Shown here: positions 1 to 64,000 of the stretch, piece after piece | How positions within the stretch are numbered: the first letter of the stretch is position 1 | Layout of the letters: each line of letters starts with the position of its first letter | NCBI GenBank assembly: GCA_028278265.1 | Contig: JANQET010000041.1 | Span: forward strand, 18,702 to 82,701 | DNA length: 64,000 nucleotides | Source: Myxococcota bacterium | Lineage (GTDB): Bacteria > Myxococcota_A > Polyangia > JAAYKL01 | Reading direction: 5' to 3' | Notes under the pieces: model-generated | Databases searched by the model: none | What the model was told of the DNA's origin: nothing | What the model saw: only the letters and a program-made list of their open reading frames with translations | Position numbers and translations under genes: made by a program

Positions 1-148
1 AGACCCGGTTTTCGTAGCTGTTGAGGATGATGAAGCGTCCGGTGCATCGCCGGTCGTCGGTCTCTGCGGACGCGAGCACCTCTTCGGGGGTCAGCCGGTG
101 GAACCGCCGAACCAACGAGGGATCGGTTGTCGAGTTGGTGTCATTCAT
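1..148 (-). CDS. Partial CDS (N-terminal ~49 aa, continues beyond window start): stress-response Ser/Thr kinase SrkA/YihE-like
   Basis: Minus-strand translation from ATG at 146-148: MNDTNSTTDPSLVRRFHRLTPEEVLASAETDDRRCTGRFIILNSYENRV. The LNSYENRV motif and the preceding block resemble the E. coli SrkA N-terminus from memory. The gene is truncated by the window edge. Confidence 0.4.
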   Translation of the reverse strand, partial: MNDTNSTTDPSLVRRFHRLTPEEVLASAETDDRRCTGRFIILNSYENRV

Positions 149-242
149 ACCGCGACCTCTACGGCAAAAACGGCGCCGGTGCAAATCTCGGGGTGATTAT
201 TGTGCTATAAAGGGGCGTCCAATATAGAAACGGCCGAGCCCA

Positions 243-3017
243 GTGAACCAAACAGAGCAGACAACCCGGCGATCGAGCGTTCCCCCGGTCCGGGGCGGCA
301 CCGTGGGGCCGTTTCGCTCGCTGATGGGGCGCCTGCTGGTCGCCTTCTTGGTGCTGTGCGCCTTGCCCTTGGGGGCGGTGGGGTTCTACGTGAGCCACCG
401 CTTGAGCGATGTGCGCCGGGCGGCCCATCGGTCGGCGACCACCTATGAACGCCGGGCCCAGTCGATCGCCCGTCGGGTGGCCGAGTTTTTGGGGGAATGC
501 GAAAAAGACCTCGTCGAGTTGGCCGCCCTGCCCCGATCCGCTGAGGCGTACCTGACCTTTGCCGATCAACACCGGCGCGAGATCTGGATTCGCGGGGGCA
601 CCAACGATCAGATGGTAGAGATCCGCCGGTCAATCCCCCTCTATAAGGAGATCAGTTTCATCAATCCCTCCGGCTCGGAACAGATCCTGGTCAGAGGAGA
701 GAATTTGGTGCCGCGCTCCGAACTGCGCGATGTCAGTGATCCGGCGCGGACGACCTATCGGCGGGAGCGGTATTTCGAGCGCGCCATGGCCAACAAGCCG
801 CAACAGATTTACGTGTCCCATCTCCACGGCTTTCACCTGACCAAGTTCGAACAGCTCGGGGTGGATCGGCTGATCGAACGGCTGGTGGACACCGATGAGC
901 GAGCCAAGAAGATCTACCGTTTCATGCTCTATTCGTGGCTCCAACAGGTGAACGCCGTTGAAATCGTTAATCGATACCGGGAAGCGGACAACGGCTATAT
1001 CGTCTATCGGGTACCGGGCAAGGACAGGACGGTGACGATTGAGGATCCCGGTCCCCTTGGAGAGGCGGAGCGGCGGGCCCGGGAGATGGAGCTGCGCCAT
1101 CTGGTCGACGAGTTGGCGCCCGAAGACGTGGTCGAAGGGGAGCGGTTTGACGGGGTGATTCGCTTTGCCATGCCGGTCGTCGACGATCAGGGGAACAAGC
1201 TCGGCGTGGTGAGCCTGGCCCTGGATCACACCCACCTGCAGCAGTTCACCCAACACGTGCGGTCGATGGAGGAGAACGCCGTGGTCTTTGCCGGCTACCG
1301 GGGGGCGAACTACACCTATCTGTTCGATGATGAGGGGTGGATCATCACCCATCCCAAGATGTGGAACATCCGGGGGGTGGATCGGCGGGGCAAACCGGTG
1401 GCCCCTTACACCGCGAAGAGCGATTCGATCGAGCGGCTCACCGGCCGCATCCCGGTCAACCTGATGAAGTTGGACTGGAAGTTGGGCCGCGGATATCACC
1501 GGCTCGTCTACAAGCTCCAACAGGGCCGAACCGATATCGCCTCGGCCTTCAACCTGGGCGGGGTTCCCCGCACCCGCGTGTACAGCCCCATTTTCTATTC
1601 CACCGGCGAGTATGCCAAACACGGGATCTTCGGCGGGGTGATGCTGGGCACCGACTCCCAGTCGTTCATCCAGTTGATGCGTCAGATGAACGTGGATATC
1701 TCGAACCAGATATCCGCGTTGCGCCGGTCCATTTTCTGGCCGCTGCTGGTGGTTTTCTTGTGTGTCGCCGTGTTGTCGATCGTGGTCGCCCGCAATTTGG
1801 TTCGGCCGGTGCGGTTGCTCAGTCAAGCCGCCCGGCGCATCGGTGAGGGGGATTTGGACTCCCCGGTGCCCCCCCATCGGGGGGATGAGATCGGCGTGCT
1901 GGCCGATGCCTTCGGCGAAATGGTGCGAAGCCTCAAGCAGAGCTTCGCCAAGCTCAACCGGCGCAACCAGGAGCTCAAGGAGACCCAGCAAAAGCTGCTG
2001 CGCGCGGAAAAAGAAAAACAGCGCAAGCTCGAGCAGGAGGTGGCCCAGCTGCAACAGGAAATCGCCCGCTCCTCCTTTGCCTCGATGATCGCCCGCAGCC
2101 CGCAGATGAAGCGCATTCAAGAAGAGATCGTACGGGTGGCCTCCTCTTCGGCGACAGTGCTCATTCGCGGGGACAACGGCACCGGCAAGGAGCTGATCGC
2201 CGAATCAATCCATCTCAACAGCGGCCGCCGGGAGCAGAAGTTCGTCCGGGTCAACTGCGCGTCGTTCAACGAGAACCTGTTGGAGAGCGAGCTGTTCGGT
2301 CACGTCAAGGGGGCCTACACCGGCGCCGCGGCAGACCGCAAGGGGTTGTTCGTGCTGGCGGACGGGGGAACCCTGTTGCTGGACGAGATCGGCGATATGA
2401 GCCTCAACATGCAAAAGAAGTTGCTGCGCACCCTGGAGCAGGGGGAAATCACCCCTCTGGGCTCCCACCGGGTCATCAGGGTCGATGTCCGCATCCTGGC
2501 GGCGACCAATCGGGATTTCGAGCAGTTGATGGGCGCCGGGCAGTTCAGGGAGGATCTCTACCACCGATTGAACGTGATCAACATCTACGTCCCACCGTTG
2601 CGGGAGCGCAAAGCCGATATTCTGCCGTTGGCCAAGCGGTTCGTCCGGCAATTCGCCGAAGCCGAGGACCGCCCGGTGATCGGGCTCTCCGCCGAAGCAG
2701 AGCAGTTCCTGCAGAACTACCCCTGGCCGGGAAATGTGCGGGAGCTCAAAAACGCGACCGAACGGGCAGTGGTGCGTACGAGAAACAATATCCTCGAGGT
2801 GGATGATTTTCAGTTGGCCATCGAGCAGCGCAATGCCTCAACGCCGGCCCCGGTCGGCGACCCCTCCTCGGAGATAACCCTCGCCGAAGCGGAAAAAGAG
2901 CACATCCTGCGCGTGCTGGCCCGGTGCGACGGCAACAAAAAATCCGCCGCCCGAATTCTCGACATCGGGTACAACACCCTCTGGCGCAAGCTCAAGAAGT
3001 ACGAAGAATCCAACTGA
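243..3017 (+). CDS. Sigma-54-dependent transcriptional activator (enhancer-binding protein) with N-terminal extracytoplasmic sensor, TM helix, HAMP and coiled coil
   Basis: 924-aa ORF. AAA+ sigma-54 interaction motifs GDNGTGKELIAESIH, GAYTGA, GTLLLDEIGDM and RVIRVDVRILAATNRD, plus a C-terminal Fis-type HTH (NKKSAARILDIGYNTLWRKLKKY). One TM segment (IFWPLLVVFLCVAVLSIVVA) is followed by a HAMP-like region and an EKEKQRKLEQE coiled coil. TGA stop at 3015-3017. The true start may be a downstream Met. Confidence 0.85.
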   Translation: MNQTEQTTRRSSVPPVRGGTVGPFRSLMGRLLVAFLVLCALPLGAVGFYVSHRLSDVRRAAHRSATTYERRAQSIARRVAEFLGECEKDLVELAALPRSAEAYLTFADQHRREIWIRGGTNDQMVEIRRSIPLYKEISFINPSGSEQILVRGENLVPRSELRDVSDPARTTYRRERYFERAMANKPQQIYVSHLHGFHLTKFEQLGVDRLIERLVDTDERAKKIYRFMLYSWLQQVNAVEIVNRYREADNGYIVYRVPGKDRTVTIEDPGPLGEAERRAREMELRHLVDELAPEDVVEGERFDGVIRFAMPVVDDQGNKLGVVSLALDHTHLQQFTQHVRSMEENAVVFAGYRGANYTYLFDDEGWIITHPKMWNIRGVDRRGKPVAPYTAKSDSIERLTGRIPVNLMKLDWKLGRGYHRLVYKLQQGRTDIASAFNLGGVPRTRVYSPIFYSTGEYAKHGIFGGVMLGTDSQSFIQLMRQMNVDISNQISALRRSIFWPLLVVFLCVAVLSIVVARNLVRPVRLLSQAARRIGEGDLDSPVPPHRGDEIGVLADAFGEMVRSLKQSFAKLNRRNQELKETQQKLLRAEKEKQRKLEQEVAQLQQEIARSSFASMIARSPQMKRIQEEIVRVASSSATVLIRGDNGTGKELIAESIHLNSGRREQKFVRVNCASFNENLLESELFGHVKGAYTGAAADRKGLFVLADGGTLLLDEIGDMSLNMQKKLLRTLEQGEITPLGSHRVIRVDVRILAATNRDFEQLMGAGQFREDLYHRLNVINIYVPPLRERKADILPLAKRFVRQFAEAEDRPVIGLSAEAEQFLQNYPWPGNVRELKNATERAVVRTRNNILEVDDFQLAIEQRNASTPAPVGDPSSEITLAEAEKEHILRVLARCDGNKKSAARILDIGYNTLWRKLKKYEESN

Positions 3018-3128
3018 ATTCCCCCCGACAGTCTGACCTTTAAACCCAATTGTGATGCGAAATTGGAACATCTCCTCTATTCCATTTTGGAATCACAACC
3101 TCAACTGTAGTTTTGGTGAGACAGTTCC

Positions 3129-4610
3129 GTGACGACCAATGGGGCTGAATCATACGGTTTTGTCGAATTAACGGACCATGGCCCGCCTCTTGCTTACCTT
3201 CAGGGGGACAGATTGGAGGCAGCGATGGTCCGCATACAATGGAAAACGGGTTTGTTGGGGGTGGCGATCGGGTTGTTGTGCCCCCTCTTCGGCTGGGCCG
3301 AACAGGTGGATGCTCCGTCGGGGAACCGGCGTATCGAGATAATTGAGCAGGGGGATGAGTGGGTTGAAGAGCAACCGACCGAGAGCGCAGCGATGCCTCG
3401 CCCGGAAGGTGTCAAAGAGGTCGATGTGGACTATTTTCACGATCGACTCGCTCCGTACGGTGAATGGATCTGGACCCACAAGTATGGTTGGGTCTGGCAA
3501 CCCCATCAACTGCCGGTGAACTGGCGGCCCTACAGCCGGGGACATTGGGTGCACAGCGATCACGGTTGGATGTGGGTTTCCTCGTTTCCCTGGGGCTGGG
3601 CGGCGTTTCACTACGGCAGTTGGGCCCACATGGGGAATATCGGTTGGATCTGGGTGCCCGGCAGCGTCTGGTCGCCGGCGCGGGTGGTGTGGCGCTATTC
3701 CGACACCTACGTCGGCTGGACCGCGATCATGGCCGGCTATGATCACTGGTTCGGCTGGGACTACTATCCGGTTCATTACCATCACTGGTCCTTTGTCAGG
3801 TGGCACTATTTCTGTCACGCCCACCTGCACCACCACTTCATCCCGTTCGGCCGGATACACCTGGCCTACCACCACACCCACTATCCCCATCGGTGTCGCC
3901 GCCTGGCCGGAGCGGCTTGTCACCGGGGGCCGGCTCACCACCGGGTGTCCAAAATTATCGGTAAGCCGGTGCCCCGGGTGAAGAAGATCATCGCCCGGCC
4001 CCCCAACGCCGAGCCGCAAACCATCAGCCGCGCCAAGAAATGGGGCTACACCAGTGAGGCCAGAGCTAAATTGGGGCGGGCCCGTCCGGCCGCCAGCATT
4101 GGTTCGAAACGCGCGGCCAGCCTGGGTCGACCCAAGTCAGTGGGCTTGAAACCCGCATCATCGAGCACCACCAGGCCCGCCGGTGTGAGACGCGCCACCT
4201 CGAGCACGACGAGGCCTGTTGGTTTAAGACCGGCGGCGTCGACGGGGAGGGCTCGACCTGTGGGCGTGCGGCGGGCCAGAACTATCGCGCCCAGCCGCCG
4301 GGCCCGGCCGTTCGGCACGGTCAAACAGCGAGCGGTGGAGCTGCGGCGTGCCAAACCGGCGTCCACTGTGCGGCGATCCTCCCATCGGGCCAGGCCATCC
4401 GTTTCCAGACCGGCAACCAAGGTGCGACGCGCCCGCCCCTCCTCCAGACCGCGAGCCGTCATCCGGTCCTCGCCGAGCCGATCGAGGCCTCGAGCGATCA
4501 AGCCGGCCCGCAGCGCCCCGAGGTCCAGACCGGCCTACAAGAGCAGCTCGCGAAAAGTAAAGTCCGCCAGCTCATCGACCAAGCGGTCAAAGTCCAAACG
4601 CAGGCGGTAG
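3129..4610 (+). CDS. Secreted Trp/His-rich repeat protein with long Arg/Ser/Pro-rich basic C-terminal tail (function unknown)
   Basis: 493-aa ORF; likely start near 3225 (MVRIQWKTGLLGVAIGLLCPLFGWAEQ, signal peptide). Repeated W-x-W motifs (GEWIWTHKYGWVWQP, GHWVHSDHGWMWVSSFPWGW, IGWIWVPGSVWSP). His-rich block HYHHWSFVRWHYFCHAHLHHHF. About 190 aa of low-complexity R/S/P/K tail (RARPSVSRPATKVRRARPSSRPRAV...KRSKSKRRR). Confidence 0.6.
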   Translation: MTTNGAESYGFVELTDHGPPLAYLQGDRLEAAMVRIQWKTGLLGVAIGLLCPLFGWAEQVDAPSGNRRIEIIEQGDEWVEEQPTESAAMPRPEGVKEVDVDYFHDRLAPYGEWIWTHKYGWVWQPHQLPVNWRPYSRGHWVHSDHGWMWVSSFPWGWAAFHYGSWAHMGNIGWIWVPGSVWSPARVVWRYSDTYVGWTAIMAGYDHWFGWDYYPVHYHHWSFVRWHYFCHAHLHHHFIPFGRIHLAYHHTHYPHRCRRLAGAACHRGPAHHRVSKIIGKPVPRVKKIIARPPNAEPQTISRAKKWGYTSEARAKLGRARPAASIGSKRAASLGRPKSVGLKPASSSTTRPAGVRRATSSTTRPVGLRPAASTGRARPVGVRRARTIAPSRRARPFGTVKQRAVELRRAKPASTVRRSSHRARPSVSRPATKVRRARPSSRPRAVIRSSPSRSRPRAIKPARSAPRSRPAYKSSSRKVKSASSSTKRSKSKRRR

Positions 4611-4615
4611 GCCCC

Positions 4616-5221
4616 TCAATCCGCGTCGACCTGTTTTATCAGGGTCAGGATCTCGTCGATCATCACGTAATCCGATGAAGTGTCCCTGGCGATGACCAGG
4701 CCGTTTTCCATATCAATTACCGCGCTGAAGGGTAGGGCACCGATCGTCCCCGGAGGTTCTTTGCCGGTCCAAAAGCCCCCCTTAAAATGAGGGCTTAAAT
4801 AACCGGCGATCTGGGCCACCGGCGCCGGTAAGTGGTTTTTAGTGTAGACCGCAAAGACAGCGCTGTTGTGTTGGTAGAGCTGGGGCTCGATGGCACCGAC
4901 CTGACTGAACCAGTCGGGACAGGTGCTTCATGTGGAGTCCCCGACGGTCAAAACGATCGATTGCAGGCCCAGACAGTGGATGTCGTCAAGAGTGAACTCG
5001 ACCTCTTCCTGTTCGATTGTGCCGTCCAGGTCGGCGTCCATGAACCCCGACTGATGCCAGTTGGCCACGGGTTTGCCCAAGCCGAGGCCCGTTCCCCAAC
5101 TGAAAGGAGCACAGTTGTCACTATCCGGCTCAGGGATCGATCCGCTATCGGGGGTCTCGGGATGTGATGAATCGCTGTCACATGCGAGGGGCATCGCTGC
5201 CCAACTCGCGATGACGCCCAT
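4616..5221 (-). CDS. Candidate selenoprotein A: secreted EF-hand + thioredoxin-fold (TlpA/Prx-like) protein with in-frame TGA (Sec) in a U-x-x-C motif
   Basis: Two same-frame minus-strand ORFs (4928..5272 and 4616..4819) separated only by TGA at 4928-4930. Read-through translation gives ...IVLTVGDST-U-STCPDWFSQVGAIEPQLYQHNSAVFAVYTKNHLPAPVAQIAGYLSPHFKGGFWTGKEPPGTIGALPFSAVIDMENG... N-terminal signal/lipoprotein-like MGVIASWAAMPLAC. Canonical EF-hand loop DADLDGTIEQEE. Hairpin CCGACUG-GUU-CAGUC(A)GG at 4896-4917 starts 11 nt after the UGA and resembles a bacterial SECIS. Confidence 0.6.
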
Positions 5222-5429
5222 GTAGACTACTGTTGTTGAAAAGCGCACGGTGTACCTCTCTCTTGTCTCCACTACAATAATATCCCAAGACGCATGAATG
5301 CTTCCCCAAAAAGGGGAACCGAGGAGCTGAAATCCTCAAGCGGCTAGCTTCAACAAAAATGGAATTTTGATAAATTAGTTCGCAAACAAAACTTGGCGGG
5401 ATCACTGGAAGAGTTGTGTTTCGGATCAT

Positions 5430-6335
5430 ATGGGTAAGGGGGAGCTGTGGGAAATGAATGTACCTGATCACATTGCGGTCACTGGAGCCTCGAGCGGCGT
5501 GGGACGGGCGTGCTGCCGGATGCTCGCCCAAGAAGGATTTCATGTGCTGGCTTGTGTCCGCAGCGAAACAGATGCGCAGGACGTTAGATCCCTCGATCCC
5601 GATCGAATATCTCCTGTCATGCTGGAGCTGCAGGACCAGGAGACCGTCGAGCGCACTGCACACCTCGCCTCGGAGATCACCGGCGAGGGGGGGCTGACCG
5701 GGTTGGTGAATTGTGCGGGGGTTCTTTTTTGCGGTCCGTTGGAGTACTTCCCACGGGATCAGTGGTTCGCTCAATACGACGTGAACGTGTTCGGGACGTT
5801 GGCGGTGACCCGCGCCCTGTTGCCGCTCATTCGCAAGGCGCACGGGAGGATAGTCAATATCGGCGCGGTGGGCGGAGGCGTGGCATTGCCCTTTTACGGT
5901 GCCATCGCCTCGTCGAAGATGGCGCTCGAGGCCCTGAACGATTGCCTGCGCCGGGAGCTGCACCCCTTTGGGATTCACGTGGCGATCATCGAGCCCGGGG
6001 GTATTGACACCCCGGCCAACGACAAGATGCGCAGCAGCGTCCGAGCGTACCTCGACTCTCTCGATCCGGTGGGAAAAGAGCGCTACGGCCAAGCCATGGA
6101 GGCTTTTTCCAGGTGGGCCGATGAGATGCACAAGCGAAACTTAAAGCCCGAGCAGGTGGCCCGGGCTGTGCTCAAGGCGTTGCGGGCCAGGCGTCCCAAG
6201 ACCCGGTACCGAGTGGGCCTGGATTCCCGCGCGGCCGCGCTCGCCAACCGGCTCCTGCCCGACCGGCTGTTCGACTGGATTGTCCTTCGGGTATCGAGGC
6301 TGCCGGTGCGGTTCGGCGCGTGGAAAGACGGTTAG
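5430..6335 (+). CDS. Short-chain dehydrogenase/reductase (SDR family oxidoreductase)
   Basis: TGASSGVGR Rossmann motif near the N-terminus. Catalytic-region motifs GAIASSKMALEAL (YxxxK-like) and NCAGV are consistent with the classical SDR family. The minus-strand 317-aa ORF 5178..6131 is its shadow. Confidence 0.8.
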   Translation: MGKGELWEMNVPDHIAVTGASSGVGRACCRMLAQEGFHVLACVRSETDAQDVRSLDPDRISPVMLELQDQETVERTAHLASEITGEGGLTGLVNCAGVLFCGPLEYFPRDQWFAQYDVNVFGTLAVTRALLPLIRKAHGRIVNIGAVGGGVALPFYGAIASSKMALEALNDCLRRELHPFGIHVAIIEPGGIDTPANDKMRSSVRAYLDSLDPVGKERYGQAMEAFSRWADEMHKRNLKPEQVARAVLKALRARRPKTRYRVGLDSRAAALANRLLPDRLFDWIVLRVSRLPVRFGAWKDG

Positions 6336-6408
6336 GCCGGGCAGTCGATATCCCGCCAGCCCGGGTGGTATCGACGGCGCCGCCGGGGGTGGCGCTTAAG
6401 CCGGACTT

Positions 6409-9400
6409 TTGCGCCTTCCATTTGAGCTCTGTTCAAGAGCATTCATACTTATGGGGATGTTCCCCCACAGAAAAAAGGGTTCAAAAATTTGCGTCGCGCT
6501 GGCGATGGTGATCGCATTTTGCGGGTCTCAGGCCGGCGCCCAGTCTACAAATGACCTGCGCTTCGAACACATATCGACCAATAAGGGTCTCTCTCAGGTC
6601 TCTGTACTGTCCATGTTGCAGGACCGGTTGGGGTTCATCTGGTTCGCCACCCAGGACGGTCTGAATAAGTACGACGGCTACAATTTCACGACCTTTCGCA
6701 ACGATGAGAACGACGAAAGCAGCATCGGAGACAATGACGTATGGACGCTGGTTCAAGGTGAAAATGACGAAATCTGGATCGGCTTACACTATGCCGGGCT
6801 CAACCGGTATGACCCGCGCACCGGGACGTTCGAGCGGTTTCGACACCATCCGGACGATCCCAACAGTCTGAGCAGCGATAATATTCGATTTCTCTGGTAT
6901 GACACGGACGGCACCCTCTGGATCGGCACGAACGACGCCGGTCTCAATCACTTCAATCCCAAAACCAAAGTGGTCACCCGAGTTGGATTTCATGCCTCAC
7001 AAGAGGATGGTCTCGATCGCAAGCGGGTGCTCGCCATTTTGAGGGATTCTCGCCAAAATCTTTGGATCGGCACCTGTGGGGGTGGCCTCAGTCGCTACGT
7101 TCCCGACTCCCGAACCTTTGTTCATTCGGTGCATCGCGAAGACGATGAAAACAGCCTAAGTGGGAACTGTGTCAGCGCGTTGCTCGAGGACTCAAGGGGT
7201 AATTTGTGGGTCGGCACCAGCGGAAGCGGTCTGAATTTATTTAATCCCAAAACGGGTAAATTCAAGCGCTTTCGCCACCGGCCCAATCAGCCCCACAGCC
7301 TGGGCCACGACTATATCACGATCATGTTGCGGGATAGAGAGGATAACCTGTGGATCGGTACCCGCGGCGGAATCAGCAAGCACAACCCGGCGACGCAAAC
7401 CTTTGTTAACTACGAGCACCAAACCTCAAACCCCACAAGTCTGAGTCACAACGCGGTCTACTCCATCCTCGAAGACAACACCGGCACCCTCTGGTTCGGC
7501 ACACTAGGGGGCGGCGCGAACAAATTTGATGTGTTTACAAAGGGGATCAAAACCTATCGCCACCAAGCGGACAATCCCAACTCGCCGAGCCACAATGTCG
7601 TCCGATCGCTCCTAGTGGATGCCGATGATCATGTGTGGATCAGCACTTATAAAGGGGTAGACAAATACGATCCCCAAAATGGTGCGTTTGCGCACGTTGA
7701 TCTAAAACCCGATGCCAAAGAAAAAGGAAAAAGGGAATATATCTTCTCGATGTCCCAAAAACCACCGTCCAAGAAGGCGTCAATCGAAGGGCCAGCCGAC
7801 GATCTGTGGTTGGGCGTCTTCAAAGGGGGGATCAGGCGATACAACCCGGCTTCGGGAACAATCGCCTCTTTCAAGGCCGAGCCCGGCAACAGCCAGAGCC
7901 TCATCAGCAACGACATCGAAACCATTCTGACGGACAGTAAGGGCAACGTCTGGATCGGAACCTTGGCCTCCGGGTTGAGCAAGCTCGATCCCCAAACGGG
8001 TGCCTATCATCACTTTCGGCACAATCCCGACGATCCGAGCAGCATTAGCAGCGATGCGATAAAGGCGATACTCGAAGATCATCAGGGTGAGATATGGATT
8101 GGCACCAAATTCGGGTTGAACAAATTGGTAGCGGATTCTGGGATTTTTGAAAGATACCGCTATAACCCGTCGAGCCCCGTCCGGCTCAGTCACGATTCCA
8201 TCAACACGATATACCAAGACAGTCGCGAAAACTTGTGGATGGGAACAGATGGTGGACTGGCAAAGATTGATTCGCGCACCGGAAAACAATCGATTTACGC
8301 CAAAAAACACGGGTTTCCAAATTTGCTCACCACGTGCATTGTGGAAGACGATTTGCGAAATCTGTGGGTCGGAACCAACGACGGCTTGGTGCGATTCGAC
8401 CCGGAATCTGAGAAAACCACCGTTTTTGACTCACGTGACGGACTTCAAGGGAACTCGTTCATGAGCCATTCCTGCGGTCGAACCGGGGACGGCATGCTCT
8501 ACTTCGGGGGTGAAAACGGTCTAAGCGTCATTGACCCCAAGATGATCAGAAAAAATGAATACCCACCGCCGATTGTGTTTACCGATTTCAGACTCTTCAA
8601 TAAATCCGTGGCTGTTGCAAAACCGGGTGAGTCTTCAGCGGATTTTCGATTGGCGCGACATATCAGCTATGCCAAAGCGCTCACGCTCGACTACACGGAT
8701 TATATATTCTCGATAGAGTTCTCAGCACTCAACTACCGGCAGCCTGAAAAAAACAGGTACATGTACCAGTTGGAGGGATTGGACAAACAGTGGATCGAAA
8801 CGACCGCCGCGAACCGCAGAGCAACCTACACGGACTTGCCGCACGGCAGCTACTTGCTGCGGGTTAGGGCCTCGAATGACGACGGTGTTTGGAATGAACG
8901 GGCCAGCACGCTAAAACTGACCATCTTGCCGCCACCGTGGCGATCCTGGTGGGCTTATGCGCTCTATCTCGTTTCAGCGATAGCGCTTATTTTTTGGTTT
9001 ATTCAATACCAGCGCAACAAGGTCAGACAAAAGCAGCGAGAATTGGACAAGGAGATCCAGATCTCGCAGCGCCTGCGCCAGGTAGACAAGCTCAAAGACG
9101 AGTTTCTGGCCAATACCTCCCACGAACTCCGCACTCCCTTAAACGGTATAATTGGCATCGTAGAGTCGCTCATCGACCGCCACAAACAGCAATCGGCCGA
9201 TGCGACCGAGTCCAATTTAAAGCTCATCTTCTCCAGCGGCAAACGGTTGGCCAGCCTGGTAGATGACATTTTGGATTTCTCCAAAATGAAGAATCAATCG
9301 CTGGCGCTGGATCTCGCCGCAGTTGAGCTCCGCCCTCTGGTAGACGTCGTCTTGGCCACCTCCCGTACGCTCATCGGAAACAAACCGTTGGAACTGGTAA

Positions 9401-11100
9401 ACGAAATCGACGCCACCCTCCCCCTCGTCTTGGCCGATGAGAACAGACTGCAGCAGATTTTGTTCAATCTGGTAGGCAACGCGATAAAATTCACCGAATC
9501 GGGGACAGTTTCGGTTTCCGCCAAAGATAGCGGTGGCGAAGTGGAAATCGGTGTGTCTGATACCGGCATTGGGATACCGGATGACAAACTCGAGCGAATT
9601 TTTGAGTCTTTTGAGCAGGTAGACGGGGGCAGCACCCGGGCCTATGGTGGCACCGGACTCGGGTTGACGGTTACGCGACAACTCGTCGAGCTTCACGGTG
9701 GGAAGGTATCGGTTGAGTCAACTGTCGATAAAGGATCAGTTTTTAGCTTCACGTTGAAGACCGCGGGAGATGCAAAACCGATCGAGATGGGAGTTACCCC
9801 GTCTGCCCACCCCATTAGCACTATTCTAAGGACCAGCTCAAACGTTCCCAGCGCATCAGATGTGGCCATCTCTCCCAAAGAAGAGCCGGCGCCAGAGGGC
9901 GACTTCAACATTCTGATCGTCGATGATGATCCGATAAATCTAAAGGTTCTCGAAAATCACTTGTCTCTGCAGAACTACACGATTACCCAGGCGACAAACG
10001 GCAACGAGGCGCTTGCTATCTTAACATCTGGCGTGCATATCGACTTAATTCTGTTGGATATTATGATGCCCCGAATGTCGGGGTATGAAGTGGTGGAGAA
10101 GCTTCGAGGGAGTTTCGCCGCTCACGAGTTACCGGTCATTTTTCTAACCGCCAAGAATCAAGTCGCCGACTTGGTGGCCGGTTTTGCGGCGGGTGGAAAT
10201 GACTATTTACCCAAACCAATCGCCAAAGCCGAGCTGTTGTCGCGTGTGAAAACGCACCTGGAGCTGTTGGATATCAATCGCAATTTAGAGACCAAAGTGA
10301 GAGATCGGACAGCAGAGGTCGTCGAACAGAAGAAACAGCTAGAGCTCGCCTATCGCGAAGTGAATCAGACCAAGGATGCCTTGTGGGGCGAAATGCAGTT
10401 GGCCAAGAAGATTCAGGTCGTATTGGTACCAGATTGCCCCCAAATTCCGGGGTATTTCATCGCGACCCATATGGAAACCGCAGATTCAGTGGGGGGTGAC
10501 TACTACGACGTGGTGCAGGCCAACGGGAAAAATTGGCTGATTATCGGCGATGTGTCGGGGCACGGGGTGACCGCCGGTCTCGTGATGATGATGGCGCAGA
10601 CAGCGCTGCACCACGCACTCCACGCTCTGCCCACCGCAACACCGGATGAAATCTTGACCTCCGTGAACAGGGTTGTATTTGAGAATATTCAGAAACTGGG
10701 TGAGTCGAAATACATGACCCTCACCCTGCTCTCGATCGACCCGGACGGCACCATTTTTTACACCGGGCTTCATCAAGACATCTATATTTATCGCCAATCC
10801 CTGGGACAAATTGAAACCGCGGAGACCAAGGGGATATGGCTGGGGGTTGTCGACGATATAGACAAGTTAAACAGCGTGGATCAGCTGAAGCTCCAGTCCG
10901 AAGACGCCTTGATTCTCTATACAGATGGCATTGTCGAAGCGCGTGATCCGCACGGACGGTACACCAACAACCGACTCAAATCTCTAGTTGAGAAAATCGG
11001 CCACGAGCCAGTTGATTCGATTCGCGATCAAATCCTGCGCTCCCTTGAGCATTTCACACGGGACGATGATGTAACCCTTGTGGTGGTGAAGAAAGCTTAG
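6409..11100 (+). CDS. Hybrid sensor histidine kinase: signal peptide, two-component regulator propeller repeats, Y_Y_Y domain, TM, HisKA/HATPase, receiver, C-terminal PP2C/SpoIIE phosphatase
   Basis: 1563-aa ORF; probable start at 6451 (MGMFPHRKKGSKICVALAMVIAFCGSQAGAQS). Many propeller-like repeats (xxDxxGxLWIGTxxGLxxYD). H-box ANTSHELRTPLNGIIG. ATPase motifs (NLVGNAIKFT, DTGIGI, GGTGLGL). Receiver domain (ILIVDDDPINLKV...LLDIMMPRMSGYEV...LPKPI). C-terminal SpoIIE/PP2C motifs (ADSVGGDYYDV, IGDVSGHGVTAG, LYTDGIVEA). Confidence 0.85.
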   Translation: MRLPFELCSRAFILMGMFPHRKKGSKICVALAMVIAFCGSQAGAQSTNDLRFEHISTNKGLSQVSVLSMLQDRLGFIWFATQDGLNKYDGYNFTTFRNDENDESSIGDNDVWTLVQGENDEIWIGLHYAGLNRYDPRTGTFERFRHHPDDPNSLSSDNIRFLWYDTDGTLWIGTNDAGLNHFNPKTKVVTRVGFHASQEDGLDRKRVLAILRDSRQNLWIGTCGGGLSRYVPDSRTFVHSVHREDDENSLSGNCVSALLEDSRGNLWVGTSGSGLNLFNPKTGKFKRFRHRPNQPHSLGHDYITIMLRDREDNLWIGTRGGISKHNPATQTFVNYEHQTSNPTSLSHNAVYSILEDNTGTLWFGTLGGGANKFDVFTKGIKTYRHQADNPNSPSHNVVRSLLVDADDHVWISTYKGVDKYDPQNGAFAHVDLKPDAKEKGKREYIFSMSQKPPSKKASIEGPADDLWLGVFKGGIRRYNPASGTIASFKAEPGNSQSLISNDIETILTDSKGNVWIGTLASGLSKLDPQTGAYHHFRHNPDDPSSISSDAIKAILEDHQGEIWIGTKFGLNKLVADSGIFERYRYNPSSPVRLSHDSINTIYQDSRENLWMGTDGGLAKIDSRTGKQSIYAKKHGFPNLLTTCIVEDDLRNLWVGTNDGLVRFDPESEKTTVFDSRDGLQGNSFMSHSCGRTGDGMLYFGGENGLSVIDPKMIRKNEYPPPIVFTDFRLFNKSVAVAKPGESSADFRLARHISYAKALTLDYTDYIFSIEFSALNYRQPEKNRYMYQLEGLDKQWIETTAANRRATYTDLPHGSYLLRVRASNDDGVWNERASTLKLTILPPPWRSWWAYALYLVSAIALIFWFIQYQRNKVRQKQRELDKEIQISQRLRQVDKLKDEFLANTSHELRTPLNGIIGIVESLIDRHKQQSADATESNLKLIFSSGKRLASLVDDILDFSKMKNQSLALDLAAVELRPLVDVVLATSRTLIGNKPLELVNEIDATLPLVLADENRLQQILFNLVGNAIKFTESGTVSVSAKDSGGEVEIGVSDTGIGIPDDKLERIFESFEQVDGGSTRAYGGTGLGLTVTRQLVELHGGKVSVESTVDKGSVFSFTLKTAGDAKPIEMGVTPSAHPISTILRTSSNVPSASDVAISPKEEPAPEGDFNILIVDDDPINLKVLENHLSLQNYTITQATNGNEALAILTSGVHIDLILLDIMMPRMSGYEVVEKLRGSFAAHELPVIFLTAKNQVADLVAGFAAGGNDYLPKPIAKAELLSRVKTHLELLDINRNLETKVRDRTAEVVEQKKQLELAYREVNQTKDALWGEMQLAKKIQVVLVPDCPQIPGYFIATHMETADSVGGDYYDVVQANGKNWLIIGDVSGHGVTAGLVMMMAQTALHHALHALPTATPDEILTSVNRVVFENIQKLGESKYMTLTLLSIDPDGTIFYTGLHQDIYIYRQSLGQIETAETKGIWLGVVDDIDKLNSVDQLKLQSEDALILYTDGIVEARDPHGRYTNNRLKSLVEKIGHEPVDSIRDQILRSLEHFTRDDDVTLVVVKKA

Positions 11101-11272
11101 CCTCTCACCGGCCTACCGTCCACCGGTGTTGACTGGAGAATAAGCTGGGGATTGCATAACAACCACTGGCGCGATTCGGTAGTTCGTTGGCGGATTTTGC
11201 TAGTGTCAGGGTCCCCTTTCCTTGCCATCTTTTGGGTGTGAGCAATGCAACACCAACCCATAGGAGGGCAAA

Positions 11273-12088
11273 ATGACGCAAACAATATTGATCACAGGGG
11301 CGAGCAGCGGCATCGGAAAAGCAACGGCCAAACTGTTTCACGAAAAGGGCTGGAACGTGGTGGCCACCATGCGCACGCCCGAGAAAGAGGAAGAGCTCAA
11401 AACACTCGACAACGTGCTGGTCACGCGACTGGACGTTACCGACGGTGAGTCGATCGGGACTGCCGTAAAAGAAACTATCGACAGGTTTGGCAAAATAGAC
11501 GTGCTCCTCAACAACGCCGGGTACGGCGCCTACGGTCCGCTCGAAGCCTTTCCCATGGAAAGGATCGTTCGGCAGTTCAACACCAACGTCATCGGTCTGC
11601 TGGAAACCACCAAGGCAGTGCTACCCCACTTCCGCGGAAACAAGTCCGGCACAATTGTCAACATCTCCTCGATTGGCGGAAAGATAACCTTCCCGCTGGG
11701 TACCCTCTACCACGGTACCAAGTTTGCTGTGGAAGGGCTATCCGAAGCGCTCCACTACGAGCTCGAACCCCTTGGCATCCGGGTCAAAATAGTCGAGCCC
11801 GGCGCTATTGCCACAGATTTCAGCGGGCGCTCGTTCGATTTCACCAACGACGAATCCATCACCGAGTACCAGGGCGTCGTGCAAACCATGCTCGCGAGCA
11901 TGCCCGAAATGATGAAAACGGCCTCGCCGGCAAGCCTCTGCGCGGAAGTGATCTGGACCGCCGTCACCGACGGAACGACCACGCTGCGCTACACCGCCGG
12001 AGACGACGCCAAAGAAGTCATGGCCAGCCGCAAAGCCCTGGACGACGACACCTTCATCAGGGGTATCAAACAACGGCTCGGTCTCTGA
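11273..12088 (+). CDS. Short-chain dehydrogenase/reductase (SDR family)
   Basis: MTQTILITGASSGIGKATAK; NNAGYG; YHGTKFAVEGLSEAL (YxxxK). GGAGGG ribosome-binding site 6 nt upstream. TGA stop. Confidence 0.85.
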   Translation: MTQTILITGASSGIGKATAKLFHEKGWNVVATMRTPEKEEELKTLDNVLVTRLDVTDGESIGTAVKETIDRFGKIDVLLNNAGYGAYGPLEAFPMERIVRQFNTNVIGLLETTKAVLPHFRGNKSGTIVNISSIGGKITFPLGTLYHGTKFAVEGLSEALHYELEPLGIRVKIVEPGAIATDFSGRSFDFTNDESITEYQGVVQTMLASMPEMMKTASPASLCAEVIWTAVTDGTTTLRYTAGDDAKEVMASRKALDDDTFIRGIKQRLGL

Positions 12089-12218
12089 TTCCTCTCCGTT
12101 TTCAACTCATTACCCGTCTTCCTTCAGATCTTCGATCACGTGAAGGGGCAGGTCGAAGTCCGTGCCTGCATCATTGTCGGGATCCGTGTCCGTACGGAAT
12201 CGGCTGCTGTTTGGCGTT

Positions 12219-13658
12219 TTAAGGGAGGGGGGACGGGGAATCGCACATCGGGAATACCACGGCCTCAGGATCGATGATCTTCGGTTCTCCTACCTCCACT
12301 TTGAGCGACAGCGGATACCAGTCAATCGTCGGCTCCGCTGACGTCATGGTTGCCGTTGTTGCTTCCATCTTGGACTCGACAGCCCAACAATACTCTGTCA
12401 GATACGGCAGCCCCTGTGGGGAAATCGCCATCGCCCACAGCAGTTGGTCACCGGGGGTCGCGCCGTCGAACGTCACGCCGGTGACGAAGTAGTTCCCGTC
12501 AGGGGCGGGCTGGACATCGTAAAGCCACTCGTTTTCAACACCGCCCCAGTACTTGTGCCACTCTATCTCGCCATCGGTCGGATCCAACCGCATCGCAAAT
12601 CCATCCATACTGCCGTGAGCAGCGACCACACTTCCTCCGACCATGATCAACTCCGTGCTTCCCGGTGCGACCTCGTGCAACGTTGCCGATAGAGCTTCAT
12701 CAGGTGATTGAACGGCCGAGTTCCCATTGTACAGTTTGACCCACTGCGGTGGGTTCTCATTGACCATGTCGAACCGCATCGCCAGAGCGGACGCTCCGGT
12801 CTCTTTCTGGGTTATCATGGTTTTGCCGATTAGAATGTACTGTTCTGCGCCGACTGTAGCATCGGCGACGACAATATCATTTGCGAAATCCGCACCTCCC
12901 GAATCGAATTCACGCTGCCGGCCGATCACGCCCTTGTTGTCGATTTCCATCACCCATAGGTTGGCGTAGCGCGTCTCAGGGTGATACCGCGTACCAGCCA
13001 TCACATATCCCCGCGTGCCCAATTTGGCCAGTGCGATATTGTACCCACTCCCTGCTAAATCGTACCGGTTGTGCCAGACCAGGTTACCCTCCGGATCGAC
13101 GCGCATCGCACACAGATCGCGCTTTGAATAATCGTCCTTCGAAGTGAGTGTCCCGGCAATAGTGATGCCTTGGTGATCGACGACCATATCAGTGGCGGCA
13201 AACTCGAACTTTTTGTTGCTGTACATCTTGTCCCAAACCAAATTTCCAAAGGCGTCGATGTGGGTTAACGTTACCGACAGGGTTTGCTCGCAGATGTTGT
13301 TTTGACAATGAGTGGCCCGTCCTTTTGAAAGCAGGTAGTAGCCAAGGGTTACCCCGAAAAATCGAATCTCGTGCACAGAAACGGCGGGGCGGTCGGACAG
13401 CAAACGGTCCCCCTGCAGCGCGCCATCCGCGTCGTACTTGGCCAAGTAGTGATCCCAGCTAAAGTCATTGGCGGGATAGTCGTAGAACGCAGTTCCGCTG
13501 ATCAAGAAACCACCGTCCGCTGTAGCGATCGTCCGGCTGCCCCTCATATTGCCATCTTTCATGGTATGAAACGTGGCCCAGCTAAGGGCGGCAGCGCTCG
13601 TGGTTGCGAGCATGAGCGTTGTGGCAAGCGCGAATGTCCATTTTCCTCTGCGCATCAT
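12219..13658 (-). CDS. Secreted hypothetical protein, repeat-rich (beta-propeller-like)
   Basis: Likely start at MMRRGKWTFALATTLMLATTSAAALSWA (signal peptide). Recurring GNLVW and GEIEWHKYWGG-type repeats. No catalytic motif recognised. Confidence 0.5.
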   Translation of the reverse strand: MMRRGKWTFALATTLMLATTSAAALSWATFHTMKDGNMRGSRTIATADGGFLISGTAFYDYPANDFSWDHYLAKYDADGALQGDRLLSDRPAVSVHEIRFFGVTLGYYLLSKGRATHCQNNICEQTLSVTLTHIDAFGNLVWDKMYSNKKFEFAATDMVVDHQGITIAGTLTSKDDYSKRDLCAMRVDPEGNLVWHNRYDLAGSGYNIALAKLGTRGYVMAGTRYHPETRYANLWVMEIDNKGVIGRQREFDSGGADFANDIVVADATVGAEQYILIGKTMITQKETGASALAMRFDMVNENPPQWVKLYNGNSAVQSPDEALSATLHEVAPGSTELIMVGGSVVAAHGSMDGFAMRLDPTDGEIEWHKYWGGVENEWLYDVQPAPDGNYFVTGVTFDGATPGDQLLWAMAISPQGLPYLTEYCWAVESKMEATTATMTSAEPTIDWYPLSLKVEVGEPKIIDPEAVVFPMCDSPSPLP

Positions 13659-13991
13659 TATGTTTCTCCATTCAAGCTGTCCCTGTTCAAGGGAGTTTAC
13701 TGTTGATGATTGGGTTTCGCGTAGAGCTGGAAATCTCTGACCAAAAAATTTTCCAAAATCAAAAGGCGGCGGATCGGCAGAACAGTGTTTGGCATCATTC
13801 ATTTTTTTGTTCATAGCAATGAGATTTGCGGTGTTGTTATTTATGTCATGCCTTCACACTGACCGAGGGCAGAACCATTGTGCGTTGTTATGCTTTTCAA
13901 ATTGCACAACGCATGAAGAAACTCGCGCGCATTTTGCGCTATATCGATGAGAGTATTCGCAGAAGAAAACGACAAACAAAGGAGTAAACAA

Positions 13992-14543
13992 ATGAAGATT
14001 ACGAAATTTATCTTGTTGCTGTCTCTCTTTTTCCTCGTCAGCAATGGTGCTTCAGCGGGGGTCGAGAACAAATACTTTAAACACGTTCAGTACTATGCCG
14101 GTGGAGATTCTTGGTTTACGACGACCAGTTTCTCATATCTCAGCACCTGCAACTATGAAAATATGCTGCCGGAGGTCGCGTCCAACTCAGAATGTTATGT
14201 TTACCGAACCAACGTAGGAGTGCCTCCGGTCGATTATCTGCCGCTAAAAGGGGTCAAAAAGATGTATGCCGGGATTTATAAATCCGGCAGTCCAACCATT
14301 CCATATGCGAACTGGTATTTCTGGGATGTCGTTGCCAAATATTGGGATCACACAGTGGACATAGAACGTTCCACGTATGATTCTCCTCATATGGTTTATT
14401 ACGGTTACGAGGATAACGAGCTCAACGATTACCATGGGGTAAATTATCGCACGCGTGACACACCAATGCTGGGAGTGGTCTATAAGGTGCAGGATTCCGG
14501 CCGTAAATATGGGCGGGTTTTTGTGAGCAATCCGTTGCGCTGA
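13992..14543 (+). CDS. Secreted hypothetical protein
   Basis: MKITKFILLLSLFFLVSNGASAG signal peptide. Tyr/Trp-rich. Lies in a lower-GC islet. Confidence 0.45.
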   Translation: MKITKFILLLSLFFLVSNGASAGVENKYFKHVQYYAGGDSWFTTTSFSYLSTCNYENMLPEVASNSECYVYRTNVGVPPVDYLPLKGVKKMYAGIYKSGSPTIPYANWYFWDVVAKYWDHTVDIERSTYDSPHMVYYGYEDNELNDYHGVNYRTRDTPMLGVVYKVQDSGRKYGRVFVSNPLR

Positions 14544-14659
14544 AAATCCGTGTCGAATTGACACACGTCTCTTTTGCGAATATCTGATTCGATTCTCGAA
14601 AATCCTAAACAAAATTGGTCAAGTTCTACTGAAACGTATAAAGCAAACGAAGGTGATAT

Positions 14660-15463
14660 ATGTTTGAAGCTAAGAAAAAAAATATTACCACAAAGAAATC
14701 TCGCGGGTTGGTTTTGGCCTGCTGCATATCGGTACTGGTATTCCTCGGAGCCATTATCTTCAGAGAGGCTGAATCAAAAAATGTAAGAGTAACGCATCAT
14801 AACACGTTACGCATCGGCAATAGCACCGCCAATCGGCCACACCGGAACACATATCTGAAAATGGACGCGCAAAAGATTGCGGCGCTCAGCAATTTTGTCA
14901 GGCAAGCCAGGCGGGATCGGACGTCGGGTGATCAAGATGCGACGTCAGCAGGACCTACCGAAGAAGAGCGAATCGCCGGTGAAATTCTCACCAATCAGAT
15001 CGAATCCCTCACCGATGATCAGCTAGAACAAATTAACAAAGAGAAGGAGATCATCATGAGAACTTACTGGCAGGATGCACCAGGTATACTGACCGAAATG
15101 CTCAATGGCCAGGAGAAGGACGATGATTGGACAAAGCAGGTCCGTGAAACTGGTGAAGAATTTCTGTTCAGCAGCGAGTATCGCGGCACTACACTGGTGA
15201 GTGCGGACTGCCGTGAAACTCTGTGTGAGGTTTTGCTTCACCATCAACATGCAGAAGACGCCGAGAGATTTCGATATAAGGGAGGCGCTGAACAAGGTCC
15301 ATGGTTTGGTGAACAATTCGGTAAAGCGTTTGACCGGGACGACACGTTCATTACGCGCCTTGTGTTTTCCAAGGACAGGAATATCGAGCCGTTCAGGAAG
15401 ATCGGCGATATTATACTGGAGCGATCGCGAACGCGAGTTTCCACAAACGAGGTATCACCATAG
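14660..15463 (+). CDS. Membrane-anchored hypothetical protein
   Basis: N-terminal TM helix (GLVLACCISVLVFLGAIIF) followed by a charged soluble domain. No recognisable motifs. Lower-GC region. Confidence 0.4.
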   Translation: MFEAKKKNITTKKSRGLVLACCISVLVFLGAIIFREAESKNVRVTHHNTLRIGNSTANRPHRNTYLKMDAQKIAALSNFVRQARRDRTSGDQDATSAGPTEEERIAGEILTNQIESLTDDQLEQINKEKEIIMRTYWQDAPGILTEMLNGQEKDDDWTKQVRETGEEFLFSSEYRGTTLVSADCRETLCEVLLHHQHAEDAERFRYKGGAEQGPWFGEQFGKAFDRDDTFITRLVFSKDRNIEPFRKIGDIILERSRTRVSTNEVSP

Positions 15464-15572
15464 TACGTTGGTGTAGCCTCGCACGATTTCACGCCAACCC
15501 CATATTCTACGTTCTACGTTCCGTCTTTTTTTGTCTTGAAGAGTAGTAGGCGAGGGTTATTTGTCTGCTATC

Positions 15573-17054
15573 CTACCATCGGCCGACATACATCGGATAG
15601 GTGTTGTTGCTTGTGTATTGCGTATATTCCACCGGCACAAACTGCGTAAAAATTGTTGCACCGGAAAGAGCAAGCGCTCCATCCCAAGGTTGCGCTCCAG
15701 CCTGCGTGTGTTGTGTATACCACGCCAAGATAATTGCTGAATGTCCGTTGTGTCCTTTTTGTATGTAGTCGCCGCTCTTGGGCGTATATTTTTGACTACA
15801 ATCATACTCTCCCTGGGATATCCATTCCCCAGTGCGGATCCATTTGTAGAAACCAGGTCCATCAGGACAAAAGGAATTGTCAACACCACCGAGGGTATAG
15901 CCGTCCCAACGATAGAGTCGATTATGTGCCTCGAAGATCAGTCCAAGCCCTTCCGGTCCCCCGTGGCCGGGGGGTGGGAATTCTTGGTCATGATCCCACC
16001 AATCATTTTCAGAACTCCACCAATAGTGATTGAAGTACCATGTAGCGGTCTCGTCGCAGCCGCCCTGGGTTGGGGGAATGCCGCCATACTTATTAAAATC
16101 TGTCCCGGACTTGCCGATATCAAAGCGGATGCCTCTTGTCGGATAATTGTTGATGTCTCTGTCGTGAAACTCGAACCAATCGATAAGATTCTCGAAATGA
16201 GTCATCATTTCGAACAGGTGCTGTGTTCGATAGTCCCGCATCCAAACGCTGCCCGAGGGTGCATCCAATCGCCGATCCGTTATCGATTTGATCGCAGGAT
16301 TCCAGAAGAAATCGGGAAAATTGTTGTATTGCTGGCGATTTGTGAAGTATGTGCAAACATCATCGTCATTGGATGGATCGTCATCCGTCGTGCTGGTGTA
16401 ACTGCTCATGGCCACATCGCTATAGTAAACTCGGGTCACCAGAGAGTCGATATCGAGAACAGTAGAACCCCCGTGATTTTTCAAATACATGCTATCCCAG
16501 TATGCCCTGTTTCCGAAAATCGGCAGCTTGTGTAGCTCCGTCAAATTTACGTCCGCCCATGACGCCCGACCACAATAATGGCGACGATTGCCGTTGATCG
16601 GTCTGAACGAGACTGGCACTTCGATGCAATCGCTTGACGTTTTACAGAAGGCGACTTCTCTGGTCCAACGAGTATGAGCTGGATTGGTATCCAGCACAAT
16701 TTCTACGACGAGGTCCAAAGCCTTGGCACCTTCAAAAAGGTCTCCTTTTTGTTCCCCGACCCGCTCCGCATCCCATCTCGACAATTGGTCCGCCATCATC
16801 TCCATTGCCTGATTGATATCTTCATCAGGTGCAACCTCGGTCTGGCTCTGGACATCGGCTAATTCTGGGTAGAGTGGTAAAGGGTTCGCATTTTCCGCGG
16901 TGGCGGGATGGGTCATTTCCTCCGTATCCATATATTGATCTTCGTTTTCGATATTGGGCCCTTCATCGATTTCACAAGCTAAGTTGAAGAACATCAATCC
17001 GACGATCAAAAACTTGAATTTGAACTTCACATTGGATAATTTTTTCATCATCAT
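15573..17054 (-). CDS. Secreted lipoprotein, hypothetical (acidic N-terminal region; Trp/Tyr-rich C-terminal domain)
   Basis: MMMKKLSNVKFKFKFLIVGLMFFNLACEID (signal plus lipobox LAC). 493 aa. No confidently recognised catalytic motif. Confidence 0.5.
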   Translation of the reverse strand: MMMKKLSNVKFKFKFLIVGLMFFNLACEIDEGPNIENEDQYMDTEEMTHPATAENANPLPLYPELADVQSQTEVAPDEDINQAMEMMADQLSRWDAERVGEQKGDLFEGAKALDLVVEIVLDTNPAHTRWTREVAFCKTSSDCIEVPVSFRPINGNRRHYCGRASWADVNLTELHKLPIFGNRAYWDSMYLKNHGGSTVLDIDSLVTRVYYSDVAMSSYTSTTDDDPSNDDDVCTYFTNRQQYNNFPDFFWNPAIKSITDRRLDAPSGSVWMRDYRTQHLFEMMTHFENLIDWFEFHDRDINNYPTRGIRFDIGKSGTDFNKYGGIPPTQGGCDETATWYFNHYWWSSENDWWDHDQEFPPPGHGGPEGLGLIFEAHNRLYRWDGYTLGGVDNSFCPDGPGFYKWIRTGEWISQGEYDCSQKYTPKSGDYIQKGHNGHSAIILAWYTQHTQAGAQPWDGALALSGATIFTQFVPVEYTQYTSNNTYPMYVGRW

Positions 17055-17595
17055 TCCTTCAGTGTTGGCACCTATTGTGCAGGTGGCTTTCGAGATTAGT
17101 TGAGGCCTCAGTTCTCTTAACTGATAAACACCGAAAATGCGGTTGGTACGAACTGATATCTTCGCTGATCTGATTTGATCAATCGGCTGTGAATCGAGTC
17201 GTCAATCGGCAAGAGGAGTAAGTCCATTGAATCCAGCTCACGGATACGCGAATGAATTCTCATTCTGTCGCCGAAGTTGTGTGCCCCTCCGAGTGGACCA
17301 TCTTCTCATCGACAATAATCGAAGACGACACATGGCCCGAGCTCGTGGTGGAACGATAAGCTGTCTGTCATGGGGCCGCCGCCACCCATAGTCGCCAAAA
17401 AGACAATGGTGTCGATCACTACCAATAGTCGGCAACTGCTTCGTTTTTTCTAATTTAGAAAAGATTCTTTTTTTCGCCCAAAACCCAGCCGAGTCCCGTT
17501 CTTTTACTGAGCCGAAAAGAACAGGCGTCTGTAGAGCGACAGATCCTGTCGATTGTTCTTTTCATATCTTGACCCTTAACCAGGAGGAAATTGAA

Positions 17596-18012
17596 ATGTA
17601 TCGATTCTACGTGGGTATGATTCTCTGTTTGGTTTTGGCCATGGGTGGTTGCGATGAATATGAGGACGAAGTCGTCGACGCTGAATTCGCCCAACTTCAG
17701 GACGAGGTGCAAGATCCCAAGCCGATTGTCATGTGCATCAGCGAATGCAAACGCGAATACCGAGATTGTCTGCAAAGCGGGGTACCCGAAGCCCAATGTG
17801 CCCGGGAAAGAACCCAGTGCATCGGTTTCTGCAGCGAGGAAGAAGTCCTCATTCCAGGCGACGGGGCGGAAGAACATTTCTATTCCAACTCGGGTTGGTG
17901 TCCTCCTCACAAAGCATGTGGCCGTCAGTGCTGCAACTCCCGAGCTTCGCAGCATTGTTGTGAGCCTGGAATTTGTTCGAGGAGAATTGGTAGCCAGGAG
18001 GTTTGTCTGTAG
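17596..18012 (+). CDS. Small cysteine-rich secreted lipoprotein
   Basis: AGGAGG ribosome-binding site at 17583-17588. MYRFYVGMILCLVLAMGGCDEYEDE (lipobox). About 19 Cys in 139 aa with an acidic N-terminal segment, the same style as 48401..48934. The overlapping minus ORF 17455..18120 looks non-coding. Confidence 0.45.
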   Translation: MYRFYVGMILCLVLAMGGCDEYEDEVVDAEFAQLQDEVQDPKPIVMCISECKREYRDCLQSGVPEAQCARERTQCIGFCSEEEVLIPGDGAEEHFYSNSGWCPPHKACGRQCCNSRASQHCCEPGICSRRIGSQEVCL

Positions 18013-18207
18013 AGACTTCCCTGAATTACGACCGATTTCACTTCGATAATTTATCCGCATCCAGCAAATCATTACGATGAAAAATATCTGTCGGACTGAG
18101 GGGAGGGTGCGCCCTTTCAAGGCTGCGACTATTCTAAACCCAGCGCGTTGCGTTGAGCTGGTACTGAGTCGCCCCTTCAGCCTACCCTTTGGGCCAGAGC
18201 CTGTTTG

Positions 18208-18873
18208 CTAGTTCCGGCCCTGGTTGGCACGCTTGGCGGCGGCGAGGATTTCTTCGTTGGTGAGGCTGTGAATTTGATCGTCGGCGACGAGGACTTTTCC
18301 ATTCGACATATCGATCACCGCGCGGCCGAGGAGGCCGCTGGAAAGGGGCAGTCGGGATGAATCGGCCCAGAAGCCGCCATCGAAGTATCGGCTCAAATGC
18401 TCGGCCGCGTACGCCATCGGTTCGGAAGCATGGGGATGGGTGTACACGGCGAACACGGCGCTGTTGTGTGTGCTCAGTTGCGCTTCGATCCGACCAACCT
18501 GGCCGAACCGCGTGGCGCAGAGGGCTCCTCACGTTTCATCTCCTTGGACGAAAACGATCGACGACAAGCCGGAGCAGTGAATGTCTTGCAAGCTGAAGCG
18601 AACCTCGTTCCACTCCACCTGACCATCTCGATCGGAGTCAATGAAACCGATTTGCGTCCAATTGGCCACTGGCTGGCCGATCTCGTATTTGGTTCCCCAG
18701 GCGATTTGGGAACACTCGGAATCGGTGTCATTTTCCCAGTTTTCAGGGTCGTCAGAATCGTTGTCCACCTCCGGTGGGTAGCCCCGGACCTCATCATCGC
18801 AGGCGACTTGGAGCCCGACCCAACCGACCGTCCCATACAGGATCAGCAGGGGGAGTGTTACCGGCCGACTCAT
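18208..18873 (-). CDS. Candidate selenoprotein B (paralog of A/C): secreted EF-hand + thioredoxin-fold protein with in-frame TGA
   Basis: ORFs 18529..18873 and 18208..18456 are in the same frame, interrupted only by TGA at 18529-18531: ...IVFVQGDET-U-GALCATRFGQVGRIEAQLSTHNSAVFAVYTHPHAS...YFDGGFWADSS...GRAVIDMSNGKV... Signal MSRPVTLPLLILYGTVGWVGLQVAC. EF-hand loop DSDRDGQVEWNE. Weaker hairpin GGCC-AGGUU-GGUC about 25 nt after the UGA (plus strand 18487-18507). The start ATG overlaps the stop of gene C (ATGA). Confidence 0.5.
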
Positions 18874-19520
18874 CGATCGCTCCCCTGGCCGGCCCGTTCG
18901 CTGCGCTTCACCGCGGCCAAGACCTCGCTGATCATCACATAATCCGTCGACGTGTCCCGGACGACCACTTCACCGGTGCTCAGGTCAATCACCGCGGTGA
19001 AGGGCAGCGCAAAAATGGTTCCCAACCGGGGTCTCTCACCGGTCCAGAACCCTCCCTTGAAATAGGGACTGATATAGCCGGCGATCTCGCGGACCGGCGC
19101 CTCCAGACCGTTCTTGGTGTAGATCACAAAGACAGCGGCATTGTGTTGGTGGAGCTGCGGTTCGATCTCGCCGACCTGACTGAACCAGTCGGGACAGCCG
19201 CTTCACGTCGATCCCCCAATCAGCAACACGATGGACCGCAATCCCAGACAGTGAATGTCGTCGAGGGAGAAAGAGACCTCTTCCCGCTCGATTTCACCGT
19301 TCAGGTCGGCGTCCATGTACCCGGTTTGTCGCCAGTTGGCCACGGGCTTGCCGGGGGTGAGCCCCCTGCCCCAATCAAAGGGAGCGCAATGATCGGTATC
19401 GGTGTCGACCTCCGGGCCGGGGTCTACGGGAATGGGGCGGGCCTCGTCGTCGCAGCCGAGCTGGACGATGCCCCCACCGGTTGTGATGCAAATAGTGAGC
19501 AAGGTGGTTAAGCGATGCAC
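18870..19520 (-). CDS. Candidate selenoprotein C (paralog of A/B): secreted EF-hand + thioredoxin-fold protein with in-frame TGA in U-x-x-C motif
   Basis: ORFs 19203..19634 and 18870..19127 are in the same frame with TGA at 19203-19205: ...IVLLIGGST-U-SGCPDWFSQVGEIEPQLHQHNAAVFVIYTKNGLEAPVREIAGYISPYFKGGFWTGERPRLGTIFALPFTAVIDLSTG... Likely GTG start at 19520 (MHRLTTLLTICITTGGGIVQLGC). EF-hand DADLNGEIEREE. SECIS-like hairpin identical to copy A at plus 19171-19192. Confidence 0.6.
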
Positions 19521-19683
19521 TGTACGGTCCTCTTGCCGTTCTTGTCGGCGGTCGTGATCCCCTATTTTATTAGTTACGCGAGACCCCTCTTTGCTTCCCA
19601 AAAAAAGGATGACAAGGGTAGGGGGTCTTGACAAAAAAATGGAATTTCGATAAATTGGTTCGTATACGAAGGACTGTTATCCC

Positions 19684-20103
19684 ATGAAGCTGCCCCCGAA
19701 CTTTCCGGATTGTACAATTTTCTTACTGGCCAAGGCGTATCAACGATCCCACGCTCGGTTCAAGAATCGGCTCAAACCGTACGCCCTGACCAACCTCCAG
19801 CACCTAGTGTTGGAAGGGCTGTGGTTTAGAGAAGGCCAAACTGCTGCCGAGTTGGGCAAGCTGTTGATTCTCGACAAGGCGACCCTCTCCGGGGTGCTCG
19901 ATCGCCTGGACGACGCGGGTTGGATTGTCAAGGTGCACGATGAGACGGACAAGCGAACGGTTCGCATCTATCCCTCTGGCAAGGCCGACGAGCAGAAGGA
20001 CGCGCTGATCAAGGAGCGGGAGGACGCCAACACCGAGCTGCTCGCCGGATTTTCGTCAGAAGAACAACTGTTGTTGAAGCGGTTCCTCAAGGATCTTTTC
20101 TAG
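19684..20103 (+). CDS. MarR-family transcriptional regulator
   Basis: 139 aa. A winged-helix region (LTNLQHLVLEGLWFREGQTAAELGKLLILDKATLSGVLDRLDDAGWIV...DKRTVRIYPSGKA) is typical of MarR/OhrR. A sigma-70-like promoter (TTGACA-16 nt-ATAAAT) and the 12-bp palindrome TTCGTATACGAA lie immediately upstream. Confidence 0.8.
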   Translation: MKLPPNFPDCTIFLLAKAYQRSHARFKNRLKPYALTNLQHLVLEGLWFREGQTAAELGKLLILDKATLSGVLDRLDDAGWIVKVHDETDKRTVRIYPSGKADEQKDALIKEREDANTELLAGFSSEEQLLLKRFLKDLF

Positions 20104-20199
20104 GCATCATGTGCTGCTGTGCGGAGAGTCTCGGGGTAAGCTGTTTGAATATTGTTTGTATACTAACTTTATCACTTCGAGTGTCCTAGGGAGGCATCA

Positions 20200-21900
20200 A
20201 TGCTATTGAATCCGAAAACCAACTCCTATGATCACCTGGATGCCCGCTCGCAGGAGATCATGAAGAAAACGATCGATTTCTTCGAGGCCAAGGGCAAAGC
20301 CAAGTTGAAGCGGGATCACTACGACCGGGTGTGGTACGACGACTTTCTCGATTTTGTTAAAGAGAACCGGATCTTTGCCACCCTGCTCACCCCGACCGCT
20401 TGCGCCGAGGGGGATCGGGACAAACGCTGGGACACGTCTCGAATTTGCGAGTTCAACGAAATCCTCGGGTTCTACGGGCTGGCGTATTGGTACACCTGGC
20501 AGGTGACCATTTTGGGCTTGGGGCCTATTTGGATGAGCCCGAACGAGGCGGTGAAGAAGCGCACCGCACAACTGCTCGACGAGGGGGGCATTTTTGCTTT
20601 CGGCCTCTCGGAGAAAACGCACGGCGCCGACCTCTACTCGACGGAGATGGCGCTCACCCCGCTGGGGAACGGCCGGTATGCCGCCGACGGGGGCAAGTAC
20701 TACATCGGCAATGCCAACAAAGCCGCGCTGGTCTCCACCTTTGGCAAGAATTCGGACAATGACGAATTCGTGTTCTTTGCCGTTGATCCGAGTCACGAGG
20801 ACTACGACCTGGTGCAAAACGTGGTGGATTGGCAGAGCTATGTCGCCGAATTCGCTCTGCGCGCCTATCCGGTGGCCGAGGCGGATATCCTCTCCACCGG
20901 TCGTGACGCCTGGGACACCGCCCTCAACACGGTCAACGTGGGCAAGTTCAATCTGGGCTGGGCCTCAATCGGTATCTGCACCCACGCGTTTTACGAGGCG
21001 ATTGAGCACGCTGCCGGGCGCAATCTCTACGGCAAGTTCGTCACCGACTTCCCCCATATCCAACAGCTGTTCACCGATGCCTACGCGCGCTTGACGGCGA
21101 TGAAACTGTTCGCCTCGCGAGCAATAGACTACATGCGCACCGCCTCCCCGGCGGATCGGCGCTATCTCTTGTACAACTCGCTGGTTAAAATGAAGGTGAC
21201 CACCCAAGGGGAAGAGGTGATCAATCTGCTGTGGGATGTGATCGCCGCCCGGGGGTTCGAGAAGGACGTCTACTTTGAAAACGCCACACAGGATATTCGG
21301 GCGCTGCCCAAGCTGGAGGGCACCGTGCACGTGAACATGGCGTTGGTCGTCAAGTTCATGGCCAATTACTTCTTCAAGCCCGAACCGTATCCCGAAATAG
21401 CCAAACAGGAGGCACCGGTGGACGACGAATTTCTCTTTAACCAGGGACCGACCAAGGGCCTGGGGGATATTCGGTTCCACGACTATCGGCCGGCCTATGA
21501 CGCGGTGGATCTGCCCAATGTCAATATTTTCAAAGAGCAGGTCGCCCTGTTTAAAAAACTGTTGATGAAGGCCCCCCCGCAACAACAGCAAACCCGGGAT
21601 ATCGATTTTCTGCTCACCGTGGGCGAGCTGTTTACCCTGGTGGTGTATGGTCAGCTGATCCTCGAAAAAACCGAGATGGAGCAGGTCGATCCGCTCCTGG
21701 TGGATCAGATGTTCGACTTCATGGTGAGGGATTTTTCCGGTCACGCGCTCGCGCTTCACAGCAAACCCAGCAGCACGCCCGAGCAGATGGAGCTCGGTCT
21801 GCAGCTGATCAGAAAACCCCACACCGATACCAAGCGGTTCTTTGCCGTGTGGAAGGAGCGAGTACTGCCATTGAAGGACGCGTATACGATGAACGAGTAG
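20200..21900 (+). CDS. Acyl-CoA dehydrogenase family protein (long form)
   Basis: 566 aa. GGAGG upstream. Internal region GIFAFGLSEKTHGADLYSTEM...GKYYIGNANKAALVSTFGK. Size and layout are consistent with long acyl-CoA dehydrogenases. The assignment is from overall pattern, not a diagnostic catalytic residue. Confidence 0.55.
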   Translation: MLLNPKTNSYDHLDARSQEIMKKTIDFFEAKGKAKLKRDHYDRVWYDDFLDFVKENRIFATLLTPTACAEGDRDKRWDTSRICEFNEILGFYGLAYWYTWQVTILGLGPIWMSPNEAVKKRTAQLLDEGGIFAFGLSEKTHGADLYSTEMALTPLGNGRYAADGGKYYIGNANKAALVSTFGKNSDNDEFVFFAVDPSHEDYDLVQNVVDWQSYVAEFALRAYPVAEADILSTGRDAWDTALNTVNVGKFNLGWASIGICTHAFYEAIEHAAGRNLYGKFVTDFPHIQQLFTDAYARLTAMKLFASRAIDYMRTASPADRRYLLYNSLVKMKVTTQGEEVINLLWDVIAARGFEKDVYFENATQDIRALPKLEGTVHVNMALVVKFMANYFFKPEPYPEIAKQEAPVDDEFLFNQGPTKGLGDIRFHDYRPAYDAVDLPNVNIFKEQVALFKKLLMKAPPQQQQTRDIDFLLTVGELFTLVVYGQLILEKTEMEQVDPLLVDQMFDFMVRDFSGHALALHSKPSSTPEQMELGLQLIRKPHTDTKRFFAVWKERVLPLKDAYTMNE

Positions 21901-21983
21901 GGTCTGTCCGGTATTTGTCATCCCCGCGCAGGCGGGGATCCAGATCGGGTCGCGAATCCCGATTTTTTACTCAGCGAGGGAAC

Positions 21984-23774
21984 ATGTACACATACGAAAA
22001 ACCCGATAATCTGGTCGAATGGTTTCACCTGTCAGTTGAGAAACACGCGGAGAATCCACTGTTCGGCACCAAGAATGCGGCGGGATCCTACGAGTGGATC
22101 AATTATCAGCAGGTTGGAACACGGGTCGATAATCTCAGGGGTGGGTTGGCCGCGCTGACCATCGGGAAGGGGGATGCGGTCGGCATCATCGCCAACAACC
22201 GCACCGAGTGGGCCATTGCGGAGTTCGCCACCTTGGGGCTGGGGGCGCGGTTCGTGCCGATGTACGAAAAAGAGCTCCCCCGCATCTGGAAACACATCAT
22301 CAACGATTCGGGGCTCAAGGCGCTGCTCGTCGCCAATCGGGCGATCTACGATCGGATCATCGACCTGAAGGATGAAATGCCCGGCCTCGAGCACCTGTTT
22401 GTGATCGACGATCACGGGGAGAACTCGATGGCCGCTCTCGAACGGTTGGGGGAAACCCATCCGGTCAATCCGTACATTCCCAGCCCGGACGACGTGGCGG
22501 TGTTGATCTACACCTCGGGCACGACCGGCAAACCCAAGGGGGTGCTGCTGACCCACGGCAACTTCACCAGCAACGCCCGCAGTGGCTATCGTTTTTTTGC
22601 CGATCAGTTGAAACCGAGCAGTCGTAGTATTTCCATCTTGCCTTGGGCCCATGCGTATGCCCAAACCGCCGAGCTGTACAACTTCATTCAGTTCGGCGGA
22701 TCGATCGCTTTTGTCGAGTCGGTGGCCACGTTGGCCGATGATATGCAAAAGGCCCAACCTACCTTCCTCATTGCCGTGCCGATGGTGTTCAATCGCATCT
22801 ACGCCAAAGTGCATTCGACCATCGACGAGAAGGCGGGTCTAGGGCGCAAGCTGTTTACGATGGGCATCGATTCCGCTGAAAAGAAACGCAGCAGCATCCC
22901 TCCGGGACCGGGAATGTGGACTGAGCTCAAGTACAAAACCGCCGACACCCTCGTCTTCAAGAAGATCCGCACCCTGTTCGGCGGGCGACTCGAGGCGGCG
23001 ATCACCGCCAGTGCGACGATGAATCCCAAAATCGCCAACTTCTTCTGGGACATCGGGATTCCGATCTTCGACTGCTACGGACTGACCGAGACCTCACCGG
23101 CGATCACGATGAGCTGTTTCGATGGGTACAAGACTCGGAGTGTGGGGCGTTGCCTGGAGAACGTCATCGTGAAAATCGATTCGTCAGTGGTCGAGCCCGA
23201 AGCCAAGGACGGGGAGGTGGTGGTCTACGGCCCCAACGTGATGAAGGGGTACCACAACCGTCCCCAGGCCACCGAAGAGGTGATGACCGAAGACGGCGGC
23301 TTTCGCACCGGGGATCGGGGGTACATGGATGAGGATGGATACCTCTACATCACCGGCCGGATCAAGGAACAGTACAAGCTGGAGAACGGCAAGTATGTGT
23401 TTCCCGCCGGCATCGAAGATGAAATCCGCTTGCTGCCCTGGGTCGAAAACACCATGCTCTACGGTGAAGGAAGGGCGTACAACGTCTGCCTCATCATCCC
23501 CGATTTCGAGGTCCTGGGCCGCTGGGCCGAGGAGCGCAATCTCTCCACCGAGCCAGATGATTTGGTGAAAGAACAGGTTGTGGAGGACATGATCCTCGCC
23601 GCGATCATCGAAACACTGACCGGCAAATTCGGCCGCTACGAGATCCCCAAGAAGATCGCCCTGATCGAGGAGATCTTCTCCCTGGAGAACGGCCTGTTGA
23701 CCCAAACGATGAAGCTCAAACGGCGCAAGGTGGTCGAGCGCTATCGGGCCGAAATCGACAAGCTGTATCAGTAA
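21984..23774 (+). CDS. Long-chain fatty-acid--CoA ligase / acyl-CoA synthetase (AMP-binding)
   Basis: AMP-binding signature YTSGTTGKPKGV. CYGLTETSP, FRTGDRGYMDEDGYLYITGRIKE and the final lysine (LKRRK) match the adenylate-forming enzyme family. Start taken at MYTYEKPDN (21984). Confidence 0.85.
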   Translation: MYTYEKPDNLVEWFHLSVEKHAENPLFGTKNAAGSYEWINYQQVGTRVDNLRGGLAALTIGKGDAVGIIANNRTEWAIAEFATLGLGARFVPMYEKELPRIWKHIINDSGLKALLVANRAIYDRIIDLKDEMPGLEHLFVIDDHGENSMAALERLGETHPVNPYIPSPDDVAVLIYTSGTTGKPKGVLLTHGNFTSNARSGYRFFADQLKPSSRSISILPWAHAYAQTAELYNFIQFGGSIAFVESVATLADDMQKAQPTFLIAVPMVFNRIYAKVHSTIDEKAGLGRKLFTMGIDSAEKKRSSIPPGPGMWTELKYKTADTLVFKKIRTLFGGRLEAAITASATMNPKIANFFWDIGIPIFDCYGLTETSPAITMSCFDGYKTRSVGRCLENVIVKIDSSVVEPEAKDGEVVVYGPNVMKGYHNRPQATEEVMTEDGGFRTGDRGYMDEDGYLYITGRIKEQYKLENGKYVFPAGIEDEIRLLPWVENTMLYGEGRAYNVCLIIPDFEVLGRWAEERNLSTEPDDLVKEQVVEDMILAAIIETLTGKFGRYEIPKKIALIEEIFSLENGLLTQTMKLKRRKVVERYRAEIDKLYQ

Positions 23775-23797
23775 TCAGCGGATTTCCGGCGAATACT

Positions 23798-24727
23798 TCA
23801 ATCGATCGCCGGACGGGGGAAGAGGTTGGCCTTCTCCACGATTTTGGGCACCTTTTTCTCCCACTCGATGGCCATGATGTGCACGCCGCTGAGCCCCTTC
23901 ATCTCTTTTAGGGCGTCGATCAATTCGCAGCAGATCTTGACCCCCTCGATCCCGCCCTTGCCCTTGGGGGCGTCGACCATCCGTTTGACAATCGCTTCGG
24001 GCATGATCACCCCGGGGACGTGCTCGGCCATGTACTTGGCCATCCGGCCGGACTTGAGCGGGATCACCCCGGCGAGAATGTGGCACCGTTCGGTGAGGCC
24101 CAGGTCCCGCGCCTTGCTCAGCCATTGTTCGAAAATCTCGAGATCGAAGACGCATTGGGTCTGGATAAAGTCGGCGCCGGCCTCCACTTTTTTCTTCAGC
24201 CGGTAGGGCCGAAACTCGAACGGCTCAGCAAACGGATTGGCGGCCGCGCCGATGAACATCTTCACCGGGCCGTCCAGTTTTTCGTCGGAGTCCAACAATT
24301 TGTTCTCGTCGCGCAACCGCCGCATCGCGCCCACCAATTGGATCGAGTCGATGTCGAAGACATTTTTGCTGTGGGCCTGGTTGCCGAACTGCTGGTGATC
24401 GCCGCTCAGGCACAACACGTTGGGGATGCCCAGGGCGGCCGCGCCGATGATGTCGCTCTGCATCGCGATGCGGTTGCGATCCCGGCAGACCATCTGCATC
24501 ACCGGCTCGAGGCCCTGTTGCTGGGCGACCACCGCGGTGGCGATGCTGGACATGCGCACCACGGCGGTCTGGTTGTCGGTGATGTTTACCGCGTCCACAT
24601 ACCCCCGCAGCAGGGCGGCCTTTTTTTTGACCGCTGCGACGTTGTTGCCCTTGGGCGGTCCCAGCTCACCGGTGACCACGAAGTGGCCCGCTTCGAGCAG
24701 TTTTTCCAAACGACTTGGGGTTTTCAT
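23798..24727 (-). CDS. metF: Methylenetetrahydrofolate reductase (MetF-like, 309 aa)
   Basis: TIM-barrel-sized protein with N-terminal FVVTGELGPPKG (FFPP-like strand). The immediately upstream MetV-like partner supports the MetFV assignment. Confidence 0.6.
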   Translation of the reverse strand: MKTPSRLEKLLEAGHFVVTGELGPPKGNNVAAVKKKAALLRGYVDAVNITDNQTAVVRMSSIATAVVAQQQGLEPVMQMVCRDRNRIAMQSDIIGAAALGIPNVLCLSGDHQQFGNQAHSKNVFDIDSIQLVGAMRRLRDENKLLDSDEKLDGPVKMFIGAAANPFAEPFEFRPYRLKKKVEAGADFIQTQCVFDLEIFEQWLSKARDLGLTERCHILAGVIPLKSGRMAKYMAEHVPGVIMPEAIVKRMVDAPKGKGGIEGVKICCELIDALKEMKGLSGVHIMAIEWEKKVPKIVEKANLFPRPAID

Positions 24728-24733
24728 CGGCGG

Positions 24734-25414
24734 TCAATCCTTTTTGGTGTAGCGATCCCGGTACGCCTCGTGTACTAGCTGCCCCTGTTTCTGATTTTGC
24801 CAAGCTGTGGGTTGACGGATCCGCTCAATGTTCTCCACCCGCTGCTGAGTTTTCAGGCGGTTGAAAATGTCGACCCAGGCGCAGGGGGTCTCGGCGTCCA
24901 GTTCGCAGCGACCCTCCCGCTGGGTGCCGCCGCACGGTCCGTTGAAGATCGATTTGGCGCAGCGGGTCACCGGGCAGATGCAGCCGGTGTAGGCCAGCTG
25001 GCAGTCGCCGCAGGAGCGGCATTTCTCTTCGTACCAGCCCACCTCCCGGTTGACCCCCAGAAACTGGGTGTTCACCCCGGGGTAGACCGGTTTTTCCGGA
25101 AACTGTTCGGCGATCAGTTGGGCCCCGGCGCCACAGCCCACGCAGAGAAATGCCTCGAACTCTGCGGCGAGGATGTCCAGCTCCTGAATAAAATCGGGAT
25201 CGCAACCGCGCTCGACCACGTATCCCTCGAAGGTCTTGTTGAGTCCCTTTTCTTTGAACAGCTGCTCGAGCTCCAGGCACAGCTGGTCCACCTCGGGCTG
25301 ACCGCCGGCCAGGCAGATCGAGGTGCACCCGCCGCAGCCGACGATCAGCGTCTTGCCGTGGGGTTCGAGCCCTTCGGCGATTTCGGGCAGTGGTTTGATT
25401 TGGGCGACAATCAC
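24734..25414 (-). CDS. metV: MetV-like protein (methylene-THF reductase C-terminal-domain family; Cys-rich, probable Zn/Fe-S)
   Basis: 226 aa with the FNGPCGG motif and multiple CxxC pairs (GCGGCTSIC, CVGCGAG, CRSCGDC, CICPVTRC). The gene sits directly upstream of metF. Confidence 0.55.
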   Translation of the reverse strand: MIVAQIKPLPEIAEGLEPHGKTLIVGCGGCTSICLAGGQPEVDQLCLELEQLFKEKGLNKTFEGYVVERGCDPDFIQELDILAAEFEAFLCVGCGAGAQLIAEQFPEKPVYPGVNTQFLGVNREVGWYEEKCRSCGDCQLAYTGCICPVTRCAKSIFNGPCGGTQREGRCELDAETPCAWVDIFNRLKTQQRVENIERIRQPTAWQNQKQGQLVHEAYRDRYTKKD

Positions 25415-25423
25415 AGTCCCACC

Positions 25424-25807
25424 TCACTTATCGTCAAATCGTTGATAGACCCCTTGGGAGCGACAGATGGCCCGGGCCAGGGCGATCATGCTGGAGACAT
25501 CGATCCCGAACGGGCAGTAACAGCGGCGACACAGGGCGCACTTGTCGAACACCAGTGATTTCATCTGTTCGAGCTCGTGCCGGTTCACCTTTCCGCGTTT
25601 TTTGAAGAGACGGCCCAGGGAGTGCACCGCCTTGTAGGCCGGGGTGGCCTTGGGGTCTCGATGGTTGCGGTAGTAGAAGCAGCTCTCGGCGCACAGCCCG
25701 CACTTGGCGCAGATCGACAGAAACAGTTTGAGCTGTTTCTTTTGCGCCAACAGCTGTTTGATCCGGTGTTGGTCGATCGCCGGGGCCGGTCGGTCGCTCA
25801 CCATGTT
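25424..25807 (-). CDS. Small ferredoxin-like protein with two [4Fe-4S] motifs (HdrC/DsrK N-terminal-like)
   Basis: MVSDRPAPAIDQ... followed by CAKCGLCAESC and CALCRRCYCP cluster-binding motifs. The start overlaps the stop of the upstream membrane protein by about 10 nt. Confidence 0.55.
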   Translation of the reverse strand, partial: NMVSDRPAPAIDQHRIKQLLAQKKQLKLFLSICAKCGLCAESCFYYRNHRDPKATPAYKAVHSLGRLFKKRGKVNRHELEQMKSLVFDKCALCRRCYCPFGIDVSSMIALARAICRSQGVYQRFDDK

Positions 25808-26487
25808 CGGCTCCCGGCGGCCAGGCTGTGTTCGCTGTTGATGCCCAGTCGGGTGAAAAAGAAAAAGATCATGTGGCCGAGCTTGGTCACCCCCAGGGCG
25901 ATGAGCATCAATTGCCCGCTGAGCATATGGGCGATGATGATCTGGGGATAGGGGCCGATTTGCCGAAAGGCCAGCCATCCGGTGACAAACGGAGCGACGG
26001 TGATCCCCAACAGGAGAAAATCGGTGACACCGCTGAGCGCCCGCACCGGGGCGCTGAACAAGCGGCGGCCCAAGAAAACCGCTGCGCAGGAGATGACCGC
26101 GACGGTCAGAGCGTCGGTGAGCGGCTCGACAAAACTGGGCAGGCTGAAGCGCCATGCGTCGTAGAGCAACACCTGGTGGCCCCGGGCGAACAGGGGAGTG
26201 ATGAAGAGCAGGGTGTGAAAGAGAACCGTCAGCCCGATCAACAGGGGATGTCGTCCCAGCACCGAGCGGCGCAGGGCGGTACGCCATCCGGTCATCCGCT
26301 GGCCCAACGACGGGGTCGCAGGGGCCCGCTTCTTCGGGGGCGCGGCGCGCAACAGCCGGCGTTGTTTCCGTGCAGACAGCCGAAAGAGCCGGTGCAGCTG
26401 AATCGCCGAGCCGGCCAGGAAAATGGCCAGTGCGAGCCAGGTCATCGGACCGCGGACAAATTCATACAGTTCGGACGGGTTGACCAT
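25798..26487 (-). CDS. Integral membrane cytochrome b-like protein (NarI/HdrE/DsrM family)
   Basis: 229 aa with 5-6 predicted TM helices and conserved His in helices (HPLLIGLTVLFHTLLF, IIAHMLSG, LGHMIFF), typical of quinone-interacting di-heme b subunits. First gene of the metFV-linked operon. Confidence 0.55.
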   Translation of the reverse strand: MVNPSELYEFVRGPMTWLALAIFLAGSAIQLHRLFRLSARKQRRLLRAAPPKKRAPATPSLGQRMTGWRTALRRSVLGRHPLLIGLTVLFHTLLFITPLFARGHQVLLYDAWRFSLPSFVEPLTDALTVAVISCAAVFLGRRLFSAPVRALSGVTDFLLLGITVAPFVTGWLAFRQIGPYPQIIIAHMLSGQLMLIALGVTKLGHMIFFFFTRLGINSEHSLAAGSRTW

Positions 26488-26498
26488 GATACGTACTT

Positions 26499-27545
26499 TT
26501 AGTCGGTTTGATCGATCTTGTCGATAATTCCCAACGCGGCAATTGTCTCGAGGATCTGATCGTGCAGCGGTCCGTTAGTGGCGATGATACCCCGGTTTTG
26601 CGCCAGGGTGCGACCGTGAGTGAATGCCAGCGGTCGCCCCGTGATATCGGTGACCCGCCCGCCCGCCTCGAGCACGATCAGCGCGCCGGCGGCGTGATCC
26701 CAGATTTTTTCCCGATAGGCCCGGTCCCGGGGGAGGCGCAGGTAAGCTTCTGCGTCACCCCGGGCGACCACGCCATACTTGGTCTGGCTGTCCAGTCGCA
26801 CCGGATCGGCCCCGATGGCGAGCCGCTTGGCCAGTCGCGCCGTGTCATCGTGAGAGGAGTGGGCCTTTTCCACGGATTCACAAAAGCGGATGCGGGTTGC
26901 CTGACGCTCCTCACTGACCCGGATGCAGGTCGCCTGGTCGGTCTCTTCGGCGCTGAGCTCGTAGCAGCCCACACCGCGGATGGCCGCGAACACGGTACCA
27001 TCGCCGATTCGATCGGGGGCACGGTGGGCCGCGTTCAGGTTGGGGCAGCCCAGGACCCCTACCTGGAGCTCCCCTTCGACGACCAGGGCCAGGGCGATGG
27101 CGTACTGTCCGCCGCGCAGAAAACCCTTGGTGCCGTCGATCGGATCAAGGGTCCAGAACCGATCCGTGTACTGTTTCTGGCCGCCCTGATCGATCAGGTG
27201 ACAAATCGCCGATGCGTCCAAGCTGGGATCGATGGGTTGTATCCGGTCCACCAGGTGGCCGAGCAGTTCGGCATTCTGGGGCTGCCTTAGGGCAGCGGCG
27301 TCCTCTTCGGCGATGATCGGATCGGCTGGAAAGTGCTCTTTTAGGATCTGGCAGACCAATGCCTGGCTGCCGAAATCGGCCAGGGTCACCGGGCTGCGGT
27401 CTTTCTTCTCCAAGGTATCTTTGGCGATCGCCGCTTGAACGGCACGGCAGAGTCGGGCGGCGCGGCGAACGGCAAAGATGGCGGCGCGGCATTCATCGCG
27501 ATAGGGAGTGGTCTCGGCCCAGTCCAGTGTCAAATTGATCATCAT
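26499..27545 (-). CDS. 3'(2'),5'-bisphosphate nucleotidase / inositol-monophosphatase family (CysQ/HAL2-like)
   Basis: The WTLDPIDGTKGF motif (IMPase signature DPIDGT), together with the VLGCPNL block and a size of ~348 aa, fits the HAL2/SAL1-like PAP phosphatases. Confidence 0.65.
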   Translation of the reverse strand: MMINLTLDWAETTPYRDECRAAIFAVRRAARLCRAVQAAIAKDTLEKKDRSPVTLADFGSQALVCQILKEHFPADPIIAEEDAAALRQPQNAELLGHLVDRIQPIDPSLDASAICHLIDQGGQKQYTDRFWTLDPIDGTKGFLRGGQYAIALALVVEGELQVGVLGCPNLNAAHRAPDRIGDGTVFAAIRGVGCYELSAEETDQATCIRVSEERQATRIRFCESVEKAHSSHDDTARLAKRLAIGADPVRLDSQTKYGVVARGDAEAYLRLPRDRAYREKIWDHAAGALIVLEAGGRVTDITGRPLAFTHGRTLAQNRGIIATNGPLHDQILETIAALGIIDKIDQTD

Positions 27546-27866
27546 TAACCTCCAGTCCCGCTAGTGAATATCAAGGTGAATCATCGCGGCATTTCCGATT
27601 CCATACCCCATTTCCCGCTGAAACTGTTCTTTTTTTCTCCGAGAAGAGGGAATGGGGAATCCGGTGGAGGGGATTCTGACGTTTTTCGCTTTAAATTTAG
27701 ATGGTTACGCTACAGTAGGTCAGAAGCCACGTTCATCTGGTACTGGATTTTTTTACTGGAAAATATTAGAAAAATATGTTGTCATGGGAAAGTTTGGACA
27801 CCAAACAAAGTTGCTTGTCCTTTGGGAAAGTGTAGTGAGCGTCATTGGCCAGGGAGTACTGTCGTA

Positions 27867-29735
27867 ATGAAACATCTCTTTTTTAACGCTTTTCTGTTCA
27901 TTTTAGTCGTCTCAGTTGCACCCCACCGTGTCGCTGCCCAAGAGAATTCCGCTGAGGCCCAGCGCCTGCTCGTCGAGGCGATGGAAGCCTATGCCGATTT
28001 GAAGTTGGACGAGGCCAAGCAGGCGTTCAACAAGGCGTTGGCCTTGGCTGCCGAGGGGCTCGATCGGGATACATTGGCCGATCTGTATCTCAAGTACGGG
28101 GCATTTTGGATTGGCGGGTTTGTGGAAAACCAAAAGGGACTGCAGTGCTTTCTCATCGCTCTGTGTATCGATGATTCGGTGAAGCTGGAGGCGAAATTCT
28201 ATACCCCGGGCATTGAGCTGCTCTTTCGTAAAGCCCAATCGATGGTCAATGCCACGCAGTGTCAGGAGGTGCTCGAGGGGGTGGTGCTGCCGGAAGGGTT
28301 GATCGCTCCGGGGCAAGGCGAAAGCGCTGAGTCGGATGAAGGACTGGTTCGAGAGATTCATCACGAGGGAGAGAGCACCGGAGTGCCACCGATTCCGGCC
28401 TGCGGATGGCACCGGGCGCCCAAATCCCAGCGACAACAACACGAGTTGCCGATTCACATCATCGTCAACCGACATTACCACGAACAGATCGGGCAGGTGG
28501 TCGCCCACTACGCCTTTGACAATGCCCAGGGGTTCAAGCAGCTGATCCTGGACCACTCCAGCACGGGATACGGAAAAAAAATCGATTGTGACAAAGAACG
28601 CATCGGCAGTGCCAACCCGAGTATCATCGCCTACTACATAGAGCTCTATGATCACGCGGGAAACCGCATGTGTACCCACGGCTCCCGAGAGATTCCCTTC
28701 CGCGTGATGATGATTCCCGAGGCCGATCCCCTGGGCGAGATGGGTGGTATGGTGCCGAAAAAGTGTGAGGAATCCTCTTTCGACGGGAAGCGAACGGCCA
28801 AACCCCTGCTCGGTGAACCGTGCCTGCCCGCGATCGGTTGCGCTGCCGGATTGGTCTGCGGCAAATTGGAAATGTGTGTCGAGCCCGACGACGAGCAAGC
28901 CATCGCCAAGATCGATGATTCCGAGCTGCCTGCAACCGAGCCCTCCCCCAGCCGCGTGTACATCAACGTGAGCGCCGGGGTCGGTGTGGGATATCTCAAG
29001 CAGGAGCAGTCCTTCAGTCAGTGGACCCAATATGCGGACAAGCCGTACAACGTGCTCGAACCGGTGCGCGTCGATTCTCGAGGTGCCGCCTGGAGCGGGA
29101 TGCCGATCCGCGCAGCGCTGGGGGTTCGCCTCACCGAGCGGCTCTCCCTTGAGGTGGGCGGACGGTTCGACGCCAAACCCGAAACCACCGATTCCTACAT
29201 CAGCTGTTGGGACGCCTACCGGTCTCGCAGTGACGTGACCCTGGGTCAGGTGCCCTGCGACGGGCCGCTCAACCACCCGGATGTCGATTTGGATGAGTTC
29301 GATGCTGCCAATCCCCAATCGACCGAGGCGTCGAGACAGATCGTGCTCGCGGCCCAACGCAGCGTGGCCCACCGGGACAGCACGCTGCAGCAACCCCTGA
29401 CGGAGTCGGTCACGCGGTACGCCTGGATGGTCAACCTCCGCGCGCGATATGCGCTGGCCCAAACCGAGACCCGGTTGGGTAGGTTCGATTTTTCCGCGAT
29501 AGCCGGAGTGGGGTACGGACACGCTGCCTACCGGGTCAAGGTGTCGGGCTTGGACAACAAGAGCGAGGATCGCGTTCCCAAGGTCGGTTGGGCCGTGATC
29601 GAGCTCGGTCCGGCAATGGCCTACCGGATCAACAATCACTTCAACCTGTTCCTGGATCTGCCGTTTGATCTGATTCTCGGCGACGGGTTCGCCGTCAACG
29701 CAGATATCAACCTGGGGTTGGGGGTCGGTTTCTGA
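27867..29735 (+). CDS. Secreted protein, N-terminal helical/TPR-like region and C-terminal probable outer-membrane beta-barrel
   Basis: Start MKHLFFNAFLFILVVSVAPHRVAAQEN (signal peptide). Alternating hydrophobic beta-strand pattern at the C-terminus ending ...NLGLGVGF (terminal aromatic Phe, typical of outer-membrane barrels). The upstream part of the listed ORF (27564-27866) is unlikely to be coding. Confidence 0.5.
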   Translation: MKHLFFNAFLFILVVSVAPHRVAAQENSAEAQRLLVEAMEAYADLKLDEAKQAFNKALALAAEGLDRDTLADLYLKYGAFWIGGFVENQKGLQCFLIALCIDDSVKLEAKFYTPGIELLFRKAQSMVNATQCQEVLEGVVLPEGLIAPGQGESAESDEGLVREIHHEGESTGVPPIPACGWHRAPKSQRQQHELPIHIIVNRHYHEQIGQVVAHYAFDNAQGFKQLILDHSSTGYGKKIDCDKERIGSANPSIIAYYIELYDHAGNRMCTHGSREIPFRVMMIPEADPLGEMGGMVPKKCEESSFDGKRTAKPLLGEPCLPAIGCAAGLVCGKLEMCVEPDDEQAIAKIDDSELPATEPSPSRVYINVSAGVGVGYLKQEQSFSQWTQYADKPYNVLEPVRVDSRGAAWSGMPIRAALGVRLTERLSLEVGGRFDAKPETTDSYISCWDAYRSRSDVTLGQVPCDGPLNHPDVDLDEFDAANPQSTEASRQIVLAAQRSVAHRDSTLQQPLTESVTRYAWMVNLRARYALAQTETRLGRFDFSAIAGVGYGHAAYRVKVSGLDNKSEDRVPKVGWAVIELGPAMAYRINNHFNLFLDLPFDLILGDGFAVNADINLGLGVGF

Positions 29736-29755
29736 GCCTGATTTCGATCCTGCTC

Positions 29756-30876
29756 CTACTCCGGAGTGATCGGCTCGCAGCCGTAGGCGATGAGAATCTT
29801 GTCCACTTTTCCCGACTCGACTGTTTCACAGGCCTCGCCGCAGAACTCGACGATGGTGTGCTCCGGATCGCGCCAGGTCCAGCCCACGCCCACCGCACAG
29901 TCTGCGTCGTAGAGAACGAGCTCCTCTTCACCGTCGATTTCGAAATAGAAATTCACATTGTCCACATCGACCATCGGATCGTCGGGGTGTTCGACGGTAT
30001 AGGTGCAGCTGACCAGGGTTTCGACGATTGCCGTCAACGCCTCTTCCAGACTTGCTTGGTCGTCGGCGATCAGATACTCGGTAAAATCGGTTCCGCCGTT
30101 CTGAGCGATGGCGTTGAGCTCGTCCGGAGCGACGCCGTCACCGAAACCGATGACAAACGATTTGATGTCGTGATCCTGAAGCAACTCGGTGGTGAGCTGA
30201 CCGAGGGTCTCGGGATTGACCTGGCCCATCGGGTTGTCGGCGATGCCGCATTTGTCCGCACCATCGGAAACGACCAGCAGGTAACTGTTGGCATCGTCAG
30301 CTAAGAAACCGGGCGCATAGGCGGGATTTTTGAACATTGCCATCCCATTGTAAAGGGGGGTCGAGCCCTCCGGCTCTTCGGCGTTGAGATGATCGATAAT
30401 CGTCTGCGCGTTGGTCGCGGCCGCATCCGAGATGACCGGACCGTTGACCCCACAGGTGGAGATGAATCCCGAGCCGTCCGGGAAGTAGTCCAAGCCAAAG
30501 GCCACCTTTGTTTCAAAATCAGCGACCAGCTTGATCAACGCCGCCTTGGCTTGATTCCATTTTTCCACCGGCTGGCCGTCCTCCATCACCATCGAGCTGG
30601 AGGTGTCCTGTAGAATCATCAGCTTGGGCAGCTTCACGCTAATGTTGATCTCTTGGGTATCGCACACATCGGTGTCGATAAAGTCGCTGTCATCGTCGTC
30701 GTCATCATCGTCTCAGCCACCGCCGTCGACGCCGTTGTCATTGTCGTCGTCATCATCATCGTCATCGGGAACCCCTCCATCGGAATCATCGTCAGCAGCA
30801 ACCCCGTCGTCGGAGCAGCAGCAGAAAAGCACCGATAGAAATAACCAGGTGAGAATTGTGATCAAGCGGACCATTC
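29756..30876 (-). pseudogene. VWA (von Willebrand factor A) domain lipoprotein interrupted by an in-frame TGA at 30713-30715
   Basis: Minus strand from ATG 30876: MVRLITILTWLFLSVLFCCCSDDGVAADDDSDGGVPDDDDDDDDNDNGVDGGG-TGA-DDDDDDDSDFIDTDVCDTQEIN...LQDTSSSM (MIDAS DxSxS)... Signal/lipobox, poly-Asp linker and VWA domain are all in one frame. There is no ribosome-binding site for an internal restart and no SECIS-like hairpin after the TGA. Confidence 0.45.
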
Positions 30877-31145
30877 TCTTCGACCTCCTCAGTTATGTCG
30901 TGTGTAGTGCAACTCGTCTTGTTTAAAGTAGTGCGTTGCAATGGATGTTTGGGATCCCTCTCATTTTCGCACCGCCCGTTGATTCCCGTTTCCCTGACCG
31001 CTGGGGTCGAAGTGGTGAAACTGTTGACTGCTGGAACAAACGTGAAACCTCACCGGTAACCGCGAAACATTGGGTTTCATCCGTCGGTGGCGGCATTGGC
31101 GCGTGAATGCCGATTTATCGATGGGTTCTGAGGAGTTCCCCGAGA

Positions 31146-31161
31146 TGGCACTGCCTTTGCT
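31146..31161 (+). promoter_or_regulatory. Sigma-54 (RpoN) promoter, -24/-12 elements TGGCAC-N5-TTGCT
   Basis: Perfect match to the TGGCAC-N5-TTGCW consensus. AGGAGG ribosome-binding site at 31174-31179 and ATG at 31186 of the NifX-like gene follow. Confidence 0.7.
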
Positions 31162-31185
31162 TTGTACGGCTTCAGGAGGTTTGAA

Positions 31186-31602
31186 ATGCTCGTCGCTGTT
31201 CCCCTGTTTGGCCAAGAGATCGCCCCCCGATTCGGTTTTGCCGATCTGTTTTTGATCGCCGAAATCACCGGCAGAGGGGTTGGTTCGACGGTACGTGAGG
31301 TAACCCTGACGCCAGGGTGGTCGACCAAGTTGGAGGCCTTGCGGACCATGGGTGTAGAGGTGTTGTTGTGCGGTGGGTTCAATCGCCAGTTCGTGCCCCA
31401 AGCGACCGCATTGGGCCTCACCGTCTTCGCCGGATTGACCGGCGGTGCCAGGGAGGCTGTTGAGGCGTTTGCCCGTCGGGAAACGATGCCGACCTTCTAC
31501 TGCAACCATCCGGGATCCCCAAAGGGGACCGGGCGGAACGGGAAATGTGGCTCGATCAGCGGGCCGCAAAACAGGAGAGGTATGAAAGGAGCCAGAAAAT
31601 GA
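31186..31602 (+). CDS. Dinitrogenase FeMo-cofactor-binding family protein (NifX/NifB C-terminal/NafY-like small protein)
   Basis: MLVAVPLFGQEIAPRFGFADLFLIAEI...VLLCGGFN. The layout is typical of the PF02579-type small proteins. Preceded by the sigma-54 promoter. Confidence 0.55.
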   Translation: MLVAVPLFGQEIAPRFGFADLFLIAEITGRGVGSTVREVTLTPGWSTKLEALRTMGVEVLLCGGFNRQFVPQATALGLTVFAGLTGGAREAVEAFARRETMPTFYCNHPGSPKGTGRNGKCGSISGPQNRRGMKGARK

Positions 31603-32009
31603 ATATTTGTATTCCAGTAGATGAGGACAAAGGAGAGCTGAGTCCGGTCTGTGCCCATTTCGGATCAGCGCCGATCTTCATGATGGTCGATGTGGACACG
31701 ATGGACACCACTGCCGTACCCAATGCCAACGCCCACCACGCTCACGGCATGTGCCAGCCGCTGGCCTCCCTGTACGGTCATCAAGTGGACGCAATTGTCG
31801 TCAGCCAGATCGGGATGGGCGCCCTGACCCGGTTGGAGGCGGCCCGGATTGCGGTGTATCTCTGTGAGTTTCCCACGGTCAAAGAAACGGTCGACGCGTT
31901 CAAGGCGGGAACCCTCGGCCGGGCCAATCGTGCCAATGCGTGTGGTCATCATGGAGGCGGGAAGGGTCGAGGAGCAGGGTGTGGCCATCAGCGGCGCGGT
32001 GGTGCGTGA
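31599..32009 (+). CDS. Second NifX/NafY-like FeMo-cofactor-binding family protein
   Basis: MNICIPVDEDKGELSPVCAHFGSAPIFMMVDVDT...AIVVSQIGMGA. Tandem paralog that overlaps the previous gene. Confidence 0.5.
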   Translation: MNICIPVDEDKGELSPVCAHFGSAPIFMMVDVDTMDTTAVPNANAHHAHGMCQPLASLYGHQVDAIVVSQIGMGALTRLEAARIAVYLCEFPTVKETVDAFKAGTLGRANRANACGHHGGGKGRGAGCGHQRRGGA

Positions 32010-32013
32010 GACT

Positions 32014-33420
32014 CTACTCAGCCCAACAAGAGTAGTCGGGCAGCAGGACGTAGTCGATGACCCCGTCCTGACCCGTATCATTGGTCGTCATCAGCAGATT
32101 GCCGTGCTCGTCGTATTCATGAACCACCGTTAACGTATCACTTCCGTCGATCGCTCTGGTGTAGCGGATGACGTTGCCCATTGCGTCGTACTCATAAGTG
32201 ATGCTTCGCTCCAGGATCCCGTCCAGATCTCTGTCCCTCTTAACGGTCAGCAGGCGACCCGCAGCGTCGTAGGTGTACCATTCCCGGGTTTCGACGATAC
32301 CGTCCGAATTGTAGTCGAACCTGTCCTCCAAGAGGTTGCCGTTTTGATCAAAGGTTTGCGTCAAGGTCAGGTCGATGGTGTCGTTCCCATCTTGATCGAC
32401 TTCGTGAATTTTCACCAAACCGTCGGCGCTGTAGGTATATGTTTCACGCTGGTCCACTTCAAAGCCGTCGTCCACTTCGTGGAGGACTTCGCGGCCCTGT
32501 TCATCGTATTCCCAGAGGTATCGGGTGCTGTATTGGGCTGTCGCGAACGGGGGATTGTCGAATTTGTATATCGCGACGAGATTCCCTTCGATATCGTATT
32601 CCAGATTCTCCCCTCGATCGAACTCTCCGTCAGCGTTCGTATCGATCCGCTGTTGGAGTCGGTTGCCTTGGACGTCATAGGCGGAAACGACAATTATGTC
32701 GATCACTCCGTCGGCATTGTTGTCCGCCGTGATTTTGACGATATTTCCGGCCTCGTCATACCCGAAGTATGTTGCATAGTCCAAAACGCCGTCTGCGGAG
32801 AGATCCACTTCCGAAGCGGTCTTTTGACCGTACTCGTCGTAGGTGAACACTTCTCGATAGTCGGGCAACCCGTCTCCGTCGCTGTCCGACTCGTTGGCAC
32901 ACGGTCCCGGGGCTTTGTCCGATAGCTCGGGGAACCCCGGTCGAACCTGGAATCCGATCTCCAGCGTACCGCCGAAGACAATCGTGCCGCCGGGGATGTC
33001 GAACACGTACTTCAAATGGGTGGTGGAGGTGTTGGTGACGCTGAAATCCTGATGCGCCTCCCCCTGCAAAATAGCATTCTGCAGTGTTGTCGTACCGTCC
33101 GGGTTGCGTTTGGCTATTTGCCAACCGGCGGCCAGTTGTGCGGTGTAATCGCCGGCGGCCAGATCCGCTGATAAAGTGGTCTGTTCCAAGTCATCGTCGA
33201 TGCCGACCAGCGTGGTGACCAGTCGGGGGTCCTGGACAATGTCGATCACGATGTTCTGCAACAGATAGACATCGCCGTTGTTGGTTGTCGTGACGAGTGG
33301 CAGCTGGACATTGCCCAGGTGTTCAGCGGCCGGTGGCTCCACACATGATGGGACAAAGAGGAGCGCACAAATCGTCGATGCCAAGGTAGTTAATGTTAAA
33401 TGTCGGATAGATGTGCTCAT
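32014..33420 (-). CDS. Secreted YD-repeat (RHS-like) protein
   Basis: N-terminal signal (MSTSIRHLTLTTLASTICALLFVPSC). Multiple YD repeats (YTYDAAGRLLT, YEYDAMGNVIRY, HEYDEHGNLL, YTYSADGLV, AYDVQGNRL). Confidence 0.65.
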   Translation of the reverse strand: MSTSIRHLTLTTLASTICALLFVPSCVEPPAAEHLGNVQLPLVTTTNNGDVYLLQNIVIDIVQDPRLVTTLVGIDDDLEQTTLSADLAAGDYTAQLAAGWQIAKRNPDGTTTLQNAILQGEAHQDFSVTNTSTTHLKYVFDIPGGTIVFGGTLEIGFQVRPGFPELSDKAPGPCANESDSDGDGLPDYREVFTYDEYGQKTASEVDLSADGVLDYATYFGYDEAGNIVKITADNNADGVIDIIVVSAYDVQGNRLQQRIDTNADGEFDRGENLEYDIEGNLVAIYKFDNPPFATAQYSTRYLWEYDEQGREVLHEVDDGFEVDQRETYTYSADGLVKIHEVDQDGNDTIDLTLTQTFDQNGNLLEDRFDYNSDGIVETREWYTYDAAGRLLTVKRDRDLDGILERSITYEYDAMGNVIRYTRAIDGSDTLTVVHEYDEHGNLLMTTNDTGQDGVIDYVLLPDYSCWAE

Positions 33421-33837
33421 TGCTTTCCTTTCTTCTTCTCTACACTAATAGAAATCTGAGTGAGGATCGGTGGTCATCAGCGAATCAATCGTGACAACCC
33501 ATTAATGATAATGTCGGTGCAAAAGCGTCCGTTTCCGCGCAAAAGCGTCTGTTTCCGCAATACGGCCGGGTGCGACTTCAATGAAAAACAGTGCAATGAC
33601 GTGCCCATAAATAATTAAACGATAATCTTGTTCTCCGCGATAGTGCCCTGCTGCCGGGAACGCCTCCTTTCCGAGCCAAAAATCGCAGCCGTCACACCCG
33701 CTCCGCAAGAGAAACTGAGGGTTGGACCCGGCAATGGCGCGAAGATTCAAGTTTTGCCGAGATTACCGCAGGATGGCGATTTTGGGATGATTTCTTGACC
33801 GGCATCAGGGGAGTCGGGATAGTGGGAAGATCCCAAG

Positions 33838-35100
33838 ATGGATTGTGAGGGGAGTGCGTCGATGAAAGAGATCAGCAAGATATTCGAGTCGCTCTACGGC
33901 GATTTTCTGCTGCGGGATCTGTTTGCCAAAATCGTCCCCGGATTCGTCGTGCTGGCCACTGTCTTTTGTCTTCACGACGCCGATCGATTTGAGAAGGTGA
34001 TCGTGCTGTTCAACTGGGCCGCTATTCTGCTCGCCGCCGGGGTGTGCTGGATCTTGGGGTTCGGCATCCAGCAATTGGGGGAACTGACAAAATTACTAAA
34101 ACACCACCCAAAGAGCTTCGACGATTCAAAAAAGCGGTACGGACTACGGACTGAGTTTGATCGGTTCGCATCTGACAAAGAAAAAAAACAGACCGAACGC
34201 TATGCGGTGATCAAAGAATCGACCGGTAATCTCGCCACGGCACTGCTGGTGGTGATCGTCATGCTGGTGGCAAATCGGCTGTACGAGGTGATCTCAGATC
34301 CCATCTATGCGCCAGATATAAAAATAGATGAGATAGCTGTGCTCATGTTGTTCGGTGCAACCGATTACTTGCTGTGGCGGGCCAGTCGCTCCCATGCAAA
34401 AAAGCACTATGTATTCATGGAAACAGCCCATGAATTGAGAAAGGACGCAGGTCGCCAACTAACGACAAGCGCAGCTATTTTCAATTTTGATGGGATCATC
34501 CTCGATACCATGCCCAAGCAGGAATCCCTGTGGAGGAGTGCAGCGAGCAAGATTGACGACACCCAGACAAAAAGACTGTTGGAAAACTTTCGCAGAGGTA
34601 AAGTGGGCGCACAAATATTCGAGAATTTGTCGATTAGCACCATTGTACAACATGAGCTCCTCGAGCAGTATAATCGAGATTGGCTTGAAAACAGAGCAAA
34701 GGTTCAGTTGGTATGGGGCGCGGTAGAGGCGCTGCGGGAGCTCGAACCCCGTATGGTGCTCGCCATCGCATCATCTGCGCCAAGGGACTACATCCTCGAC
34801 CACCTCAATAAAAACGGATTGGGTGATCTGTTTTCCACTGTGGTGACCGACAAAGAGGTCAATCGCGCGAAACCCGATCCGGAAATGTTGTACCGCATTG
34901 CGGGAAAAACAGGGGTGCCGGCCAGTCGAACCATCATGATTGGCGATTCATGGGATGATGCCAAAATGGCTGAACAGGCCGGGATGGAATTCATCCTGTT
35001 TCAACACGCCAATAGAACCGATATTGTCCCAAATCTCAAACCGGTCACCGCCTGGAAAGATCTCAAGAATAGAATCCTTAGGTGGCTGCCCAGCGAATAG
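33838..35100 (+). CDS. Membrane-anchored HAD-superfamily hydrolase (beta-phosphoglucomutase-like C-terminal domain)
   Basis: The N-terminal ~220 aa carry 3-4 TM helices. C-terminal HAD motifs are FNFDGIILDT (motif I, DxD) and IMIGDSWDDAKMA (motif IV). Lower-GC region. Confidence 0.6.
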   Translation: MDCEGSASMKEISKIFESLYGDFLLRDLFAKIVPGFVVLATVFCLHDADRFEKVIVLFNWAAILLAAGVCWILGFGIQQLGELTKLLKHHPKSFDDSKKRYGLRTEFDRFASDKEKKQTERYAVIKESTGNLATALLVVIVMLVANRLYEVISDPIYAPDIKIDEIAVLMLFGATDYLLWRASRSHAKKHYVFMETAHELRKDAGRQLTTSAAIFNFDGIILDTMPKQESLWRSAASKIDDTQTKRLLENFRRGKVGAQIFENLSISTIVQHELLEQYNRDWLENRAKVQLVWGAVEALRELEPRMVLAIASSAPRDYILDHLNKNGLGDLFSTVVTDKEVNRAKPDPEMLYRIAGKTGVPASRTIMIGDSWDDAKMAEQAGMEFILFQHANRTDIVPNLKPVTAWKDLKNRILRWLPSE

Positions 35101-35234
35101 GGGCTTTCGCACCAAGGATCAGTAGGTGTCCAAGACAGGCCGAAAGTCGCGTGATAAACCAGCGGTGGGAGGCCATCCAAGTAATTGGGTGGATTGTCCC
35201 GAGGGATAGCTTCACTTTTCTCCGAGAGGCTGAC

Positions 35235-36641
35235 TCAGCGATTCGCTGATTCGATGCGGTGTTTTTTCATCTTGCGCCAGAGGGTGGTGCGGCTGATTTG
35301 CAGCGCCTGGGCGGTTTTTCCCAGATGACCCCGATTCGCCTTGAGGGCGTTGCGAATCACTTCCACCTCGGCCAATTGCAACTGTGACGGTGGCTGCTCC
35401 TCTCTGGTACCCTCCGGACATTCGTCGAGCGGGATCACGTCCTCGGGGAGATGGTGGAGATCGATTGTGCCGTTGTGACACAGCACGAAGCCGTATTCGA
35501 TGATGTTCTCCAGCTCTCGGACGTTGCCGGGAAAATCGTGGCGCATCAATGCCTCCATCACCGCGGGCGTGACCCCGGCGATCCGTTTGCCCCGTTTGGC
35601 ATTGAAGCGTTGGACAAAGTGATCGACGAGCAGGGGGATGTCCCCCCGGCGTTTACAGAGCGGCGGAATGTTGAGGCGAATCACGGCCAGGCGGAAGTAG
35701 AGATCATCGCGAAATTGATCCTCGCTGACCATCGCAGCCAACTTGCGATTGGTCGCCGCAACGACCCGCACATTGGCCTTGAGCGTCTTGGTCCCCCCGA
35801 GCGGTTCGTACTCCCGCTCCTGCAGGACGCGCAGCAGCTTGACCTGGGTCGGCGGCGGCAGCTCGGCCACCTCGTCGAAAAAGATCGTGCCCCGTTCGGC
35901 CAGGGCAATGCGGCCTGGCTTGGAGCGCTTGGCATCGGTAAAGGCCCCTTGCACGTAGCCGAACAACTCGGACTCGAACAGATTGGCCGGCAGGGTGCCG
36001 CAGTTGACCACCACGTAGGGTTCGTTGCTGCGGGTGCTCAGATTGTGCACCGCCCGAGCCAGCAGCTCCTTGCCCGAGCCGCTCGGTCCTTCAATCAGCA
36101 CGGTGGATTCACTTTCGGCGATGTCGGGCAGGATGGCGAAGATCTTCTGGAACGCCTCGCTCTTGCCGACAATATCCTCGAAGGTGTACCGATTGGTGAT
36201 CTCCCGGCGTAGCTGTTCAATCGCCGACAGATCGCGAAACGTCTCCACCGCGCCCAATAGATTTCCCTCGTCGTCGTGCATCGCCGCAGTGCTGACGCTG
36301 ATCGGAATAGAGCGGCCCTGGCGGTCGAGAATTCTGGCGGGCAGGTCGATCTGCTCACAACCGGTCTTGAGCGTCTGGCGCAGGGCGCACCCCCGCTCGC
36401 AGATATTGGCGTGAAACACGTCGGAGCAGCGCCGGCCGATGGCCTCGGCGGCAGACATTCCGGTGATACGCTCTGCCGCGCGATTGAATGAGGTGATGCG
36501 CCACTGTCGATCCACGGTGAACACCCCGTCGGCGATGGAGTTCAAGATGGTTTCGGTAAATCTCTTTTCTTTGTCCGGACTGAGCAATATCGGTTGCTGG
36601 GGTTCTGCTGGGGTCACTGATCCTCCTGGTGAAACGTTCAT
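35235..36641 (-). CDS. Sigma-54-dependent Fis-family transcriptional activator with N-terminal Cys-containing PAS domain
   Basis: PAS domain (FTVDRQWRITSFNRAAERITGMSAAEAIGRRCSDVFHANICERGCALRQTL). AAA+ sigma-54 motifs (GPSGSGKELLARAVH, GAFTDA, GTIFFDEV). C-terminal HTH (LGKTAQALQISRTTLWRKMKKH). Confidence 0.85.
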   Translation of the reverse strand: MNVSPGGSVTPAEPQQPILLSPDKEKRFTETILNSIADGVFTVDRQWRITSFNRAAERITGMSAAEAIGRRCSDVFHANICERGCALRQTLKTGCEQIDLPARILDRQGRSIPISVSTAAMHDDEGNLLGAVETFRDLSAIEQLRREITNRYTFEDIVGKSEAFQKIFAILPDIAESESTVLIEGPSGSGKELLARAVHNLSTRSNEPYVVVNCGTLPANLFESELFGYVQGAFTDAKRSKPGRIALAERGTIFFDEVAELPPPTQVKLLRVLQEREYEPLGGTKTLKANVRVVAATNRKLAAMVSEDQFRDDLYFRLAVIRLNIPPLCKRRGDIPLLVDHFVQRFNAKRGKRIAGVTPAVMEALMRHDFPGNVRELENIIEYGFVLCHNGTIDLHHLPEDVIPLDECPEGTREEQPPSQLQLAEVEVIRNALKANRGHLGKTAQALQISRTTLWRKMKKHRIESANR

Positions 36642-36817
36642 CTCCTATTGTGCAAAAAAGCAACATTCGTACCGCACGACGGCGTCGGGATGATTGTCCC
36701 GGGAACGCTGGTGTTCATCGTCATCAAACAACGACTCACCAATGCGCTTGTGTTTCAATGGTGAGCCGCTTCGGTGAAACATGAAACAATTTGAAACAGC
36801 GGGTGAATCAGTCGGGA

Positions 36818-37231
36818 TCAACCGAGGATTTTGGCAATCGTCTTCAACAGCTCTTGTTGGTCAATTGGCTTGGGGATGAATCCGTCAGGCGGTGGGGCCG
36901 ACTTGCGGGAGTTCAGAAATCGTTTGAACGGCTCGGGATCTTTGCCGTAGTAAGTCACCGCAGTCACCACGACCACCGGGATATCCGATAGGCCGGGTTG
37001 GGCTTTCAAATCCCGGTAGAAGCGAATGCCCGATTGCTCCGGCATCGTGATATCGAGACAGACCAAGTCGGGTTTGCTTCGCTCCACCGCCTCCATCGCC
37101 TCCCGTCCATTGGATGCGGTCTCGGTTTCGTAACCGTTGTCCTCCAGCAGGGTCTTGATGTAGGTCACCACGTGGGGTTCGTCGTCGACCACCAATATCG
37201 TCTTTTTCGTTTGGGGTGTTGTGTCGGTCAT
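36818..37231 (-). CDS. Single-domain response regulator (CheY-like receiver)
   Basis: MTDTTPQTKKTILVVDDEPHVV...LVCLDITMPEQSG...PVVVVTA...KP receiver motifs. Confidence 0.75.
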   Translation of the reverse strand: MTDTTPQTKKTILVVDDEPHVVTYIKTLLEDNGYETETASNGREAMEAVERSKPDLVCLDITMPEQSGIRFYRDLKAQPGLSDIPVVVVTAVTYYGKDPEPFKRFLNSRKSAPPPDGFIPKPIDQQELLKTIAKILG

Positions 37232-37312
37232 CCGGTCTCTCCTTCGACAGGGATCATTGTTCCCCCGGGTTAGGGACAGTCGTGTCAATCGACCACTGTC
37301 CCGCAACCGGGA

Positions 37313-37840
37313 TCAGTCCTTCACCCTGTTTTTCAGTGCGGCAAGCGCTTGTTGCAGCGCCTCGGGACTGGCGCTTCGAATCTCCTTTTGCAAGGACTCC
37401 TTGAGCGTGAGCTTCTGTTCTTCCGCCGGGGATTCCTCAATCCCCAACGCCCGCTGGACACTGCGCACATAGGACATCGGCTGGACCGGCTTTTCCAAGT
37501 AAGTGCCCGGACCGGACATCACCCGGTTTTGCAGCAGATCGTCGAGATCCCGTTTTCCCAGCTCGTCCTTGGCATGGGCGGTGACAATGAGCACGGGAAT
37601 GCGCGACAACACCTTGTCCTTCTTGAGCTCGTACAGCAGTTGGTGGCCGGTCTTCTTGGGCATCAGCAGATCCAATGAGATGAAATCCGGCGGGTCGGAT
37701 CGGATCATCTCCAGCGCCTGTTGGCCATCGGGCGCCGTAACGACGTTGAACCCGGCATCTTCGAGAATGGCCCGCAGGTAGTGCCGCACATCCGGCTCGT
37801 CATCGACCACGAGAATTGTTTTGTCCTGTGCCCGTTCCAC
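37313..37840 (-). CDS. Single-domain response regulator (receiver) with short C-terminal extension
   Basis: KTILVVDDEPDVRHYL...FISLDLLMPKKTG...PVLIVTAHA...KP. Confidence 0.75.
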   Translation of the reverse strand: MERAQDKTILVVDDEPDVRHYLRAILEDAGFNVVTAPDGQQALEMIRSDPPDFISLDLLMPKKTGHQLLYELKKDKVLSRIPVLIVTAHAKDELGKRDLDDLLQNRVMSGPGTYLEKPVQPMSYVRSVQRALGIEESPAEEQKLTLKESLQKEIRSASPEALQQALAALKNRVKD

Positions 37841-37842
37841 GT

Positions 37843-38991
37843 CTATTCCTCCTCGTCCTCACCGCCTGTCTTCGAAACAGGGGGAAGGGTTTGCGAGCGG
37901 TGCGAGTCGTTCAGTCGGTTTAATTTGTCTCTGGCGAACTCCAAACGAAACACCGATCCCCGGCCGCTGCTAGAGTCAAACGACACCTTGCCCCCGTGAG
38001 CCAGGACTATTTTTCGCGTTGTCAACAACCCCAATCCGGTGCCCCGATCCGAGCCCTTGGTGGAGAAGAAGTTGGTAAACACCTTCTTGGCGATTTCCGA
38101 GTCGATGCCGATGCCGTCGTCTTTGACTGCAAAGATCACTGTTCCCTCGCGCTCATAGACCGACACCTCGACCCGACCGTTCTCCTTGACGCTCATCTCG
38201 CAGGCATCCAGGGCGTTGGAGACCAGGTTGGCCAGGCAGGTGTGTATCCCCTCCTCGTCCAACGGCGCGGCAGCGATGGTTTCGTCGAGAGTGGTGACGA
38301 GCTCGATACCGGCGAGGGCCGCCCCGTCGGCGAACAGCTCGACCACCTTGGCGGCGATGCGGTTGGGATCAGTGGGGCAGACTTCGATCGGTCGACCCTT
38401 GGCGAAATCGAGAAACTCTTTGACGAAGGAGGAGATGCGCGCGATGTTCTCCTCGAGCATGTCCCACCCCTCGAGCATGCGATCCATGTCCCCTTTTTGA
38501 ATGCCCGTGCGGGCCATGTACATCCCGCCGTCCAGGCCGGTGATCACGTTCTTGATCCCGTGGGCCAACCCGGCCACCGTTTGTCCGACCACGGCCAAGC
38601 GCTCGGCTTGTCGCTTCTCCTGCTCCAAGGTCTTGGTCTCGGTGATATCGGTGGACATCTCGATAATGAAGGGGATTTCCCCATCCGGATGAACCAACGG
38701 CACCATGTGCACCAGGTAGTGGATTGCGCTGCCGTCCTGGGAGACCCCTTGCTCCTCCCGGATACGGAGCTGGCCATCGGCAAAGGTGTTCGCTGCGGCG
38801 CACTCCTGACAGCGGGCGGTGCGGTCCTTGTAAACCGCGTAGCACGGTCGGTTGCGCCACTGGCCATAGGTCTGGGCAAAGGTCTGATTCGCTTCGATGA
38901 TGCGGTACTCCCGGTTGATCACGCTGATACTGACCGGAACCTGATCCCACAACTCGGTGCGGACCCAGTGCTTGACATCCGGGGTAATCAC
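37843..38991 (-). CDS. Cytoplasmic PAS-domain sensor histidine kinase
   Basis: PAS domain with Cys triad (RPCYAVYKDRTARCQECAA). HisKA H-box (RLAVVGQTVAGLAHGIKNV). HATPase motifs (NLVSNALDA, DDGIGI, GTGLGL). The start overlaps the upstream gene (ATGA). Confidence 0.8.
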   Translation of the reverse strand: MITPDVKHWVRTELWDQVPVSISVINREYRIIEANQTFAQTYGQWRNRPCYAVYKDRTARCQECAAANTFADGQLRIREEQGVSQDGSAIHYLVHMVPLVHPDGEIPFIIEMSTDITETKTLEQEKRQAERLAVVGQTVAGLAHGIKNVITGLDGGMYMARTGIQKGDMDRMLEGWDMLEENIARISSFVKEFLDFAKGRPIEVCPTDPNRIAAKVVELFADGAALAGIELVTTLDETIAAAPLDEEGIHTCLANLVSNALDACEMSVKENGRVEVSVYEREGTVIFAVKDDGIGIDSEIAKKVFTNFFSTKGSDRGTGLGLLTTRKIVLAHGGKVSFDSSSGRGSVFRLEFARDKLNRLNDSHRSQTLPPVSKTGGEDEEE

Positions 38992-40883
38992 TTGGTGTCA
39001 CCCGGTTTTGCCGGAGCGGCGTAGGGGCCGATATGTCGCCAGGACGCCACTGCTTGCTTCTGATGACACAAGGCGCAGTCGCCGGTGCTGGGTTCAGTGG
39101 CGTCGGCCGCGGATTCCCGTTGATGGCAGCTGATGCATAGTCCATGCATCGCATCCAAGTAGCCGACGGCCAGGCCGGTCGACCCACCGGTAGGCGGAGT
39201 GATGGACGACCCCGTCACGATCATCCCCTGGTGGCAATCGGCACACGGCGTGGCGGTCTCACGGGTTTTCACCTGGTCCGCATTTCGATGACAGCGACTG
39301 CAGCCCTGTCGGCCCTCGAGGTGGTTGATGTGACTGGAGTGATCAAAAATATCGGTGGCCAAGTACATGTCACGATGGCAGTCGCTGCAAGCGCTTTGGG
39401 AGTCAAAGGGCAACCGTTGGTGGTGGCACATCTCGCACGCCTCTTTGTCGCCGAGATCTTCGACGTGCTGATCGTGGGCGAACAGAACCCCTCTCCCGTC
39501 CCGGTTGCCGTCCACCACCATCAGGCGGGCCGCGGAATGGTCGATCAGCTTGCCCTCGATCGTCCGGGGGGCCGAAACCGGCGTGGCCGCCAATTGGGCG
39601 CCGAACAGGTCACCGTCGGCGAGCAGAAAAATTGCCCCCACGGCACCGAGCATCGCGGCCAGGGAATACCGGCGCGGTGCGGACATGCTGTGGGGCAGCA
39701 GCAGACGAAGGCTCCCGGCCAGCCGCGGAGCGACGGCGCCGGTCGGTTCGGGGGAGTGTGGCTCCTCATCTTCTGGATAGACCCGTAGCCGCTCCACCAA
39801 CCAGATGAAGACCATCAGCGCGCAGGCGACCACCCCCAGGCTGACCGCGATTTCGATCCAACTGGGAAAGTAGGAGACCCCATCGGGTCGACCAAAGGCC
39901 ACGATTGCCACGTCGAAGCGATACCCGATGACGCCGAAGACGGTCATCAGCGCGGTGACCAGCAGACCGGCCGAGCTGCTGCGCACCCGGGAGAACATCA
40001 GCAACAGTCCGGGCACCAGGGCACCGAGGGACAGCTCGAACCAAAAGAGCGCAGCCATCCCCGAACCATCGAACGCCTGGGCCAGCCCACCGCGCGTCGC
40101 CAAGTCGCCGAGACGCAGTGCCGCGTAGCCGAGGAGGACGGATCCGGCAGCCCGGCCCAGACCGGACAGCTGTTTGAGCTTGAGCGGGTGACCGAAGTAC
40201 CAGGCCGAGAAGAACGATTCCAGGGTAACCATCATCAATCCCAGGCCGATCGCCGAGATATAGAACAGGATCCAGATGATCGGGCTGTACCACAGGGGGT
40301 GCACCCGATGTGGGGCGATCAAAAACAGGGAGCCCAATGACGATTGGTGCAGGGTCGACAGCACGATGCCGGCGATGACCAGCACAATGGTCAGCTTTTT
40401 GATCAATCGATGGACCGTGCGGAACAGGGGGCGATTGAACAGCCGGTGTTCGAGAATCGCCGGACTGAACTCGAACAGCAGCACCGTGAGGTAGATCATC
40501 ACGCACATCGCCACTTCGAAGAGCACCGAGCGCGGTTGGGGGAAGACGATGGGATGCCAGATGTGCCAGGGCAGACCCAGGTCGTACAACAGACCGACCG
40601 CCACTGCGGCGTAGCCCAACAGGGCGGTGAGGATTGCCGGTCGGGCAAATCCTTTGTACTGCTCAAGGCGAAAGATGTAGACCGCCGCGGCGAGGACGAA
40701 TCCTCCGGCCGCCAGCGCCACCCCGGCCATCACATCAAAGGCGATCCAAAATCCCCAGGGAGTGGCGTCGTTTAACCCGGTGGTGGCCCCCAAGCCGCCG
40801 ACAAAACGGGCGATGGTCACCACGCCGAAGATACCGATCAGAGCCCACAGAACCGTTTTGAGAGTGCGCTGGCGAGTGGTCAT
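38988..40883 (-). CDS. NrfD/PsrC-family polytopic membrane subunit fused to a C-terminal hexaheme cytochrome c domain
   Basis: The N-terminal ~400 aa carry about 10 TM helices in NrfD/PsrC/DsrP style. The C-terminal domain has six CxxCH motifs (CEMCHH, CSDCHR, CSRCHR, CADCHQ, CISCHQ, CALCHQ). Confidence 0.75.
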   Translation of the reverse strand: MTTRQRTLKTVLWALIGIFGVVTIARFVGGLGATTGLNDATPWGFWIAFDVMAGVALAAGGFVLAAAVYIFRLEQYKGFARPAILTALLGYAAVAVGLLYDLGLPWHIWHPIVFPQPRSVLFEVAMCVMIYLTVLLFEFSPAILEHRLFNRPLFRTVHRLIKKLTIVLVIAGIVLSTLHQSSLGSLFLIAPHRVHPLWYSPIIWILFYISAIGLGLMMVTLESFFSAWYFGHPLKLKQLSGLGRAAGSVLLGYAALRLGDLATRGGLAQAFDGSGMAALFWFELSLGALVPGLLLMFSRVRSSSAGLLVTALMTVFGVIGYRFDVAIVAFGRPDGVSYFPSWIEIAVSLGVVACALMVFIWLVERLRVYPEDEEPHSPEPTGAVAPRLAGSLRLLLPHSMSAPRRYSLAAMLGAVGAIFLLADGDLFGAQLAATPVSAPRTIEGKLIDHSAARLMVVDGNRDGRGVLFAHDQHVEDLGDKEACEMCHHQRLPFDSQSACSDCHRDMYLATDIFDHSSHINHLEGRQGCSRCHRNADQVKTRETATPCADCHQGMIVTGSSITPPTGGSTGLAVGYLDAMHGLCISCHQRESAADATEPSTGDCALCHQKQAVASWRHIGPYAAPAKPGDTK

Positions 40884-41665
40884 GATTTTTTCTCTTTTTT
40901 GTCAGTAGCGGTCTCAACTGTCCCGGCCAGTTTCTGGCGACGGCCGGTAATCCACCACACTCCGGCCATTAGGCCACCCATTCCAAGAATGATCGGGGGC
41001 ACTTTGGACAACGCGGCCCAGGTGAGGTCGGGGAGCGGGGTGTCGCCGAGCTCGGGGTTCAGACTCAAAAAATCCAACGGGATGTCCGAGACGTAGAGCA
41101 CCGAGGTGCCCCCCACTTGGGTTTCGCCGTACACTTTGTCGATGTATTTTTTGGGATTGCGTTTTAGACGGTGATGGGCCTCTTCGCGCAATTGATCCCG
41201 CGGACCGAAAACGGTTGCCCCTTGGTCGCAAGCGTCGACACAGGCCGGTTGCCCGCCCGCCTCAATGCGCGAATAACACATCGTGCATTTGCGCACGTAG
41301 GGAATCGGCTTTTCCCAGTCGTAACGAGGAATGCCGTAGGGGCAGGCGACCATGCAGTAGCGGCAGCCCATGCATTTGTCCCCATCGTAGATCACCGGTC
41401 CCTGAGGAGTTTTCGTGAGGGCGCCGACGATGCAGGCCGAGACACAGGCCGGCTCGAGGCAGTGCCGGCACTGTTGACGGACGAAGCGGCCCCCCGATTT
41501 GGCCAGCACGGTGGTAAAGCGGGTCGACGAGAGATCGTCGATGCGGCGTTTCCAACGGCGGGGTAGATCCTTGCTCAGTTGATTCTCTTTTTTGCAGGCA
41601 TCGACACAGGCATTGCAGCCGATGCAGTGGGTTGTGTCGGTGAGGATAGCCTGACGGATGGTCAT
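40880..41665 (-). CDS. Four-cluster [4Fe-4S] ferredoxin-type subunit with C-terminal TM anchor (HybA/PsrB/DsrO/HmcB-like)
   Basis: CIGCNACVDAC, CRHCLEPACVSAC, CMGCRYCMVACP and CTMCYSRIEAGGQPACVDAC motifs. C-terminal hydrophobic helix (PPIILGMGGLMAGVWWI). Start MTIRQAIL overlaps the DsrM-like stop (ATGA). Confidence 0.75.
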   Translation of the reverse strand: MTIRQAILTDTTHCIGCNACVDACKKENQLSKDLPRRWKRRIDDLSSTRFTTVLAKSGGRFVRQQCRHCLEPACVSACIVGALTKTPQGPVIYDGDKCMGCRYCMVACPYGIPRYDWEKPIPYVRKCTMCYSRIEAGGQPACVDACDQGATVFGPRDQLREEAHHRLKRNPKKYIDKVYGETQVGGTSVLYVSDIPLDFLSLNPELGDTPLPDLTWAALSKVPPIILGMGGLMAGVWWITGRRQKLAGTVETATDKKEKKS

Positions 41666-42363
41666 ACGGGTTCCCCTTCTTTGTTCAACGCGATTGCCAC
41701 CTTGCTGCCCGCGTCCGACGGCCAATGCCAACCGATTTCGGAGACATATTGGGCACCGGGCAGGAGCACGGCGTGACTCAATTTGGAGAGCGGCATCAGT
41801 ACCAGTAAGAGGTTGGCGCTCATCACATGAACCAACAGGGTGGCATCATATGAAAACGGATTGACCCCTGGGTGCATCACGCCGAAGCCGGTGACGAACG
41901 GCACGGCGATCAGCAGGGGCAGGGCGTAGTCTTGAAAGCGGGACAGGTTGCGTGTCGCCCGTGCGGACAGCCGTTGAATCACCAGCGCCACCGCGGTGAC
42001 GATCGCCACCAGGGTCAGTACATCTGCCAGGTGGTTGGGAATCGCCGGCCAGGAGAGCCCCGTGCCACGGGCCCAGAGCACGATATGGCCCGCTAGAAAA
42101 ATCGGCACCACCAGGATGGCGATGTGGAACAGAATCGAGGTCGCGCTGAACAACCACTGACTCTTGAGCTTGCGCAGGGGAAAGAGCCAGTTGAGGGTGG
42201 CGACGAAGATTTGAAGCGTGGGGATGGTCCGGTCGCCGGCGCGCCGCAGGTGACGCCTGATTTCGAAAAACGTGACCAGCAGGTGGCGCAGGTAGCCGAG
42301 CACCATGAAACTGAAGGCGCCGATGAAAATCGGTCCTCTCGCCCATTCCAGCCAGGTTGCCAT
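41662..42363 (-). CDS. Membrane cytochrome b subunit (NarI/DsrM/HmcE-like)
   Basis: 233 aa with about 5 TM helices and conserved His residues (LFHIAILVV, LLVHVMSANLL). Sits directly after the HdrD/DsrK-like gene. Confidence 0.7.
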   Translation of the reverse strand: MATWLEWARGPIFIGAFSFMVLGYLRHLLVTFFEIRRHLRRAGDRTIPTLQIFVATLNWLFPLRKLKSQWLFSATSILFHIAILVVPIFLAGHIVLWARGTGLSWPAIPNHLADVLTLVAIVTAVALVIQRLSARATRNLSRFQDYALPLLIAVPFVTGFGVMHPGVNPFSYDATLLVHVMSANLLLVLMPLSKLSHAVLLPGAQYVSEIGWHWPSDAGSKVAIALNKEGEPV

Positions 42364-43824
42364 TTAGTCTCCTCCCGATTGTTCCGAGTGCTCTTCGGCA
42401 GTCGAAGACTCGTCGGTTGAACCGGTGTCGATTTTCAACTCGTCGCCGAAATCGATCACTTTCAACAACAGGTCGTGCAGCCCGACCACTTCCACGTCGT
42501 CGAGGTGATGGTCCTCGAGCACCTCTTTGAGCTGTTTCTTGCAATTGGCGCACGGTGCGACAACGAGAGAGGCCCCGGTGGCGCGGATCTGATCCGCCTT
42601 GCGTTTGCCCATCAGCTCGGTGCGAAAGGACCGAATTTCATCGATCGAGACCGTTCCTCCCCCACCACCGCAGCAGAAGTTCTCGGTCCGGTTGGGGGTC
42701 ATCTCGACAAAGTCGGTGCAAATCGCGCGCAGGATCTCACGGGGCTCTTCGAGGATGCGAGCAGAGCGGGCGATGTTGCAGGGGTCGTGGTAGGTGACCC
42801 GTTCGGTGATGCGATCCGGCTTGAGCGGAATGTTGCCCCGGCGCAATTGTTCGGCGGTGTATTGCAGAAAATTGACCACCGGCGGCGCCTCGGGTCCACA
42901 AAAGGTAGGGATGAACCAGGCGCTGCGGGTGGCGTGACCGCATTCACCGATCAGCACCTTTTGACCCTCGAGCCGACGGACCTCGGCGACCTCGTTTTGC
43001 ACGATACGCTCCATCAATCGATCGCTGTAAAACAGGCCGTAGTTGATGCCGTCATAGTTGCCGGTACCGATGGTCCATGATCCCCCGGTCACCGCCATCA
43101 CCGCGGCGTTGCCCATCAGGGTGTCCGGCTCCAGCAGGTAATCCGAGACCGCGGGAAAAAAGACGTACTCCGCACCTTTGACGTCGATCGGGAATTTGAT
43201 GTTGACGCCGTAGTCGTCCTGAAATTCCTCTTCGAGAAACTCGCAGGTGTTTTTGAGCGCGTTCGGCGGAATCGCCGAGGTGTTGCCCACCCCTTCGAGC
43301 TGTTCGCGGGTCGCCACGACCAACGCTTTGGGCACCACGCCCACTTCGGCCAACAGCCAGCGGGCCAGGTGGGTCACCAGGCCGTGATCCACGCCCATCG
43401 GGCAGGTCAGTTTGCAGCGCCGACAAGCCGTGCACCGATAAAAGGCTTCGGCCATTTCGTCGAGGTAGTCGTCAGTTAGGGTGAAGCCGTTGGTCAACCT
43501 CGCTTTGAGCAAACCGGTGCGGGTGAAGTAGCGGCGGTAGACGCGAAACAGCAGCTCTGACCGCTGGCAGGGAATATCCCGGTTCTCTTCGGTGCTTTGA
43601 TACAACTGACAGGCCGCCGCACACCGGCTGCACTTGGTGCTCAGGCGGGTGTAGAGCTCCAGGGCCAAGCCATAGCTGGAGTGATCCAGCACCGCCGCAA
43701 AGGCAGCGAGAAATTTTTGCGGGCGGTCAGTCACCTCTAAGGCGCTACGCTCGACATAGAAACTGTACTTGGTTCTGGTATCGTCCATCCTATCCGTTCC
43801 CCTGTGGTTTGTTTCCATCATCAT
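42364..43824 (-). CDS. HdrD/DsrK/HmcF-like Fe-S oxidoreductase with CCG domains
   Basis: Fe-S motifs (CSRCAAACQLYQST, CTACRRCKLTCPMG). CCG-domain signatures include NFCCGGGGG and CGHATRS...CANC. The start is possibly the internal Met at 43788. Confidence 0.75.
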   Translation of the reverse strand: MMMETNHRGTDRMDDTRTKYSFYVERSALEVTDRPQKFLAAFAAVLDHSSYGLALELYTRLSTKCSRCAAACQLYQSTEENRDIPCQRSELLFRVYRRYFTRTGLLKARLTNGFTLTDDYLDEMAEAFYRCTACRRCKLTCPMGVDHGLVTHLARWLLAEVGVVPKALVVATREQLEGVGNTSAIPPNALKNTCEFLEEEFQDDYGVNIKFPIDVKGAEYVFFPAVSDYLLEPDTLMGNAAVMAVTGGSWTIGTGNYDGINYGLFYSDRLMERIVQNEVAEVRRLEGQKVLIGECGHATRSAWFIPTFCGPEAPPVVNFLQYTAEQLRRGNIPLKPDRITERVTYHDPCNIARSARILEEPREILRAICTDFVEMTPNRTENFCCGGGGGTVSIDEIRSFRTELMGKRKADQIRATGASLVVAPCANCKKQLKEVLEDHHLDDVEVVGLHDLLLKVIDFGDELKIDTGSTDESSTAEEHSEQSGGD

Positions 43825-44161
43825 CGTGCATGGGCTTGACCGGGCGCCGCGATCCCGATGTCAACCGATTGTCGATGAACCGTCGCACCAGCGCCTCGGC
43901 ATTGCCCGACACCCAAGAGATGGCCCGAATGCCGTTGGCCAAAATCAGATCCTCGAACCGATCCTGGATCCCCCCGCAGATCAACACGTCGACCCCCTGA
44001 TCCTTGAGCAGCCGCAGCCGATCAAAGGGCCGCTGACTCTGCAGGACAAAGTCGGTCTGGTCGGTGATCACCCCGGCCTCGATGGTAAAAATCGCGATCG
44101 TGGCCGAATACTCGAAACACGGGGCAACTTCTTCTCCAAAACGCGGGATGGCGACTTTCAC
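43790..44161 (-). CDS. NifX/NafY-like FeMo-cofactor-binding family small protein (GTG start)
   Basis: MKVAIPRFGEEVAPCFEYSATIAIFTIE...VLICGGI, the same family as 31186..32009. A ribosome-binding site GAGGTGAGG precedes the GTG. First gene of the long minus-strand operon. Confidence 0.5.
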   Translation of the reverse strand: MKVAIPRFGEEVAPCFEYSATIAIFTIEAGVITDQTDFVLQSQRPFDRLRLLKDQGVDVLICGGIQDRFEDLILANGIRAISWVSGNAEALVRRFIDNRLTSGSRRPVKPMHDDDGNKPQGNG

Positions 44162-44190
44162 TTTGCCTCACCTCTCCTGCCATTTACCCA

Positions 44191-44207
44191 GCGCAATTTC
44201 CGGGCCA
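44191..44207 (-). promoter_or_regulatory. Sigma-54 promoter (minus strand: TGGCCC-N5-TTGCGC)
   Basis: The reverse complement of 44191-44207 reads TGGCCCggaaaTTGCGC, with GG-N10-GC spacing preserved. About 30 nt upstream of the GTG at 44161. Confidence 0.5.
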
Positions 44208-44330
44208 GTCTGCGGCTAGACAAATTGTCTTTTACTTATCGATTACCGTTGAATTGACAGGACCAGGGCGTGTCACAGATGCGAAACAAGGGGGTGTTTC
44301 AATGGTTCATTTGTGAAACATCGGAGGGAA

Positions 44331-47300
44331 TCAGCGCTCACTCCAGGCCGGTGAACCGAAGAGATCGTCGGAAATGGCGGCGTTCAGGGCGACCTTTTCG
44401 ATTTGATACTCTTCCCTGTCGATCAGCCTGCGCTCCCAGGGGTTGACGCGGTAGGTTCTGAAGCGCACGCGGTGTGGAATCCGAATGCCTTGGACGGTTT
44501 GGTAATCCCCGTATTGTTCGATGTAAATAAGGGTCGGCCGGTTGTCGTTCCAGCTGAGACGCAACTCTTGTTGAAGCAAGAGATCGGTCTGCTGATCGAA
44601 GTACTCCACAACGACCACCCCGCTCGGTCGTCTTTTTTCGACCACGTGGACCGGGGTGCCATCGACCTCGGTCATTCGCACATCGCTGATGGTCTCATAG
44701 TGCTGTCGCCAACCGGTGAATGGGTTGAACAGGGCGTACTGACGCAGGGCGTCGTTTTTCAACTCGCCGAGATCCCCCGTGGGGAAGCGGGTATTCCATT
44801 GGTGGGAGGTGTTGCCGTCGAACACAATGCGACTGCGGGTCACTTCCCGCTTGAATGCGGTGTAGATCCGCTCCTGGCACAGTCGGTTCTCCTGATCCCG
44901 GTACTCCGCCATCCTGCCGCTCATCCCGTCCAGCGGACGTTGGAGGCGATAGTGCAGCACCATTGAGCGGAGGTCGGCGATGGCGTCGGCATTGTGCGCT
45001 TTTGCAGCACGGGCCTCCAAGTCGGCGGGGGTGATCGTCGGCGCCTGTTCCTCCAGCTTGTTCAGCTCTATCGTTCGATCCATGAATCGATAACGGGCAC
45101 CGATGATCCTTCCGGCAGCATCTCGCCTCATCTCAATCGCAATATCTTCTCGGGTCGCCACAAACCCATAGGTGTCAGCCGGTGTCCCTTCGCGATGGAT
45201 CAACGCCAGGGGAACTTTGCCGGGTTCGATCAGACTGAGCGTTCCTTCATTGGGTGTGATGCGGTAGTCCACTGATTGGTCTGCCGGCTGGTAACTGCCG
45301 ACCAATTCCATTAATTCGGCCGGCAGCGGACGGTTGGTCGCAGCGGCGATCAGCCGGGGGGTCAATTGGCGATAGACCACCGTACCGTACGGTCGCTCGA
45401 ACACCAGCTCGCTCATCTTCGGATTCTGCTTGCTGGGGCGGAACGTCACGTAAAATCCTTCGGGTGGATCGCTCCACCGGTATTTCCGATCGGCCTCCGG
45501 GAGCAACGTCTGGACGGGTAAGCCCTTACTGTGCATGGTCAGATAGCCATCGCGCCAACGGATCTCATACTTGATCCCGCCGAGCACACCGTACAGCCCG
45601 GCCTCTTCGGCGGCGCCTGCGGGATAGGCCGGTTTGTCCGGCTGGTCCGTGCTGTCGAGCAGTGCGAACACCTGAGTGGTAACGAAGTCGACGATTTGCG
45701 GGGCGTCGTCCCGGTTGACCAACAAGGCAAAGCCCAGCCGTTTGCCCGGCAACAGACCGATCATCGACAGAAATCCCTCCCCGCGACCCGGGTGCCCCAG
45801 TTGCAGGTCTCCCTGCCGATCTCTGAGCATCCAGCCCAACCGGTAGTCCTCGACAGCATGGGGCGGAATCCACTGCGCCATTTTTTGAGGAGAGATCAGC
45901 TGTACGTTCTCGAGACGACCTCCGTTGAGCAACAGGCGCAGCCAGCGGGCCAGATCGTCGGCCGAGGCGATGATCCCGGTGGAAGAGGCATAGCTGTCCG
46001 AGGAAAAGCTGCCGACCGGTTGAACGCCGACGGTTTGGCTCAGCTTGCGATATCCCACCGCGGCGAGCGGTTCATTCACCATCGAGGACTGGGTCGCGCG
46101 CGCCTTTTTCATGCCCAAGGGATCGAAGATCCGGGCTTGCACCAGCTGTTCGTACGGTTGGCCCAGGGCGCCGGCAGCGCACTCTCCGGCGACCACCATC
46201 ATGGTCTGTTGATATTGGAACGCTTTTCCCAGCTCAGCGGTCGGCTCTGCCTGACCGAGGAGCCGGATCGATTCTTCACGGGACAGACGACCCGCCCAGT
46301 AGGACATGTCGACATCGGCCAATCCGGTGGTGTGGTTGAGCAGGTGGCGGATGGTGACGGCGTCGTTGGCCGCGGGATCTTTCAGCGAGAAATAGGGCAG
46401 CCAGTCTCTCGGGGAGTCGTCGAGGCTGAGGTTTCCCTCCTCTTCGGCCATCAACAGCAGGGCCGAGGTAAAGCCCCAGGTCATCTGATTGATCGGAAAA
46501 ACGGTATCGGTGGTCACCGGGAGCTGTTGCGCTGCGTTGCGAACCCCATGCCCCTTGGCGTAGATGACTTGATCGTCTTTTACGACGACCAGCGCCAAAC
46601 CGGGAATATCCAGCGCCTCCCGCTTGGCGGCCACCGCCTCGTCCAAACGCGCCAGTCGTGTTTCCATTTCTGTATCCGAAACGAACGGCTGGGCCGATTT
46701 ATTGCTCCGATTGGAGAGGGTCATGCAGCCCACGGCAATGATCACGCCGCAGGCCAGCCAGGACCAGCGGTACGCGTCACGCTTGAAAAATGTGATCATT
46801 TTGATCCTCCTTTTGAGTTGGGATTTGTCCTCCAACACCCCCACCAGATTGGGCAATCCGCGAGGCCTGCCCAAACGGGTCAGCATGTTGACGATGGTGT
46901 GTCCGTAGGATGCCGGTGTGTGGAGCTCCATGGCGCTCAGGGCCAGACTGTCCGTGGCCAGCTCTTGGTCGAGCCGCAGGCGCGCAAAACCGAACCAGAC
47001 GAACGGGTTGAACCAGTGCGCCACCTGGAGCAGCGCCAATACCCAACCGAGTGGGATGTCGTGACGTTTGAGATGGGCCAGTTCGTGAAAGAACACGTGG
47101 CGCAGCTCCTCGCGGGAGAGGGAGTCGATCAGCCCTGTCGGCAGCAGCAAGCGGGGGCGAACAAATCCGAACAGGGCCGGGGTGCGAACCGTGTCGGTCT
47201 CCACGATCGCCAGCACGGTTTGAACCTTCATCTGCTCCTTGCAGTTCTCCAGTAGCGTCAGTACCGCTTGGTCCACCACCGGTCGTCGCCGTTTCACCTC

Positions 47301-47858
47301 CAGCCACATCCGCAATCCGCTGCGAAAGACCAGCGCGGCCAGGATCACCGCCCCCAGCAGCCACAGCACCACCACCAGATGCAGAACCGACCAGGCAAAA
47401 CGGGGCGGATCGGTGAGCGGTTTTGGCGAGGATGTGAGGGGGAGGCTGGATGGCGCTTCCCCAAGAGCGGTCGGGAGGTCGGGTGGCTGATCCGGCAGAA
47501 CCGGTGACCCGGTCGTGGTTGACATCGGAAGGTCGAGTGGATCGAATTTTGCCGATCTAGGGGTGGATGATGGTGCGCCCGGTGGTCGGTCCGACACGGG
47601 GGAGGTCTTCCCGAGCAATTGTTGCAGTGCGAGCTGGGGGGGTGGCGGTACCAACTCGTTGATACCGATGCCTAGCGGGACACCCCAGGGGATGATCATG
47701 CGAAGGGGTAGTATCAGCCAGAGCAACCCGTACCAGCGTGCCTCGATCCTCCGACCGGCGATGACTTTGACCAGCATGATCAGACATACCAACAGCACGG
47801 CTTGCCAGCTGGACCACCACAGCCAATCGAGAAATGACTGTAGGTTACTGTTCATCAT
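44331..47858 (-). CDS. BlaR1/MecR1-family M56 peptidase fused to a beta-lactamase-related serine hydrolase domain and a large C-terminal extension
   Basis: Probable start MMNSNLQSFLDWLWWSSWQAVLLVCL (overlaps blaI by 14 nt). Four N-terminal TM helices. M56 zinc motif HELAHLKRHD. Middle domain resembles class-C beta-lactamase/PBP-like hydrolases. About 1175 aa in total. Confidence 0.7.
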   Translation of the reverse strand: MMNSNLQSFLDWLWWSSWQAVLLVCLIMLVKVIAGRRIEARWYGLLWLILPLRMIIPWGVPLGIGINELVPPPPQLALQQLLGKTSPVSDRPPGAPSSTPRSAKFDPLDLPMSTTTGSPVLPDQPPDLPTALGEAPSSLPLTSSPKPLTDPPRFAWSVLHLVVVLWLLGAVILAALVFRSGLRMWLEVKRRRPVVDQAVLTLLENCKEQMKVQTVLAIVETDTVRTPALFGFVRPRLLLPTGLIDSLSREELRHVFFHELAHLKRHDIPLGWVLALLQVAHWFNPFVWFGFARLRLDQELATDSLALSAMELHTPASYGHTIVNMLTRLGRPRGLPNLVGVLEDKSQLKRRIKMITFFKRDAYRWSWLACGVIIAVGCMTLSNRSNKSAQPFVSDTEMETRLARLDEAVAAKREALDIPGLALVVVKDDQVIYAKGHGVRNAAQQLPVTTDTVFPINQMTWGFTSALLLMAEEEGNLSLDDSPRDWLPYFSLKDPAANDAVTIRHLLNHTTGLADVDMSYWAGRLSREESIRLLGQAEPTAELGKAFQYQQTMMVVAGECAAGALGQPYEQLVQARIFDPLGMKKARATQSSMVNEPLAAVGYRKLSQTVGVQPVGSFSSDSYASSTGIIASADDLARWLRLLLNGGRLENVQLISPQKMAQWIPPHAVEDYRLGWMLRDRQGDLQLGHPGRGEGFLSMIGLLPGKRLGFALLVNRDDAPQIVDFVTTQVFALLDSTDQPDKPAYPAGAAEEAGLYGVLGGIKYEIRWRDGYLTMHSKGLPVQTLLPEADRKYRWSDPPEGFYVTFRPSKQNPKMSELVFERPYGTVVYRQLTPRLIAAATNRPLPAELMELVGSYQPADQSVDYRITPNEGTLSLIEPGKVPLALIHREGTPADTYGFVATREDIAIEMRRDAAGRIIGARYRFMDRTIELNKLEEQAPTITPADLEARAAKAHNADAIADLRSMVLHYRLQRPLDGMSGRMAEYRDQENRLCQERIYTAFKREVTRSRIVFDGNTSHQWNTRFPTGDLGELKNDALRQYALFNPFTGWRQHYETISDVRMTEVDGTPVHVVEKRRPSGVVVVEYFDQQTDLLLQQELRLSWNDNRPTLIYIEQYGDYQTVQGIRIPHRVRFRTYRVNPWERRLIDREEYQIEKVALNAAISDDLFGSPAWSER

Positions 47859-48234
47859 CGGATGTCCTTTTCTCGTTGAGCATCGCCTTGAGCGCGGCGA
47901 TGTCTTCCTCGGACAGGGCATCGGCCTCCAAAAAGGTCGCCAGCAGCGGTCGAATCGCCGCAGAGCGAATTTTGGCCAAAAAAGAGTGGGCTTCGGCGCG
48001 AACGCACTCGGCTTCCGACAAGGTGGGGTAGTAGTGATACTCCCGGCCGATCACATCAAACGCCAGCGCCCCCTTGCCGACCAGACGGCTGATCAACGTG
48101 CGAATGGTTTTGTCCCCCCAAGAGGTGGACGCTTTCAACAGGTCGACCACTTGGTTGGCCGTGAGCGGAGACTGGCTCCAGAACACGTTCATTACGGTCC
48201 ACTCCGCTTGTGAAATTTTTGGTTTTTGTTCCAT
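47845..48234 (-). CDS. blaI: BlaI/MecI/CopY-family transcriptional repressor
   Basis: MEQKPKISQAEWTVMNVFWSQSPLTANQVVDLLKASTSWGDKTIRTLISRLVGKGAL... is a typical penicillinase-repressor winged helix. 129 aa. Confidence 0.85.
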   Translation of the reverse strand: MEQKPKISQAEWTVMNVFWSQSPLTANQVVDLLKASTSWGDKTIRTLISRLVGKGALAFDVIGREYHYYPTLSEAECVRAEAHSFLAKIRSAAIRPLLATFLEADALSEEDIAALKAMLNEKRTSDDEQ

Positions 48235-48249
48235 TTTATCGCTCCAGGA

Positions 48250-48286
48250 TTACAGCTGTAATAGTGTAAATATTACAACTGTAATC
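48250..48286. promoter_or_regulatory. BlaI operator: two palindromic boxes ATTACAGCTGTAAT and ATTACAACTGTAAT separated by 9 bp
   Basis: Both boxes match the BlaI/MecI consensus half-sites TACA/TGTA (TTACAnnTGTAA). They lie 16 bp upstream of the blaI start codon. Confidence 0.7.
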
Positions 48287-48400
48287 CTGTTGTCAAGCGG
48301 AAAGGTGGAAAAAGTTCACAACAAAGAAGAAGTGGGTCACCCGGCTTAAGCCACGGAGTTGCGCGCCGGTTCAGATGGTAAAGAATTTAACGTAGGGGGA

Positions 48401-48934
48401 AAGATGGGAGATCATCGGAAAATACTCGGATCGTGTGGCATCGTCGGGTGGGTGCTGATCGCCCTGCTCAGCTGTGACGACGACGAGAAAGACAACCTGG
48501 CCTGCGAGAGCGATTGTGTCTCTGATTATAAGGCCGAGCTCGGCGGGTGCGAAGAAGCATCCATCGAATGCATTCAGGGATGCGCGGATTTAGAGGACTA
48601 CGATTGTCTATGGGATTGCGAAGATCACTTGGACGATTGTCAATTCGACTTCACCATGTGCGCCTCCGGGTGTCCCTGTCTGAGTGATGTCCAGGGGTGT
48701 ATTTTCGATTGCGAAAACGATGTGAACTGTATGATCGAATGTTCCGAGATTTACGCAGACTGTGCGGGTCAGGATGCCCCCTACACCTGCGTGATGATCT
48801 GCGACTCAGAACACGCGGGCTGTGAATCAACCTGTGACGACGCCGCCGCCGATCTGGCGGAGTACATCACCTGCCGCGCCCCTTGTCACCAGAATCAGCT
48901 GGAGTGTCTGGACGACTGCGTCCAATCGCCCTAA
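48401..48934 (+). CDS. Cysteine-rich, acidic secreted lipoprotein
   Basis: MGDHRKILGSCGIVGWVLIALLSCDDDEKD (lipobox LSC). 25+ Cys in repeated C-x3-C / CxDC arrangements (CESDCVSDY, CIQGCADLEDYDCLWDCEDHLDDC...). Confidence 0.5.
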   Translation, partial: KMGDHRKILGSCGIVGWVLIALLSCDDDEKDNLACESDCVSDYKAELGGCEEASIECIQGCADLEDYDCLWDCEDHLDDCQFDFTMCASGCPCLSDVQGCIFDCENDVNCMIECSEIYADCAGQDAPYTCVMICDSEHAGCESTCDDAAADLAEYITCRAPCHQNQLECLDDCVQSP

Positions 48935-49102
48935 CTCGCAAGTCCCAAAAGCGGTTTTGTTCAATGGGAAGTTGACAAAAAAGTTCTCCTTCCTGGTTCA
49001 TCGTTTTCCGCCTGCCGGTGTTGGTATCAGCGATGGCATGATCAACTGCGTCGCTCGGCCGTGCGGGCTTCGCGCACATTCTACTTGAAGAAGGAGTAAA
49101 AG

Positions 49103-50716
49103 ATGAAACGCACCAATTTACTAAACAGCCTGATCGCTTTGGTGATTTTACTGGGACTGCCCCACTGCCAGATGGCAGATCGATTGCCGGGTGATCCCGA
49201 GGATGAGGGAAACCCATTCTATCATGAAGACAATTTTGATGCCGATCCGGCGCTCGATGACGCCACCCCGGCATTGCCGTTGCCTGTTGACGAAGAAGTG
49301 GATCAATCAGCCGGTGGGCGCCTCACCGTGCCGATTACCCCGCGGAACTTTGTCGTCGACGAATCGGGCAGTGATTGCAAGGCCACTCGCTTTACGTACA
49401 CCAAGACCCCACCTTATCAGGGAAGGCAACCGTTGGAGTACGTGCTCGAGCGCAAGCGGGATGCCACCGGCAGGTGGATGAAGGTAGCGGGTCAGGGTGG
49501 CGGTGACGGTGCGGTGATATATGACGGTCGGTTCATCCCCATGCCGCATGAACGGTACCAGTATCGTCTGAAGGCGCGCTATCCCCAGGGCTATTCCCGG
49601 TCGTCTGCGGTGATCACCCGTCGACCGGTGGGCTGTGAGGTCGAGCACGATCTGGACGTCACTGTCTTCCTCTTTTCGCCCAATGACATCTCGTTGCCGT
49701 ACGGCAATCCCTACGCCGATGACGTTGTGTTCGACGAGACCCCGGGCAGCCTCAGTGTGCACAACTACCTCGTCGAAGTTTCGGCCGGTCTTTATGCGAC
49801 GCCCCAAGCGATTGAACAACACGCGGTCCAAATCGAAGGGACGACAAGAGGGTGGTACTGGCTCCCGCACGGTAGAGACTATTTTTGCAAACCTGGTAGC
49901 AACCCCTGCGCCGGCGTGATGAACGGCGTGGCGTCCTGGTTGTGGAGTTGGGACACCTATCACAGCCTGCGGGCGATGTATCCGGCAGATTATTATGTCG
50001 TGATCATTAATGATGACACAACCACCAACGGGGGCGGTGTCTTCATGGGCGGCGATACCGCGTTTGTGGGTAGCTCAGCGCTCAATGGCAAAGATCCCCA
50101 TACCATCATTCATGAGCTCGGGCATGCCATGGGCCTCAATCACAACCCGGGGATTTACTGTCCCGACGGTGTGTTCCCCTCCAACATCTACTATCAGGGC
50201 AACTGCAGAATGGGGGTCTATGCCAACATGGCCGATCCGATGAGTGGGGTCGATTCGCTGGCGCACTTCCCGGCGTACTCCAAGTGGATTCTGGGATTCC
50301 TGCCGGGCAGCCGAACCATTGAGACCTCCCTCACTTCGGGTCAGAGTCGGCAGTACAGGCTCCATGAAGCCTCGATGGCCTACTATGGTAACTACACCCA
50401 GCTGGTGATGATCAAGCTCGATGACTACGATACACACCTGACGGTCGAATTCCGCCGTCCGGTCGGGTTCAACGAGCACGCCGGATACGGCGATACGCCG
50501 CTACCGGAAGGGGTATATGTGAGCTTGCGGCCTGGACGTACCCGCAACAGCAACATGGGGGGCAACGACCTGTACACCCCGTACCACTACTTCTCCTGGA
50601 ACCAGCCGGACGTGGCTACCAAGTCCCAAGATTTCTACGATCCGAACCTCGGCATTCGGGTAGAGGTCAGAAACATGTACAGCTATCGCGCAGACATCAC
50701 CATTTCTCGCGACTAA
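49103..50716 (+). CDS. Secreted zinc metalloprotease lipoprotein (metzincin, HExxHxxGxxH)
   Basis: MKRTNLLNSLIALVILLGLPHC signal/lipobox. HTIIHELGHAMGLNHN zinc-binding consensus, with downstream Met (CRMGVYANM) as a possible Met-turn. Confidence 0.75.
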   Translation: MKRTNLLNSLIALVILLGLPHCQMADRLPGDPEDEGNPFYHEDNFDADPALDDATPALPLPVDEEVDQSAGGRLTVPITPRNFVVDESGSDCKATRFTYTKTPPYQGRQPLEYVLERKRDATGRWMKVAGQGGGDGAVIYDGRFIPMPHERYQYRLKARYPQGYSRSSAVITRRPVGCEVEHDLDVTVFLFSPNDISLPYGNPYADDVVFDETPGSLSVHNYLVEVSAGLYATPQAIEQHAVQIEGTTRGWYWLPHGRDYFCKPGSNPCAGVMNGVASWLWSWDTYHSLRAMYPADYYVVIINDDTTTNGGGVFMGGDTAFVGSSALNGKDPHTIIHELGHAMGLNHNPGIYCPDGVFPSNIYYQGNCRMGVYANMADPMSGVDSLAHFPAYSKWILGFLPGSRTIETSLTSGQSRQYRLHEASMAYYGNYTQLVMIKLDDYDTHLTVEFRRPVGFNEHAGYGDTPLPEGVYVSLRPGRTRNSNMGGNDLYTPYHYFSWNQPDVATKSQDFYDPNLGIRVEVRNMYSYRADITISRD

Positions 50717-50802
50717 CGGATCATCTATTCGCTATCAAATAGGGTCAACAAATCTCGATAGCCGCTGAGATCCCTGTCGATGAAAACCGTATCATGGGAT
50801 CG

Positions 50803-52224
50803 TTACACCAACCCATACTCTTTCATCCGGCGCCAGAGGGTGGTTCGGCCGATGCCCAGGGATTCGGCGGTGCGGCTGCGGTTCCAGTTGTTGGATTCGA
50901 GCACCGCGAGTAGGCGGGTCTTTTCGGGGGGTATCGCTTGGCCAGTATCCGCGCCAATCGATGCGGCGAAGATGCGTTGTTCGGAGGGGCGCAGGGATCG
51001 GCTATCCGGGGTCGCGTCTAGAGCTACCTCCGGACGAATTTCCGGGGGGAGGTGGTGCAGATCGATCAGGTCGCCGGAGCTGAGCACGAACGCCCGTTCG
51101 ATGATGTTGCGCAGCTCGCGCACATTGCCCGGATAGCCGTAGTCATACAAGGCGCGCATGGCCTTGATGGTCAGTTGCGGGCGCCGGCGACCCGTACGGG
51201 TGGCTAGTCGGGCGACGAAATGGTCGACCAGAAGTGGGATGTCCTTGCGCCGATCGGCCAGTAGGGGCAACTCCACCGGCACGACTCTGATGCGGTAGTA
51301 CAGATCGTCGCGAAATTGTTCTTGTTGCACCATTTCGGCCAGGTTGCGATGGGTCGCCGAGATCAGCCGCACGTCGACCTTCTTGGTTTTCATGCCCCCC
51401 AGGGGTTGAATTTCCCCTTCCTCGAGAGCGCGGAGCAGTTTGACCTGAAACGCCGGCGAGACATCGCCGATTTCGTCGAGAAACAGGGTGCCCCCGTCCG
51501 CCTGCTCGAACCGGCCGGGTTTGTCGCGAATTGCTCCGGTAAAGGCGCCCCGGACGTGCCCGAACAATTCCGACTCGAGCAATGAATCGGGAATCGCACC
51601 GCAATTGACCCGCACGAACGGCTGGTCGGCGCGGGGCGACATTTCGTGAATCGCCTGGGCCACCAACTCCTTGCCGGTGCCGCTAGCCCCGTTGATCAAC
51701 ACCGCTGCGTCCGATTGGGCCAGCTGGGGGATCAGGGCGAACACCTCCTGCATCGAACGGCTCTGGCCGATGATGTTTTTAAAGCGATTGCGCTCTTCGA
51801 GCTCATTGCGCAGCAGCTCCAAATCCGAGACATCGCGAAAGATCTCCACCCCGCCGACCAGCCGGTCGTCACTATCTCTGAGTACGGCTGTCGACACGGC
51901 GATCGGCACGACCTCCATCTCGGCGTTGAGCACGTCGATGCGAATGTCCCGCTGGGGTTGACCGCTGGCCAAGGTTTCTCGCAGGGCGCATCCCCGCTGG
52001 CAAATGCTGGCCCGAAACACTTCGTGGCAACGGCGCCCAATCGCCTGGTCCCGACGGATGCCGATGATTCGCTCCGCCGCAGCGTTGAATGAGGTGATGT
52101 GAAACGTCTCATCCACGGTGAACACACCGTCGTTGACGCTGTCGAAGATAATCGGAAACAAGTGTTGTAGGTCGTGTTCCATTTGGATCAACAGTTCGCA
52201 AAGGCAATGCCAATTATGCAACAT
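50803..52224 (-). CDS. Sigma-54-dependent Fis-family activator with Cys-containing PAS domain (paralog of 35235..36641)
   Basis: PAS domain ([51 protein letters not shown]). Sigma-54 AAA+ motifs ([31 protein letters not shown]). HTH ([14 protein letters not shown]). Confidence 0.85.
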
Positions 52225-52379
52225 CGCCTAATCACAGTGTTAATAGCACGTGTGACGTTTCAATTCAACTTAATTGAAACATTTTGTTTCGTTGATAACG
52301 GTATTATGAGACATTGTTGAAACTATTTTGAAACAAAGAACAGACTGTTTCAGGTATCATTTACCACTTCGATTTCACA

Positions 52380-53228
52380 TCATGTGGTGAGAATTGAAGA
52401 GACCGTTTCATTGTACAGCAGTTCGATTTGTTGCACCAAGGGACCGAGGCTCTGCGGGTTGAAACTCAGAAACTCGACTGCCTCGGGGATCAGCGGCGGA
52501 ACCAGTTGTTCACCGCTGCTGCCCAGTCGCAGGGCGTTGGCGATCAGATCCCCCAGGTGGACAATGGCGACCTCGGCGGTCGCGGCCCACGGGCCGTGGT
52601 GAAACTGAATCGCATTGCAGATCGTTTCGGGCAGGTTCCAGGCCTTGGCCAGCAGGACGCCGAGCTGGGTGTGGTTGAAGCCGAGCACGTCGTTCTCAAT
52701 GCGATAGAACGGGAGCGTTTCCCGCTGGTGACGGGTGATGATCTCCAGTGCCAGGTCGGGCAGCTGGGTGTAGACCACCAGCTTACCGATGTCGTGCAAC
52801 ATCCCGGAGACAAATGCTTGCTCGGTATTTTTGAAGCGACGCGACTTGGCGATGGCGCGGGCCCCGATTCCCGTGGCGATGCTGTGCTTCCAGAATTGGC
52901 GCATGTTGATCACCTCTTCGGGAATGTCCTCGAACTGGGAAACGACCGAGGTGGCCAGGGCCAGATCCCGTAGCTCGTCAAAGCCGATCACCAGGGTGGC
53001 GCGGGTCACCGTCTCGATTGGATTGGATAGACAGTAGAACGGGCTGTTGACCAGTCGCAGCAGGCGGGCGGTGAGATCCGGGTCCTCACTGACCACTTCG
53101 CCGATCTCCTGCACCGATACATCCGGGCGTTTCATCACCGCGTTGAGCCGCGTATACACATCCGGCAGACTCGCAATCCGGCCCAGGGATTTGATCAACT
53201 TGTTCGGATCGAGGCGGTGGGTCATCAA
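52380..53228 (-). CDS. HDOD-domain signalling protein
   Basis: LPDVYTRLNAVM...VSGMLHDIGKLVVYTQL is the characteristic HDOD (HD-related output domain) motif with MLHDIGK. Confidence 0.75.
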   Translation of the reverse strand: MMTHRLDPNKLIKSLGRIASLPDVYTRLNAVMKRPDVSVQEIGEVVSEDPDLTARLLRLVNSPFYCLSNPIETVTRATLVIGFDELRDLALATSVVSQFEDIPEEVINMRQFWKHSIATGIGARAIAKSRRFKNTEQAFVSGMLHDIGKLVVYTQLPDLALEIITRHQRETLPFYRIENDVLGFNHTQLGVLLAKAWNLPETICNAIQFHHGPWAATAEVAIVHLGDLIANALRLGSSGEQLVPPLIPEAVEFLSFNPQSLGPLVQQIELLYNETVSSILTT

Positions 53229-53557
53229 TCCCTCTCGGCACCGGCGGTGAACAAGAGCCGCTGGAGACAGACCTCGTAGAGTTGGGCAACCAGGGGATCT
53301 TCTCGATCGGTGTTGACGAAACGGGTGTCCAACCCCTCTCGGGCCCGTTCAATTTCAGCGGGGTCGAACTCCTCCGGTGTCTGGGGATCATCCTCGGTTT
53401 GAATATCCACGTGGGTGATTTGCTGGGCGATGATGATGCGGATATGGCGGTCGGATATCGGCCGGCCCGCCGGCAGCATCAGCTGTCCGTTGCTGTTGAA
53501 CAGGTCGGTTTTGAGAACCATTCCGGTGGTCAATTCTTCGACTTCGACCAGTGCCAT
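53225..53557 (-). CDS. Small regulatory-domain protein (resembles the DUF3391-type N-terminal domain often fused to HD-GYP proteins)
   Basis: MALVEVEELTTGMVLKTDLFNSNGQLMLPAGRPISDRHIRII. Overlaps the HDOD gene start (ATGA). The assignment rests on overall similarity only. Confidence 0.4.
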   Translation of the reverse strand: MALVEVEELTTGMVLKTDLFNSNGQLMLPAGRPISDRHIRIIIAQQITHVDIQTEDDPQTPEEFDPAEIERAREGLDTRFVNTDREDPLVAQLYEVCLQRLLFTAGAERD

Positions 53558-53734
53558 CTAGGCTGCTCCGGTTCGTTGAGCTTGAACAGGCGCTGAGCAA
53601 AAGCATAGTGTCAATCTTTCACACCCTCTCAATTAAATCTGGATCGAATTTCGAGGGGAGACAACATTGCAGGATTGCAGGGGTGCCGTACCACGTTGTT
53701 ATACAGAGGATTGGAAATCCCAATTTGTGGCGGC

Positions 53735-54232
53735 TCAGGAAGTAATCTCACCAAGAACGAAACGAGCGCGTTCCCGTCGCAACATCTCGAAGGGCGTCAG
53801 AAATTTTATTTTTAGTCCGATACAAGCATTTGGAATTTTTATTCTTTTCCGGGAATCTGAAAGGATTTCATGTGTTACAACGGTATGGCCATGAGCGAGG
53901 GCGTAGGCGATAAGAAAATAGTCGGCAATCTGGAGAAACAAACTCACTGCTGCCGGATCATAATCCTGACCTTGAGCCCACCTGGCTACGTCCCCTAGAA
54001 CGGTGAGCATTTTTTGGTCCGGTTGAAGAAAGAAGTTTGTGTCTCTCTCCGCTGCCCACCGGGCGAGATCATCATTACCAGCGTGTAGCTCATCTGCGAT
54101 CTTCTCAATGCTGTATACACGTTCTGCTTTGTTTTCCAAAATAAGCCAGTCCCAGAAAGCGGGACAAAAGTCCATTCCATAGTGCAAATTTTTAGCCTGA
54201 ATAAACACGTTGGCGTCTAGAAGATATGCCAT
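53735..54232 (-). CDS. DUF4411-family PIN-like putative nuclease
   Basis: MAYLLDANVFIQAKNLHYGMDFCPAFWDWL... has an N-terminal Asp in a PIN-like strand. Its size and its position immediately after an ImmA/IrrE gene match the known DUF4411 context. Low-GC islet. Confidence 0.6.
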   Translation of the reverse strand: MAYLLDANVFIQAKNLHYGMDFCPAFWDWLILENKAERVYSIEKIADELHAGNDDLARWAAERDTNFFLQPDQKMLTVLGDVARWAQGQDYDPAAVSLFLQIADYFLIAYALAHGHTVVTHEILSDSRKRIKIPNACIGLKIKFLTPFEMLRRERARFVLGEITS

Positions 54233-55374
54233 TACATCACACCCAGGCGTTGTCCGAGTGCGTTGAATGTGGTCATTTTTGAAATGCTAAGCATCCGCAA
54301 TGCATCTCGGTGGAGTGTCTGACCCTCAAGCGTGCTGATAACAAGCGCACGGGCAAAACGTTTGCTTACTCTGGCGGTTTGTGTGAGGTAGAAATTACCG
54401 CCGCTGCCCTTTGGTAGTGCCATCAAATGTGCAAGCTGATTTTCGTACGCCTTTCCTAGCTCATCTCGCGTCACCCCCCCAACGTCATAGATGCGACGCA
54501 GAATGACCAAAGTACTCGCTTTAAAATACCGGGCCAGACGATTGATCTCGTCATTGAGATTATTGGAACGATCATAAATTCTGTTCAGATGATTCAAGGG
54601 TACCAGCAGCTCCGCCGCCACCTGATTGCACCAGCTCTCGATTTGGTGAGTTGATGGTTCAAGTGCCTGAGTATCGGACAACGCCGCCTGTCCCAGCCAG
54701 ATATGCGCCAACTCATGCGCCAGCGTAAACATTTGTGCTGATTTGGTATCCCCTCCGTTAACGAATATGAGAGGTGCGAGTTCATCAGCTAGGGTGAAAC
54801 CGCGAAACTCGTGTGGATTGAGTTTTCGTTTTGTGTTGTTGCCAACAACACCACTCACCATCACTAGTATGCCCTGTTCATCTGCAAGTTCGATGAAGCG
54901 ACGCAATGCATCGGTCCAGGTTCTCATGTGCTGACGCTCTTCGAGATTGAATCCCAATGTATTCCGGATGTCCGCAGCAGCAATATTTGTATCATCAGCG
55001 AGTTTGGATGTGCCAACGAACGGTAGAGGCCCCGCTCCCATCGAACGTTCGAAATCGCGGTACCATTCCTGTCGCTGCTGGCAGAGGTGAATAGTGTCGA
55101 GCAGATCAGGACTGGGTCGGACGAGATCGGCTCTGTTCAAGGTGCGAAAGTCAGGAATTGGCACTGACTCTTTGGGAGGGGTATCAAGAAAAAAGAAGCC
55201 AATTGGTGTGTAGGTCGCCTTGGCAAAGGATTCAAGTTGTTTGAGTGTTGGAGATAGTTGACCGCTTAGCCAATTGTCGAGTTTTGGAAGTTTTTTCCTG
55301 AGATCTGTAGGGCTTTTGTTGCAACGCAGAAGGGCCCAACGGAGCATCTCCTTTTTCACATTTACTCGATTCAT
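54232..55374 (-). CDS. XRE-type HTH fused to ImmA/IrrE-family zinc metallopeptidase (COG2856)
   Basis: N-terminal HTH-like (MNRVNVKKEMLRWALLRCNKSPTDLRKKL). HEXXH-containing ImmA/IrrE core (FTLAHELAHIWLGQAALSD) followed by a C-terminal helical domain. Confidence 0.7.
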   Translation of the reverse strand: MNRVNVKKEMLRWALLRCNKSPTDLRKKLPKLDNWLSGQLSPTLKQLESFAKATYTPIGFFFLDTPPKESVPIPDFRTLNRADLVRPSPDLLDTIHLCQQRQEWYRDFERSMGAGPLPFVGTSKLADDTNIAAADIRNTLGFNLEERQHMRTWTDALRRFIELADEQGILVMVSGVVGNNTKRKLNPHEFRGFTLADELAPLIFVNGGDTKSAQMFTLAHELAHIWLGQAALSDTQALEPSTHQIESWCNQVAAELLVPLNHLNRIYDRSNNLNDEINRLARYFKASTLVILRRIYDVGGVTRDELGKAYENQLAHLMALPKGSGGNFYLTQTARVSKRFARALVISTLEGQTLHRDALRMLSISKMTTFNALGQRLGVM

Positions 55375-56220
55375 GTACTCTTCGCTACCAAATCAATCAC
55401 CCCTTGAATATAGATCAAGCTCAAATTGGATACCAGTTCTTGTTGAAACCGGTTTTCGGACTCTTTAACTATACGAGTCTGCGGACAGTGATGTGGACGG
55501 TGATTCGGACAATGATGCGGATAGCGATGGAGATGCGGAGTCGTAGAGATCGCATGCGGCGTCGGTGTCGGAATCGATACCAGTGCGCTTGTCCAGGGAC
55601 GCCGGAGTGTGAGACGTTGAAGGCGTGTCTGGCCGATCCCAACGGGGCCGGGTGTACGGGGATTCTGCAGCGCAAGCGGTGTCCGACGATCTGCGGCGGT
55701 TGAGCATGGAGCGGGAGGCGTTCACCCCTCAAGAACCGCACACCCTGCGGCTCGATTTTCTCAAGGACTCGGCCGAGCTCGAGCCGGTGTTTATTCGTGG
55801 CGATTCCGAGCTGGGCTATTTTCGCGCTCTGTACATGATGAACAACGTGCGGTGGGCCCCGGCTACTCCAATATCTGGGAGTGAGAAGAGGACTACGACG
55901 ATCCCACCACCGGGAACCGGTGATCGGCTGGATGTGGAACATCGGACACACCATTCGCCCCAACGGAGAAGTGCTCCAGGGAAATCCCGCCTTGACCAAG
56001 GAGCAGCTACCCATGACCCCGCAAAACGAAAAGCACCTACTACGACGACCTGGTCCTGTGGGCATTGGAGTATCTGGGATAATGAGAGTCGGTACGATCC
56101 GCCAATCAGGACAATCGGGATTGTAAAAAGATGTAAAAACTGTCACCTCTCTTTTTACATCTTTTCATTGGTTCCCTGCCTCAGGCTCACCTATATTCAA
56201 AGAAGCCAAAAGGAGCGGAA

Positions 56221-57669
56221 ATGTCCAACAATCATCAGAACGATAAATCCTCAGTTGTGAATCGCCGTGGGTTTCTGAAACTGTCGGGTACGGCCGCAGT
56301 GGTGGCAGGTGGTATCGTCGGGGGATGCGGGGGGGCTGTTTTGTCGAGCGGCGCCGGGAAACCGACCTCGATCGCACCGGACGTTGAAGCGGTGACTCCT
56401 GTGGAGGAGGATTCACCGGCTCAGTCCACTCCCGGTATCAAGCAGTATCGCGTATTGGGCAGGACCGGGTTCGAGGTTTCCGATATTTCGATGGGGGGAT
56501 CCCTTTCCGATTCCAATGTGCTGCGCTATGCCTACGATCGAGGTGTCAACCTGGTCGACACAGCCGAGGTTTACGGCAACGGGGACTCCGAGAGAAAAAT
56601 CGGAATGGCGTTACCCGAGATGGATCGCAAGAAGATTTTCGTGGTGACCAAGTTGATCTTGCGACCTGACGACACGGAACAGACCTTGTTCGACCGATTC
56701 ACAAAATGCCAGGAACGTCTCGACACAGAATATGTCGACGCCCTCTACATTCACAATGCGACCCTCGTCAAAGAGGTTTCCCACGAGGCGTTTCATCAAA
56801 CGGCTACCCGGCTCAAGCGAGATGGCAGGTTGCGCTTTATTGGGATTTCGTCTCACGGACCCAGCGACCCGCAGCACGACAGCATGGAGAAAGTCCTCCT
56901 GAGCGCCGTGGAGGATGGGCGTTTCGATCTGATGCTGATGACGTACAACTTTCTCAACGCTCAAGAGGGTGGACGGGTGCTCAACGCCTGTAAAGAGAAG
57001 AACATCGGCACTGTCTGTATGAAAGCCGCAGCCGGCAGAATCGAAATCGACTCGTTCGATCCGGAGAATCCAACGGAAGATCAGCGGCGCCTGTTGGACA
57101 AATATACGAAACGAGGGATGACTCGCGACAAAGCTATTGAAATCATCCAAAAGCGAGTCGATCACGCCACTGCCCAGTGGGAAAAGGACAACCCCGCGGT
57201 GCGCACTTTCATGAGCAAGTACGGTGTCGACGACCAGAGATCCCTCGATCGGGCGAGTCGTCAATGGGTGCTGCAAAATTCGGACATGCATACCCTCTGC
57301 GTCACCATGCCGGATTTCGACTCCATCGACGCGACACTCCCTCTCTCCGGTATCGGGATCTCGCCTCGCCAGGCGGCGATGCTCGACGACTATCGCAGAG
57401 TATTCGGCGGCCGGTACTGTCGACACGGCTGCACCATGTGCGCCCATCTCTGTCCCAAGGGCGTTCGTGTCAGCACAGTGATGCGTTACTTCTATTATTT
57501 TCACAATCAAGGTCGAGAGCGAATGGCGATGGAAAAGTACGCGCGGTTGGACCAGCGCAACGCCGAATCCTGCTGGGACTGTGACGCTCCTTGTCTGGCG
57601 GGTTGCCCGTACAACTTTCAAATTCAAGCCTCGCTGACCAAAGCCCACAATACGCTGTCATTTGCTTAA
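56221..57669 (+). CDS. Tat-exported aldo/keto reductase fused to a C-terminal Fe-S (ferredoxin-like) domain
   Basis: Tat-like NRRGFLKLSGTAAVVAGG. Aldo/keto-reductase core (YAYDRGVNLVDTAEVYGNGDSE, FIGISSHG). C-terminal Cys motifs (CRHGCTMCAHLCPKG, CWDCDAPCLAGCPYN). AAAAGGAG ribosome-binding site upstream. Confidence 0.7.
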   Translation: MSNNHQNDKSSVVNRRGFLKLSGTAAVVAGGIVGGCGGAVLSSGAGKPTSIAPDVEAVTPVEEDSPAQSTPGIKQYRVLGRTGFEVSDISMGGSLSDSNVLRYAYDRGVNLVDTAEVYGNGDSERKIGMALPEMDRKKIFVVTKLILRPDDTEQTLFDRFTKCQERLDTEYVDALYIHNATLVKEVSHEAFHQTATRLKRDGRLRFIGISSHGPSDPQHDSMEKVLLSAVEDGRFDLMLMTYNFLNAQEGGRVLNACKEKNIGTVCMKAAAGRIEIDSFDPENPTEDQRRLLDKYTKRGMTRDKAIEIIQKRVDHATAQWEKDNPAVRTFMSKYGVDDQRSLDRASRQWVLQNSDMHTLCVTMPDFDSIDATLPLSGIGISPRQAAMLDDYRRVFGGRYCRHGCTMCAHLCPKGVRVSTVMRYFYYFHNQGRERMAMEKYARLDQRNAESCWDCDAPCLAGCPYNFQIQASLTKAHNTLSFA

Positions 57670-57760
57670 AAATCACTCGTTAGATGGATGCGGTGTTTTT
57701 TAGAGAAACGGCGGCGGGTACAGTTTGGTTTATACCTGCCGTTGGCTACTCAAGTTAAAG

Positions 57761-58306
57761 TCAAATCCCCGCGGGATTGCTGTGTGCGATGTGAAGGGCG
57801 ATGAATATAAAGAAGGCAATTAGCATCGCCCATATTGCGATAGTATGGCCAGCCCTGAACGTTAAGATTTTGTCAATGTCCTTCAAATGAGCGCACTTGC
57901 TCTGTAAGAGACGATTGAGTTTGTTGGCGCTGACACCGTATGCGGTTGGGTTGACCACAAAAATCTTCTCACCCGAAGCATTGTAGAAATTGTAGTAGAT
58001 GTAGCGACCAGCACCAAAGCCTCCCCTTTCCCGATCCACTCTATCGATATCGCAGAATCGAACTGATTTTTTTCCACGGCGCATCCGATCATGAAAAAAA
58101 ACCAATGCTCCTCCTCTGTATCGAAAGATGAACATCAGCGATAAAAAGATGAGAAATACCGCCGGAACTACCCGATCGGTATCGAGGCGATCGCTGAACA
58201 GAGATCCGCCCAGAATTGCGAGTGCGAGCAACAACGGAGCGACCGGCAACAGCGGTGATGGCCACACCTTGATGTGTGGGTCTTTTTCTGAGAGAGACGG
58301 GTTCAT
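57761..58306 (-). CDS. Small membrane protein, hypothetical
   Basis: MNPSLSEKDPHIKVWPSPLLPVAPLLLALAILGGSLF and a second TM helix (AVFLIFLSLMFIF), followed by a soluble C-terminal domain. Confidence 0.4.
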   Translation of the reverse strand: MNPSLSEKDPHIKVWPSPLLPVAPLLLALAILGGSLFSDRLDTDRVVPAVFLIFLSLMFIFRYRGGALVFFHDRMRRGKKSVRFCDIDRVDRERGGFGAGRYIYYNFYNASGEKIFVVNPTAYGVSANKLNRLLQSKCAHLKDIDKILTFRAGHTIAIWAMLIAFFIFIALHIAHSNPAGI

Positions 58307-58563
58307 TTCGCAATGGTTTCCTGTTTGGCGTGTCGTACGATTCGTCTTCGGCCCTCCGAACACCGTTCCAAGGTGTGGTAGCACTCGCCGACGCCTGCTA
58401 TCTTTTTGATGCGAATTAATACCTTGCGTTTATCGGGCTCGCTCAATCTTCTTGTTCCCCAAAGGGATCTATTTTTATCCCAAAATTTTATTTAATGCAC
58501 CATCCCTCGATTTGAGAATTACGGTTCAAAGGACAACCTGTGGGATTATCGAAGACAAAAAAG

Positions 58564-61272
58564 CTAGTAGTTTCTGAGAAAGCTCGCCACAGCGGATGCC
58601 CGCGCCTTGCGTTCGGCGATGCACAATTCCATGCGCTCCATTGCCTGAGCAAAGATTCGCTGTCCACCGGGCACGGCCTCCACGTGGGGTTTGAACAGGG
58701 TTTCTATTTCTCTTCTCAATGACGCGTCACATTGAACGGCCGGCACATCGGCCAGCTCCAGTCTAGTCTCCTCGGGGGCTCGGTTCGCGATGGTGGTGAG
58801 GTTTTCCCTGACGAATTGGTAGGCCAGTTTGCGGGTGGTGCGATGATCGAGGCTGCCCCATACCAATACCATGGACTCGCGAATGTCGAAATCGTCGGTC
58901 AGCGCGAGCGCCAAAGATCGTCGCGCCAGGCTCGGCTCGCGGAAGCGCGATAGAGCGCGTAACAGCTTCAGGCGATCCTGCCTTTTTGACGTGCGCTTTG
59001 CTTCTTCGTAAAACAAGGTCCACAGTTGCTGGTCACCGTTTTGGGCTGCCGTATTGAGCACCAGATTGACCAGATCCCGATCGACAGTTTTCCGATCGGT
59101 GAGCCACTTTTCGGCGAGCACACGGGCTTGTTTTGTCAGTGCTTTGGCCCCTCCCTGGTTGGCCACCAATTCGAGCAGGTGCTTGCGCAGGATGATGGTG
59201 TCATCGGATTCACCCGGCGCCGAGCGCCAACCCAGCTTTGCCGCCCGTCGGCCGAAGACCTTTCGCACGTACCGCGCGTAGTTGGCGGTCATGTCATCTG
59301 GTACGATCTCGTCCACTTCACGAGCAATGGTGACGGCCCCTTCCACGATGTGTCGGTTTTTGTCCTTTGCCAATCGAACGGCCAGGCGAAGCGCTACCCC
59401 GGAGTCGATCGCACCCGATTTGACGAGCGCGGTCACATCGTCGACCAGACCTACTCGTTCGACCAGGGTCAATTGCTGCTTCCCTTTTGCTAGGAGTCCT
59501 TCTATCAACTCTGTGCTCAACGCGGAGCGATAGTAGCCGGTGTAACCCTCATTGGGCAGTAGCCAGGCCGGACAGCCCTTGGCTTGGGAGAGCTCGAGCG
59601 TGTCAGTCGGCGTCGAGAGCAAGGTGCACTGACGCACGCGGATTTTGCGCACCGGATAGCTCACGCAGACCGGCACCTGCCACACGTGCCGGCGTTCGGC
59701 TTTCGAGCCCAACGGCAGATAGCGTTCCTGTTGCATGGTCAAGACAGGATTGCTCCCTTTCATGCAGGAGAGGGCAAAGGTGATTTGCGGCGAACCGACC
59801 TGCTCGAGAAATGTGGCTGCGGCCTGATGGACTCCAGGCCCTCCGACTCGGCTAATCGCCTCGAGAAAATCTTTTGTCGACGCGTTTTGCCAGGCATGCG
59901 TGTTCAAATAGTTTCGCACCCCACGCTGGAATCGTTCGGCACCCAACCAGGTTTCGAACATGTGCATCACCGCCGCTCCCTTGGAGTAGGTGATGTGGTC
60001 AAATGCATTTTCGATATCGTCCGCGTTGTTAATGGGCTGCCGGATCTGACGGGCGCTGGCCAGACCGTCCAACCGCAACGCCCTGGCGCGCCGATGCACC
60101 ATGGCCACATCTCTGCCCCACTGGGGCCTGAACCGATGGACCATCTTTTCCGTCATCCAGGTGGTCAGCCCTTCGTTGAGCCACAGGTCGTGCCAATATC
60201 CCATGGTGACCATGTTGCCGAACCACATGTGGATCAGCTCGTGAATCGTCACCCGAGCGTAGCGGCGTTTGAAAATCAGCGTCTCATTGGCTTCATTGGC
60301 GAGAATCATTTTTTGCACGTAGGTCACCAGGCCTACGTTCTCCATGGCGCCGAACGATACCGTCAGTGGAATGGCCACCAAATCGAGCTTGGCATAAGGG
60401 TAGGGCATGCCGAAGTACTCCTCGACCAAGCTCAGGATCGGCAGGGTCACCTCCTGCGCATACCGCGCATCCCCGGTTCGCCCCCGCGGTGTCACGATGC
60501 GAACCGGAATGCCGCTCGGCGAATCGCCCAAGTTGACAAATTCGAACGGACCCACGGCAAAGGCAACCAAATAGCTGGGCATCGGCTTGCTCTTGGCGAA
60601 TGTCACCGTGTGCATCCCTGCCGGGTCTTGTTCAATAGCCTGCTGTGGCGTATTGGACAACGCCACCAGATCCTCGGGGATGACTAACGTCAGCTGCCAC
60701 GGCACCTTGCTGTCGGGCTCGTCAAAGCAGGGAAAAGCTCGGCGGGCGTCGGTCGGCTCGAAGTCCGAGAAGAGGTACCAGTCATCCCCCTCTTGCTGGC
60801 GAAACACCCCTCGAGTTTCCCTGCTGCTCGTAAGGCCGGTGTAATCGATGGCAATCGTCACTGAACCGACGGGCAGGGGCAGGGGCGTGCGAAATCCCAC
60901 GAAGTCGTTTTTCTGAGGGAAGACCTCGAGATCCCATTTGCCGGCGGGACTCGTCACCGTTGCTCGAACAACGGTCAGCTCCTGTGCGTTCAACCAAAAG
61001 AAATCGGTCGACTCAATCACCCGGGCGGCAATCTCGATACGGCCGGTAAAGAGTTCCTGCCGGGGATCGAGCACCAACTTGACTCGGTTCGATTCGGGCA
61101 TCACCAGACGGGGCAGACGCAATGCCGGAGCTGCCGGAACTGGCGCAGTCGGCTGGATTTCGGGCGTTGAAGTGGGTTGGGATGTCGGTGCAACCGGCGA
61201 TGGAACCACGGTGCCGGAGCCACAACTCACGCTGCAGGCGGCTATTAGCAGCAGCAGGAAGACTCTCAACAT
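58564..61272 (-). CDS. pepN: Aminopeptidase N (M1 family) lipoprotein
   Basis: Signal/lipobox MLRVFLLLLIAACSVSC. GAMENVG exopeptidase motif. HELIHMWFGNMVTMGYWHDLWLNEG (HEXXH-X18-E) zinc-binding site. Confidence 0.85.
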   Translation of the reverse strand: MLRVFLLLLIAACSVSCGSGTVVPSPVAPTSQPTSTPEIQPTAPVPAAPALRLPRLVMPESNRVKLVLDPRQELFTGRIEIAARVIESTDFFWLNAQELTVVRATVTSPAGKWDLEVFPQKNDFVGFRTPLPLPVGSVTIAIDYTGLTSSRETRGVFRQQEGDDWYLFSDFEPTDARRAFPCFDEPDSKVPWQLTLVIPEDLVALSNTPQQAIEQDPAGMHTVTFAKSKPMPSYLVAFAVGPFEFVNLGDSPSGIPVRIVTPRGRTGDARYAQEVTLPILSLVEEYFGMPYPYAKLDLVAIPLTVSFGAMENVGLVTYVQKMILANEANETLIFKRRYARVTIHELIHMWFGNMVTMGYWHDLWLNEGLTTWMTEKMVHRFRPQWGRDVAMVHRRARALRLDGLASARQIRQPINNADDIENAFDHITYSKGAAVMHMFETWLGAERFQRGVRNYLNTHAWQNASTKDFLEAISRVGGPGVHQAAATFLEQVGSPQITFALSCMKGSNPVLTMQQERYLPLGSKAERRHVWQVPVCVSYPVRKIRVRQCTLLSTPTDTLELSQAKGCPAWLLPNEGYTGYYRSALSTELIEGLLAKGKQQLTLVERVGLVDDVTALVKSGAIDSGVALRLAVRLAKDKNRHIVEGAVTIAREVDEIVPDDMTANYARYVRKVFGRRAAKLGWRSAPGESDDTIILRKHLLELVANQGGAKALTKQARVLAEKWLTDRKTVDRDLVNLVLNTAAQNGDQQLWTLFYEEAKRTSKRQDRLKLLRALSRFREPSLARRSLALALTDDFDIRESMVLVWGSLDHRTTRKLAYQFVRENLTTIANRAPEETRLELADVPAVQCDASLRREIETLFKPHVEAVPGGQRIFAQAMERMELCIAERKARASAVASFLRNY

Positions 61273-61471
61273 GCGCTCTCCTTGTAGTGAAACGTAATCA
61301 TAATGAGTATGAATTGATCAGTCGCCCACGCAAGTCGCGCAGCGCAGGGTGAACTACGCTTTTGAGCTCGTACTGTCGGTGGGAGCGCCCAGGCCTCGAG
61401 ATCGCTACCAGGCGCCTATCGCCTCTGTGCTGACCAAAAACATCACAACGTCCTTTCGAACAAACCAAGCT

Positions 61472-62116
61472 TTAAGGGGCGATGAGAATGCGCTGACCAG
61501 CTATTTTCGCGTGAAGCGGCTTTGAGAGATCGAATGCGCTCAGCAAGGTGAGTGGCAGGTGGAATACTACGGGGTGGTTGAATTGGATTGTCGCACAAAC
61601 CGTGTTGCCGGTGCTCGTCGGGTTGCACAGGGCCAGGGCCGGTCCGGCGCCGTCCAGCTCGACCTGCACGTCGGGTCCGTTGATGCCCGCTTGCTCCAGA
61701 AAAGCGCGCGCTATTCGGGCTCTCCCGTCTTTGCCGATATCGACGAGGCACTCGGTCTTCGCGCTGAGAGCCGATCGTTGATCCTGAATCGAGACCGGTG
61801 GTGTGGCCATTTGGCGTCGCTGGGAGCCGGTGTAGTCCTCTGGATCATCATCATCCAGGTGGTACAAGAAGGTCTGCACCTTTTTGTGCCCATCGGCGAT
61901 GACATCGATCAGGGTGCGCGTGTAGTCCTCGCCGAGATCACCGTTGGAATAGATGTCCCTCACAATCGGTGCCACCTCCCGATGCCGCACCCCCGGCAGG
62001 ACCTTCTTGACCTCGTTCGAGACGTCCAACGCTGTGAACAGGAATCCGTCGTACGTCATCGTGTCGATGACCCTCCGCGTTACCGACTCAATATCGTTGC
62101 CGTCATTTGCCGCCAT
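61472..62116 (-). CDS. Hypothetical protein co-transcribed downstream of the PARP homolog
   Basis: 214 aa with no recognisable motifs (no macro/PARG GGG...QEE signature). A 23-bp gap separates it from the PARP gene stop. Confidence 0.45.
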   Translation of the reverse strand: MAANDGNDIESVTRRVIDTMTYDGFLFTALDVSNEVKKVLPGVRHREVAPIVRDIYSNGDLGEDYTRTLIDVIADGHKKVQTFLYHLDDDDPEDYTGSQRRQMATPPVSIQDQRSALSAKTECLVDIGKDGRARIARAFLEQAGINGPDVQVELDGAGPALALCNPTSTGNTVCATIQFNHPVVFHLPLTLLSAFDLSKPLHAKIAGQRILIAP

Positions 62117-62139
62117 CGGTCATCCTTTCTATGCCGCCA

Positions 62140-63891
62140 CTATCTGTGGACGATCTCCAACATGTGGGTCATTCTCGAGGCGCGTTCGTCGAAGGTTACC
62201 ACCTCATCATGGGAGAGCTGCGGATTGCCGAACGCCTTGGCGTAGATATAGTCCTTGCCCTTTGCGGGGCGTCTTTTGTCCCAACAAGCGGTGAGGTGTA
62301 TCTCGGGAACTCCCAAAGCGAGCTCCTCCAAAAACAGAAAGCCGGCGGTTCCGGCGCTCGCCGGATTCCAATAGGCTCCGGCAATCGAAGTGTAGTTCAT
62401 ACTCTTGAGCGCACCGTTGTAACGGCAGAAGGTTTTGCCCTTCTCTTTTTTGGGCTCTCCCGCGTCCGGCCAGCAGGGCGCGTGATAGATGCCACGGCCG
62501 AATGCCTTGCCGGTAATCTGTACCCCCTTGGGCAGGTTCTCCGGCATCAAGAGACCCGAGCGGGATATGCCCATCAAGTTTTCGGTGCGCGTCCCATGCC
62601 AGCCCGGAATGATGCCGGTGGCGTTTTTCTTCTTGGTCGCAGTGGCGGCATATTTGTCGAAGCCCGTTTTTTCATCCTGGCGCTCCAGCAACCAAGCTCG
62701 GTTGACGCGCAGCTTGCCGAAGAAATTGGAATTCTTGGGCGACTGGCCCTTGTCGAAAAGCGCCATAACCTGTTGGAACATCCCAGAGTCGGGCTCCAGG
62801 AACTCGATGGTGCAATTGAGACCGTCGTACCAAACCTCCACCGGGTCGTCCGCCTGAGATGCCTGGGCGAAAACATCCTTGGCCAGATGGGCGTCCCGCA
62901 GCAGGGTCAAAAATTCCCGCTCTTTTTCAATCCGTTCCATCGTGTTGAGCAAAATGGCGTCAATATCCAGTCGCGAGCCTTTTCTCGCGTGATCGATGTT
63001 TCGCGGAATATTGGAGAGATAGTCGTTGGTCAGCTCGATGAGTTTGTTGCGCGCCGGCTTGCGTTTTTTCTGCAGCAGGGATTCCAGGGTGATCAGGATC
63101 TCGGCGCCGTGGTCGATTTGCGAGTCGTGCAGATTGCCCAGGGGCGCATCTGAAGAAGCTCCAGAAGAGGAGCTCAATCCGGATTTAATCGCCCTGCCGG
63201 TGGCGGTGTACATGGTTTTCAACAGCGAAGCCACCTGCGGATGAAATTCCCTGGTGGATTTGGTTTTCTTTTTTTTGGGCTTGTCGAGCTTGACACCTTT
63301 TTCAATTGCCCGCTGACGCTCATCCTCTTCTGAGCGCATCTCGACCTTGGTGTACCCCTTGGCTATTTTGGCCCGGACCTTTTTGTCGAGCGCTCTTCGC
63401 GCGGCGTCCAGATCAGAAAACGTCTGTTGCTGAACCTGGCCGTCGGTCCCCACCCTGCCGTAGTTGAATGTCACAACGAAGGTGCTGGGGGCCGATTCGA
63501 CTAGGGTGGCTTTGTAGAATTTATTAGAACCAAAACTCGTCGCACCGGTCTTCGCTCCCGATAGGTCAGCCCAGTTGAGGGTGACGTCTTCGATGGTGCC
63601 GGAGTCGCTCTTCTTTGACGCAGTATCTTTCTTCGAGACGGCTTTCTTGGCGGGCGCGTTCTTGGTCGATTTTTTCTTGGCCGAAGCTTTCTTGACCGGG
63701 GCCTTCTTCTTGGCTGGCGCTTTTTTTGCTGCACTCTTCTTGGCTGGCGCTTTTTTCTTTGCCGGGGCTTTCTTTGCTGGGGGCTTCTTGGCCGGAGGCT
63801 TCTTGGCCGCTTTTTTCTTGGCTGTGGCTTTTGTCAAAGCTTTCTTCTTAGCGGTCACCGTCTTTTTTGATTTCTTTTTTGTCTTGGCCAT
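62140..63891 (-). CDS. Bacterial poly(ADP-ribose) polymerase homolog: histone-H1-like Lys/Ala-rich tail + WGR domain + PARP regulatory helical domain + PARP catalytic domain
   Basis: Start [10 protein letters not shown] at 63891 with GGAGG ribosome-binding site. N-terminal ~95 aa of AKK/PAKK repeats. WGR-like block (WADLSG...[28 protein letters not shown]). Catalytic signature WHGTR...[11 protein letters not shown]...FLFLEEL aligns with PARP1 H-G-S / GKGIYFA / E988 (H-Y-E triad). Confidence 0.75.
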
Positions 63892-64000
63892 AATTGCCTC
63901 CAATAATCTGCGGGCGCTGTTAAAAAGGATTGACAATATCAGTCGCGTCTTTCAAATGATGCCTCGAAACTACTTTCCGAGGCCTGCCTTGTGTTAAATC

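What the first reader, a model, noticed from the sequence alone, without database searches (positions are those of the whole stretch)
5300..5400. Conserved ~100-bp divergent-promoter block duplicated with the selenoprotein genes; MarR palindrome operator at copy C
5361-5400 (AAAAATGGAATTTTGATAAATTAGTTCGCAAAC) and 19629-19672 (AAAAATGGAATTTCGATAAATTGGTTCGTATACGAAGG) are near-identical. The upstream CTTCCCCAAAAAGGGGAACC / TTGCTTCCCAAAAAAAGGATGAC segments also match. Each block sits between a minus-strand selenoprotein candidate (A, C) and a divergent plus-strand gene (SDR at 5430; marR at 19684).

At copy C the block contains a sigma-70-like promoter (TTGACA 19628-19633, 16 nt, ATAAAT) and a perfect 12-bp palindrome TTCGTATACGAA (19659-19670) over the marR +1 region. 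This is a classic MarR/OhrR-type autoregulatory operator that would also control the divergent Sec-protein gene. That suggests thiol/peroxide-stress regulation of these Sec oxidoreductases. Copy A has lost the palindrome (GTTCGCAAAC).
Basis: seen in the sequence. Interest (0 to 1): 0.55.

Follow-up and report, generated by a model that had tools for sequence, protein, structure and literature searches.

The report
Duplicated promoter region carrying a MarR operator
A ~150-bp upstream region was copied together with a selenoprotein gene, and one end of it is the promoter and binding site of a neighbouring MarR repressor that really controls a fatty-acid operon, so this is ordinary gene regulation with one unexplained conserved stretch.

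Summary
Two short blocks occur exactly twice in 64 kb, each upstream of the paralogous minus-strand UGA-containing genes A and C. The quoted strings start at 5355 and 19635, about 6 nt from the stated positions.

At copy C, TTGACA-17-TAAATT plus the palindrome is the marR promoter and operator. The same layout, with the operator core 23-25 nt before the ATG, recurs upstream of marR orthologues in 8 foreign loci with unrelated upstream neighbours. A second operator (20154-20167) lies in front of the next gene, an acyl-CoA dehydrogenase followed by a fatty-acid-CoA ligase. So the operator belongs to a conserved marR-acyl-CoA module, not to the selenoprotein genes.

The MarR fails the OhrR tests, although it has an invariant Cys10.

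Copy A carries a decayed operator (10 bits against 14-22 for orthologue sites). This shows that A was copied from the C/marR locus.

Box 2 is 26/28 identical, while 4-fold sites of A and C are only 27/59 identical and this spacer varies freely among marR orthologues. Something other than MarR therefore constrains it, probably a protein-binding site for the selenoprotein genes. That part is inferred.

Ordinary biology overall; interest is low to moderate.

The parts
4616..5248 (-). Gene A: lipoprotein-like thioredoxin-type selenoprotein candidate (GTG start, in-frame TGA at 4928-4930, motif GDST-U-STC)
   Evidence: Translation. It is 61% identical to gene C. Cys homologues carry CxxC at the same place.
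5299..5316 (.). Box 1, copy A (TGCTTCCCCAAAAAGGGG). It lies 51-68 nt upstream of the gene A start, about 16 nt upstream of a minus-strand -10-like TATTAT (5282-5277).
5349..5377 (+). Box 2, copy A: copy of the marR core promoter with a degraded -35 (TTCAAC/TCAACA), the conserved spacer AAAAATGGAATTTTGA, and a -10 TAAATT preceded by TG (extended -10)
5378..5391 (.). Decayed relic of the MarR operator (GTTCGCAAACAAAA)
   Evidence: Matrix score 10.0 bits, rank 3 of 63,987 window positions. Orthologue sites score 14-22 bits and the next background hit scores 7.1.
5454..6335 (+). Short-chain dehydrogenase/reductase gene downstream of copy A (the ORF opens at 5430; the likely start is 5454)
   Evidence: Pfam adh_short, 6e-38; sequence.
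18208..18873 (-). Gene B: third paralogue (TGA at 18529-18531). Its ATG overlaps the stop of gene C (ATGA), so it has no upstream block of its own.
18870..19520 (-). Gene C: selenoprotein candidate (GTG start, TGA at 19203-19205, motif GGST-U-SGC)
19592..19609 (.). Box 1, copy C (TGCTTCCCAAAAAAAGGA), 72-89 nt upstream of the gene C start
19628..19656 (+). marR promoter: -35 TTGACA (19628-19633), 17-nt spacer containing the box 2 core (19635-19650), -10 TAAATT (19651-19656)
   Evidence: Promoter scan 10/12. The same -35/-10 layout is present in 8 orthologous loci.
19658..19671 (.). MarR operator O1 (GTTCGTATACGAAG; core palindrome 19659-19670). It overlaps the start of the marR leader and its Shine-Dalgarno GAAGGA.
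   Evidence: 21.3 of 22.9 bits with a matrix built only from foreign loci. Its position relative to the ATG is conserved.
19684..20103 (+). marR (139 aa, invariant Cys10)
   Evidence: Pfam MarR, 3e-12. 1558 homologues were found, with the listed best 65-79% identical. Cys10 is present in 120 of 120.
20154..20167 (.). MarR operator O2 (GTTTGTATACTAAC), 33 nt upstream of the acyl-CoA dehydrogenase start
   Evidence: 21.7 bits, rank 1 in the window. The equivalent site is present in all foreign loci examined.
20200..23774 (+). Target operon: acyl-CoA dehydrogenase (20200-21900) and a fatty-acid-CoA ligase-like gene (ORF 21849-23774)
   Evidence: Pfam and NCBIfam. marR-ACAD synteny holds in the 7 foreign loci where downstream sequence is held.

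Best explanation
The block is the upstream control region of selenoprotein gene C, which lies back to back with the promoter of marR. It was copied along with the gene when paralogue A arose.

Shown: in copy C the right-hand ~45 bp are the sigma-70 promoter of marR (TTGACA-17-TAAATT) and a 14-bp dyad operator. This operator belongs to a conserved marR / acyl-CoA dehydrogenase / acyl-CoA ligase module. One operator sits just downstream of the -10 hexamer, where the marR leader should begin, and a second sits in front of the dehydrogenase. MarR therefore most likely represses itself and the acyl-CoA operon until an unknown ligand or modification releases it. An acyl-CoA or fatty-acid-type signal, or chemistry at the invariant Cys10, are the candidates.

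Shown: copy A keeps only a decayed operator. The copying therefore ran from the C/marR locus to the A locus, and MarR control is not what the two copies share.

Inferred: two islands are kept far better than neutral sites. These are box 2 (26/28, the marR promoter spacer plus -10) and box 1 (16/18 in the ungapped MAFFT alignment). They probably serve a MarR-independent cis-regulatory role common to both copies. The most likely role is as protein-binding sites of the promoter region of the selenoprotein genes. Box 1 lies at roughly -30 to -50 of a -10-like hexamer, and box 2 lies about 90 nt upstream. At each locus box 2 also doubles as the core promoter of the plus-strand gene (marR or the SDR gene).
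For: Only two copies of each box exist in 64 kb, with 0 expected. The local alignment score is 48 against 17 +/- 2.5 for shuffles.

Genes A and C are sister paralogues (61% identity, against 44-48% to B).

The marR upstream architecture is conserved in L002, L004, L006, L007, L009, L011, L022 and L023, which have unrelated upstream genes.

A matrix from 12 foreign sites ranks the window sites 20154 (21.7 bits) and 19658 (21.3 bits) first and second. Copy A (10.0 bits) is third and the next hit scores 7.1. In the held-out loci L022 and L023 the two best hits fall at -25/-24 of the marR ATG and in the spacer before the next gene.

Downstream genes are an ACAD and an AMP-binding ligase. L023 also has FadB- and FadA-like genes next door.

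Neutral yardstick: 27/59 four-fold sites are identical between A and C. From that, P(>=26/28 identical) is about 1e-5 to 2e-7 per window, or about 2e-3 to 2e-5 after allowing for ~120 window positions (with my arithmetic).

The marR spacer is not conserved among orthologues.

No long identical tracts that would suggest recent gene conversion were found. The longest exact matches are 27 nt (just 3' of the UGA on the mRNA), 16, 16 and 13 nt.
Against: No transcription start sites are known. No convincing sigma-70, sigma-54 or ECF-type promoter for genes A or C could be identified; only -10-like hexamers TATTAT and TAAAAT were found, and their offset from box 1 differs by about 6 nt between the copies.

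Boxes 1 and 2 have no third copy anywhere. There is none in the window, in JGI metagenomes or upstream of Sec-gene relatives. Their function therefore rests on a single paralogous comparison.

Box 1 alone is only marginally significant against a homologous-but-neutral null (P 2e-4 to 2.5e-3 per window).

The box 1 to box 2 distance differs by ~12 nt between copies.

All statements about MarR binding are sequence inference.
Confidence: 0.6

Rival explanations
1. One reading: the palindrome is an OhrR-type operator. One thiol/peroxide-sensing MarR uses it to control both marR and the divergent selenoprotein operon C-B, tying these Sec oxidoreductases to oxidative stress.
For: The operator lies in the shared 163-nt intergenic region. 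The MarR subfamily has an invariant N-terminal Cys10. Its best solved relatives include OhrR and a staphylococcal MarR, at E 1e-9 to 1e-10. The neighbouring genes encode UxxC redox-type proteins.
Against: The operator core is 139-150 nt upstream of the gene C start. It travels with marR in 8 loci that lack any Sec gene. Sec-gene relatives lack marR. Copy A keeps boxes 1 and 2 but not the operator. OhrR scores 33 bits against a 200-bit cut-off. The OhrR Cys aligns with Ile12 and its Tyr partners with Phe26 and Asn37. The second operator fronts an acyl-CoA dehydrogenase, and there is no ohr/OsmC gene.
Confidence: 0.12
2. Box 2 is conserved only because it is a working plus-strand promoter in both places. 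The duplication supplied the SDR gene with a captured copy of the marR promoter, perhaps still weakly MarR-responsive through the relic operator. The Sec genes are bystanders.
For: The best plus-strand promoter candidate upstream of the SDR gene is exactly this block: TCAACA-15-TAAATT with a TG extended -10. The relic operator is the third-best matrix hit in the window. An SDR would fit a lipid or acyl-CoA regulon functionally.
Against: The best-kept part is the spacer (15/16), which promoters do not normally constrain and which differs completely among marR orthologues. In contrast, the -35 and the right operator arm have decayed in copy A. Box 1 is unexplained by this model. The standard promoter scan does not call copy A a promoter.
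Confidence: 0.18
3. The boxes have no function of their own. They are leftovers of the duplication kept by chance, by a locally low mutation rate, or by an old short gene-conversion tract.
For: There are only two sequences to compare. Box 1 is marginal on its own. The boxes are A/T-rich and low in complexity.
Against: Box 2 at 26/28 is very unlikely given 46-55% identity at silent sites. The flanks are too diverged to support conversion, and no long identical tracts exist. Two separate islands would require two separate events.
Confidence: 0.08
4. The boxes act at the RNA level, as a structured 5' leader of the selenoprotein mRNAs (riboswitch, thermometer or Shine-Dalgarno-sequestering hairpin).
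For: The CCUUUUU of box 1 is complementary to the AAGAGG Shine-Dalgarno region in both copies (by eye). Box 1 of copy A forms a 6-bp hairpin.
Against: Folding energies of both leaders are no better than shuffles (z from -0.5 to +0.5). The hairpin is not kept in copy C. There is no Rfam match in the window. No promoter is known upstream of box 2 on the minus strand.
Confidence: 0.04

Closest known systems
Autoregulatory MarR-family operators (E. coli marO/MarR; SlyA, HucR and relatives)
   Same: A winged-helix MarR protein is encoded next to a short dyad-symmetric site that overlaps the -10/+1 region of its own promoter. A second site fronts the regulated operon. This matches the general description of the family (my own knowledge), and the Pfam MarR hit is above cut-off.
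   Different: It is a distinct, uncharacterised subfamily. It scores only 31-33 bits on the NCBIfam MarR, SlyA and OhrR equivalog models, against cut-offs of 120-240. The operator consensus GTTyGyAyrCnAAs was derived here. The targets are acyl-CoA genes, not efflux or virulence genes.
OhrR / 1-Cys redox-sensing MarR regulators (B. subtilis and X. campestris OhrR, PDB 1Z91/2PFB; the staphylococcal MarR of PDB 4HBL/5HLG-I, which I recall is the redox sensor AbfR)
   Same: These are among the nearest solved relatives by sequence. A single invariant Cys lies near the start of helix 1.
   Different: Cys10 lies two residues before the OhrR sensing Cys in the HMMER alignment. The Tyr partners are replaced by Phe26 and Asn37. 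No ohr gene is adjacent. The score is far below the OhrR cut-off.
Acyl-CoA- or acyl-ACP-responsive MarR regulators (CouR, FerC/FerR, BadR, FabT); listed from my own knowledge
   Same: A MarR repressor is encoded beside CoA-ligase and acyl-CoA-metabolising genes, which suggests a thioester or fatty-acid effector.
   Different: No sequence-level membership was shown here and no ligand is known. These families did not appear among the NCBIfam hits.
Promoter regions duplicated together with paralogous genes (paralogous footprinting)
   Same: Conserved islands sit in otherwise diverged upstream regions of two paralogues within one genome.
   Different: Here the copied segment includes part of the neighbouring gene's promoter and operator. 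This leaves a datable operator relic at the new site.

Membership tests
MarR family regulator | Winged-helix MarR domain scoring above the Pfam gathering threshold | tested here: met
   PF01047 scores 46.6 bits against a cut-off of 24.6.
MarR autoregulatory operator | Dyad-symmetric site overlapping the regulator's own promoter, conserved with the regulator gene | tested here: met
   The perfect 12-bp palindrome at 19659-19670 begins 2 nt after the -10. The same site and spacing are present in 8 foreign loci. The matrix ranks it and O2 first and second in the window, and the held-out loci confirm it.
MarR autoregulatory operator | Physical binding of the cognate protein and ligand-dependent release | not testable with these tools
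   Requires EMSA or footprinting.
OhrR subfamily | Score above the curated equivalog cut-off | tested here: not met
   NF052638 OhrR scores 33.3 bits against a cut-off of 200.
OhrR subfamily | Sensing Cys (Bs C15 / Xc C22) with two Tyr partners (residue numbers from my own knowledge) | tested here: not met
   Xc OhrR C22 aligns with Ile12. The Tyr positions align with Phe26 (117/120) and Asn37 (119/120). The invariant Cys10 is offset by 2 residues.
OhrR subfamily | Adjacent ohr (OsmC/Ohr peroxidase) target gene | tested here: not met
   The neighbours are an ACAD, an AMP-binding ligase and the Sec-candidate genes. There is no OsmC hit.
Sigma-70 promoter | TTGACA / 16-18 nt / TATAAT-like hexamers | tested here: met
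   Copy C: TTGACA-17-TAAATT, 10/12. The TTGACA hexamer is conserved in the orthologues.
Sigma-70 promoter (copy A) | Same hexamers and spacing | tested here: inconclusive
   TCAACA-15-TAAATT with TG before the -10. It is not called by the standard scan.
Dispersed intergenic repeat / mobile element | Many copies at unrelated intergenic sites | tested here: not met
   There are two copies in 64 kb, both upstream of the paralogues. Six exact metagenome hits all lie in unrelated contigs of 26-42% G+C with no flank similarity. The whole genome is not available.
Bacterial selenoprotein genes (context of the block) | In-frame UGA aligned with Cys in homologues, with conserved coding sequence after it | tested here: met
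   A, B, C, L005 and P0121-P0124 all stop or read through at GD(S/E)T-UGA. P0136, P0137 and P0151 have CxxC there.
Bacterial selenoprotein genes (context of the block) | SECIS hairpin just 3' of the UGA, and Sec machinery in the genome | tested here: inconclusive
   The hairpin GACUG-GUU-CAGUC (A, C) or GAGCUG-GUU-CAGCUC (L005) starts 12-13 nt after the UGA. Only gene A folds better than shuffles (z -2.9). No tRNA-Sec or sel genes are present in the window.

The most novel reading that the evidence does not exclude
Boxes 1 and 2 are two binding sites for one dedicated transcription factor that controls the UxxC selenolipoprotein genes, for instance in response to selenium supply or envelope redox state. 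They share a loose GCTTC-N2-3-A5-7-(T)GGA pattern, and the A-run length matches within each copy. Box 2 overlaps the marR core promoter, so the same factor would also link expression of the acyl-CoA regulator to the selenoprotein genes. This would be a new cis-regulatory motif specific to selenoprotein genes.
Probability: 0.15. Interest if true: 0.5.

Novelty: new member of a known kind. Interest (0 to 1): 0.3.

Why it matters
This corrects a plausible but wrong regulatory link. The palindrome is the operator of a widespread, highly conserved and uncharacterised MarR subfamily with an invariant Cys10. Named relatives are mostly Desulfobacterota. The subfamily is tied to an acyl-CoA dehydrogenase / CoA-ligase operon, and its consensus operator is now defined well enough to predict regulons in other genomes.

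It also gives a clean example of a gene duplication carrying along a neighbour's promoter and leaving a decaying operator. That relic shows the direction of the duplication.

The remaining puzzle is a promoter spacer conserved well beyond neutral expectation. It points to an unknown regulator of a rare, unannotated selenoprotein family and is directly testable.

Tried and rejected
- **Known RNA families:** an Rfam scan of the whole window found nothing.
- **RNA leader:** folds of both 5' regions are no better than shuffles (one search failed on length).
- **Alternative promoter types, checked by eye on the minus strand:** sigma-54 (GG-N10-GC) fits copy A weakly but not copy C. ECF-type GGAAC...CGT has the wrong spacing. 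A sigma-32-like CTTGA...CCCCTTTT is seen in copy A only, with a long spacer. None is conserved in both copies.
- **Further copies of the boxes:** pattern searches with 1-3 mismatches and for the AATTT-N4-AAATT dyad found nothing beyond the two loci.
- **Metagenome scan for box 2:** six exact matches, all chance hits in AT-rich contigs.
- **Orthologous Sec loci, to footprint the boxes:** the first protein search found nothing. The genome scan found one relative. The profile search found five truncated relatives. In all of them the gene follows another gene on the same strand, so there is no comparable upstream region.
- **Gene downstream of B:** the 221-aa gene is not related to the neighbours of Sec relatives.
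- **Literature searches:** no paper on this MarR subfamily or this selenoprotein family was found.
- **Organism identity:** not established. The only name lookup returned no names.

Full report
**1. The observation**

- The 22-mer AAAAATGGAATTTYGATAAATT occurs at 5355-5376 and 19635-19656 on the plus strand. It occurs nowhere else in the window even with three mismatches, and none is expected by chance.
- The second segment, TGCTTCCCMAAAAARGG, occurs at 5299-5315 and 19592-19608 only.
- The best local alignment of the two intergenic regions is 34/40 identical. It scores 48, against 17.3 +/- 2.5 for dinucleotide shuffles.
- The two long quoted strings start about 6 nt earlier or later than stated.
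- The distance between the two boxes differs by about 12 nt between the copies.

**2. The genes around the blocks**

On the minus strand:
- Gene A is 4616-5248 and gene C is 18870-19520. Both have GTG starts behind Shine-Dalgarno-like purine runs.
- Gene B is 18208-18873, and its ATG overlaps the stop of C.
- All three are paralogues with a signal peptide and lipobox Cys, an acidic linker, and an in-frame TGA inside G-D/G-S/E-T-U-x-x(-x)-C.
- A and C are 61% identical. Each is 44-48% identical to B.

On the plus strand:
- The block at A faces a short-chain dehydrogenase gene (likely start 5454).
- The block at C faces marR (19684-20103). marR is followed by a 566-aa acyl-CoA dehydrogenase (20200-21900) and a fatty-acid-CoA ligase-like gene.

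**3. The palindrome belongs to marR**

The MarR protein has 1558 homologues. The best 120 are 65-79% identical, and those that carry names are Desulfobacterota.

I read the DNA of eight foreign loci: L002, L004, L006, L007, L009, L011, L022 and L023.
- In every one, marR is preceded by (c/g)TTGACA, a 14-18 nt spacer, a TAnnnn hexamer, and then GTTCGyAyrCrrAG. The 12-mer core starts 23-25 nt before the ATG, and the right arm runs into the Shine-Dalgarno.
- In the seven loci where downstream sequence is held, marR is followed by the 564-568-aa acyl-CoA dehydrogenase, sometimes after an FMN reductase and a DUF4442 gene. In three of them (L006, L022 and the window's own L001) the window-type AMP-binding ligase or its start is visible downstream. 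In L023, FadB- and FadA-like genes lie next door. In L002 the contig ends 216 nt after marR.
- A second related site, GTTnGyAyrCnAAs, lies after marR in all eight. Where the next gene is visible, it sits in front of that gene.
- The upstream neighbours differ in all of them: an unknown 131-aa gene, DUF2259, a lytic transglycosylase, a phage-type baseplate gene, a TetR operon, HGD-D, a GGDEF regulator and a thiolase. None is a relative of genes A, B or C.

A 14-column matrix built only from 12 sites of six foreign loci was scanned over the window.
- 20154-20167 scores 21.7 bits and 19658-19671 scores 21.3 bits, out of a maximum of 22.9. These are the two best of 63,987 positions.
- In the two loci not used for the matrix, the two best hits fall exactly at the expected places.

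This is strong comparative evidence that the palindrome is the operator of this MarR, and that its regulon is marR itself plus the acyl-CoA operon.

**4. It is not an OhrR**

- The protein reaches only 33 bits on the NCBIfam OhrR model (cut-off 200). It scores similarly low on the SlyA and MarR equivalogs.
- The nearest solved structures are a staphylococcal MarR (4HBL, 5HLG-I) and Xanthomonas OhrR, at E 1e-9 to 1e-10.
- In the HMMER alignment the sensing Cys22 of OhrR pairs with Ile12. Its two tyrosine partners pair with Phe26 and Asn37, both nearly invariant in this subfamily.
- No ohr gene is nearby.
- Cys10 is invariant in 120 of 120 homologues, so thiol chemistry cannot be dismissed. The gene context points to an acyl-CoA or fatty-acid signal instead.

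**5. Copy A is a copy of the C/marR region**

- The homology in copy A runs through the marR -35 region (TTCAACA for TTGACA), the spacer, the -10 and the left operator arm (GTTCG). It then fades: GTTCGCAAACAAAA against GTTCGTATACGAAG.
- The relic scores 10.0 bits. That is third in the window and above the 7.1-bit background, but far below the 14-22 bits of the 16 orthologue sites.
- The promoter-operator layout is ancestral to marR across many genomes. The A locus must therefore derive from a C-like locus that already lay next to marR.
- The duplicated segment is about 4616-5391 against 18870-19671.

**6. What is still constrained**

- Between A and C only 27 of 59 four-fold degenerate sites are identical, and third positions are 55% identical. 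That is roughly one substitution per silent site.
- Against that yardstick, 26/28 identities in box 2 (5355-5382) has a probability of about 1e-5 to 2e-7 per window. It stays below 2e-3 after correcting for position (the arithmetic is mine).
- Box 1 is 16/18 in the ungapped MAFFT alignment and is only marginal on its own.
- The best-kept part of box 2 is the 16-nt spacer of the marR promoter (15/16). The same spacer is entirely different in every marR orthologue. Meanwhile the -35 and the right operator arm have decayed in copy A.
- No long identical tracts suggest recent gene conversion. The longest exact matches are 27 nt directly 3' of the UGA on the mRNA, then 16, 16 and 13 nt.

The constraint is therefore neither MarR binding nor simple promoter function. 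The feature common to both loci is the selenoprotein gene on the other strand.

**7. Where the selenoprotein promoters might be**

- A relaxed scan finds -10-like hexamers on the minus strand: TATTAT at 5282-5277 and TAAAAT at 19569-19564. Box 1 would then lie at about -46 to -29 in A and -52 to -35 in C, and box 2 about 90 nt upstream.
- No conserved -35, sigma-54 or ECF pattern is present.
- On the plus strand of copy A, the block gives TCAACA-15-TAAATT with a TG extended -10. This is the best candidate promoter for the SDR gene.
- Box 1 also loosely resembles the -35 region of box 2. The A-run is five in both repeats of copy A and seven in both repeats of copy C. This would suit two sites for one protein, but the resemblance is weak.
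- RNA-level explanations are not supported.

**8. No outside help for boxes 1 and 2**

- The metagenome scan for box 2 returned six exact hits. All are in unrelated contigs of 26-42% G+C with no flanking similarity.
- Relatives of the selenoprotein genes are rare. There is one locus among 185,579 species genomes, five truncated proteins in the clustered database, and 35 representatives among 1.84 billion.
- In the five relative loci whose DNA I read (L005, L018-L021), the gene follows another gene on the same strand with almost no spacer. There is therefore no comparable upstream region.

**9. Verdict**

- The promoter and MarR-operator reading of copy C is right and now has comparative support.
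- The proposed regulatory link to the selenoprotein genes and to peroxide stress is not supported.
- The operator serves a conserved marR / acyl-CoA dehydrogenase module that happens to lie next to gene C in this genome.
- The duplication that produced gene A carried part of that promoter along, and the operator there has decayed.
- The unexplained residue is the strong conservation of the spacer and of box 1. I attribute it, with moderate confidence, to an unidentified DNA-binding factor acting on the selenoprotein genes.

This is a new member of a known kind of system, with low to moderate interest. The selenoprotein family itself is the more unusual object in this region.

Noticed in passing
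window 4616-5248 (-), 18208-18873 (-), 18870-19520 (-): Three paralogous lipoprotein-like genes carry an in-frame TGA in GD(S/E)T-U-x-x(-x)-C. Database relatives are all cut off at ...GDST (P0121-P0124). Full-length Cys homologues (P0136, P0137, P0151) have CxxC at that place. There is no Pfam or NCBIfam match, and only 35 representatives exist among 1.84 billion proteins. This looks like a rare, unannotated thioredoxin-type selenoprotein family.
   Followed up: partly
window 4896-4922 and 19171-19197: A 27-nt stretch is identical between genes A and C and begins 6 nt 3' of the UGA on the mRNA. It contains a hairpin GACUG-GUU-CAGUC. The relative in L005 has GAGCUG-GUU-CAGCUC at the same place. 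This is probably the SECIS element. Only gene A folds clearly better than shuffles.
   Followed up: partly
window 18870-18873: The stop of gene C and the start of gene B overlap (ATGA), so C and B are probably co-transcribed and translationally coupled.
   Followed up: no
window 19684-20103 (MarR residue 10): Cys10 in the motif P-D-C-T-[IV]-F-L-L is invariant in 120 of 120 homologues of this MarR subfamily. Members remain 65-79% identical across many Desulfobacterota-labelled assemblies, which is unusually conserved for a MarR.
   Followed up: partly
window 5296-5322 / 5343-5369 and 19589-19615 / 19623-19650: Box 1 loosely repeats the -35 region of box 2 (GCTTC-N2-3-A run-(T)GGA). The A-run is 5 nt in both repeats of copy A and 7 nt in both repeats of copy C. 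The repeat spacing is 47 nt in A and 35 nt in C.
   Followed up: partly
L018 2758-6669 and L005 65-3465: In distant relatives the selenoprotein gene is the last in a same-strand run. The run comprises a Pyr_redox_2-Rhodanese-TusA fusion, a DsrE-like gene and a 235-aa lipoprotein-like gene, which hints at a role in sulfur or persulfide handling.
   Followed up: no
L004 1940-1990: The marR promoter of a second organism from the same sample (MarR 78% identical) also contains TCGATAAATT in its spacer, but 8 nt further from the operator than in the window. It may be a coincidence.
   Followed up: no
window 12000-18200: G+C drops to 0.48-0.53, against 0.55-0.62 in the flanks. Five of the larger ORFs here (12219-13814, 13947-14543, 14660-15463, 15573-17054, 17455-18120) have no Pfam match. 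This may be acquired DNA lying between the two selenoprotein loci.
   Followed up: no
window 243-3017 (+) and 6409-11100 (+): The region holds a Cache-HAMP sigma-54 activator and a 1563-aa hybrid histidine kinase with Reg_prop/Y_Y_Y propeller, receiver and SpoIIE phosphatase domains. No sigma-54 promoter was seen upstream of gene A or gene C.
   Followed up: partly
window 20149-20172: The second operator sits in a longer imperfect palindrome, ATATTGTTTGTATAC/GTATACTAACTTTAT (80% complementary). It overlaps a TTGAAT hexamer at 20145-20150 that could be the -35 of the dehydrogenase promoter.
   Followed up: no

What the first reader, a model, noticed from the sequence alone, without database searches (positions are those of the whole stretch)
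18208..19520. Tandem pair of further candidate selenoprotein paralogs (B and C) with the TGA conserved at the same position
Gene C (18870..19520) has TGA at 19203-19205 in ...LLIGGST-U-SGCPDWFSQVGEIEPQL... It carries the identical SECIS-like hairpin sequence (plus 19171-19192) and an EF-hand DADLNGEIEREE.

Gene B (18208..18873) has TGA at 18529-18531 in ...VFVQGDET-U-GALCATRFGQVGRIEAQL... (Cys at +4) and an EF-hand DSDRDGQVEWNE. It has a weaker candidate hairpin GGCC-AGGUU-GGUC (18487-18507), about 25 nt downstream. The stop of C overlaps the ATG of B (ATGA).

Conservation of the in-frame TGA at the homologous position in three diverged paralogs (about 50-60% identity elsewhere) argues strongly against sequencing error. 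It implies purifying selection on a recoded codon. Copy B may be diverging.
Basis: partly seen in the sequence, partly recalled or inferred. Interest (0 to 1): 0.85.

Follow-up and report, generated by a model that had tools for sequence, protein, structure and literature searches.

The report
Orphan family of periplasmic selenoprotein lipoproteins
The two tandem genes, and a third copy 14 kb away, are very probably real selenocysteine-containing membrane-anchored redox proteins of an unannotated thioredoxin-fold family, which adds a likely new but typical family to a well-known class.

Summary

**Genes.** C (19520..18870, minus strand) and B (18873..18208, minus strand) each carry one in-frame TGA, at 19205..19203 and 18531..18529. 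Paralog A (5248..4616) has its TGA in the same alignment column.

**Evidence for selenocysteine:**
- All ten distinct related genes recovered as DNA from other genomes and metagenomes have TGA in that column.
- The four full-length homologs without TGA have Cys there (CxxC in three).
- The roughly 100 codons after the TGA are under purifying selection (dN/dS 0.22-0.33, similar to upstream).
- A hairpin meeting the published bacterial SECIS criteria follows each TGA. In the family its 6-bp upper helix is 96% paired, and 3 of its 6 pairs show compensatory changes. The Cys homolog lacks it.
- TGA is an ordinary stop in 12 of 28 other genes in the window.

**Copy B.** It is divergent: U-x-x-x-C, no cis-proline, and a relocated but strong hairpin.

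**Not tested.** The Sec machinery could not be checked, because none lies in the window.

**Verdict.** A new, mostly Sec-containing family of a known kind.

The parts
18870..19520 (-). Gene C. It encodes a 216-aa lipoprotein precursor with Sec at residue 106 (U-S-G-C). Features: signal peptide, lipobox Cys23 followed by Asp, an acidic linker and a TlpA-like thioredoxin fold.
   Evidence: Translation; family alignment; fold.
19203..19205 (-). In-frame UGA of gene C, the proposed Sec codon.
   Evidence: It shares its column with TGA in all 13 family genes and aligns with Cys in P0006, P0011, P0012 and P0026.
19167..19202 (-). SECIS-type hairpin of gene C. The upper stem-loop is 19193..19175, CC-C-GACUG-GUU-CAGUC-A-GG. 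The GUU apical loop lies at nt 21-23 from the U of UGA.
   Evidence: Folds (-15.3 kcal/mol). Covariance-model hit of 54.0 bits. Covariation.
19278..19313 (-). DxDxDG calcium-type loop of C (DADLNGEIEREE).
   Evidence: It is conserved across the family. In the model it lies between two beta strands.
18208..18873 (-). Gene B. It encodes a 221-aa divergent paralog with Sec at residue 115 (U-G-A-L-C). The cis-Pro is replaced (LLGRAVID). Its start overlaps the stop of C (ATGA).
18529..18531 (-). In-frame UGA of gene B, the proposed Sec codon.
18479..18519 (-). B-specific hairpin. The core is 18510..18486, CGGUUCGGCCA-GGU-UGGUCGGAUCG (11 bp), with its loop at nt 33-35 from the U of UGA. A 5-bp lower stem extends it.
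   Evidence: -14.0 kcal/mol for the core, -22.4 kcal/mol extended; z = -2.6. The family covariance model does not detect it.
18604..18639 (-). DxDxDG calcium-type loop of B (DSDRDGQVEWNE).
4616..5248 (-). Gene A. This third paralog encodes 210 aa with Sec at residue 107 (U-S-T-C).
4928..4930 (-). In-frame UGA of gene A.
4892..4927 (-). SECIS-type hairpin of gene A. It has the same upper stem-loop as C and a better lower stem.
   Evidence: -17.4 kcal/mol; z = -2.5. Covariance-model hit of 54.6 bits.
19684..20103 (+). MarR-family regulator gene, divergent from C. It is a possible regulator of the C-B operon.
   Evidence: Pfam MarR at 3.2e-12. NCBIfam gives only generic MarR-level scores, for example OhrR at 33 bits against a cut-off of 200.
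19635..19656 (-). A 22-nt element, AATTTATCGAAATTCCATTTTT, containing the inverted repeat AATTT-N4-AAATT. It lies between C and the MarR gene and overlaps a sigma-70-like promoter for MarR.
5355..5376 (-). The same 22-nt element upstream of A, with one difference. These are the only two copies in the window.
   Evidence: 2 matches against 0 expected.

Best explanation
C and B form a two-gene operon and A is a separate paralog. All three encode selenocysteine-containing lipoproteins of a small family that public databases do not annotate.

Proposed organisation of each protein:
- A signal peptide ends at a lipobox Cys followed by Asp. This is read as acylation and membrane anchoring, with the protein facing the periplasm.
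- An acidic flexible linker follows.
- A beta-hairpin carries a DxDxDG calcium-type loop.
- A TlpA/ResA/CcmG/peroxiredoxin-like thioredoxin fold follows. Its active site at the start of helix alpha-1 is U-x-x-C in A and C, and U-x-x-x-C in B.

Proposed decoding. The UGA is read as selenocysteine by SelB and tRNA-Sec. These are recruited by a hairpin that starts 10-12 nt after the UGA in A and C and has a GUU apical loop at nt 21-23. The hairpin is written into the conserved codons for P-D-W-F-S-Q. B has lost this hairpin and uses a different 11-bp hairpin with a GGU loop at nt 33-35.

Proposed function. The proteins most likely act as extracytoplasmic selenol/thiol-disulfide oxidoreductases, either reductases of oxidised periplasmic substrates or peroxide scavengers. 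The selenolate would be the attacking nucleophile and the downstream Cys the resolving residue.

What is shown:
- the TGA, its conservation and its pairing with Cys;
- the coding constraint downstream;
- hairpin covariation;
- the fold class;
- the absence of any known sequence family.

What is inferred:
- actual Sec insertion;
- lipidation and topology;
- calcium binding;
- substrate and direction of electron flow;
- MarR control.
For: 1. TGA lies in the same column in A, B and C and in L003-L009, L011, L013 and L014. That is 13 genes, with locus GC content (measured for L009, L011, L013 and L014) of 49-71%.

2. An exhaustive profile search of 1.84 billion representative proteins gave only 35 hits. 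Four are full length and have Cys at the TGA column: C-PSC, C-PYC, C-PNC and C-QAT. About 30 are C-terminal fragments that start just after the motif, which is the signature of gene calls broken at the TGA. Broken gene calls were seen directly.

3. dN/dS after the TGA is 0.24 (A-C), 0.30-0.33 (B against A or C) and 0.24 (L004-L005). These values are comparable to those before the TGA, and none of the family genes with DNA has a stop or frameshift there.

4. The hairpins meet the bSECIS criteria quoted in PMC13188914:
- loop of 3-9 nt with G first, then G or U;
- upper stem of 4-16 bp;
- spacing of 16-37 nt;
- MFE of -7.5 kcal/mol or lower.
Observed: A and C have loop GUU, spacing 17 nt, and -17.4 and -15.3 kcal/mol. 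B has loop GGU, an 11-bp stem, spacing 29 nt and -14.0 kcal/mol.

5. Across 12 family sequences the upper helix is 95.8% paired. Three of its 6 pairs show double changes (GC:5/UA:5; GC:8/AU:2/GU:1; AU:8/GC:4). The covariation score is 0.214 against 0.130 for shuffles (0 of 500 reach it) and 0.085 or less for slid registers.

6. The Cys homolog L002 has no hairpin at that place (-7.2 kcal/mol, z = +0.5).

7. TGA terminates 12 of 28 Pfam-supported genes in the window, including A and C themselves.

8. The AlphaFold model of Cys homolog P0012 has pLDDT above 90 over the domain.
- Foldseek places CcmG and ResA at the top.
Against: - No Sec machinery (selA, selB, selC, selD) and no tRNA gene lies in the 64-kb window, and the rest of the genome was not available.
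- The lower SECIS helix is poorly conserved, at 57% paired.
- Single-sequence z-scores are modest for some members: C -1.15 and L004 -0.57.
- In A and C one upper-stem position is a C.A mismatch.
- The hairpin overlaps a conserved peptide, so part of its sequence conservation could be protein-level.
- B has no orthologs, so its hairpin has no covariation support.
- Function rests on fold similarity at 9-21% identity and on context only.
- The structure model is of a Cys homolog, not of the window proteins.
Confidence: 0.87

Rival explanations
1. The TGAs are real stops. Each locus would then make a short N-terminal lipoprotein (105-114 aa) and, separately, a C-terminal protein started downstream, as the automatic gene callers assumed.
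For: Public gene calls split the loci in exactly this way: 105+85 aa and 114+82 aa in L001, with the same pattern.
Against: - The called downstream starts lie 24-26 codons after the TGA. They fall inside sequence that is conserved at the protein level (CPDWFSQVGxIExQ) and under purifying selection.
- The split would cut a single thioredoxin fold between beta-1 and alpha-1 and remove the active-site Cys.
- TGA-free homologs are contiguous, with Cys at the junction.
Confidence: 0.04
2. The genes are pseudogenes, or the TGAs are sequencing or assembly errors.
For: There is one nonsense codon per gene. Copy B has lost the cis-Pro and changed the spacing of its motif.
Against: - The same codon occupies the same column in 13 genes from independent assemblies, and the same sequence occurs in an independent Logan assembly.
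- dN/dS is well below 1 downstream, with no further stops or frameshifts.
- A structured RNA element with compensatory changes follows the codon.
Confidence: 0.02
3. UGA is recoded, but not as selenocysteine. It could be general UGA=Trp or Gly reassignment, or SECIS-independent near-cognate read-through inserting Trp or Cys.
For: Sec machinery was not seen. Cys at that position is evidently functional in the homologs.
Against: - TGA is the commonest ordinary stop in the window, used by 12 of 28 genes, so the code is not reassigned.
- In-frame TGA occurs only at this one catalytic position.
- The hairpin has the geometry and the G-first apical loop of bacterial SECIS elements, and it co-occurs strictly with TGA, not with Cys codons.
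Confidence: 0.06

Closest known systems
[quoted passage not shown]
   Same: - The thioredoxin fold is of the TlpA/ResA/CcmG type.
- Sec is the first residue of the redox motif at the start of alpha-1, with a resolving Cys downstream.
- The location is extracytoplasmic.
- The SECIS lies immediately after the UGA.
   Different: - No sequence-level match at E<=1 to Pfam, which holds the AhpC-TSA, Redoxin and Thioredoxin_8 models, or to NCBIfam. Those listed families are defined by a detectable cd02966 domain.
- The motif is [ST][ST]-U-x-x-C-P, without the Trp that usually precedes the CxxC.
- The family has an extra N-terminal DxDxDG loop and an acidic lipoprotein linker.
- The family is mostly Sec, with few Cys members.
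ResA / CcmG (DsbE) / TlpA membrane-anchored periplasmic thiol-disulfide reductases (PDB 2f9s, 3gl3, 2b1k, 1jfu)
   Same: - They have an N-terminal beta-hairpin before the Trx core, a CxxC at alpha-1 and a cis-Pro loop, and they are membrane tethered.
   Different: - Identity is only 11-21%.
- They use Cys, not Sec.
- They are anchored by a transmembrane helix rather than a lipobox.
- The window contains no cytochrome c maturation genes or CcdA/DsbD partner.
Peroxiredoxins of the BCP/AhpE type and Prx-like selenoproteins (PF00578)
   Different: The PxxxTxxC peroxidatic motif is absent, since Thr directly precedes U. There is no Pfam AhpC-TSA match.
E. coli fdhF-type bacterial SECIS
   Same: - It is a hairpin directly downstream of the UGA, inside the coding sequence.
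- It has a small apical loop with G then U, about 20 nt from the UGA.
- The upper stem-loop is about 17 nt and starts about 11 nt after the UGA. These fdhF details are from my own knowledge. The general criteria are from PMC13188914.
   Different: The sequence is different, the loop is 3 nt (GUU) and no bulged U is evident. No Rfam family matches.
EF-hand and DxDxDG calcium-binding loops
   Same: The 12-residue loop fits D-x-D-x-[DN]-G-x-[IV]-x-x-x-E in all three copies and across the family. The only PDB sequence 'hit' of the family profile is a lanthanide-binding tag derived from EF-hands (E = 0.8, not significant).
   Different: The loop is predicted to lie between two beta strands of the N-terminal hairpin, not in a helix-loop-helix. 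There is no Pfam EF-hand match.

Membership tests
Bacterial selenoprotein gene (Sec-UGA plus bSECIS) | An in-frame UGA aligned with Cys in TGA-free homologs (a Sec/Cys pair). | tested here: met
   P0006, P0011, P0012 and P0026 have Cys in the TGA column.
Bacterial selenoprotein gene (Sec-UGA plus bSECIS) | [quoted passage not shown] | tested here: met
   All 10 distinct homologous genes with DNA have TGA there.
Bacterial selenoprotein gene (Sec-UGA plus bSECIS) | Protein-coding constraint continues downstream of the UGA. | tested here: met
   dN/dS after the TGA is 0.22-0.33 for the window paralog and closest pairs (0.54-0.70 in three distant cross-locus pairs), with no stops or frameshifts.
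Bacterial selenoprotein gene (Sec-UGA plus bSECIS) | [quoted passage not shown] | tested here: met
   A and C: loop GUU, spacing 17 nt, -17.4 and -15.3 kcal/mol. B: loop GGU, 11-bp stem, spacing 29 nt, -14.0 kcal/mol. Covariation supports the family hairpin. B's hairpin has no comparative support.
Bacterial selenoprotein gene (Sec-UGA plus bSECIS) | selA, selB, selC (tRNA-Sec) and selD are present in the same genome. | not testable with these tools
   None lies in the 64-kb window. The rest of the genome is not available, and the only other copy is a 10.6-kb Logan contig.
Bacterial selenoprotein gene (Sec-UGA plus bSECIS) | Selenium is physically incorporated at the UGA position. | not testable with these tools
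   This needs 75Se labelling or mass spectrometry.
TlpA/ResA/CcmG-like thioredoxin-fold oxidoreductases | A thioredoxin fold with an N-terminal hairpin and a central insert. | tested here: met
   [not shown]
TlpA/ResA/CcmG-like thioredoxin-fold oxidoreductases | A C/U-x-x-C at the N-terminus of alpha-1 and a cis-Pro loop before beta-3. | tested here: met
   A has U-STC and LPFSAVID. C has U-SGC and LPFTAVID. Both features are NOT met in B, which has U-GALC and LLGRAVID.
TlpA/ResA/CcmG-like thioredoxin-fold oxidoreductases | Recognition by the family's sequence models (Pfam AhpC-TSA, Redoxin, Thioredoxin_8; CDD cd02966). | tested here: not met
   No Pfam or NCBIfam family was found at E<=1 for B, C or the Cys homologs. 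The family profile gave no PDB sequence hit. cd02966 itself could not be run.
Peroxiredoxin | The PxxxT/SxxC peroxidatic motif. | tested here: not met
   The sequence reads G-[GD]-[SE]-T-U-x-x-C, with Thr adjacent to U and no Pro four residues before it.
Canonical EF-hand | A 12-residue loop of consensus DxDxDGxIxxxE flanked by two helices. | tested here: inconclusive
   The loop consensus is met in A, B and C. The flanks are predicted as beta strands in the homolog model. There is no Pfam EF-hand hit.
Bacterial lipoprotein | A signal peptide ending in a lipobox [LVI][ASTVI][GAS]C. | tested here: inconclusive
   An n-region, an h-region and an invariant Cys followed by Asp are present in all members. 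The -1 position fits (A or G), but the -3 position is non-canonical in A, B and C (PLAC, QLGC, QVAC). No dedicated predictor was available.
Any of the 119 catalogued prokaryotic selenoprotein families (PMC13188914, Table 1) | A match to the family's Pfam, TIGR or NF model. | tested here: not met
   No hit was found in Pfam-A or NCBIfam release 20. Families defined only by CDD or PANTHER identifiers could not be tested.

The most novel reading that the evidence does not exclude
This is a selenoprotein family that has not been described. It is a sequence-orphan, TlpA-fold periplasmic lipoprotein with a calcium-type loop, and it differs from typical selenoprotein families in three ways.

- Sec is the dominant state: roughly 30 of 35 clusters, against 4 Cys forms.
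- The SECIS hairpin is hard-wired into a conserved peptide (P-[DGS]-W-F-S-Q) that is found only in the Sec forms.
- One genome carries three paralogs. One of them, B, has re-invented both its redox motif (UxxxC, no cis-Pro) and its SECIS.

Because B's start overlaps C's stop, B's translation could be coupled to successful Sec insertion in C. That would make the operon respond to selenium at the translational level.
Probability: 0.45. Interest if true: 0.6.

Novelty: new member of a known kind. Interest (0 to 1): 0.55.

Why it matters
- It adds an apparently uncatalogued family to the bacterial selenoproteome. Public gene calls split every Sec member into two 'hypothetical' fragments, so the family is invisible to annotation.
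- It is a clean natural data set for SECIS evolution. The hairpin co-evolves with the codons it is made of, it is absent from the Cys forms, and paralog B has replaced it with a different hairpin at another distance.
- A family that is mostly Sec, extracytoplasmic and present in three copies suggests a specific need for selenol chemistry in the periplasm of these uncultured bacteria.
- The biological class, a thioredoxin-fold UxxC selenoprotein, is the commonest kind already known. The result is therefore an extension rather than a surprise.

Tried and rejected
- **Word-indexed homolog search.** Full-length C with U changed to C returned nothing.
- **Exhaustive search input.** The search was therefore run with the post-TGA parts only.
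- **Genome scan.** The 7-sequence alignment was too diverse to search with. The 3-paralog alignment found only one genome locus.
- **Rfam and ARAGORN.** Neither found anything in the window.
- **Pfam, NCBIfam and PDB sequence searches of the family.** None gave a significant hit.
- **Structure searches.** The AFDB Foldseek library was unavailable.
- **Other selenoprotein genes in the window.** A scan for TGA read-through ORFs gave no convincing case besides A, B and C. The ORF pair at 25424..26487 is two overlapping ordinary genes.
- **OhrR idea for the MarR neighbour.** It was not supported: 33 bits against a cut-off of 200.
- **Sigma-54 promoter.** I considered one in the shared upstream region and dropped it, because the GG/GC spacing is not conserved between A and C (from reading).
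- **Conserved partner gene.** The lipoprotein gene upstream of the family gene in L003 and L011 has no homolog in the window.
- **Third covariance-model hit.** The hit at 30636..30578 (20 bits) has a 20-nt loop and an out-of-frame UGA, so I judged it to be chance.
Full report
**1. The observation**

Both genes lie on the minus strand.

- Gene C runs 19520..18870. It has a GTG start 8 nt after AAGAGGA, and translation gives 216 residues with one internal TGA at 19205..19203..LLIGGST-U-SGCPDWFSQVGEIEPQL...
- Gene B runs 18873..18208. It gives 221 residues with one internal TGA at 18531..18529..VFVQGDET-U-GALCATRFGQVGRIEAQL... Its ATG overlaps the TGA stop of C (ATGA).
- A tblastn of B and C against the window finds the third paralog A at 5248..4616, with its TGA at 4930..4928.
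- A and C are 62% identical (70% over the mature domain). B is 43-46% identical to either.
- The three TGAs fall in one alignment column.
Two details need correcting. Identity for B is below the stated 50-60%. The B hairpin is much stronger than described.

**2. Is the TGA a sense codon?**

(a) Homologs
- A word-indexed search with full-length C found nothing.
- An exhaustive HMMER search of 1.84 billion representative proteins, using a profile of the three post-TGA segments, found only 35 proteins.
- Four of them are full length (217-249 aa). When aligned, they carry Cys exactly at the TGA column: GDTS-C-PSC-P, DTT-C-PYC-P, GTTT-C-PNC-P and GDTS-C-QAT-P.
- Most of the other ~30 are 54-96-aa pieces that start with a start-codon residue shortly after the motif. 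This is the footprint of gene callers stopping at a TGA.
- The same breakage is visible in the Logan copy of this contig, as 105+85 aa and 114+82 aa. It is also visible in other contigs.

(b) DNA of homologs
- Scans of genome and metagenome collections used N-terminal peptide patterns, which do not favour Sec or Cys forms. They returned six loci, L003-L008.
- Look-ups of four fragments gave L009 (with its near-identical copy L010), L011 (with its near-identical copy L012), L013 and L014.
- All ten distinct genes have TGA in the same column and an open frame for about 100 further codons to a normal stop. The exceptions are L007 and L008, which run off the contig end with the frame still open.
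- Locus GC content, measured for L009, L011, L013 and L014, is 49-71%, so these are different organisms.

(c) Selection
- Nei-Gojobori dN/dS for the segment after the TGA is 0.24 for A-C, 0.30 and 0.33 for B against A and C, and 0.24 for L004-L005.
- The segment before the TGA gives 0.19, 0.16, 0.24 and 0.42 for the same pairs.
- The downstream half is therefore translated and constrained.

(d) Genetic code
- TGA terminates 12 of 28 Pfam-supported genes in the window, including A and C.
- UGA is therefore not generally reassigned.

**3. The RNA element**

- In A, C and all ten homologs, the 45 nt after the UGA fold into the same hairpin. A variable lower stem is followed by an upper stem, C-C-N-G-A-C-U-G / C-A-G-U-C-N-G-G, closed by a GUU loop at nt 21-23 counted from the U of UGA (24-26 in L014, which has one extra codon).
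- On the 12-sequence alignment the six-pair upper helix is 95.8% paired. Three of its pairs show double, compensatory changes: GC:5/UA:5; GC:8/AU:2/GU:1; AU:8/GC:4.
- The covariation score is 0.214. Shuffles give 0.130 (0 of 500 reach the observed value) and slid registers give 0.085 or less. The lower helix is only 57% paired.
- The covarying positions link a non-synonymous site (codon GAC, GGC or AGC for D, G or S) with the synonymous third base of the Ser codon (AGU or AGC). That is hard to explain by protein selection alone (read).
- The Cys homolog L002 has no hairpin at that place (-7.2 kcal/mol, z = +0.5). The Sec forms have z from -0.6 to -4.1.
- A covariance model built only from the ten non-window sequences hits the window at exactly 4930..4883 (54.6 bits) and 19205..19158 (54.0 bits). 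The next hit scores 20 bits.
- The published bSECIS model requires four things (PMC13188914):
  - an upper stem of 4-16 bp;
  - 16-37 nt between the UGA and the loop;
  - an MFE of -7.5 kcal/mol or lower.
- A and C meet it with loop GUU, spacing 17 nt, and -17.4 and -15.3 kcal/mol.
- B has lost the family hairpin. It has instead CGGUUCGGCCA-GGU-UGGUCGGAUCG at 18510..18486: 11 bp, GGU loop, spacing 29 nt and -14.0 kcal/mol. A lower stem extends it to -22.4 kcal/mol, with z = -2.6. It also fits the model, but it has no comparative support because no B-type ortholog was found.

**4. What the proteins are**

- No Pfam or NCBIfam family matches B, C or the Cys homologs at E<=1. The family profile finds no PDB chain.
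- Where the sources give a name at all, public records name members 'hypothetical protein'.
- An AlphaFold2 model of Cys homolog P0012, built on the family alignment, has pLDDT above 90 across residues 65-230.
- The U-x-x-C sits where these proteins have CxxC, at the start of alpha-1. The LPF[TS]AVID stretch is the cis-Pro loop.
- All members begin with a signal peptide ending in an invariant Cys, followed by Asp in all but P0006, P0011, P0012 and P0026, and then an acidic, often repetitive D/T/S linker. I read this as a lipoprotein tethered to the membrane and facing the periplasm. That reading is an inference, since no predictor was run and the -3 lipobox position is non-canonical in A, B and C.
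- Before the Trx core there are two conserved Cys (C-x4-W-G and D-I-H-C) and a 12-residue loop that fits the EF-hand consensus: DADLNGEIEREE, DADLDGTIEQEE and DSDRDGQVEWNE. In the model this loop joins two beta strands of the N-terminal hairpin. It is therefore better called a DxDxDG calcium-type loop than an EF-hand.

**5. Copy B**

B keeps the TGA, the overall fold signature and purifying selection. It differs in four ways:
- It has one extra residue in the redox motif (U-G-A-L-C).
- It has Ala instead of Pro after the Cys.
- It has no cis-Pro (LLGRAVID).
- It has lost the WFSQ peptide and SECIS and has a hairpin of its own 12 nt further downstream.

B looks neo-functionalised rather than decaying.

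**6. Context**

- C and B form an operon, divergent from a MarR-family gene at 19684..20103. NCBIfam gives only generic MarR-level similarity, so an OhrR assignment is not justified.
- A 22-nt element containing the inverted repeat AATTT-N4-AAATT occurs only twice in the window: upstream of C (19635..19656) and upstream of A (5355..5376). Zero copies are expected by chance.
- At C the element overlaps a sigma-70-like promoter that points towards the MarR gene.
- Co-regulation of A and C-B by this MarR is plausible but untested.
- The window has many sigma-54 activators, a MetF/MetV pair, an NrfD-multihaem protein and HdrD-like proteins. This suggests a deltaproteobacterial-type anaerobe, which is my own inference.
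- The window holds no selA, selB, selC or selD and no tRNA. The second refutation test, whether the genome has Sec machinery, therefore remains open.

**7. Mechanism proposed**

- SelB and Sec-tRNA(Sec) bind the hairpin as the ribosome reaches the UGA and insert Sec at residue 106 (C), 115 (B) or 107 (A).
- The exported, lipid-anchored protein uses the selenolate as nucleophile, with Cys at +3 (or +4 in B) as the resolving residue. It would reduce disulfides, sulfenates or peroxides in the periplasm.
- It would probably be recycled by a membrane reductant system that is not in the window.
- Shown: the recoding signature, the fold class and the motif.
- Inferred: Sec insertion, topology, Ca binding, substrate and regulation.

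**8. Comparison and novelty**

- Thioredoxin-fold UxxC proteins are the commonest kind of bacterial selenoprotein. The 2026 inventory lists 119 families or subfamilies, including two TlpA-like ones defined by cd02966.
- This family matches none of the Pfam or NCBIfam models cited in that inventory. The CDD-defined entries could not be tested.
- I therefore classify it as a new member, probably a new family, of a known kind.
- Three features are unusual:
  - Sec forms predominate over Cys forms.
  - The SECIS is embedded in a Sec-form-specific conserved peptide.
  - One genome holds three paralogs, one of them with a remodelled motif and a remodelled SECIS.

**9. Verdict**

- Observation: confirmed.
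- Interpretation: supported.
- Confidence that these are genuine selenoprotein genes is about 0.87. The exact biochemical role is much less certain.

Noticed in passing
window 29756..30874 (-), TGA at 30715..30713: The VWA-domain ORF has a GTG start at 30667. In the same frame upstream lies a lipoprotein signal peptide (MVRLITILTWLFLSVLFCCCSDD..). The two are separated by a single in-frame TGA inside a poly-Asp linker (..VDGGG*DDDDDDDD..). This could be an assembly error in a repeat, a pseudogene or read-through. No SECIS-like feature was examined there.
   Followed up: no
window 30578..30636 (-): The family SECIS covariance model gives a weak third hit here (20 bits, rough E of 3.5e-4), inside the VWA gene. 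It has a 20-nt loop in place of the 3-nt loop, and its UGA is out of frame with the ORF. I judged it to be chance.
   Followed up: partly
window 25424..26487 (-): A 229-aa polytopic membrane protein (25798..26487) ends in a TGA that overlaps the start of a small 4Fe-4S protein, next to MetV/MetF (23798..25414). The 287-aa ORF listed at 25424..26287 is probably an over-extension of that small gene.
   Followed up: partly
window 5355..5376 and 19635..19656: An almost identical 22-nt element (AATTTATC[AG]AAATTCCATTTTT) lies upstream of paralogs A and C. A second shared block (CCYTTTTTKGGGAAGCA) lies nearer the genes. The regulatory region was therefore duplicated along with the gene. It may be a MarR operator.
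   Followed up: partly
L003 5076..5783 and L011 1991..2668: In two high-GC MAGs the family gene is preceded by a homologous acidic lipoprotein gene of about 225-235 aa (36-38% identity). Its stop overlaps the selenoprotein start. This partner has no homolog in the window. An SDR gene sits next to the family gene in L011, and one also sits next to window copy A.
   Followed up: partly
window 17569..18012 (+): A small Cys-rich putative lipoprotein (147 aa, MYRFYVGMILCLVLAMGGCDEYEDE..) is convergent with gene B. It has no Pfam or NCBIfam match. A different Cys-containing acidic lipoprotein precedes the family gene in L014 (1356..1880).
   Followed up: no
L003 2516..5044: An 842-aa fusion protein resembling a CoA-disulfide reductase with rhodanese and DsrE-like parts lies upstream of the family gene. 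It has ..FANCGLPY.. The catalogued selenoprotein form of this enzyme class has the motif UGxP, so this would be the Cys version.
   Followed up: no
family profile A3, positions 66-87: The only PDB sequence match of the family profile (E = 0.8, not significant) is the lanthanide-binding tag of a nanobody construct (6y1r). It aligns to the DxDxDG loop.
   Followed up: no

What the first reader, a model, noticed from the sequence alone, without database searches (positions are those of the whole stretch)
23798..26487. MetF/MetV methylene-THF reductase module linked to a membrane cytochrome b and a 2x[4Fe-4S] ferredoxin
Operon order (minus strand) is NarI/HdrE-like cytochrome b (25798..26487), HdrC-like two-cluster ferredoxin (25424..25807, starts overlap), MetV-like Cys-rich protein with NGPCGG (24734..25414), and MetF (23798..24727).

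In acetogens MetFV associates with soluble HdrABC-MvhD for electron bifurcation. A MetFV unit wired instead to a membrane quinone-interacting cytochrome b via a small ferredoxin would couple methylene-THF/methyl-THF interconversion to the quinone pool. That makes it a candidate energy-conserving or energy-requiring step of a Wood-Ljungdahl-type C1 pathway in this organism.
Basis: inference. Interest (0 to 1): 0.55.

Follow-up and report, generated by a model that had tools for sequence, protein, structure and literature searches.

The report
Membrane-wired methylene-THF reductase operon
This operon joins a MetF/MetV methylene-tetrahydrofolate reductase to a small iron-sulfur protein and a two-haem membrane cytochrome b, a gene combination I did not find described that recurs in many anaerobes and could be a direct link between C1 metabolism and the membrane.

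Summary
The minus strand at 23798..26487 carries four tightly packed genes. They are a NarI/TmcC-type cytochrome b with four invariant His, a 126-aa 2x[4Fe-4S] protein, MetV (PF12225) and MetF (PF02219, catalytic Glu/Asp/Gln intact). The 126-aa protein equals the ferredoxin domain of TmcB/HmcF/DsrK without its CCG domain. A HAL2/CysQ-type PAP phosphatase lies 11 nt upstream and is probably co-transcribed.

The set is not a chance neighbourhood. In 84 non-redundant loci, the cytochrome b plus ferredoxin pair is followed either by a CCG domain (17 loci, true Tmc-like) or by MetV (62 loci), never both. It occurs in Desulfobacterota, Spirochaetota, Planctomycetota, Myxococcota and Thermodesulfovibrionia. 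MetF is adjacent in 38 of the 62 and CODH/ACS genes in 13. The closest relative sits inside a complete folD-acs cluster. 46 of 62 also encode a tetrahaem c3 or a 16-17-haem cytochrome. The window copy has none.

The best reading is a membrane-anchored MetFV reductase that moves electrons across the membrane. The quinone partner, the direction and a Wood-Ljungdahl role in this organism remain inferred. No description was found in ten literature searches. I rate it a new variant of a known kind, interest 0.7.

The parts
26499..27545 (-). HAL2/CysQ-type 3'(2'),5'-bisphosphate nucleotidase (PAP phosphatase), probable first gene of the operon
   Evidence: TIGR01330 at 5.8e-101 (338 bits, cutoff 267) and PF00459. 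GGAGG ribosome-binding site before the ATG. Stop codon 11 nt before the cytochrome b start. This linkage is seen only in the window and its Logan copy L001.
25798..26487 (-). NarI/TmcC/HmcE-type five-helix di-haem cytochrome b, 229 aa
   Evidence: NCBIfam TmcC at 1.3e-48 and HmcE at 7.9e-38, both below cutoff. His91, His104, His187 and His205 are invariant in 29 homologues. A family profile hits E. coli NarI 1q16_C at E=1.3e-4 and aligns His187/His205 with NarI His187/His205. Loop 37-80 has 13 Lys/Arg and no Asp/Glu, which gives an N-out, C-in topology.
25424..25804 (-). 126-aa 2x[4Fe-4S] protein: the ferredoxin domain of TmcB/HmcF/DsrK without the CCG domains
   Evidence: Fer4_17/Fer4_8 hits. 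Residues 12-120 match positions 39-152 of the 457-position HmcF model, and similarly TmcB and DsrK. Eight Cys (32, 35, 38, 42, 89, 92, 95, 97) are invariant in 38 sequences including a true TmcB. Homologues are 114-154 aa. It occurs naturally fused to the C-terminus of the cytochrome b in 365-aa proteins. The start overlaps the cytochrome b stop in ATGGTGA.
24734..25414 (-). MetV, the iron-sulfur subunit of MetFV-type methylene-THF reductase, 226 aa, GTG start
   Evidence: PF12225 at 3.4e-33 (114 bits, cutoff 23). 13 Cys are conserved in 62-63 of 63 module-linked MetV sequences. SD-like GAGGTGGG before the GTG.
23798..24727 (-). MetF, the catalytic flavoprotein subunit of methylene-THF reductase, 309 aa
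   Evidence: PF02219 at 2.3e-37. The only PDB sequence hits are MTHFRs. Glu21, Asp110 and Gln191 align with E. coli MetF Glu28, Asp120 and Gln183. It is 57-70% identical to the MetF genes next to the module in 37 other loci.

Best explanation
The operon encodes a membrane-anchored MetFV-type methylene-tetrahydrofolate reductase.

Proposed electron path: MetF (flavin, intact catalytic Glu/Asp/Gln) and MetV (iron-sulfur) connect through a 126-aa two-[4Fe-4S] protein to a NarI/TmcC-type cytochrome b. The two haems of that cytochrome, one near each face of the membrane, span the bilayer. In architecture it is a Tmc/HdrDE/EtfD-like module in which MetV(F) stands where the CCG (non-cubane cluster) catalytic domain normally is. 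Electrons therefore pass between methyl-/methylene-THF in the cytoplasm and a partner at the periplasmic face.

Partner: in most relatives it is a co-encoded periplasmic tetrahaem c3 or a 16-17-haem cytochrome. In this copy, which has no cytochrome c gene, it is most likely the (methyl)menaquinone pool or a cytochrome encoded elsewhere.

Energetics: because charge crosses the membrane, the reaction should be electrogenic. Reduction of methylene-THF by low-potential periplasmic donors would build proton-motive force. Oxidation of methyl-THF towards a periplasmic-side acceptor would consume it, as a reverse redox loop.

Shown: domain identities, cofactor ligands, topology, operon packing, conserved synteny, and mutual exclusivity with CCG.

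Inferred: that the four proteins form one complex, the identity of the partner, the direction of electron flow, and the coupling to proton-motive force.
For: - Family assignments and conserved ligands.
- Overlapping or near-abutting genes.
- Among 84 non-redundant loci, the cytochrome b plus ferredoxin pair is followed by MetV in 62 and by a CCG domain in 17, never both at one copy. Gene order varies but the set is kept. MetF is adjacent in 38 and AcsB/AcsC in 13.
- The closest relatives sit inside full folD-acs clusters.
- Natural 365-aa cytochrome b::ferredoxin fusions lie next to MetV.
- The co-encoded c3 proteins have signal peptides and four CXXCH motifs. 46 of 62 loci encode a multihaem cytochrome in or beside the module.
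- Purified MetVF has two [4Fe-4S] per MetV and FMN, and does not use NAD(P)H (PMC8760232).
- Membrane-associated, quinone- or H2-linked MTHFR activity has been measured in T. phaeum and S. ovata, but no transmembrane subunit was identified there (PMC6895022, PMC9430772).
Against: - No biochemical data exist for any member.
- The window copy has no cytochrome c gene in or near the operon, so its periplasmic-side partner is unknown.
- Menaquinol (about -74 mV, my own knowledge) cannot drive methylene-THF reduction (-200 mV) through a NarI-like redox loop. With menaquinone only the oxidative direction is favourable.
- No Wood-Ljungdahl gene lies in the 64-kb window.
- The co-operonic PAP phosphatase points to sulfur assimilation or methionine synthesis instead.
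- The TmcC/HmcE scores are below NCBIfam cutoffs, and Pfam PF02665 does not hit the window protein.
- No ferredoxin::MetV fusion was found among the ten longer top hits checked.
- Foldseek against the PDB gave no significant hit.
- The locus set was seeded with MetV-linked sequences, so the 62:17 ratio is biased.
Confidence: 0.6

Rival explanations
1. The hardware is the same, but in this organism the physiological role is anabolic. The operon would supply methyl-THF for methionine synthesis as part of sulfur-amino-acid metabolism, not serve a Wood-Ljungdahl pathway.
For: - The operon starts with a HAL2/CysQ-type PAP phosphatase. The yeast orthologue HAL2/MET22 is a methionine-pathway gene (my own knowledge).
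- In L003 the module (metV, cytb::fer, c3) directly follows metY-metX-metW.
- No acs, folD or fhs-type gene was found in the 64-kb window.
- The best NCBIfam match of MetF is the MTHFR half of a bifunctional homocysteine methyltransferase/MTHFR, at 5.5e-66.
Against: - Only 1 of 62 loci shows met-gene linkage, against 13 with acs genes.
- The closest cytochrome b relatives sit inside complete acs clusters.
- The CysQ linkage is unique to this contig.
- The rest of the genome was not available.
Confidence: 0.35
2. In this organism, as in most relatives, the module is a quinone-independent transmembrane conduit of the Tmc/Hmc type. The cytochrome b would exchange electrons with a periplasmic multihaem cytochrome encoded elsewhere, not with the quinone pool.
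For: - 46 of 62 MetV-linked loci encode a tetrahaem c3 or a 16-17-haem cytochrome in or beside the module.
- The periplasmic loop motif after His104 (SWG.SLPS..E...D.LT) is conserved in cytochrome-c-linked copies, in copies without cytochrome c, and in true TmcC.
- The window encodes an Hmc-like complex with a multihaem domain 13 kb away, so a periplasmic cytochrome network exists.
Against: - There is no cytochrome c gene in the operon or within 12 kb.
- About ten other loci with sufficient flank also lack one, which suggests a working version without cytochrome c.
- The nearest solved fold, EtfD, and NarI both bind quinones at their haems.
Confidence: 0.25
3. The four genes are neighbours by accident, or the small ferredoxin is a decayed TmcB. 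The cytochrome b and ferredoxin would then form a generic or degenerate Fe-S oxidoreductase unrelated to MetFV.
For: The TmcC/HmcE and Fer4 scores are modest, and the window has a second, complete Hmc-like cluster.
Against: - The same set recurs in 62 loci in at least five phyla, with rearranged order but constant content.
- Short ferredoxins of 114-154 aa with eight invariant Cys form their own family.
- The natural fusions end right after the ferredoxin domain.
- Codon-position GC3 of 0.78-0.85 and the overlapping junctions indicate expressed, coupled genes.
Confidence: 0.03

Closest known systems
Tmc complex (TmcABCD) and Hmc complex of Desulfovibrio-type sulfate reducers
   Same: The membrane subunit is TmcC/HmcE-like. 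The ferredoxin equals the N-terminal two-cluster domain of TmcB/HmcF. Most relatives add a TmcA-like tetrahaem c3 or an HmcA-like 16-haem cytochrome. True TmcCBA loci were retrieved by the same search and form one clade in the cytochrome b tree.
   Different: The CCG catalytic domain of TmcB/HmcF is absent, and MetV (usually with MetF) takes its place. The window copy also lacks TmcA. TmcD was not looked for. NCBIfam scores are below the TmcC/HmcE cutoffs.
MetFV-type methylene-THF reductases of acetogens: type II MetVF (C. ljungdahlii), type III RnfC2-MetVF (A. woodii), type IV MetVF-HdrCBA-MvhD (M. thermoacetica, S. ovata)
   Same: A MetF plus MetV core, adjacent genes, and frequent location in acs clusters.
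   Different: The partner is neither RnfC2 nor HdrABC-MvhD. It is a membrane-integral di-haem cytochrome b with a small ferredoxin. The published type I-IV scheme has no membrane-integral type, and no transmembrane helices were found in the S. ovata enzyme (PMC8760232, PMC9430772).
EtfD / EMO (ETF:(methyl)menaquinone oxidoreductase) and HdrDE
   Different: Those enzymes carry CCG/non-cubane cluster domains and take electrons from ETF or reduce heterodisulfide. Here that domain is missing and MetVF is the catalytic partner. M. smegmatis EtfD has one haem, whereas this protein keeps both His pairs.
NarI of respiratory nitrate reductase NarGHI
   Same: Five helices, N-out and C-in, two His in helix II and two in helix V, aligned with NarI His187/His205.
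   Different: About 12-15% identity only. The spacing of the helix II histidines is 13 residues here, against His56 and His66 in NarI (from memory). The cytoplasmic partner is different.

Membership tests
MetF / MTHFR (PF02219) | Pfam model above the gathering score over the full length | tested here: met
   129 bits against a cutoff of 24, residues 6-300 of 309. The only PDB sequence hits are MTHFRs.
MetF / MTHFR (PF02219) | Catalytic Glu, Asp and Gln (E. coli Glu28, Asp120, Gln183) | tested here: met
   Glu21, Asp110 and Gln191 align with them.
MetF / MTHFR (PF02219) | Bound flavin, and a donor other than NAD(P)H (MetFV type) | not testable with these tools
   Needs the purified protein. FMN and no NAD(P)H use were reported for C. 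ljungdahlii MetVF.
MetV (PF12225/DUF5981) | Pfam model above the gathering score, conserved Cys set, gene next to metF | tested here: met
   114 bits against a cutoff of 23. 13 Cys conserved in 62-63 of 63 sequences. 6-nt gap to metF.
NarI-family di-haem cytochrome b | Five transmembrane helices with two His in helix II and two in helix V | tested here: met
NarI-family di-haem cytochrome b | Pfam PF02665 hit | tested here: not met
   No Pfam hit for the window protein at E<=0.1. Some homologues carry precomputed PF02665.
Tmc complex (TmcABCD) | TmcC equivalog score | tested here: not met
   165 bits against a cutoff of 240.
Tmc complex (TmcABCD) | TmcB with C-terminal CCG domains | tested here: not met
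   The ferredoxin is 126 aa and matches only positions 24-135 of the 430-position TmcB model. It has no CCG hit. No MetV-linked locus has a CCG domain at that copy.
Tmc complex (TmcABCD) | TmcA tetrahaem cytochrome c3 in the operon | tested here: not met
   Absent in the window. A multihaem cytochrome (tetrahaem c3 or 16-17-haem) lies in or beside the module in 46 of 62 related loci.
HdrDE / EtfD / EMO | NarI-like domain plus two-cluster ferredoxin domain plus CCG (non-cubane cluster) domains | tested here: not met
   The first two are present (separate genes here, fused in relatives). The CCG domain is absent.
Type IV MTHFR (MetFV-HdrABC-MvhD) and type III (RnfC2) | hdrA/hdrBC/mvhD or rnfC2 next to metVF | tested here: not met
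   No such gene flanks the operon. The neighbours are a PAP phosphatase on one side and a convergent fatty-acid-CoA ligase on the other.
Wood-Ljungdahl pathway module | Other C1-pathway genes (acs, cooS, folD, fhs) in the same genome | tested here: inconclusive
   None in the 64-kb window. The rest of the genome could not be read. They are present next to the module in 13 relatives and in L089 and L091.

The most novel reading that the evidence does not exclude
This gene set defines a fifth, membrane-integral class of methylene-THF reductase: MetFV plugged into a Tmc/Hmc/HdrDE-like haem b module in place of the CCG domain. It would make the methylene-THF/methyl-THF step itself a chemiosmotic coupling site. 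Run reductively from periplasmic H2, formate or cytochrome c, it would conserve energy. Run oxidatively in complete oxidisers and syntrophs, it would act as a reverse redox loop driven by proton-motive force. The window copy would be a derived version without cytochrome c that talks directly to the quinone pool.
Probability: 0.4. Interest if true: 0.85.

Novelty: new variant of a known kind. Interest (0 to 1): 0.7.

Why it matters
Whether reduction of methylene-THF (E0' about -200 mV) is coupled to the membrane has been an open question in acetogen and Wood-Ljungdahl bioenergetics for decades.

- Recent work measured membrane-associated, H2- or quinone-linked MTHFR activity in Sporomusa ovata and Thermacetogenium phaeum. 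It found no transmembrane subunit and left the membrane link unidentified (PMC9430772, PMC6895022).
- A hypothesis paper proposed that MetVF docks onto Rnf or Ech (PMC8760232).
- The module described here is an explicit, genetically encoded membrane link: haem b, then 2x[4Fe-4S], then MetV, then MetF. It is often placed inside acs operons, and it is present in at least one cultured organism with a complete genome (Desulfosarcina variabilis, L041).

That makes the question directly testable. It also bears on how complete-oxidising sulfate reducers and syntrophs dispose of the -200 mV electrons from methyl-THF.

For this window itself the value is smaller. It is one divergent member without a cytochrome c gene, in an unidentified Desulfobacterota-like genome.

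Tried and rejected
- **Single-sequence PDB searches.** MetV, the ferredoxin and the cytochrome b gave nothing. Only a family profile reached NarI.
- **Ferredoxin::MetV fusions as Rosetta-stone evidence.** Ten longer hits from the 1.8-billion-protein search carried only Fer4 domains, two of them also CCG, and none carried MetV.
- **Promoter and terminator scans.** No sigma-70-like site, no sigma-54 consensus upstream of the operon, and terminator-like sites at chance level. Co-transcription therefore rests on gene spacing only.
- **Organism identity.** The window proteins are singletons without names. Only a 6-kb Logan copy was retrievable. The best named hits of the neighbouring fatty-acid-CoA ligase are Desulfobacterota at about 60% identity.
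- **First genome scan.** The broad alignment A1 failed for lack of a conserved stretch. A narrower alignment, A2, worked.
- **Literature.** Ten full-text searches and thirteen papers gave no description of the module. Pereira et al. 2011 (PMC3119410), the most likely place for a passing mention, is not held, so prior mention cannot be excluded.
- **Rejected readings.** That the ferredoxin is HdrC: it matches the HdrD-type proteins TmcB, HmcF and DsrK. That the 287-aa ORF 25424..26287 is real: it is an upstream extension of the ferredoxin frame with low GC3 (0.60).
Full report
**Observation**

- MetF (23798..24727, 309 aa) matches PF02219 over its full length at E=2.3e-37.
- MetV (24734..25414, 226 aa, GTG start) matches PF12225 at E=3.4e-33 and contains the FNGPCGG motif.
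It hits the Fer4_17/Fer4_8 dicluster models. In NCBIfam it matches only the first ~110 positions of HmcF (2.2e-28), TmcB (1.1e-25) and DsrK (5.7e-17) and has no CCG domain.
- The membrane protein (25798..26487, 229 aa) has no Pfam hit. It matches NCBIfam TmcC (1.3e-48) and HmcE (7.9e-38), both below their curated cutoffs.

Gene junctions are tight. The cytochrome b stop and ferredoxin start share ATGGTGA. There are 9 nt to the MetV start and 6 nt to the MetF start. A fifth gene lies 11 nt upstream on the same strand. It is a HAL2/CysQ-type 3'(2'),5'-bisphosphate nucleotidase at 26499..27545 (TIGR01330, 5.8e-101, above cutoff), with a good ribosome-binding site and an AT-rich divergent intergenic region before it. 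I therefore read a five-gene operon, 27545..23798. No promoter or terminator consensus stood out, so co-transcription is inferred from spacing.

**Are the proteins functional?**

- Aligned with E. coli MetF, the window MetF keeps the catalytic Glu28/Asp120/Gln183 equivalents as Glu21, Asp110 and Gln191.
- The ferredoxin has eight Cys in two four-Cys motifs, invariant in 38 sequences including a bona fide TmcB.
- MetV has 13 Cys conserved in 62-63 of 63 module-linked homologues.
- The membrane protein has four His (91, 104, 187, 205) invariant in 29 homologues.
- A profile of the family hits E. coli NarI (1q16_C, E=1.3e-4) and places His187 and His205 on NarI His187 and His205, the helix V haem ligands.
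- Hydropathy and a cytoplasmic loop with 13 Lys/Arg and no acidic residue give the NarI topology, N-terminus out and C-terminus in. His104/His187 would then hold a periplasmic-side haem and His91/His205 a cytoplasmic-side haem.

**Comparative genomics**

Homologues of the cytochrome b include 365-aa proteins in which it is fused at its C-terminus to the same ferredoxin domain. This is consistent with a cytoplasmic C-terminus and with direct contact between the two proteins. Short ferredoxins of 114-154 aa form their own family.

A scan of one genome per GTDB species returned 80 loci. With the loci from exact-protein look-ups, I classified 84 non-redundant loci by tblastn.
- In 62 loci, window included, the cytochrome b plus ferredoxin pair is accompanied by MetV and there is no CCG domain.
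- In 17 loci the ferredoxin domain continues into CCG domains. These are true TmcB/HmcF-like proteins, usually followed by a c3.
- 5 loci are cut by contig ends or unclassified.
- No locus has both at one copy.
- Gene order varies: cytb-fer-c3-metV-metF, metF-cytb-fer-c3-metV, c3-metV-cytb-fer-metF, and metV-cytb::fer-c3. The content is constant.
- A MetF 57-70% identical to the window's is adjacent in 38 of the 62.
- In an NJ tree of the cytochrome b, the CCG-linked proteins form one clade and the MetV-linked ones several.
- Record titles name Desulfobacterales, Syntrophales, other Thermodesulfobacteriota, Spirochaetota, Planctomycetota, Myxococcota, Thermodesulfovibrionia and one Bacteroidales MAG.
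- Two cultured species are present: Desulfosarcina variabilis (L041) and Desulfothermus okinawensis (L081).
- The scan was seeded with MetV-linked sequences, so the 62:17 proportion is not a frequency estimate.

**Link to the Wood-Ljungdahl pathway**

AcsB/AcsC lie in the held flank of 13 MetV-linked loci. The closest relative of the window's cytochrome b (P0002, 48% identity) sits in one co-directional cluster. Its order is folD, acsD-like, cooS-like CODH, acsB, acsC, acsE (Pterin_bind), DUF3786, cooC, cytochrome b, ferredoxin, c3, metV, metF. L091 and L004 are similar. In these organisms the module occupies the place of the pathway's methylene-THF reductase.

The window itself has no other C1 gene. 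The rest of the genome could not be read. Its local companion is a PAP phosphatase, a sulfur-assimilation function. In one relative (L003) the module follows metY-metX-metW. An anabolic, methionine-related role in this organism is thus a serious rival for the physiological role. It does not change the proposed biochemistry.

**The periplasmic partner**

In 46 of 62 MetV-linked loci a multihaem cytochrome c is encoded in or beside the module. It takes one of two forms:
- a ~135-aa protein with a signal peptide and four CXXCH motifs (tetrahaem c3, TmcA-like);
- in one clade, a 513-656-aa protein with 16-17 CXXCH directly after metF (HmcA-like).

The family is therefore best described as Tmc/Hmc-like transmembrane electron conduits whose cytoplasmic CCG catalytic domain is replaced by MetV(F). 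The window copy has no cytochrome c gene. The only multihaem ORF in 64 kb belongs to a separate Hmc-like cluster at 38988..43824. About ten other loci with enough flank also lack one. The window is a minority variant without cytochrome c.

**Structure**

In EtfD, five transmembrane helices with a haem b and a nearby menaquinone are wired through two cubane clusters to two CCG-domain clusters that accept electrons from ETF (PMC13083937). In the related EMO of Syntrophus aciditrophicus the NarI-like domain carries proximal and distal haems. It is proposed to reduce methylmenaquinone at the periplasmic side in a reverse redox loop driven by proton-motive force (preprint 10.64898/2026.08.18.745454). 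These are the closest mechanistic precedents.

**Mechanism proposed**

- Shown: the cofactor-binding residues, the topology, and the conserved association.
- Inferred electron chain: methyl-/methylene-THF, MetF flavin, MetV clusters, two [4Fe-4S] of the small ferredoxin, proximal haem b, distal haem b, then a periplasmic-side partner.
- Inferred electrogenicity: both haem sites are kept, so charge should cross the membrane.
- Reductive direction: with H2 or formate oxidised in the periplasm (E0' -414 and -432 mV) and methylene-THF reduced inside (-200 mV; values), the arrangement would be an energy-conserving redox loop.
- Oxidative direction: in complete oxidisers or syntrophs, methyl-THF electrons would be pushed outward at the expense of membrane potential.
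- The window copy: with menaquinone (about -74 mV, my own knowledge) only methyl-THF oxidation is downhill. Menaquinol-driven reduction through a NarI-like geometry would be doubly unfavourable. The direction and partner in the window organism are therefore the weakest part of the model.

**Comparison with what is known**

- The published classification of MTHFRs has four types: MetF alone, MetVF, RnfC2-MetVF and MetVF-HdrCBA-MvhD. None is membrane-integral (PMC8760232).
- In S. ovata, membranes catalyse H2-dependent methylene-THF reduction. No subunit has transmembrane helices, and the membrane link is marked as unidentified (PMC9430772).
- In T. phaeum a quinone-analogue-dependent MTHFR activity is partly membrane-bound, again without a membrane subunit in the cluster (PMC6895022).
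- The genome paper of Desulfobacterium autotrophicum lists two TmcBCA clusters and a MetF cluster without connecting them (PMC2702500).
- Surveys of MetF contexts in ANME archaea, marine Chloroflexi and bifurcating enzymes do not mention the arrangement.
- Ten full-text searches found no description.
- The key comparative review of sulfate-reducer energy metabolism is not in the held library. I cannot exclude an earlier passing mention.

**Verdict**

The quinone partner and a Wood-Ljungdahl role in this particular organism remain open. The thing itself is a divergent member, without a cytochrome c gene, of a widespread and apparently undescribed MetFV-Tmc/Hmc-like module. I rate it a new variant of a known kind, with interest 0.7. 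It gives a concrete gene set, present in cultured bacteria, with which to test the long-standing question of membrane coupling at the methylene-THF step.

The neighbouring fatty-acid-CoA ligase has its best named hits in Desulfobacterota at about 60% identity. This suggests, weakly, a deltaproteobacterial-type anaerobe as the source.

Noticed in passing
window 38988..43824 (-), with regulators 35235..38991 (-): A separate Hmc-like membrane redox cluster. It comprises a DsrK/HmcF-like CCG protein (42364..43824), a second TmcC/HmcE-like cytochrome b (41767..42348), an HmcB-like Fe-S protein (40880..41731), and an HmcC-like membrane protein fused to a C-terminal domain with 6 CXXCH motifs (38988..40883). 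A histidine kinase, two receiver proteins and a sigma-54 activator follow. All NCBIfam scores are below the equivalog cutoffs.
   Followed up: partly
L011 11097..12899, L012 6095..7933, L022 10953..12620, L028 11177..12937, L042 9701..11671, L051 7125..8666: In one clade of the module the tetrahaem c3 is replaced by a 513-656-aa cytochrome with 16-17 CXXCH motifs, encoded directly after metF (after metV in L051). This is an Hmc-like rather than Tmc-like version.
   Followed up: partly
L003 4265..9534; L006/L007 7249..9534: Natural 365-aa fusions of the cytochrome b with the ferredoxin domain, flanked by metV and a c3 gene. In L003 they directly follow metY-metX-metW (methionine biosynthesis), and no metF lies in the held flank.
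   Followed up: partly
L004 10547..11419 and the equivalent position in L016, L021, L023, L029, L035, L036, L049: Many Syntrophales-type loci carry a second, divergent MetF-like gene (33-39% identical to the window MetF) after metV, in addition to the 60-64% identical MetF before the cytochrome b. In the L004 copy the catalytic Gln position reads Gly.
   Followed up: no
window 62140..63936 (-): A bacterial poly(ADP-ribose) polymerase-like protein. It has a Lys-rich histone H1/HC2-like N-terminus, then WGR, PARP regulatory and PARP catalytic domains.
   Followed up: no
window 53735..55374 (-): A DUF4411 (PIN-like) protein and an IrrE/M78 peptidase-domain protein. Their GC3 is 0.45-0.50 against about 0.75 in neighbouring genes. 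This looks like an acquired toxin-antitoxin or defence-type pair.
   Followed up: no
window 44331..47921 (-): A 1196-aa protein that combines a BlaR1-type sensor/peptidase region with a class-C beta-lactamase/penicillin-binding-like domain.
   Followed up: no
window 13900..17100: A stretch with lower G+C (about 0.48 against 0.55-0.62 elsewhere). Its three ORFs (198, 267 and 493 aa) have no Pfam hit.
   Followed up: no
window 31146..31161 (+): A perfect sigma-54 promoter consensus (TGGCAC-N5-TTGC), about 400 nt upstream of a NifB/NifX-type Nitro_FeMo-Co domain gene (31545..32009). The window encodes at least three sigma-54 activators (243..3017, 35235..36641, 50803..52224).
   Followed up: no
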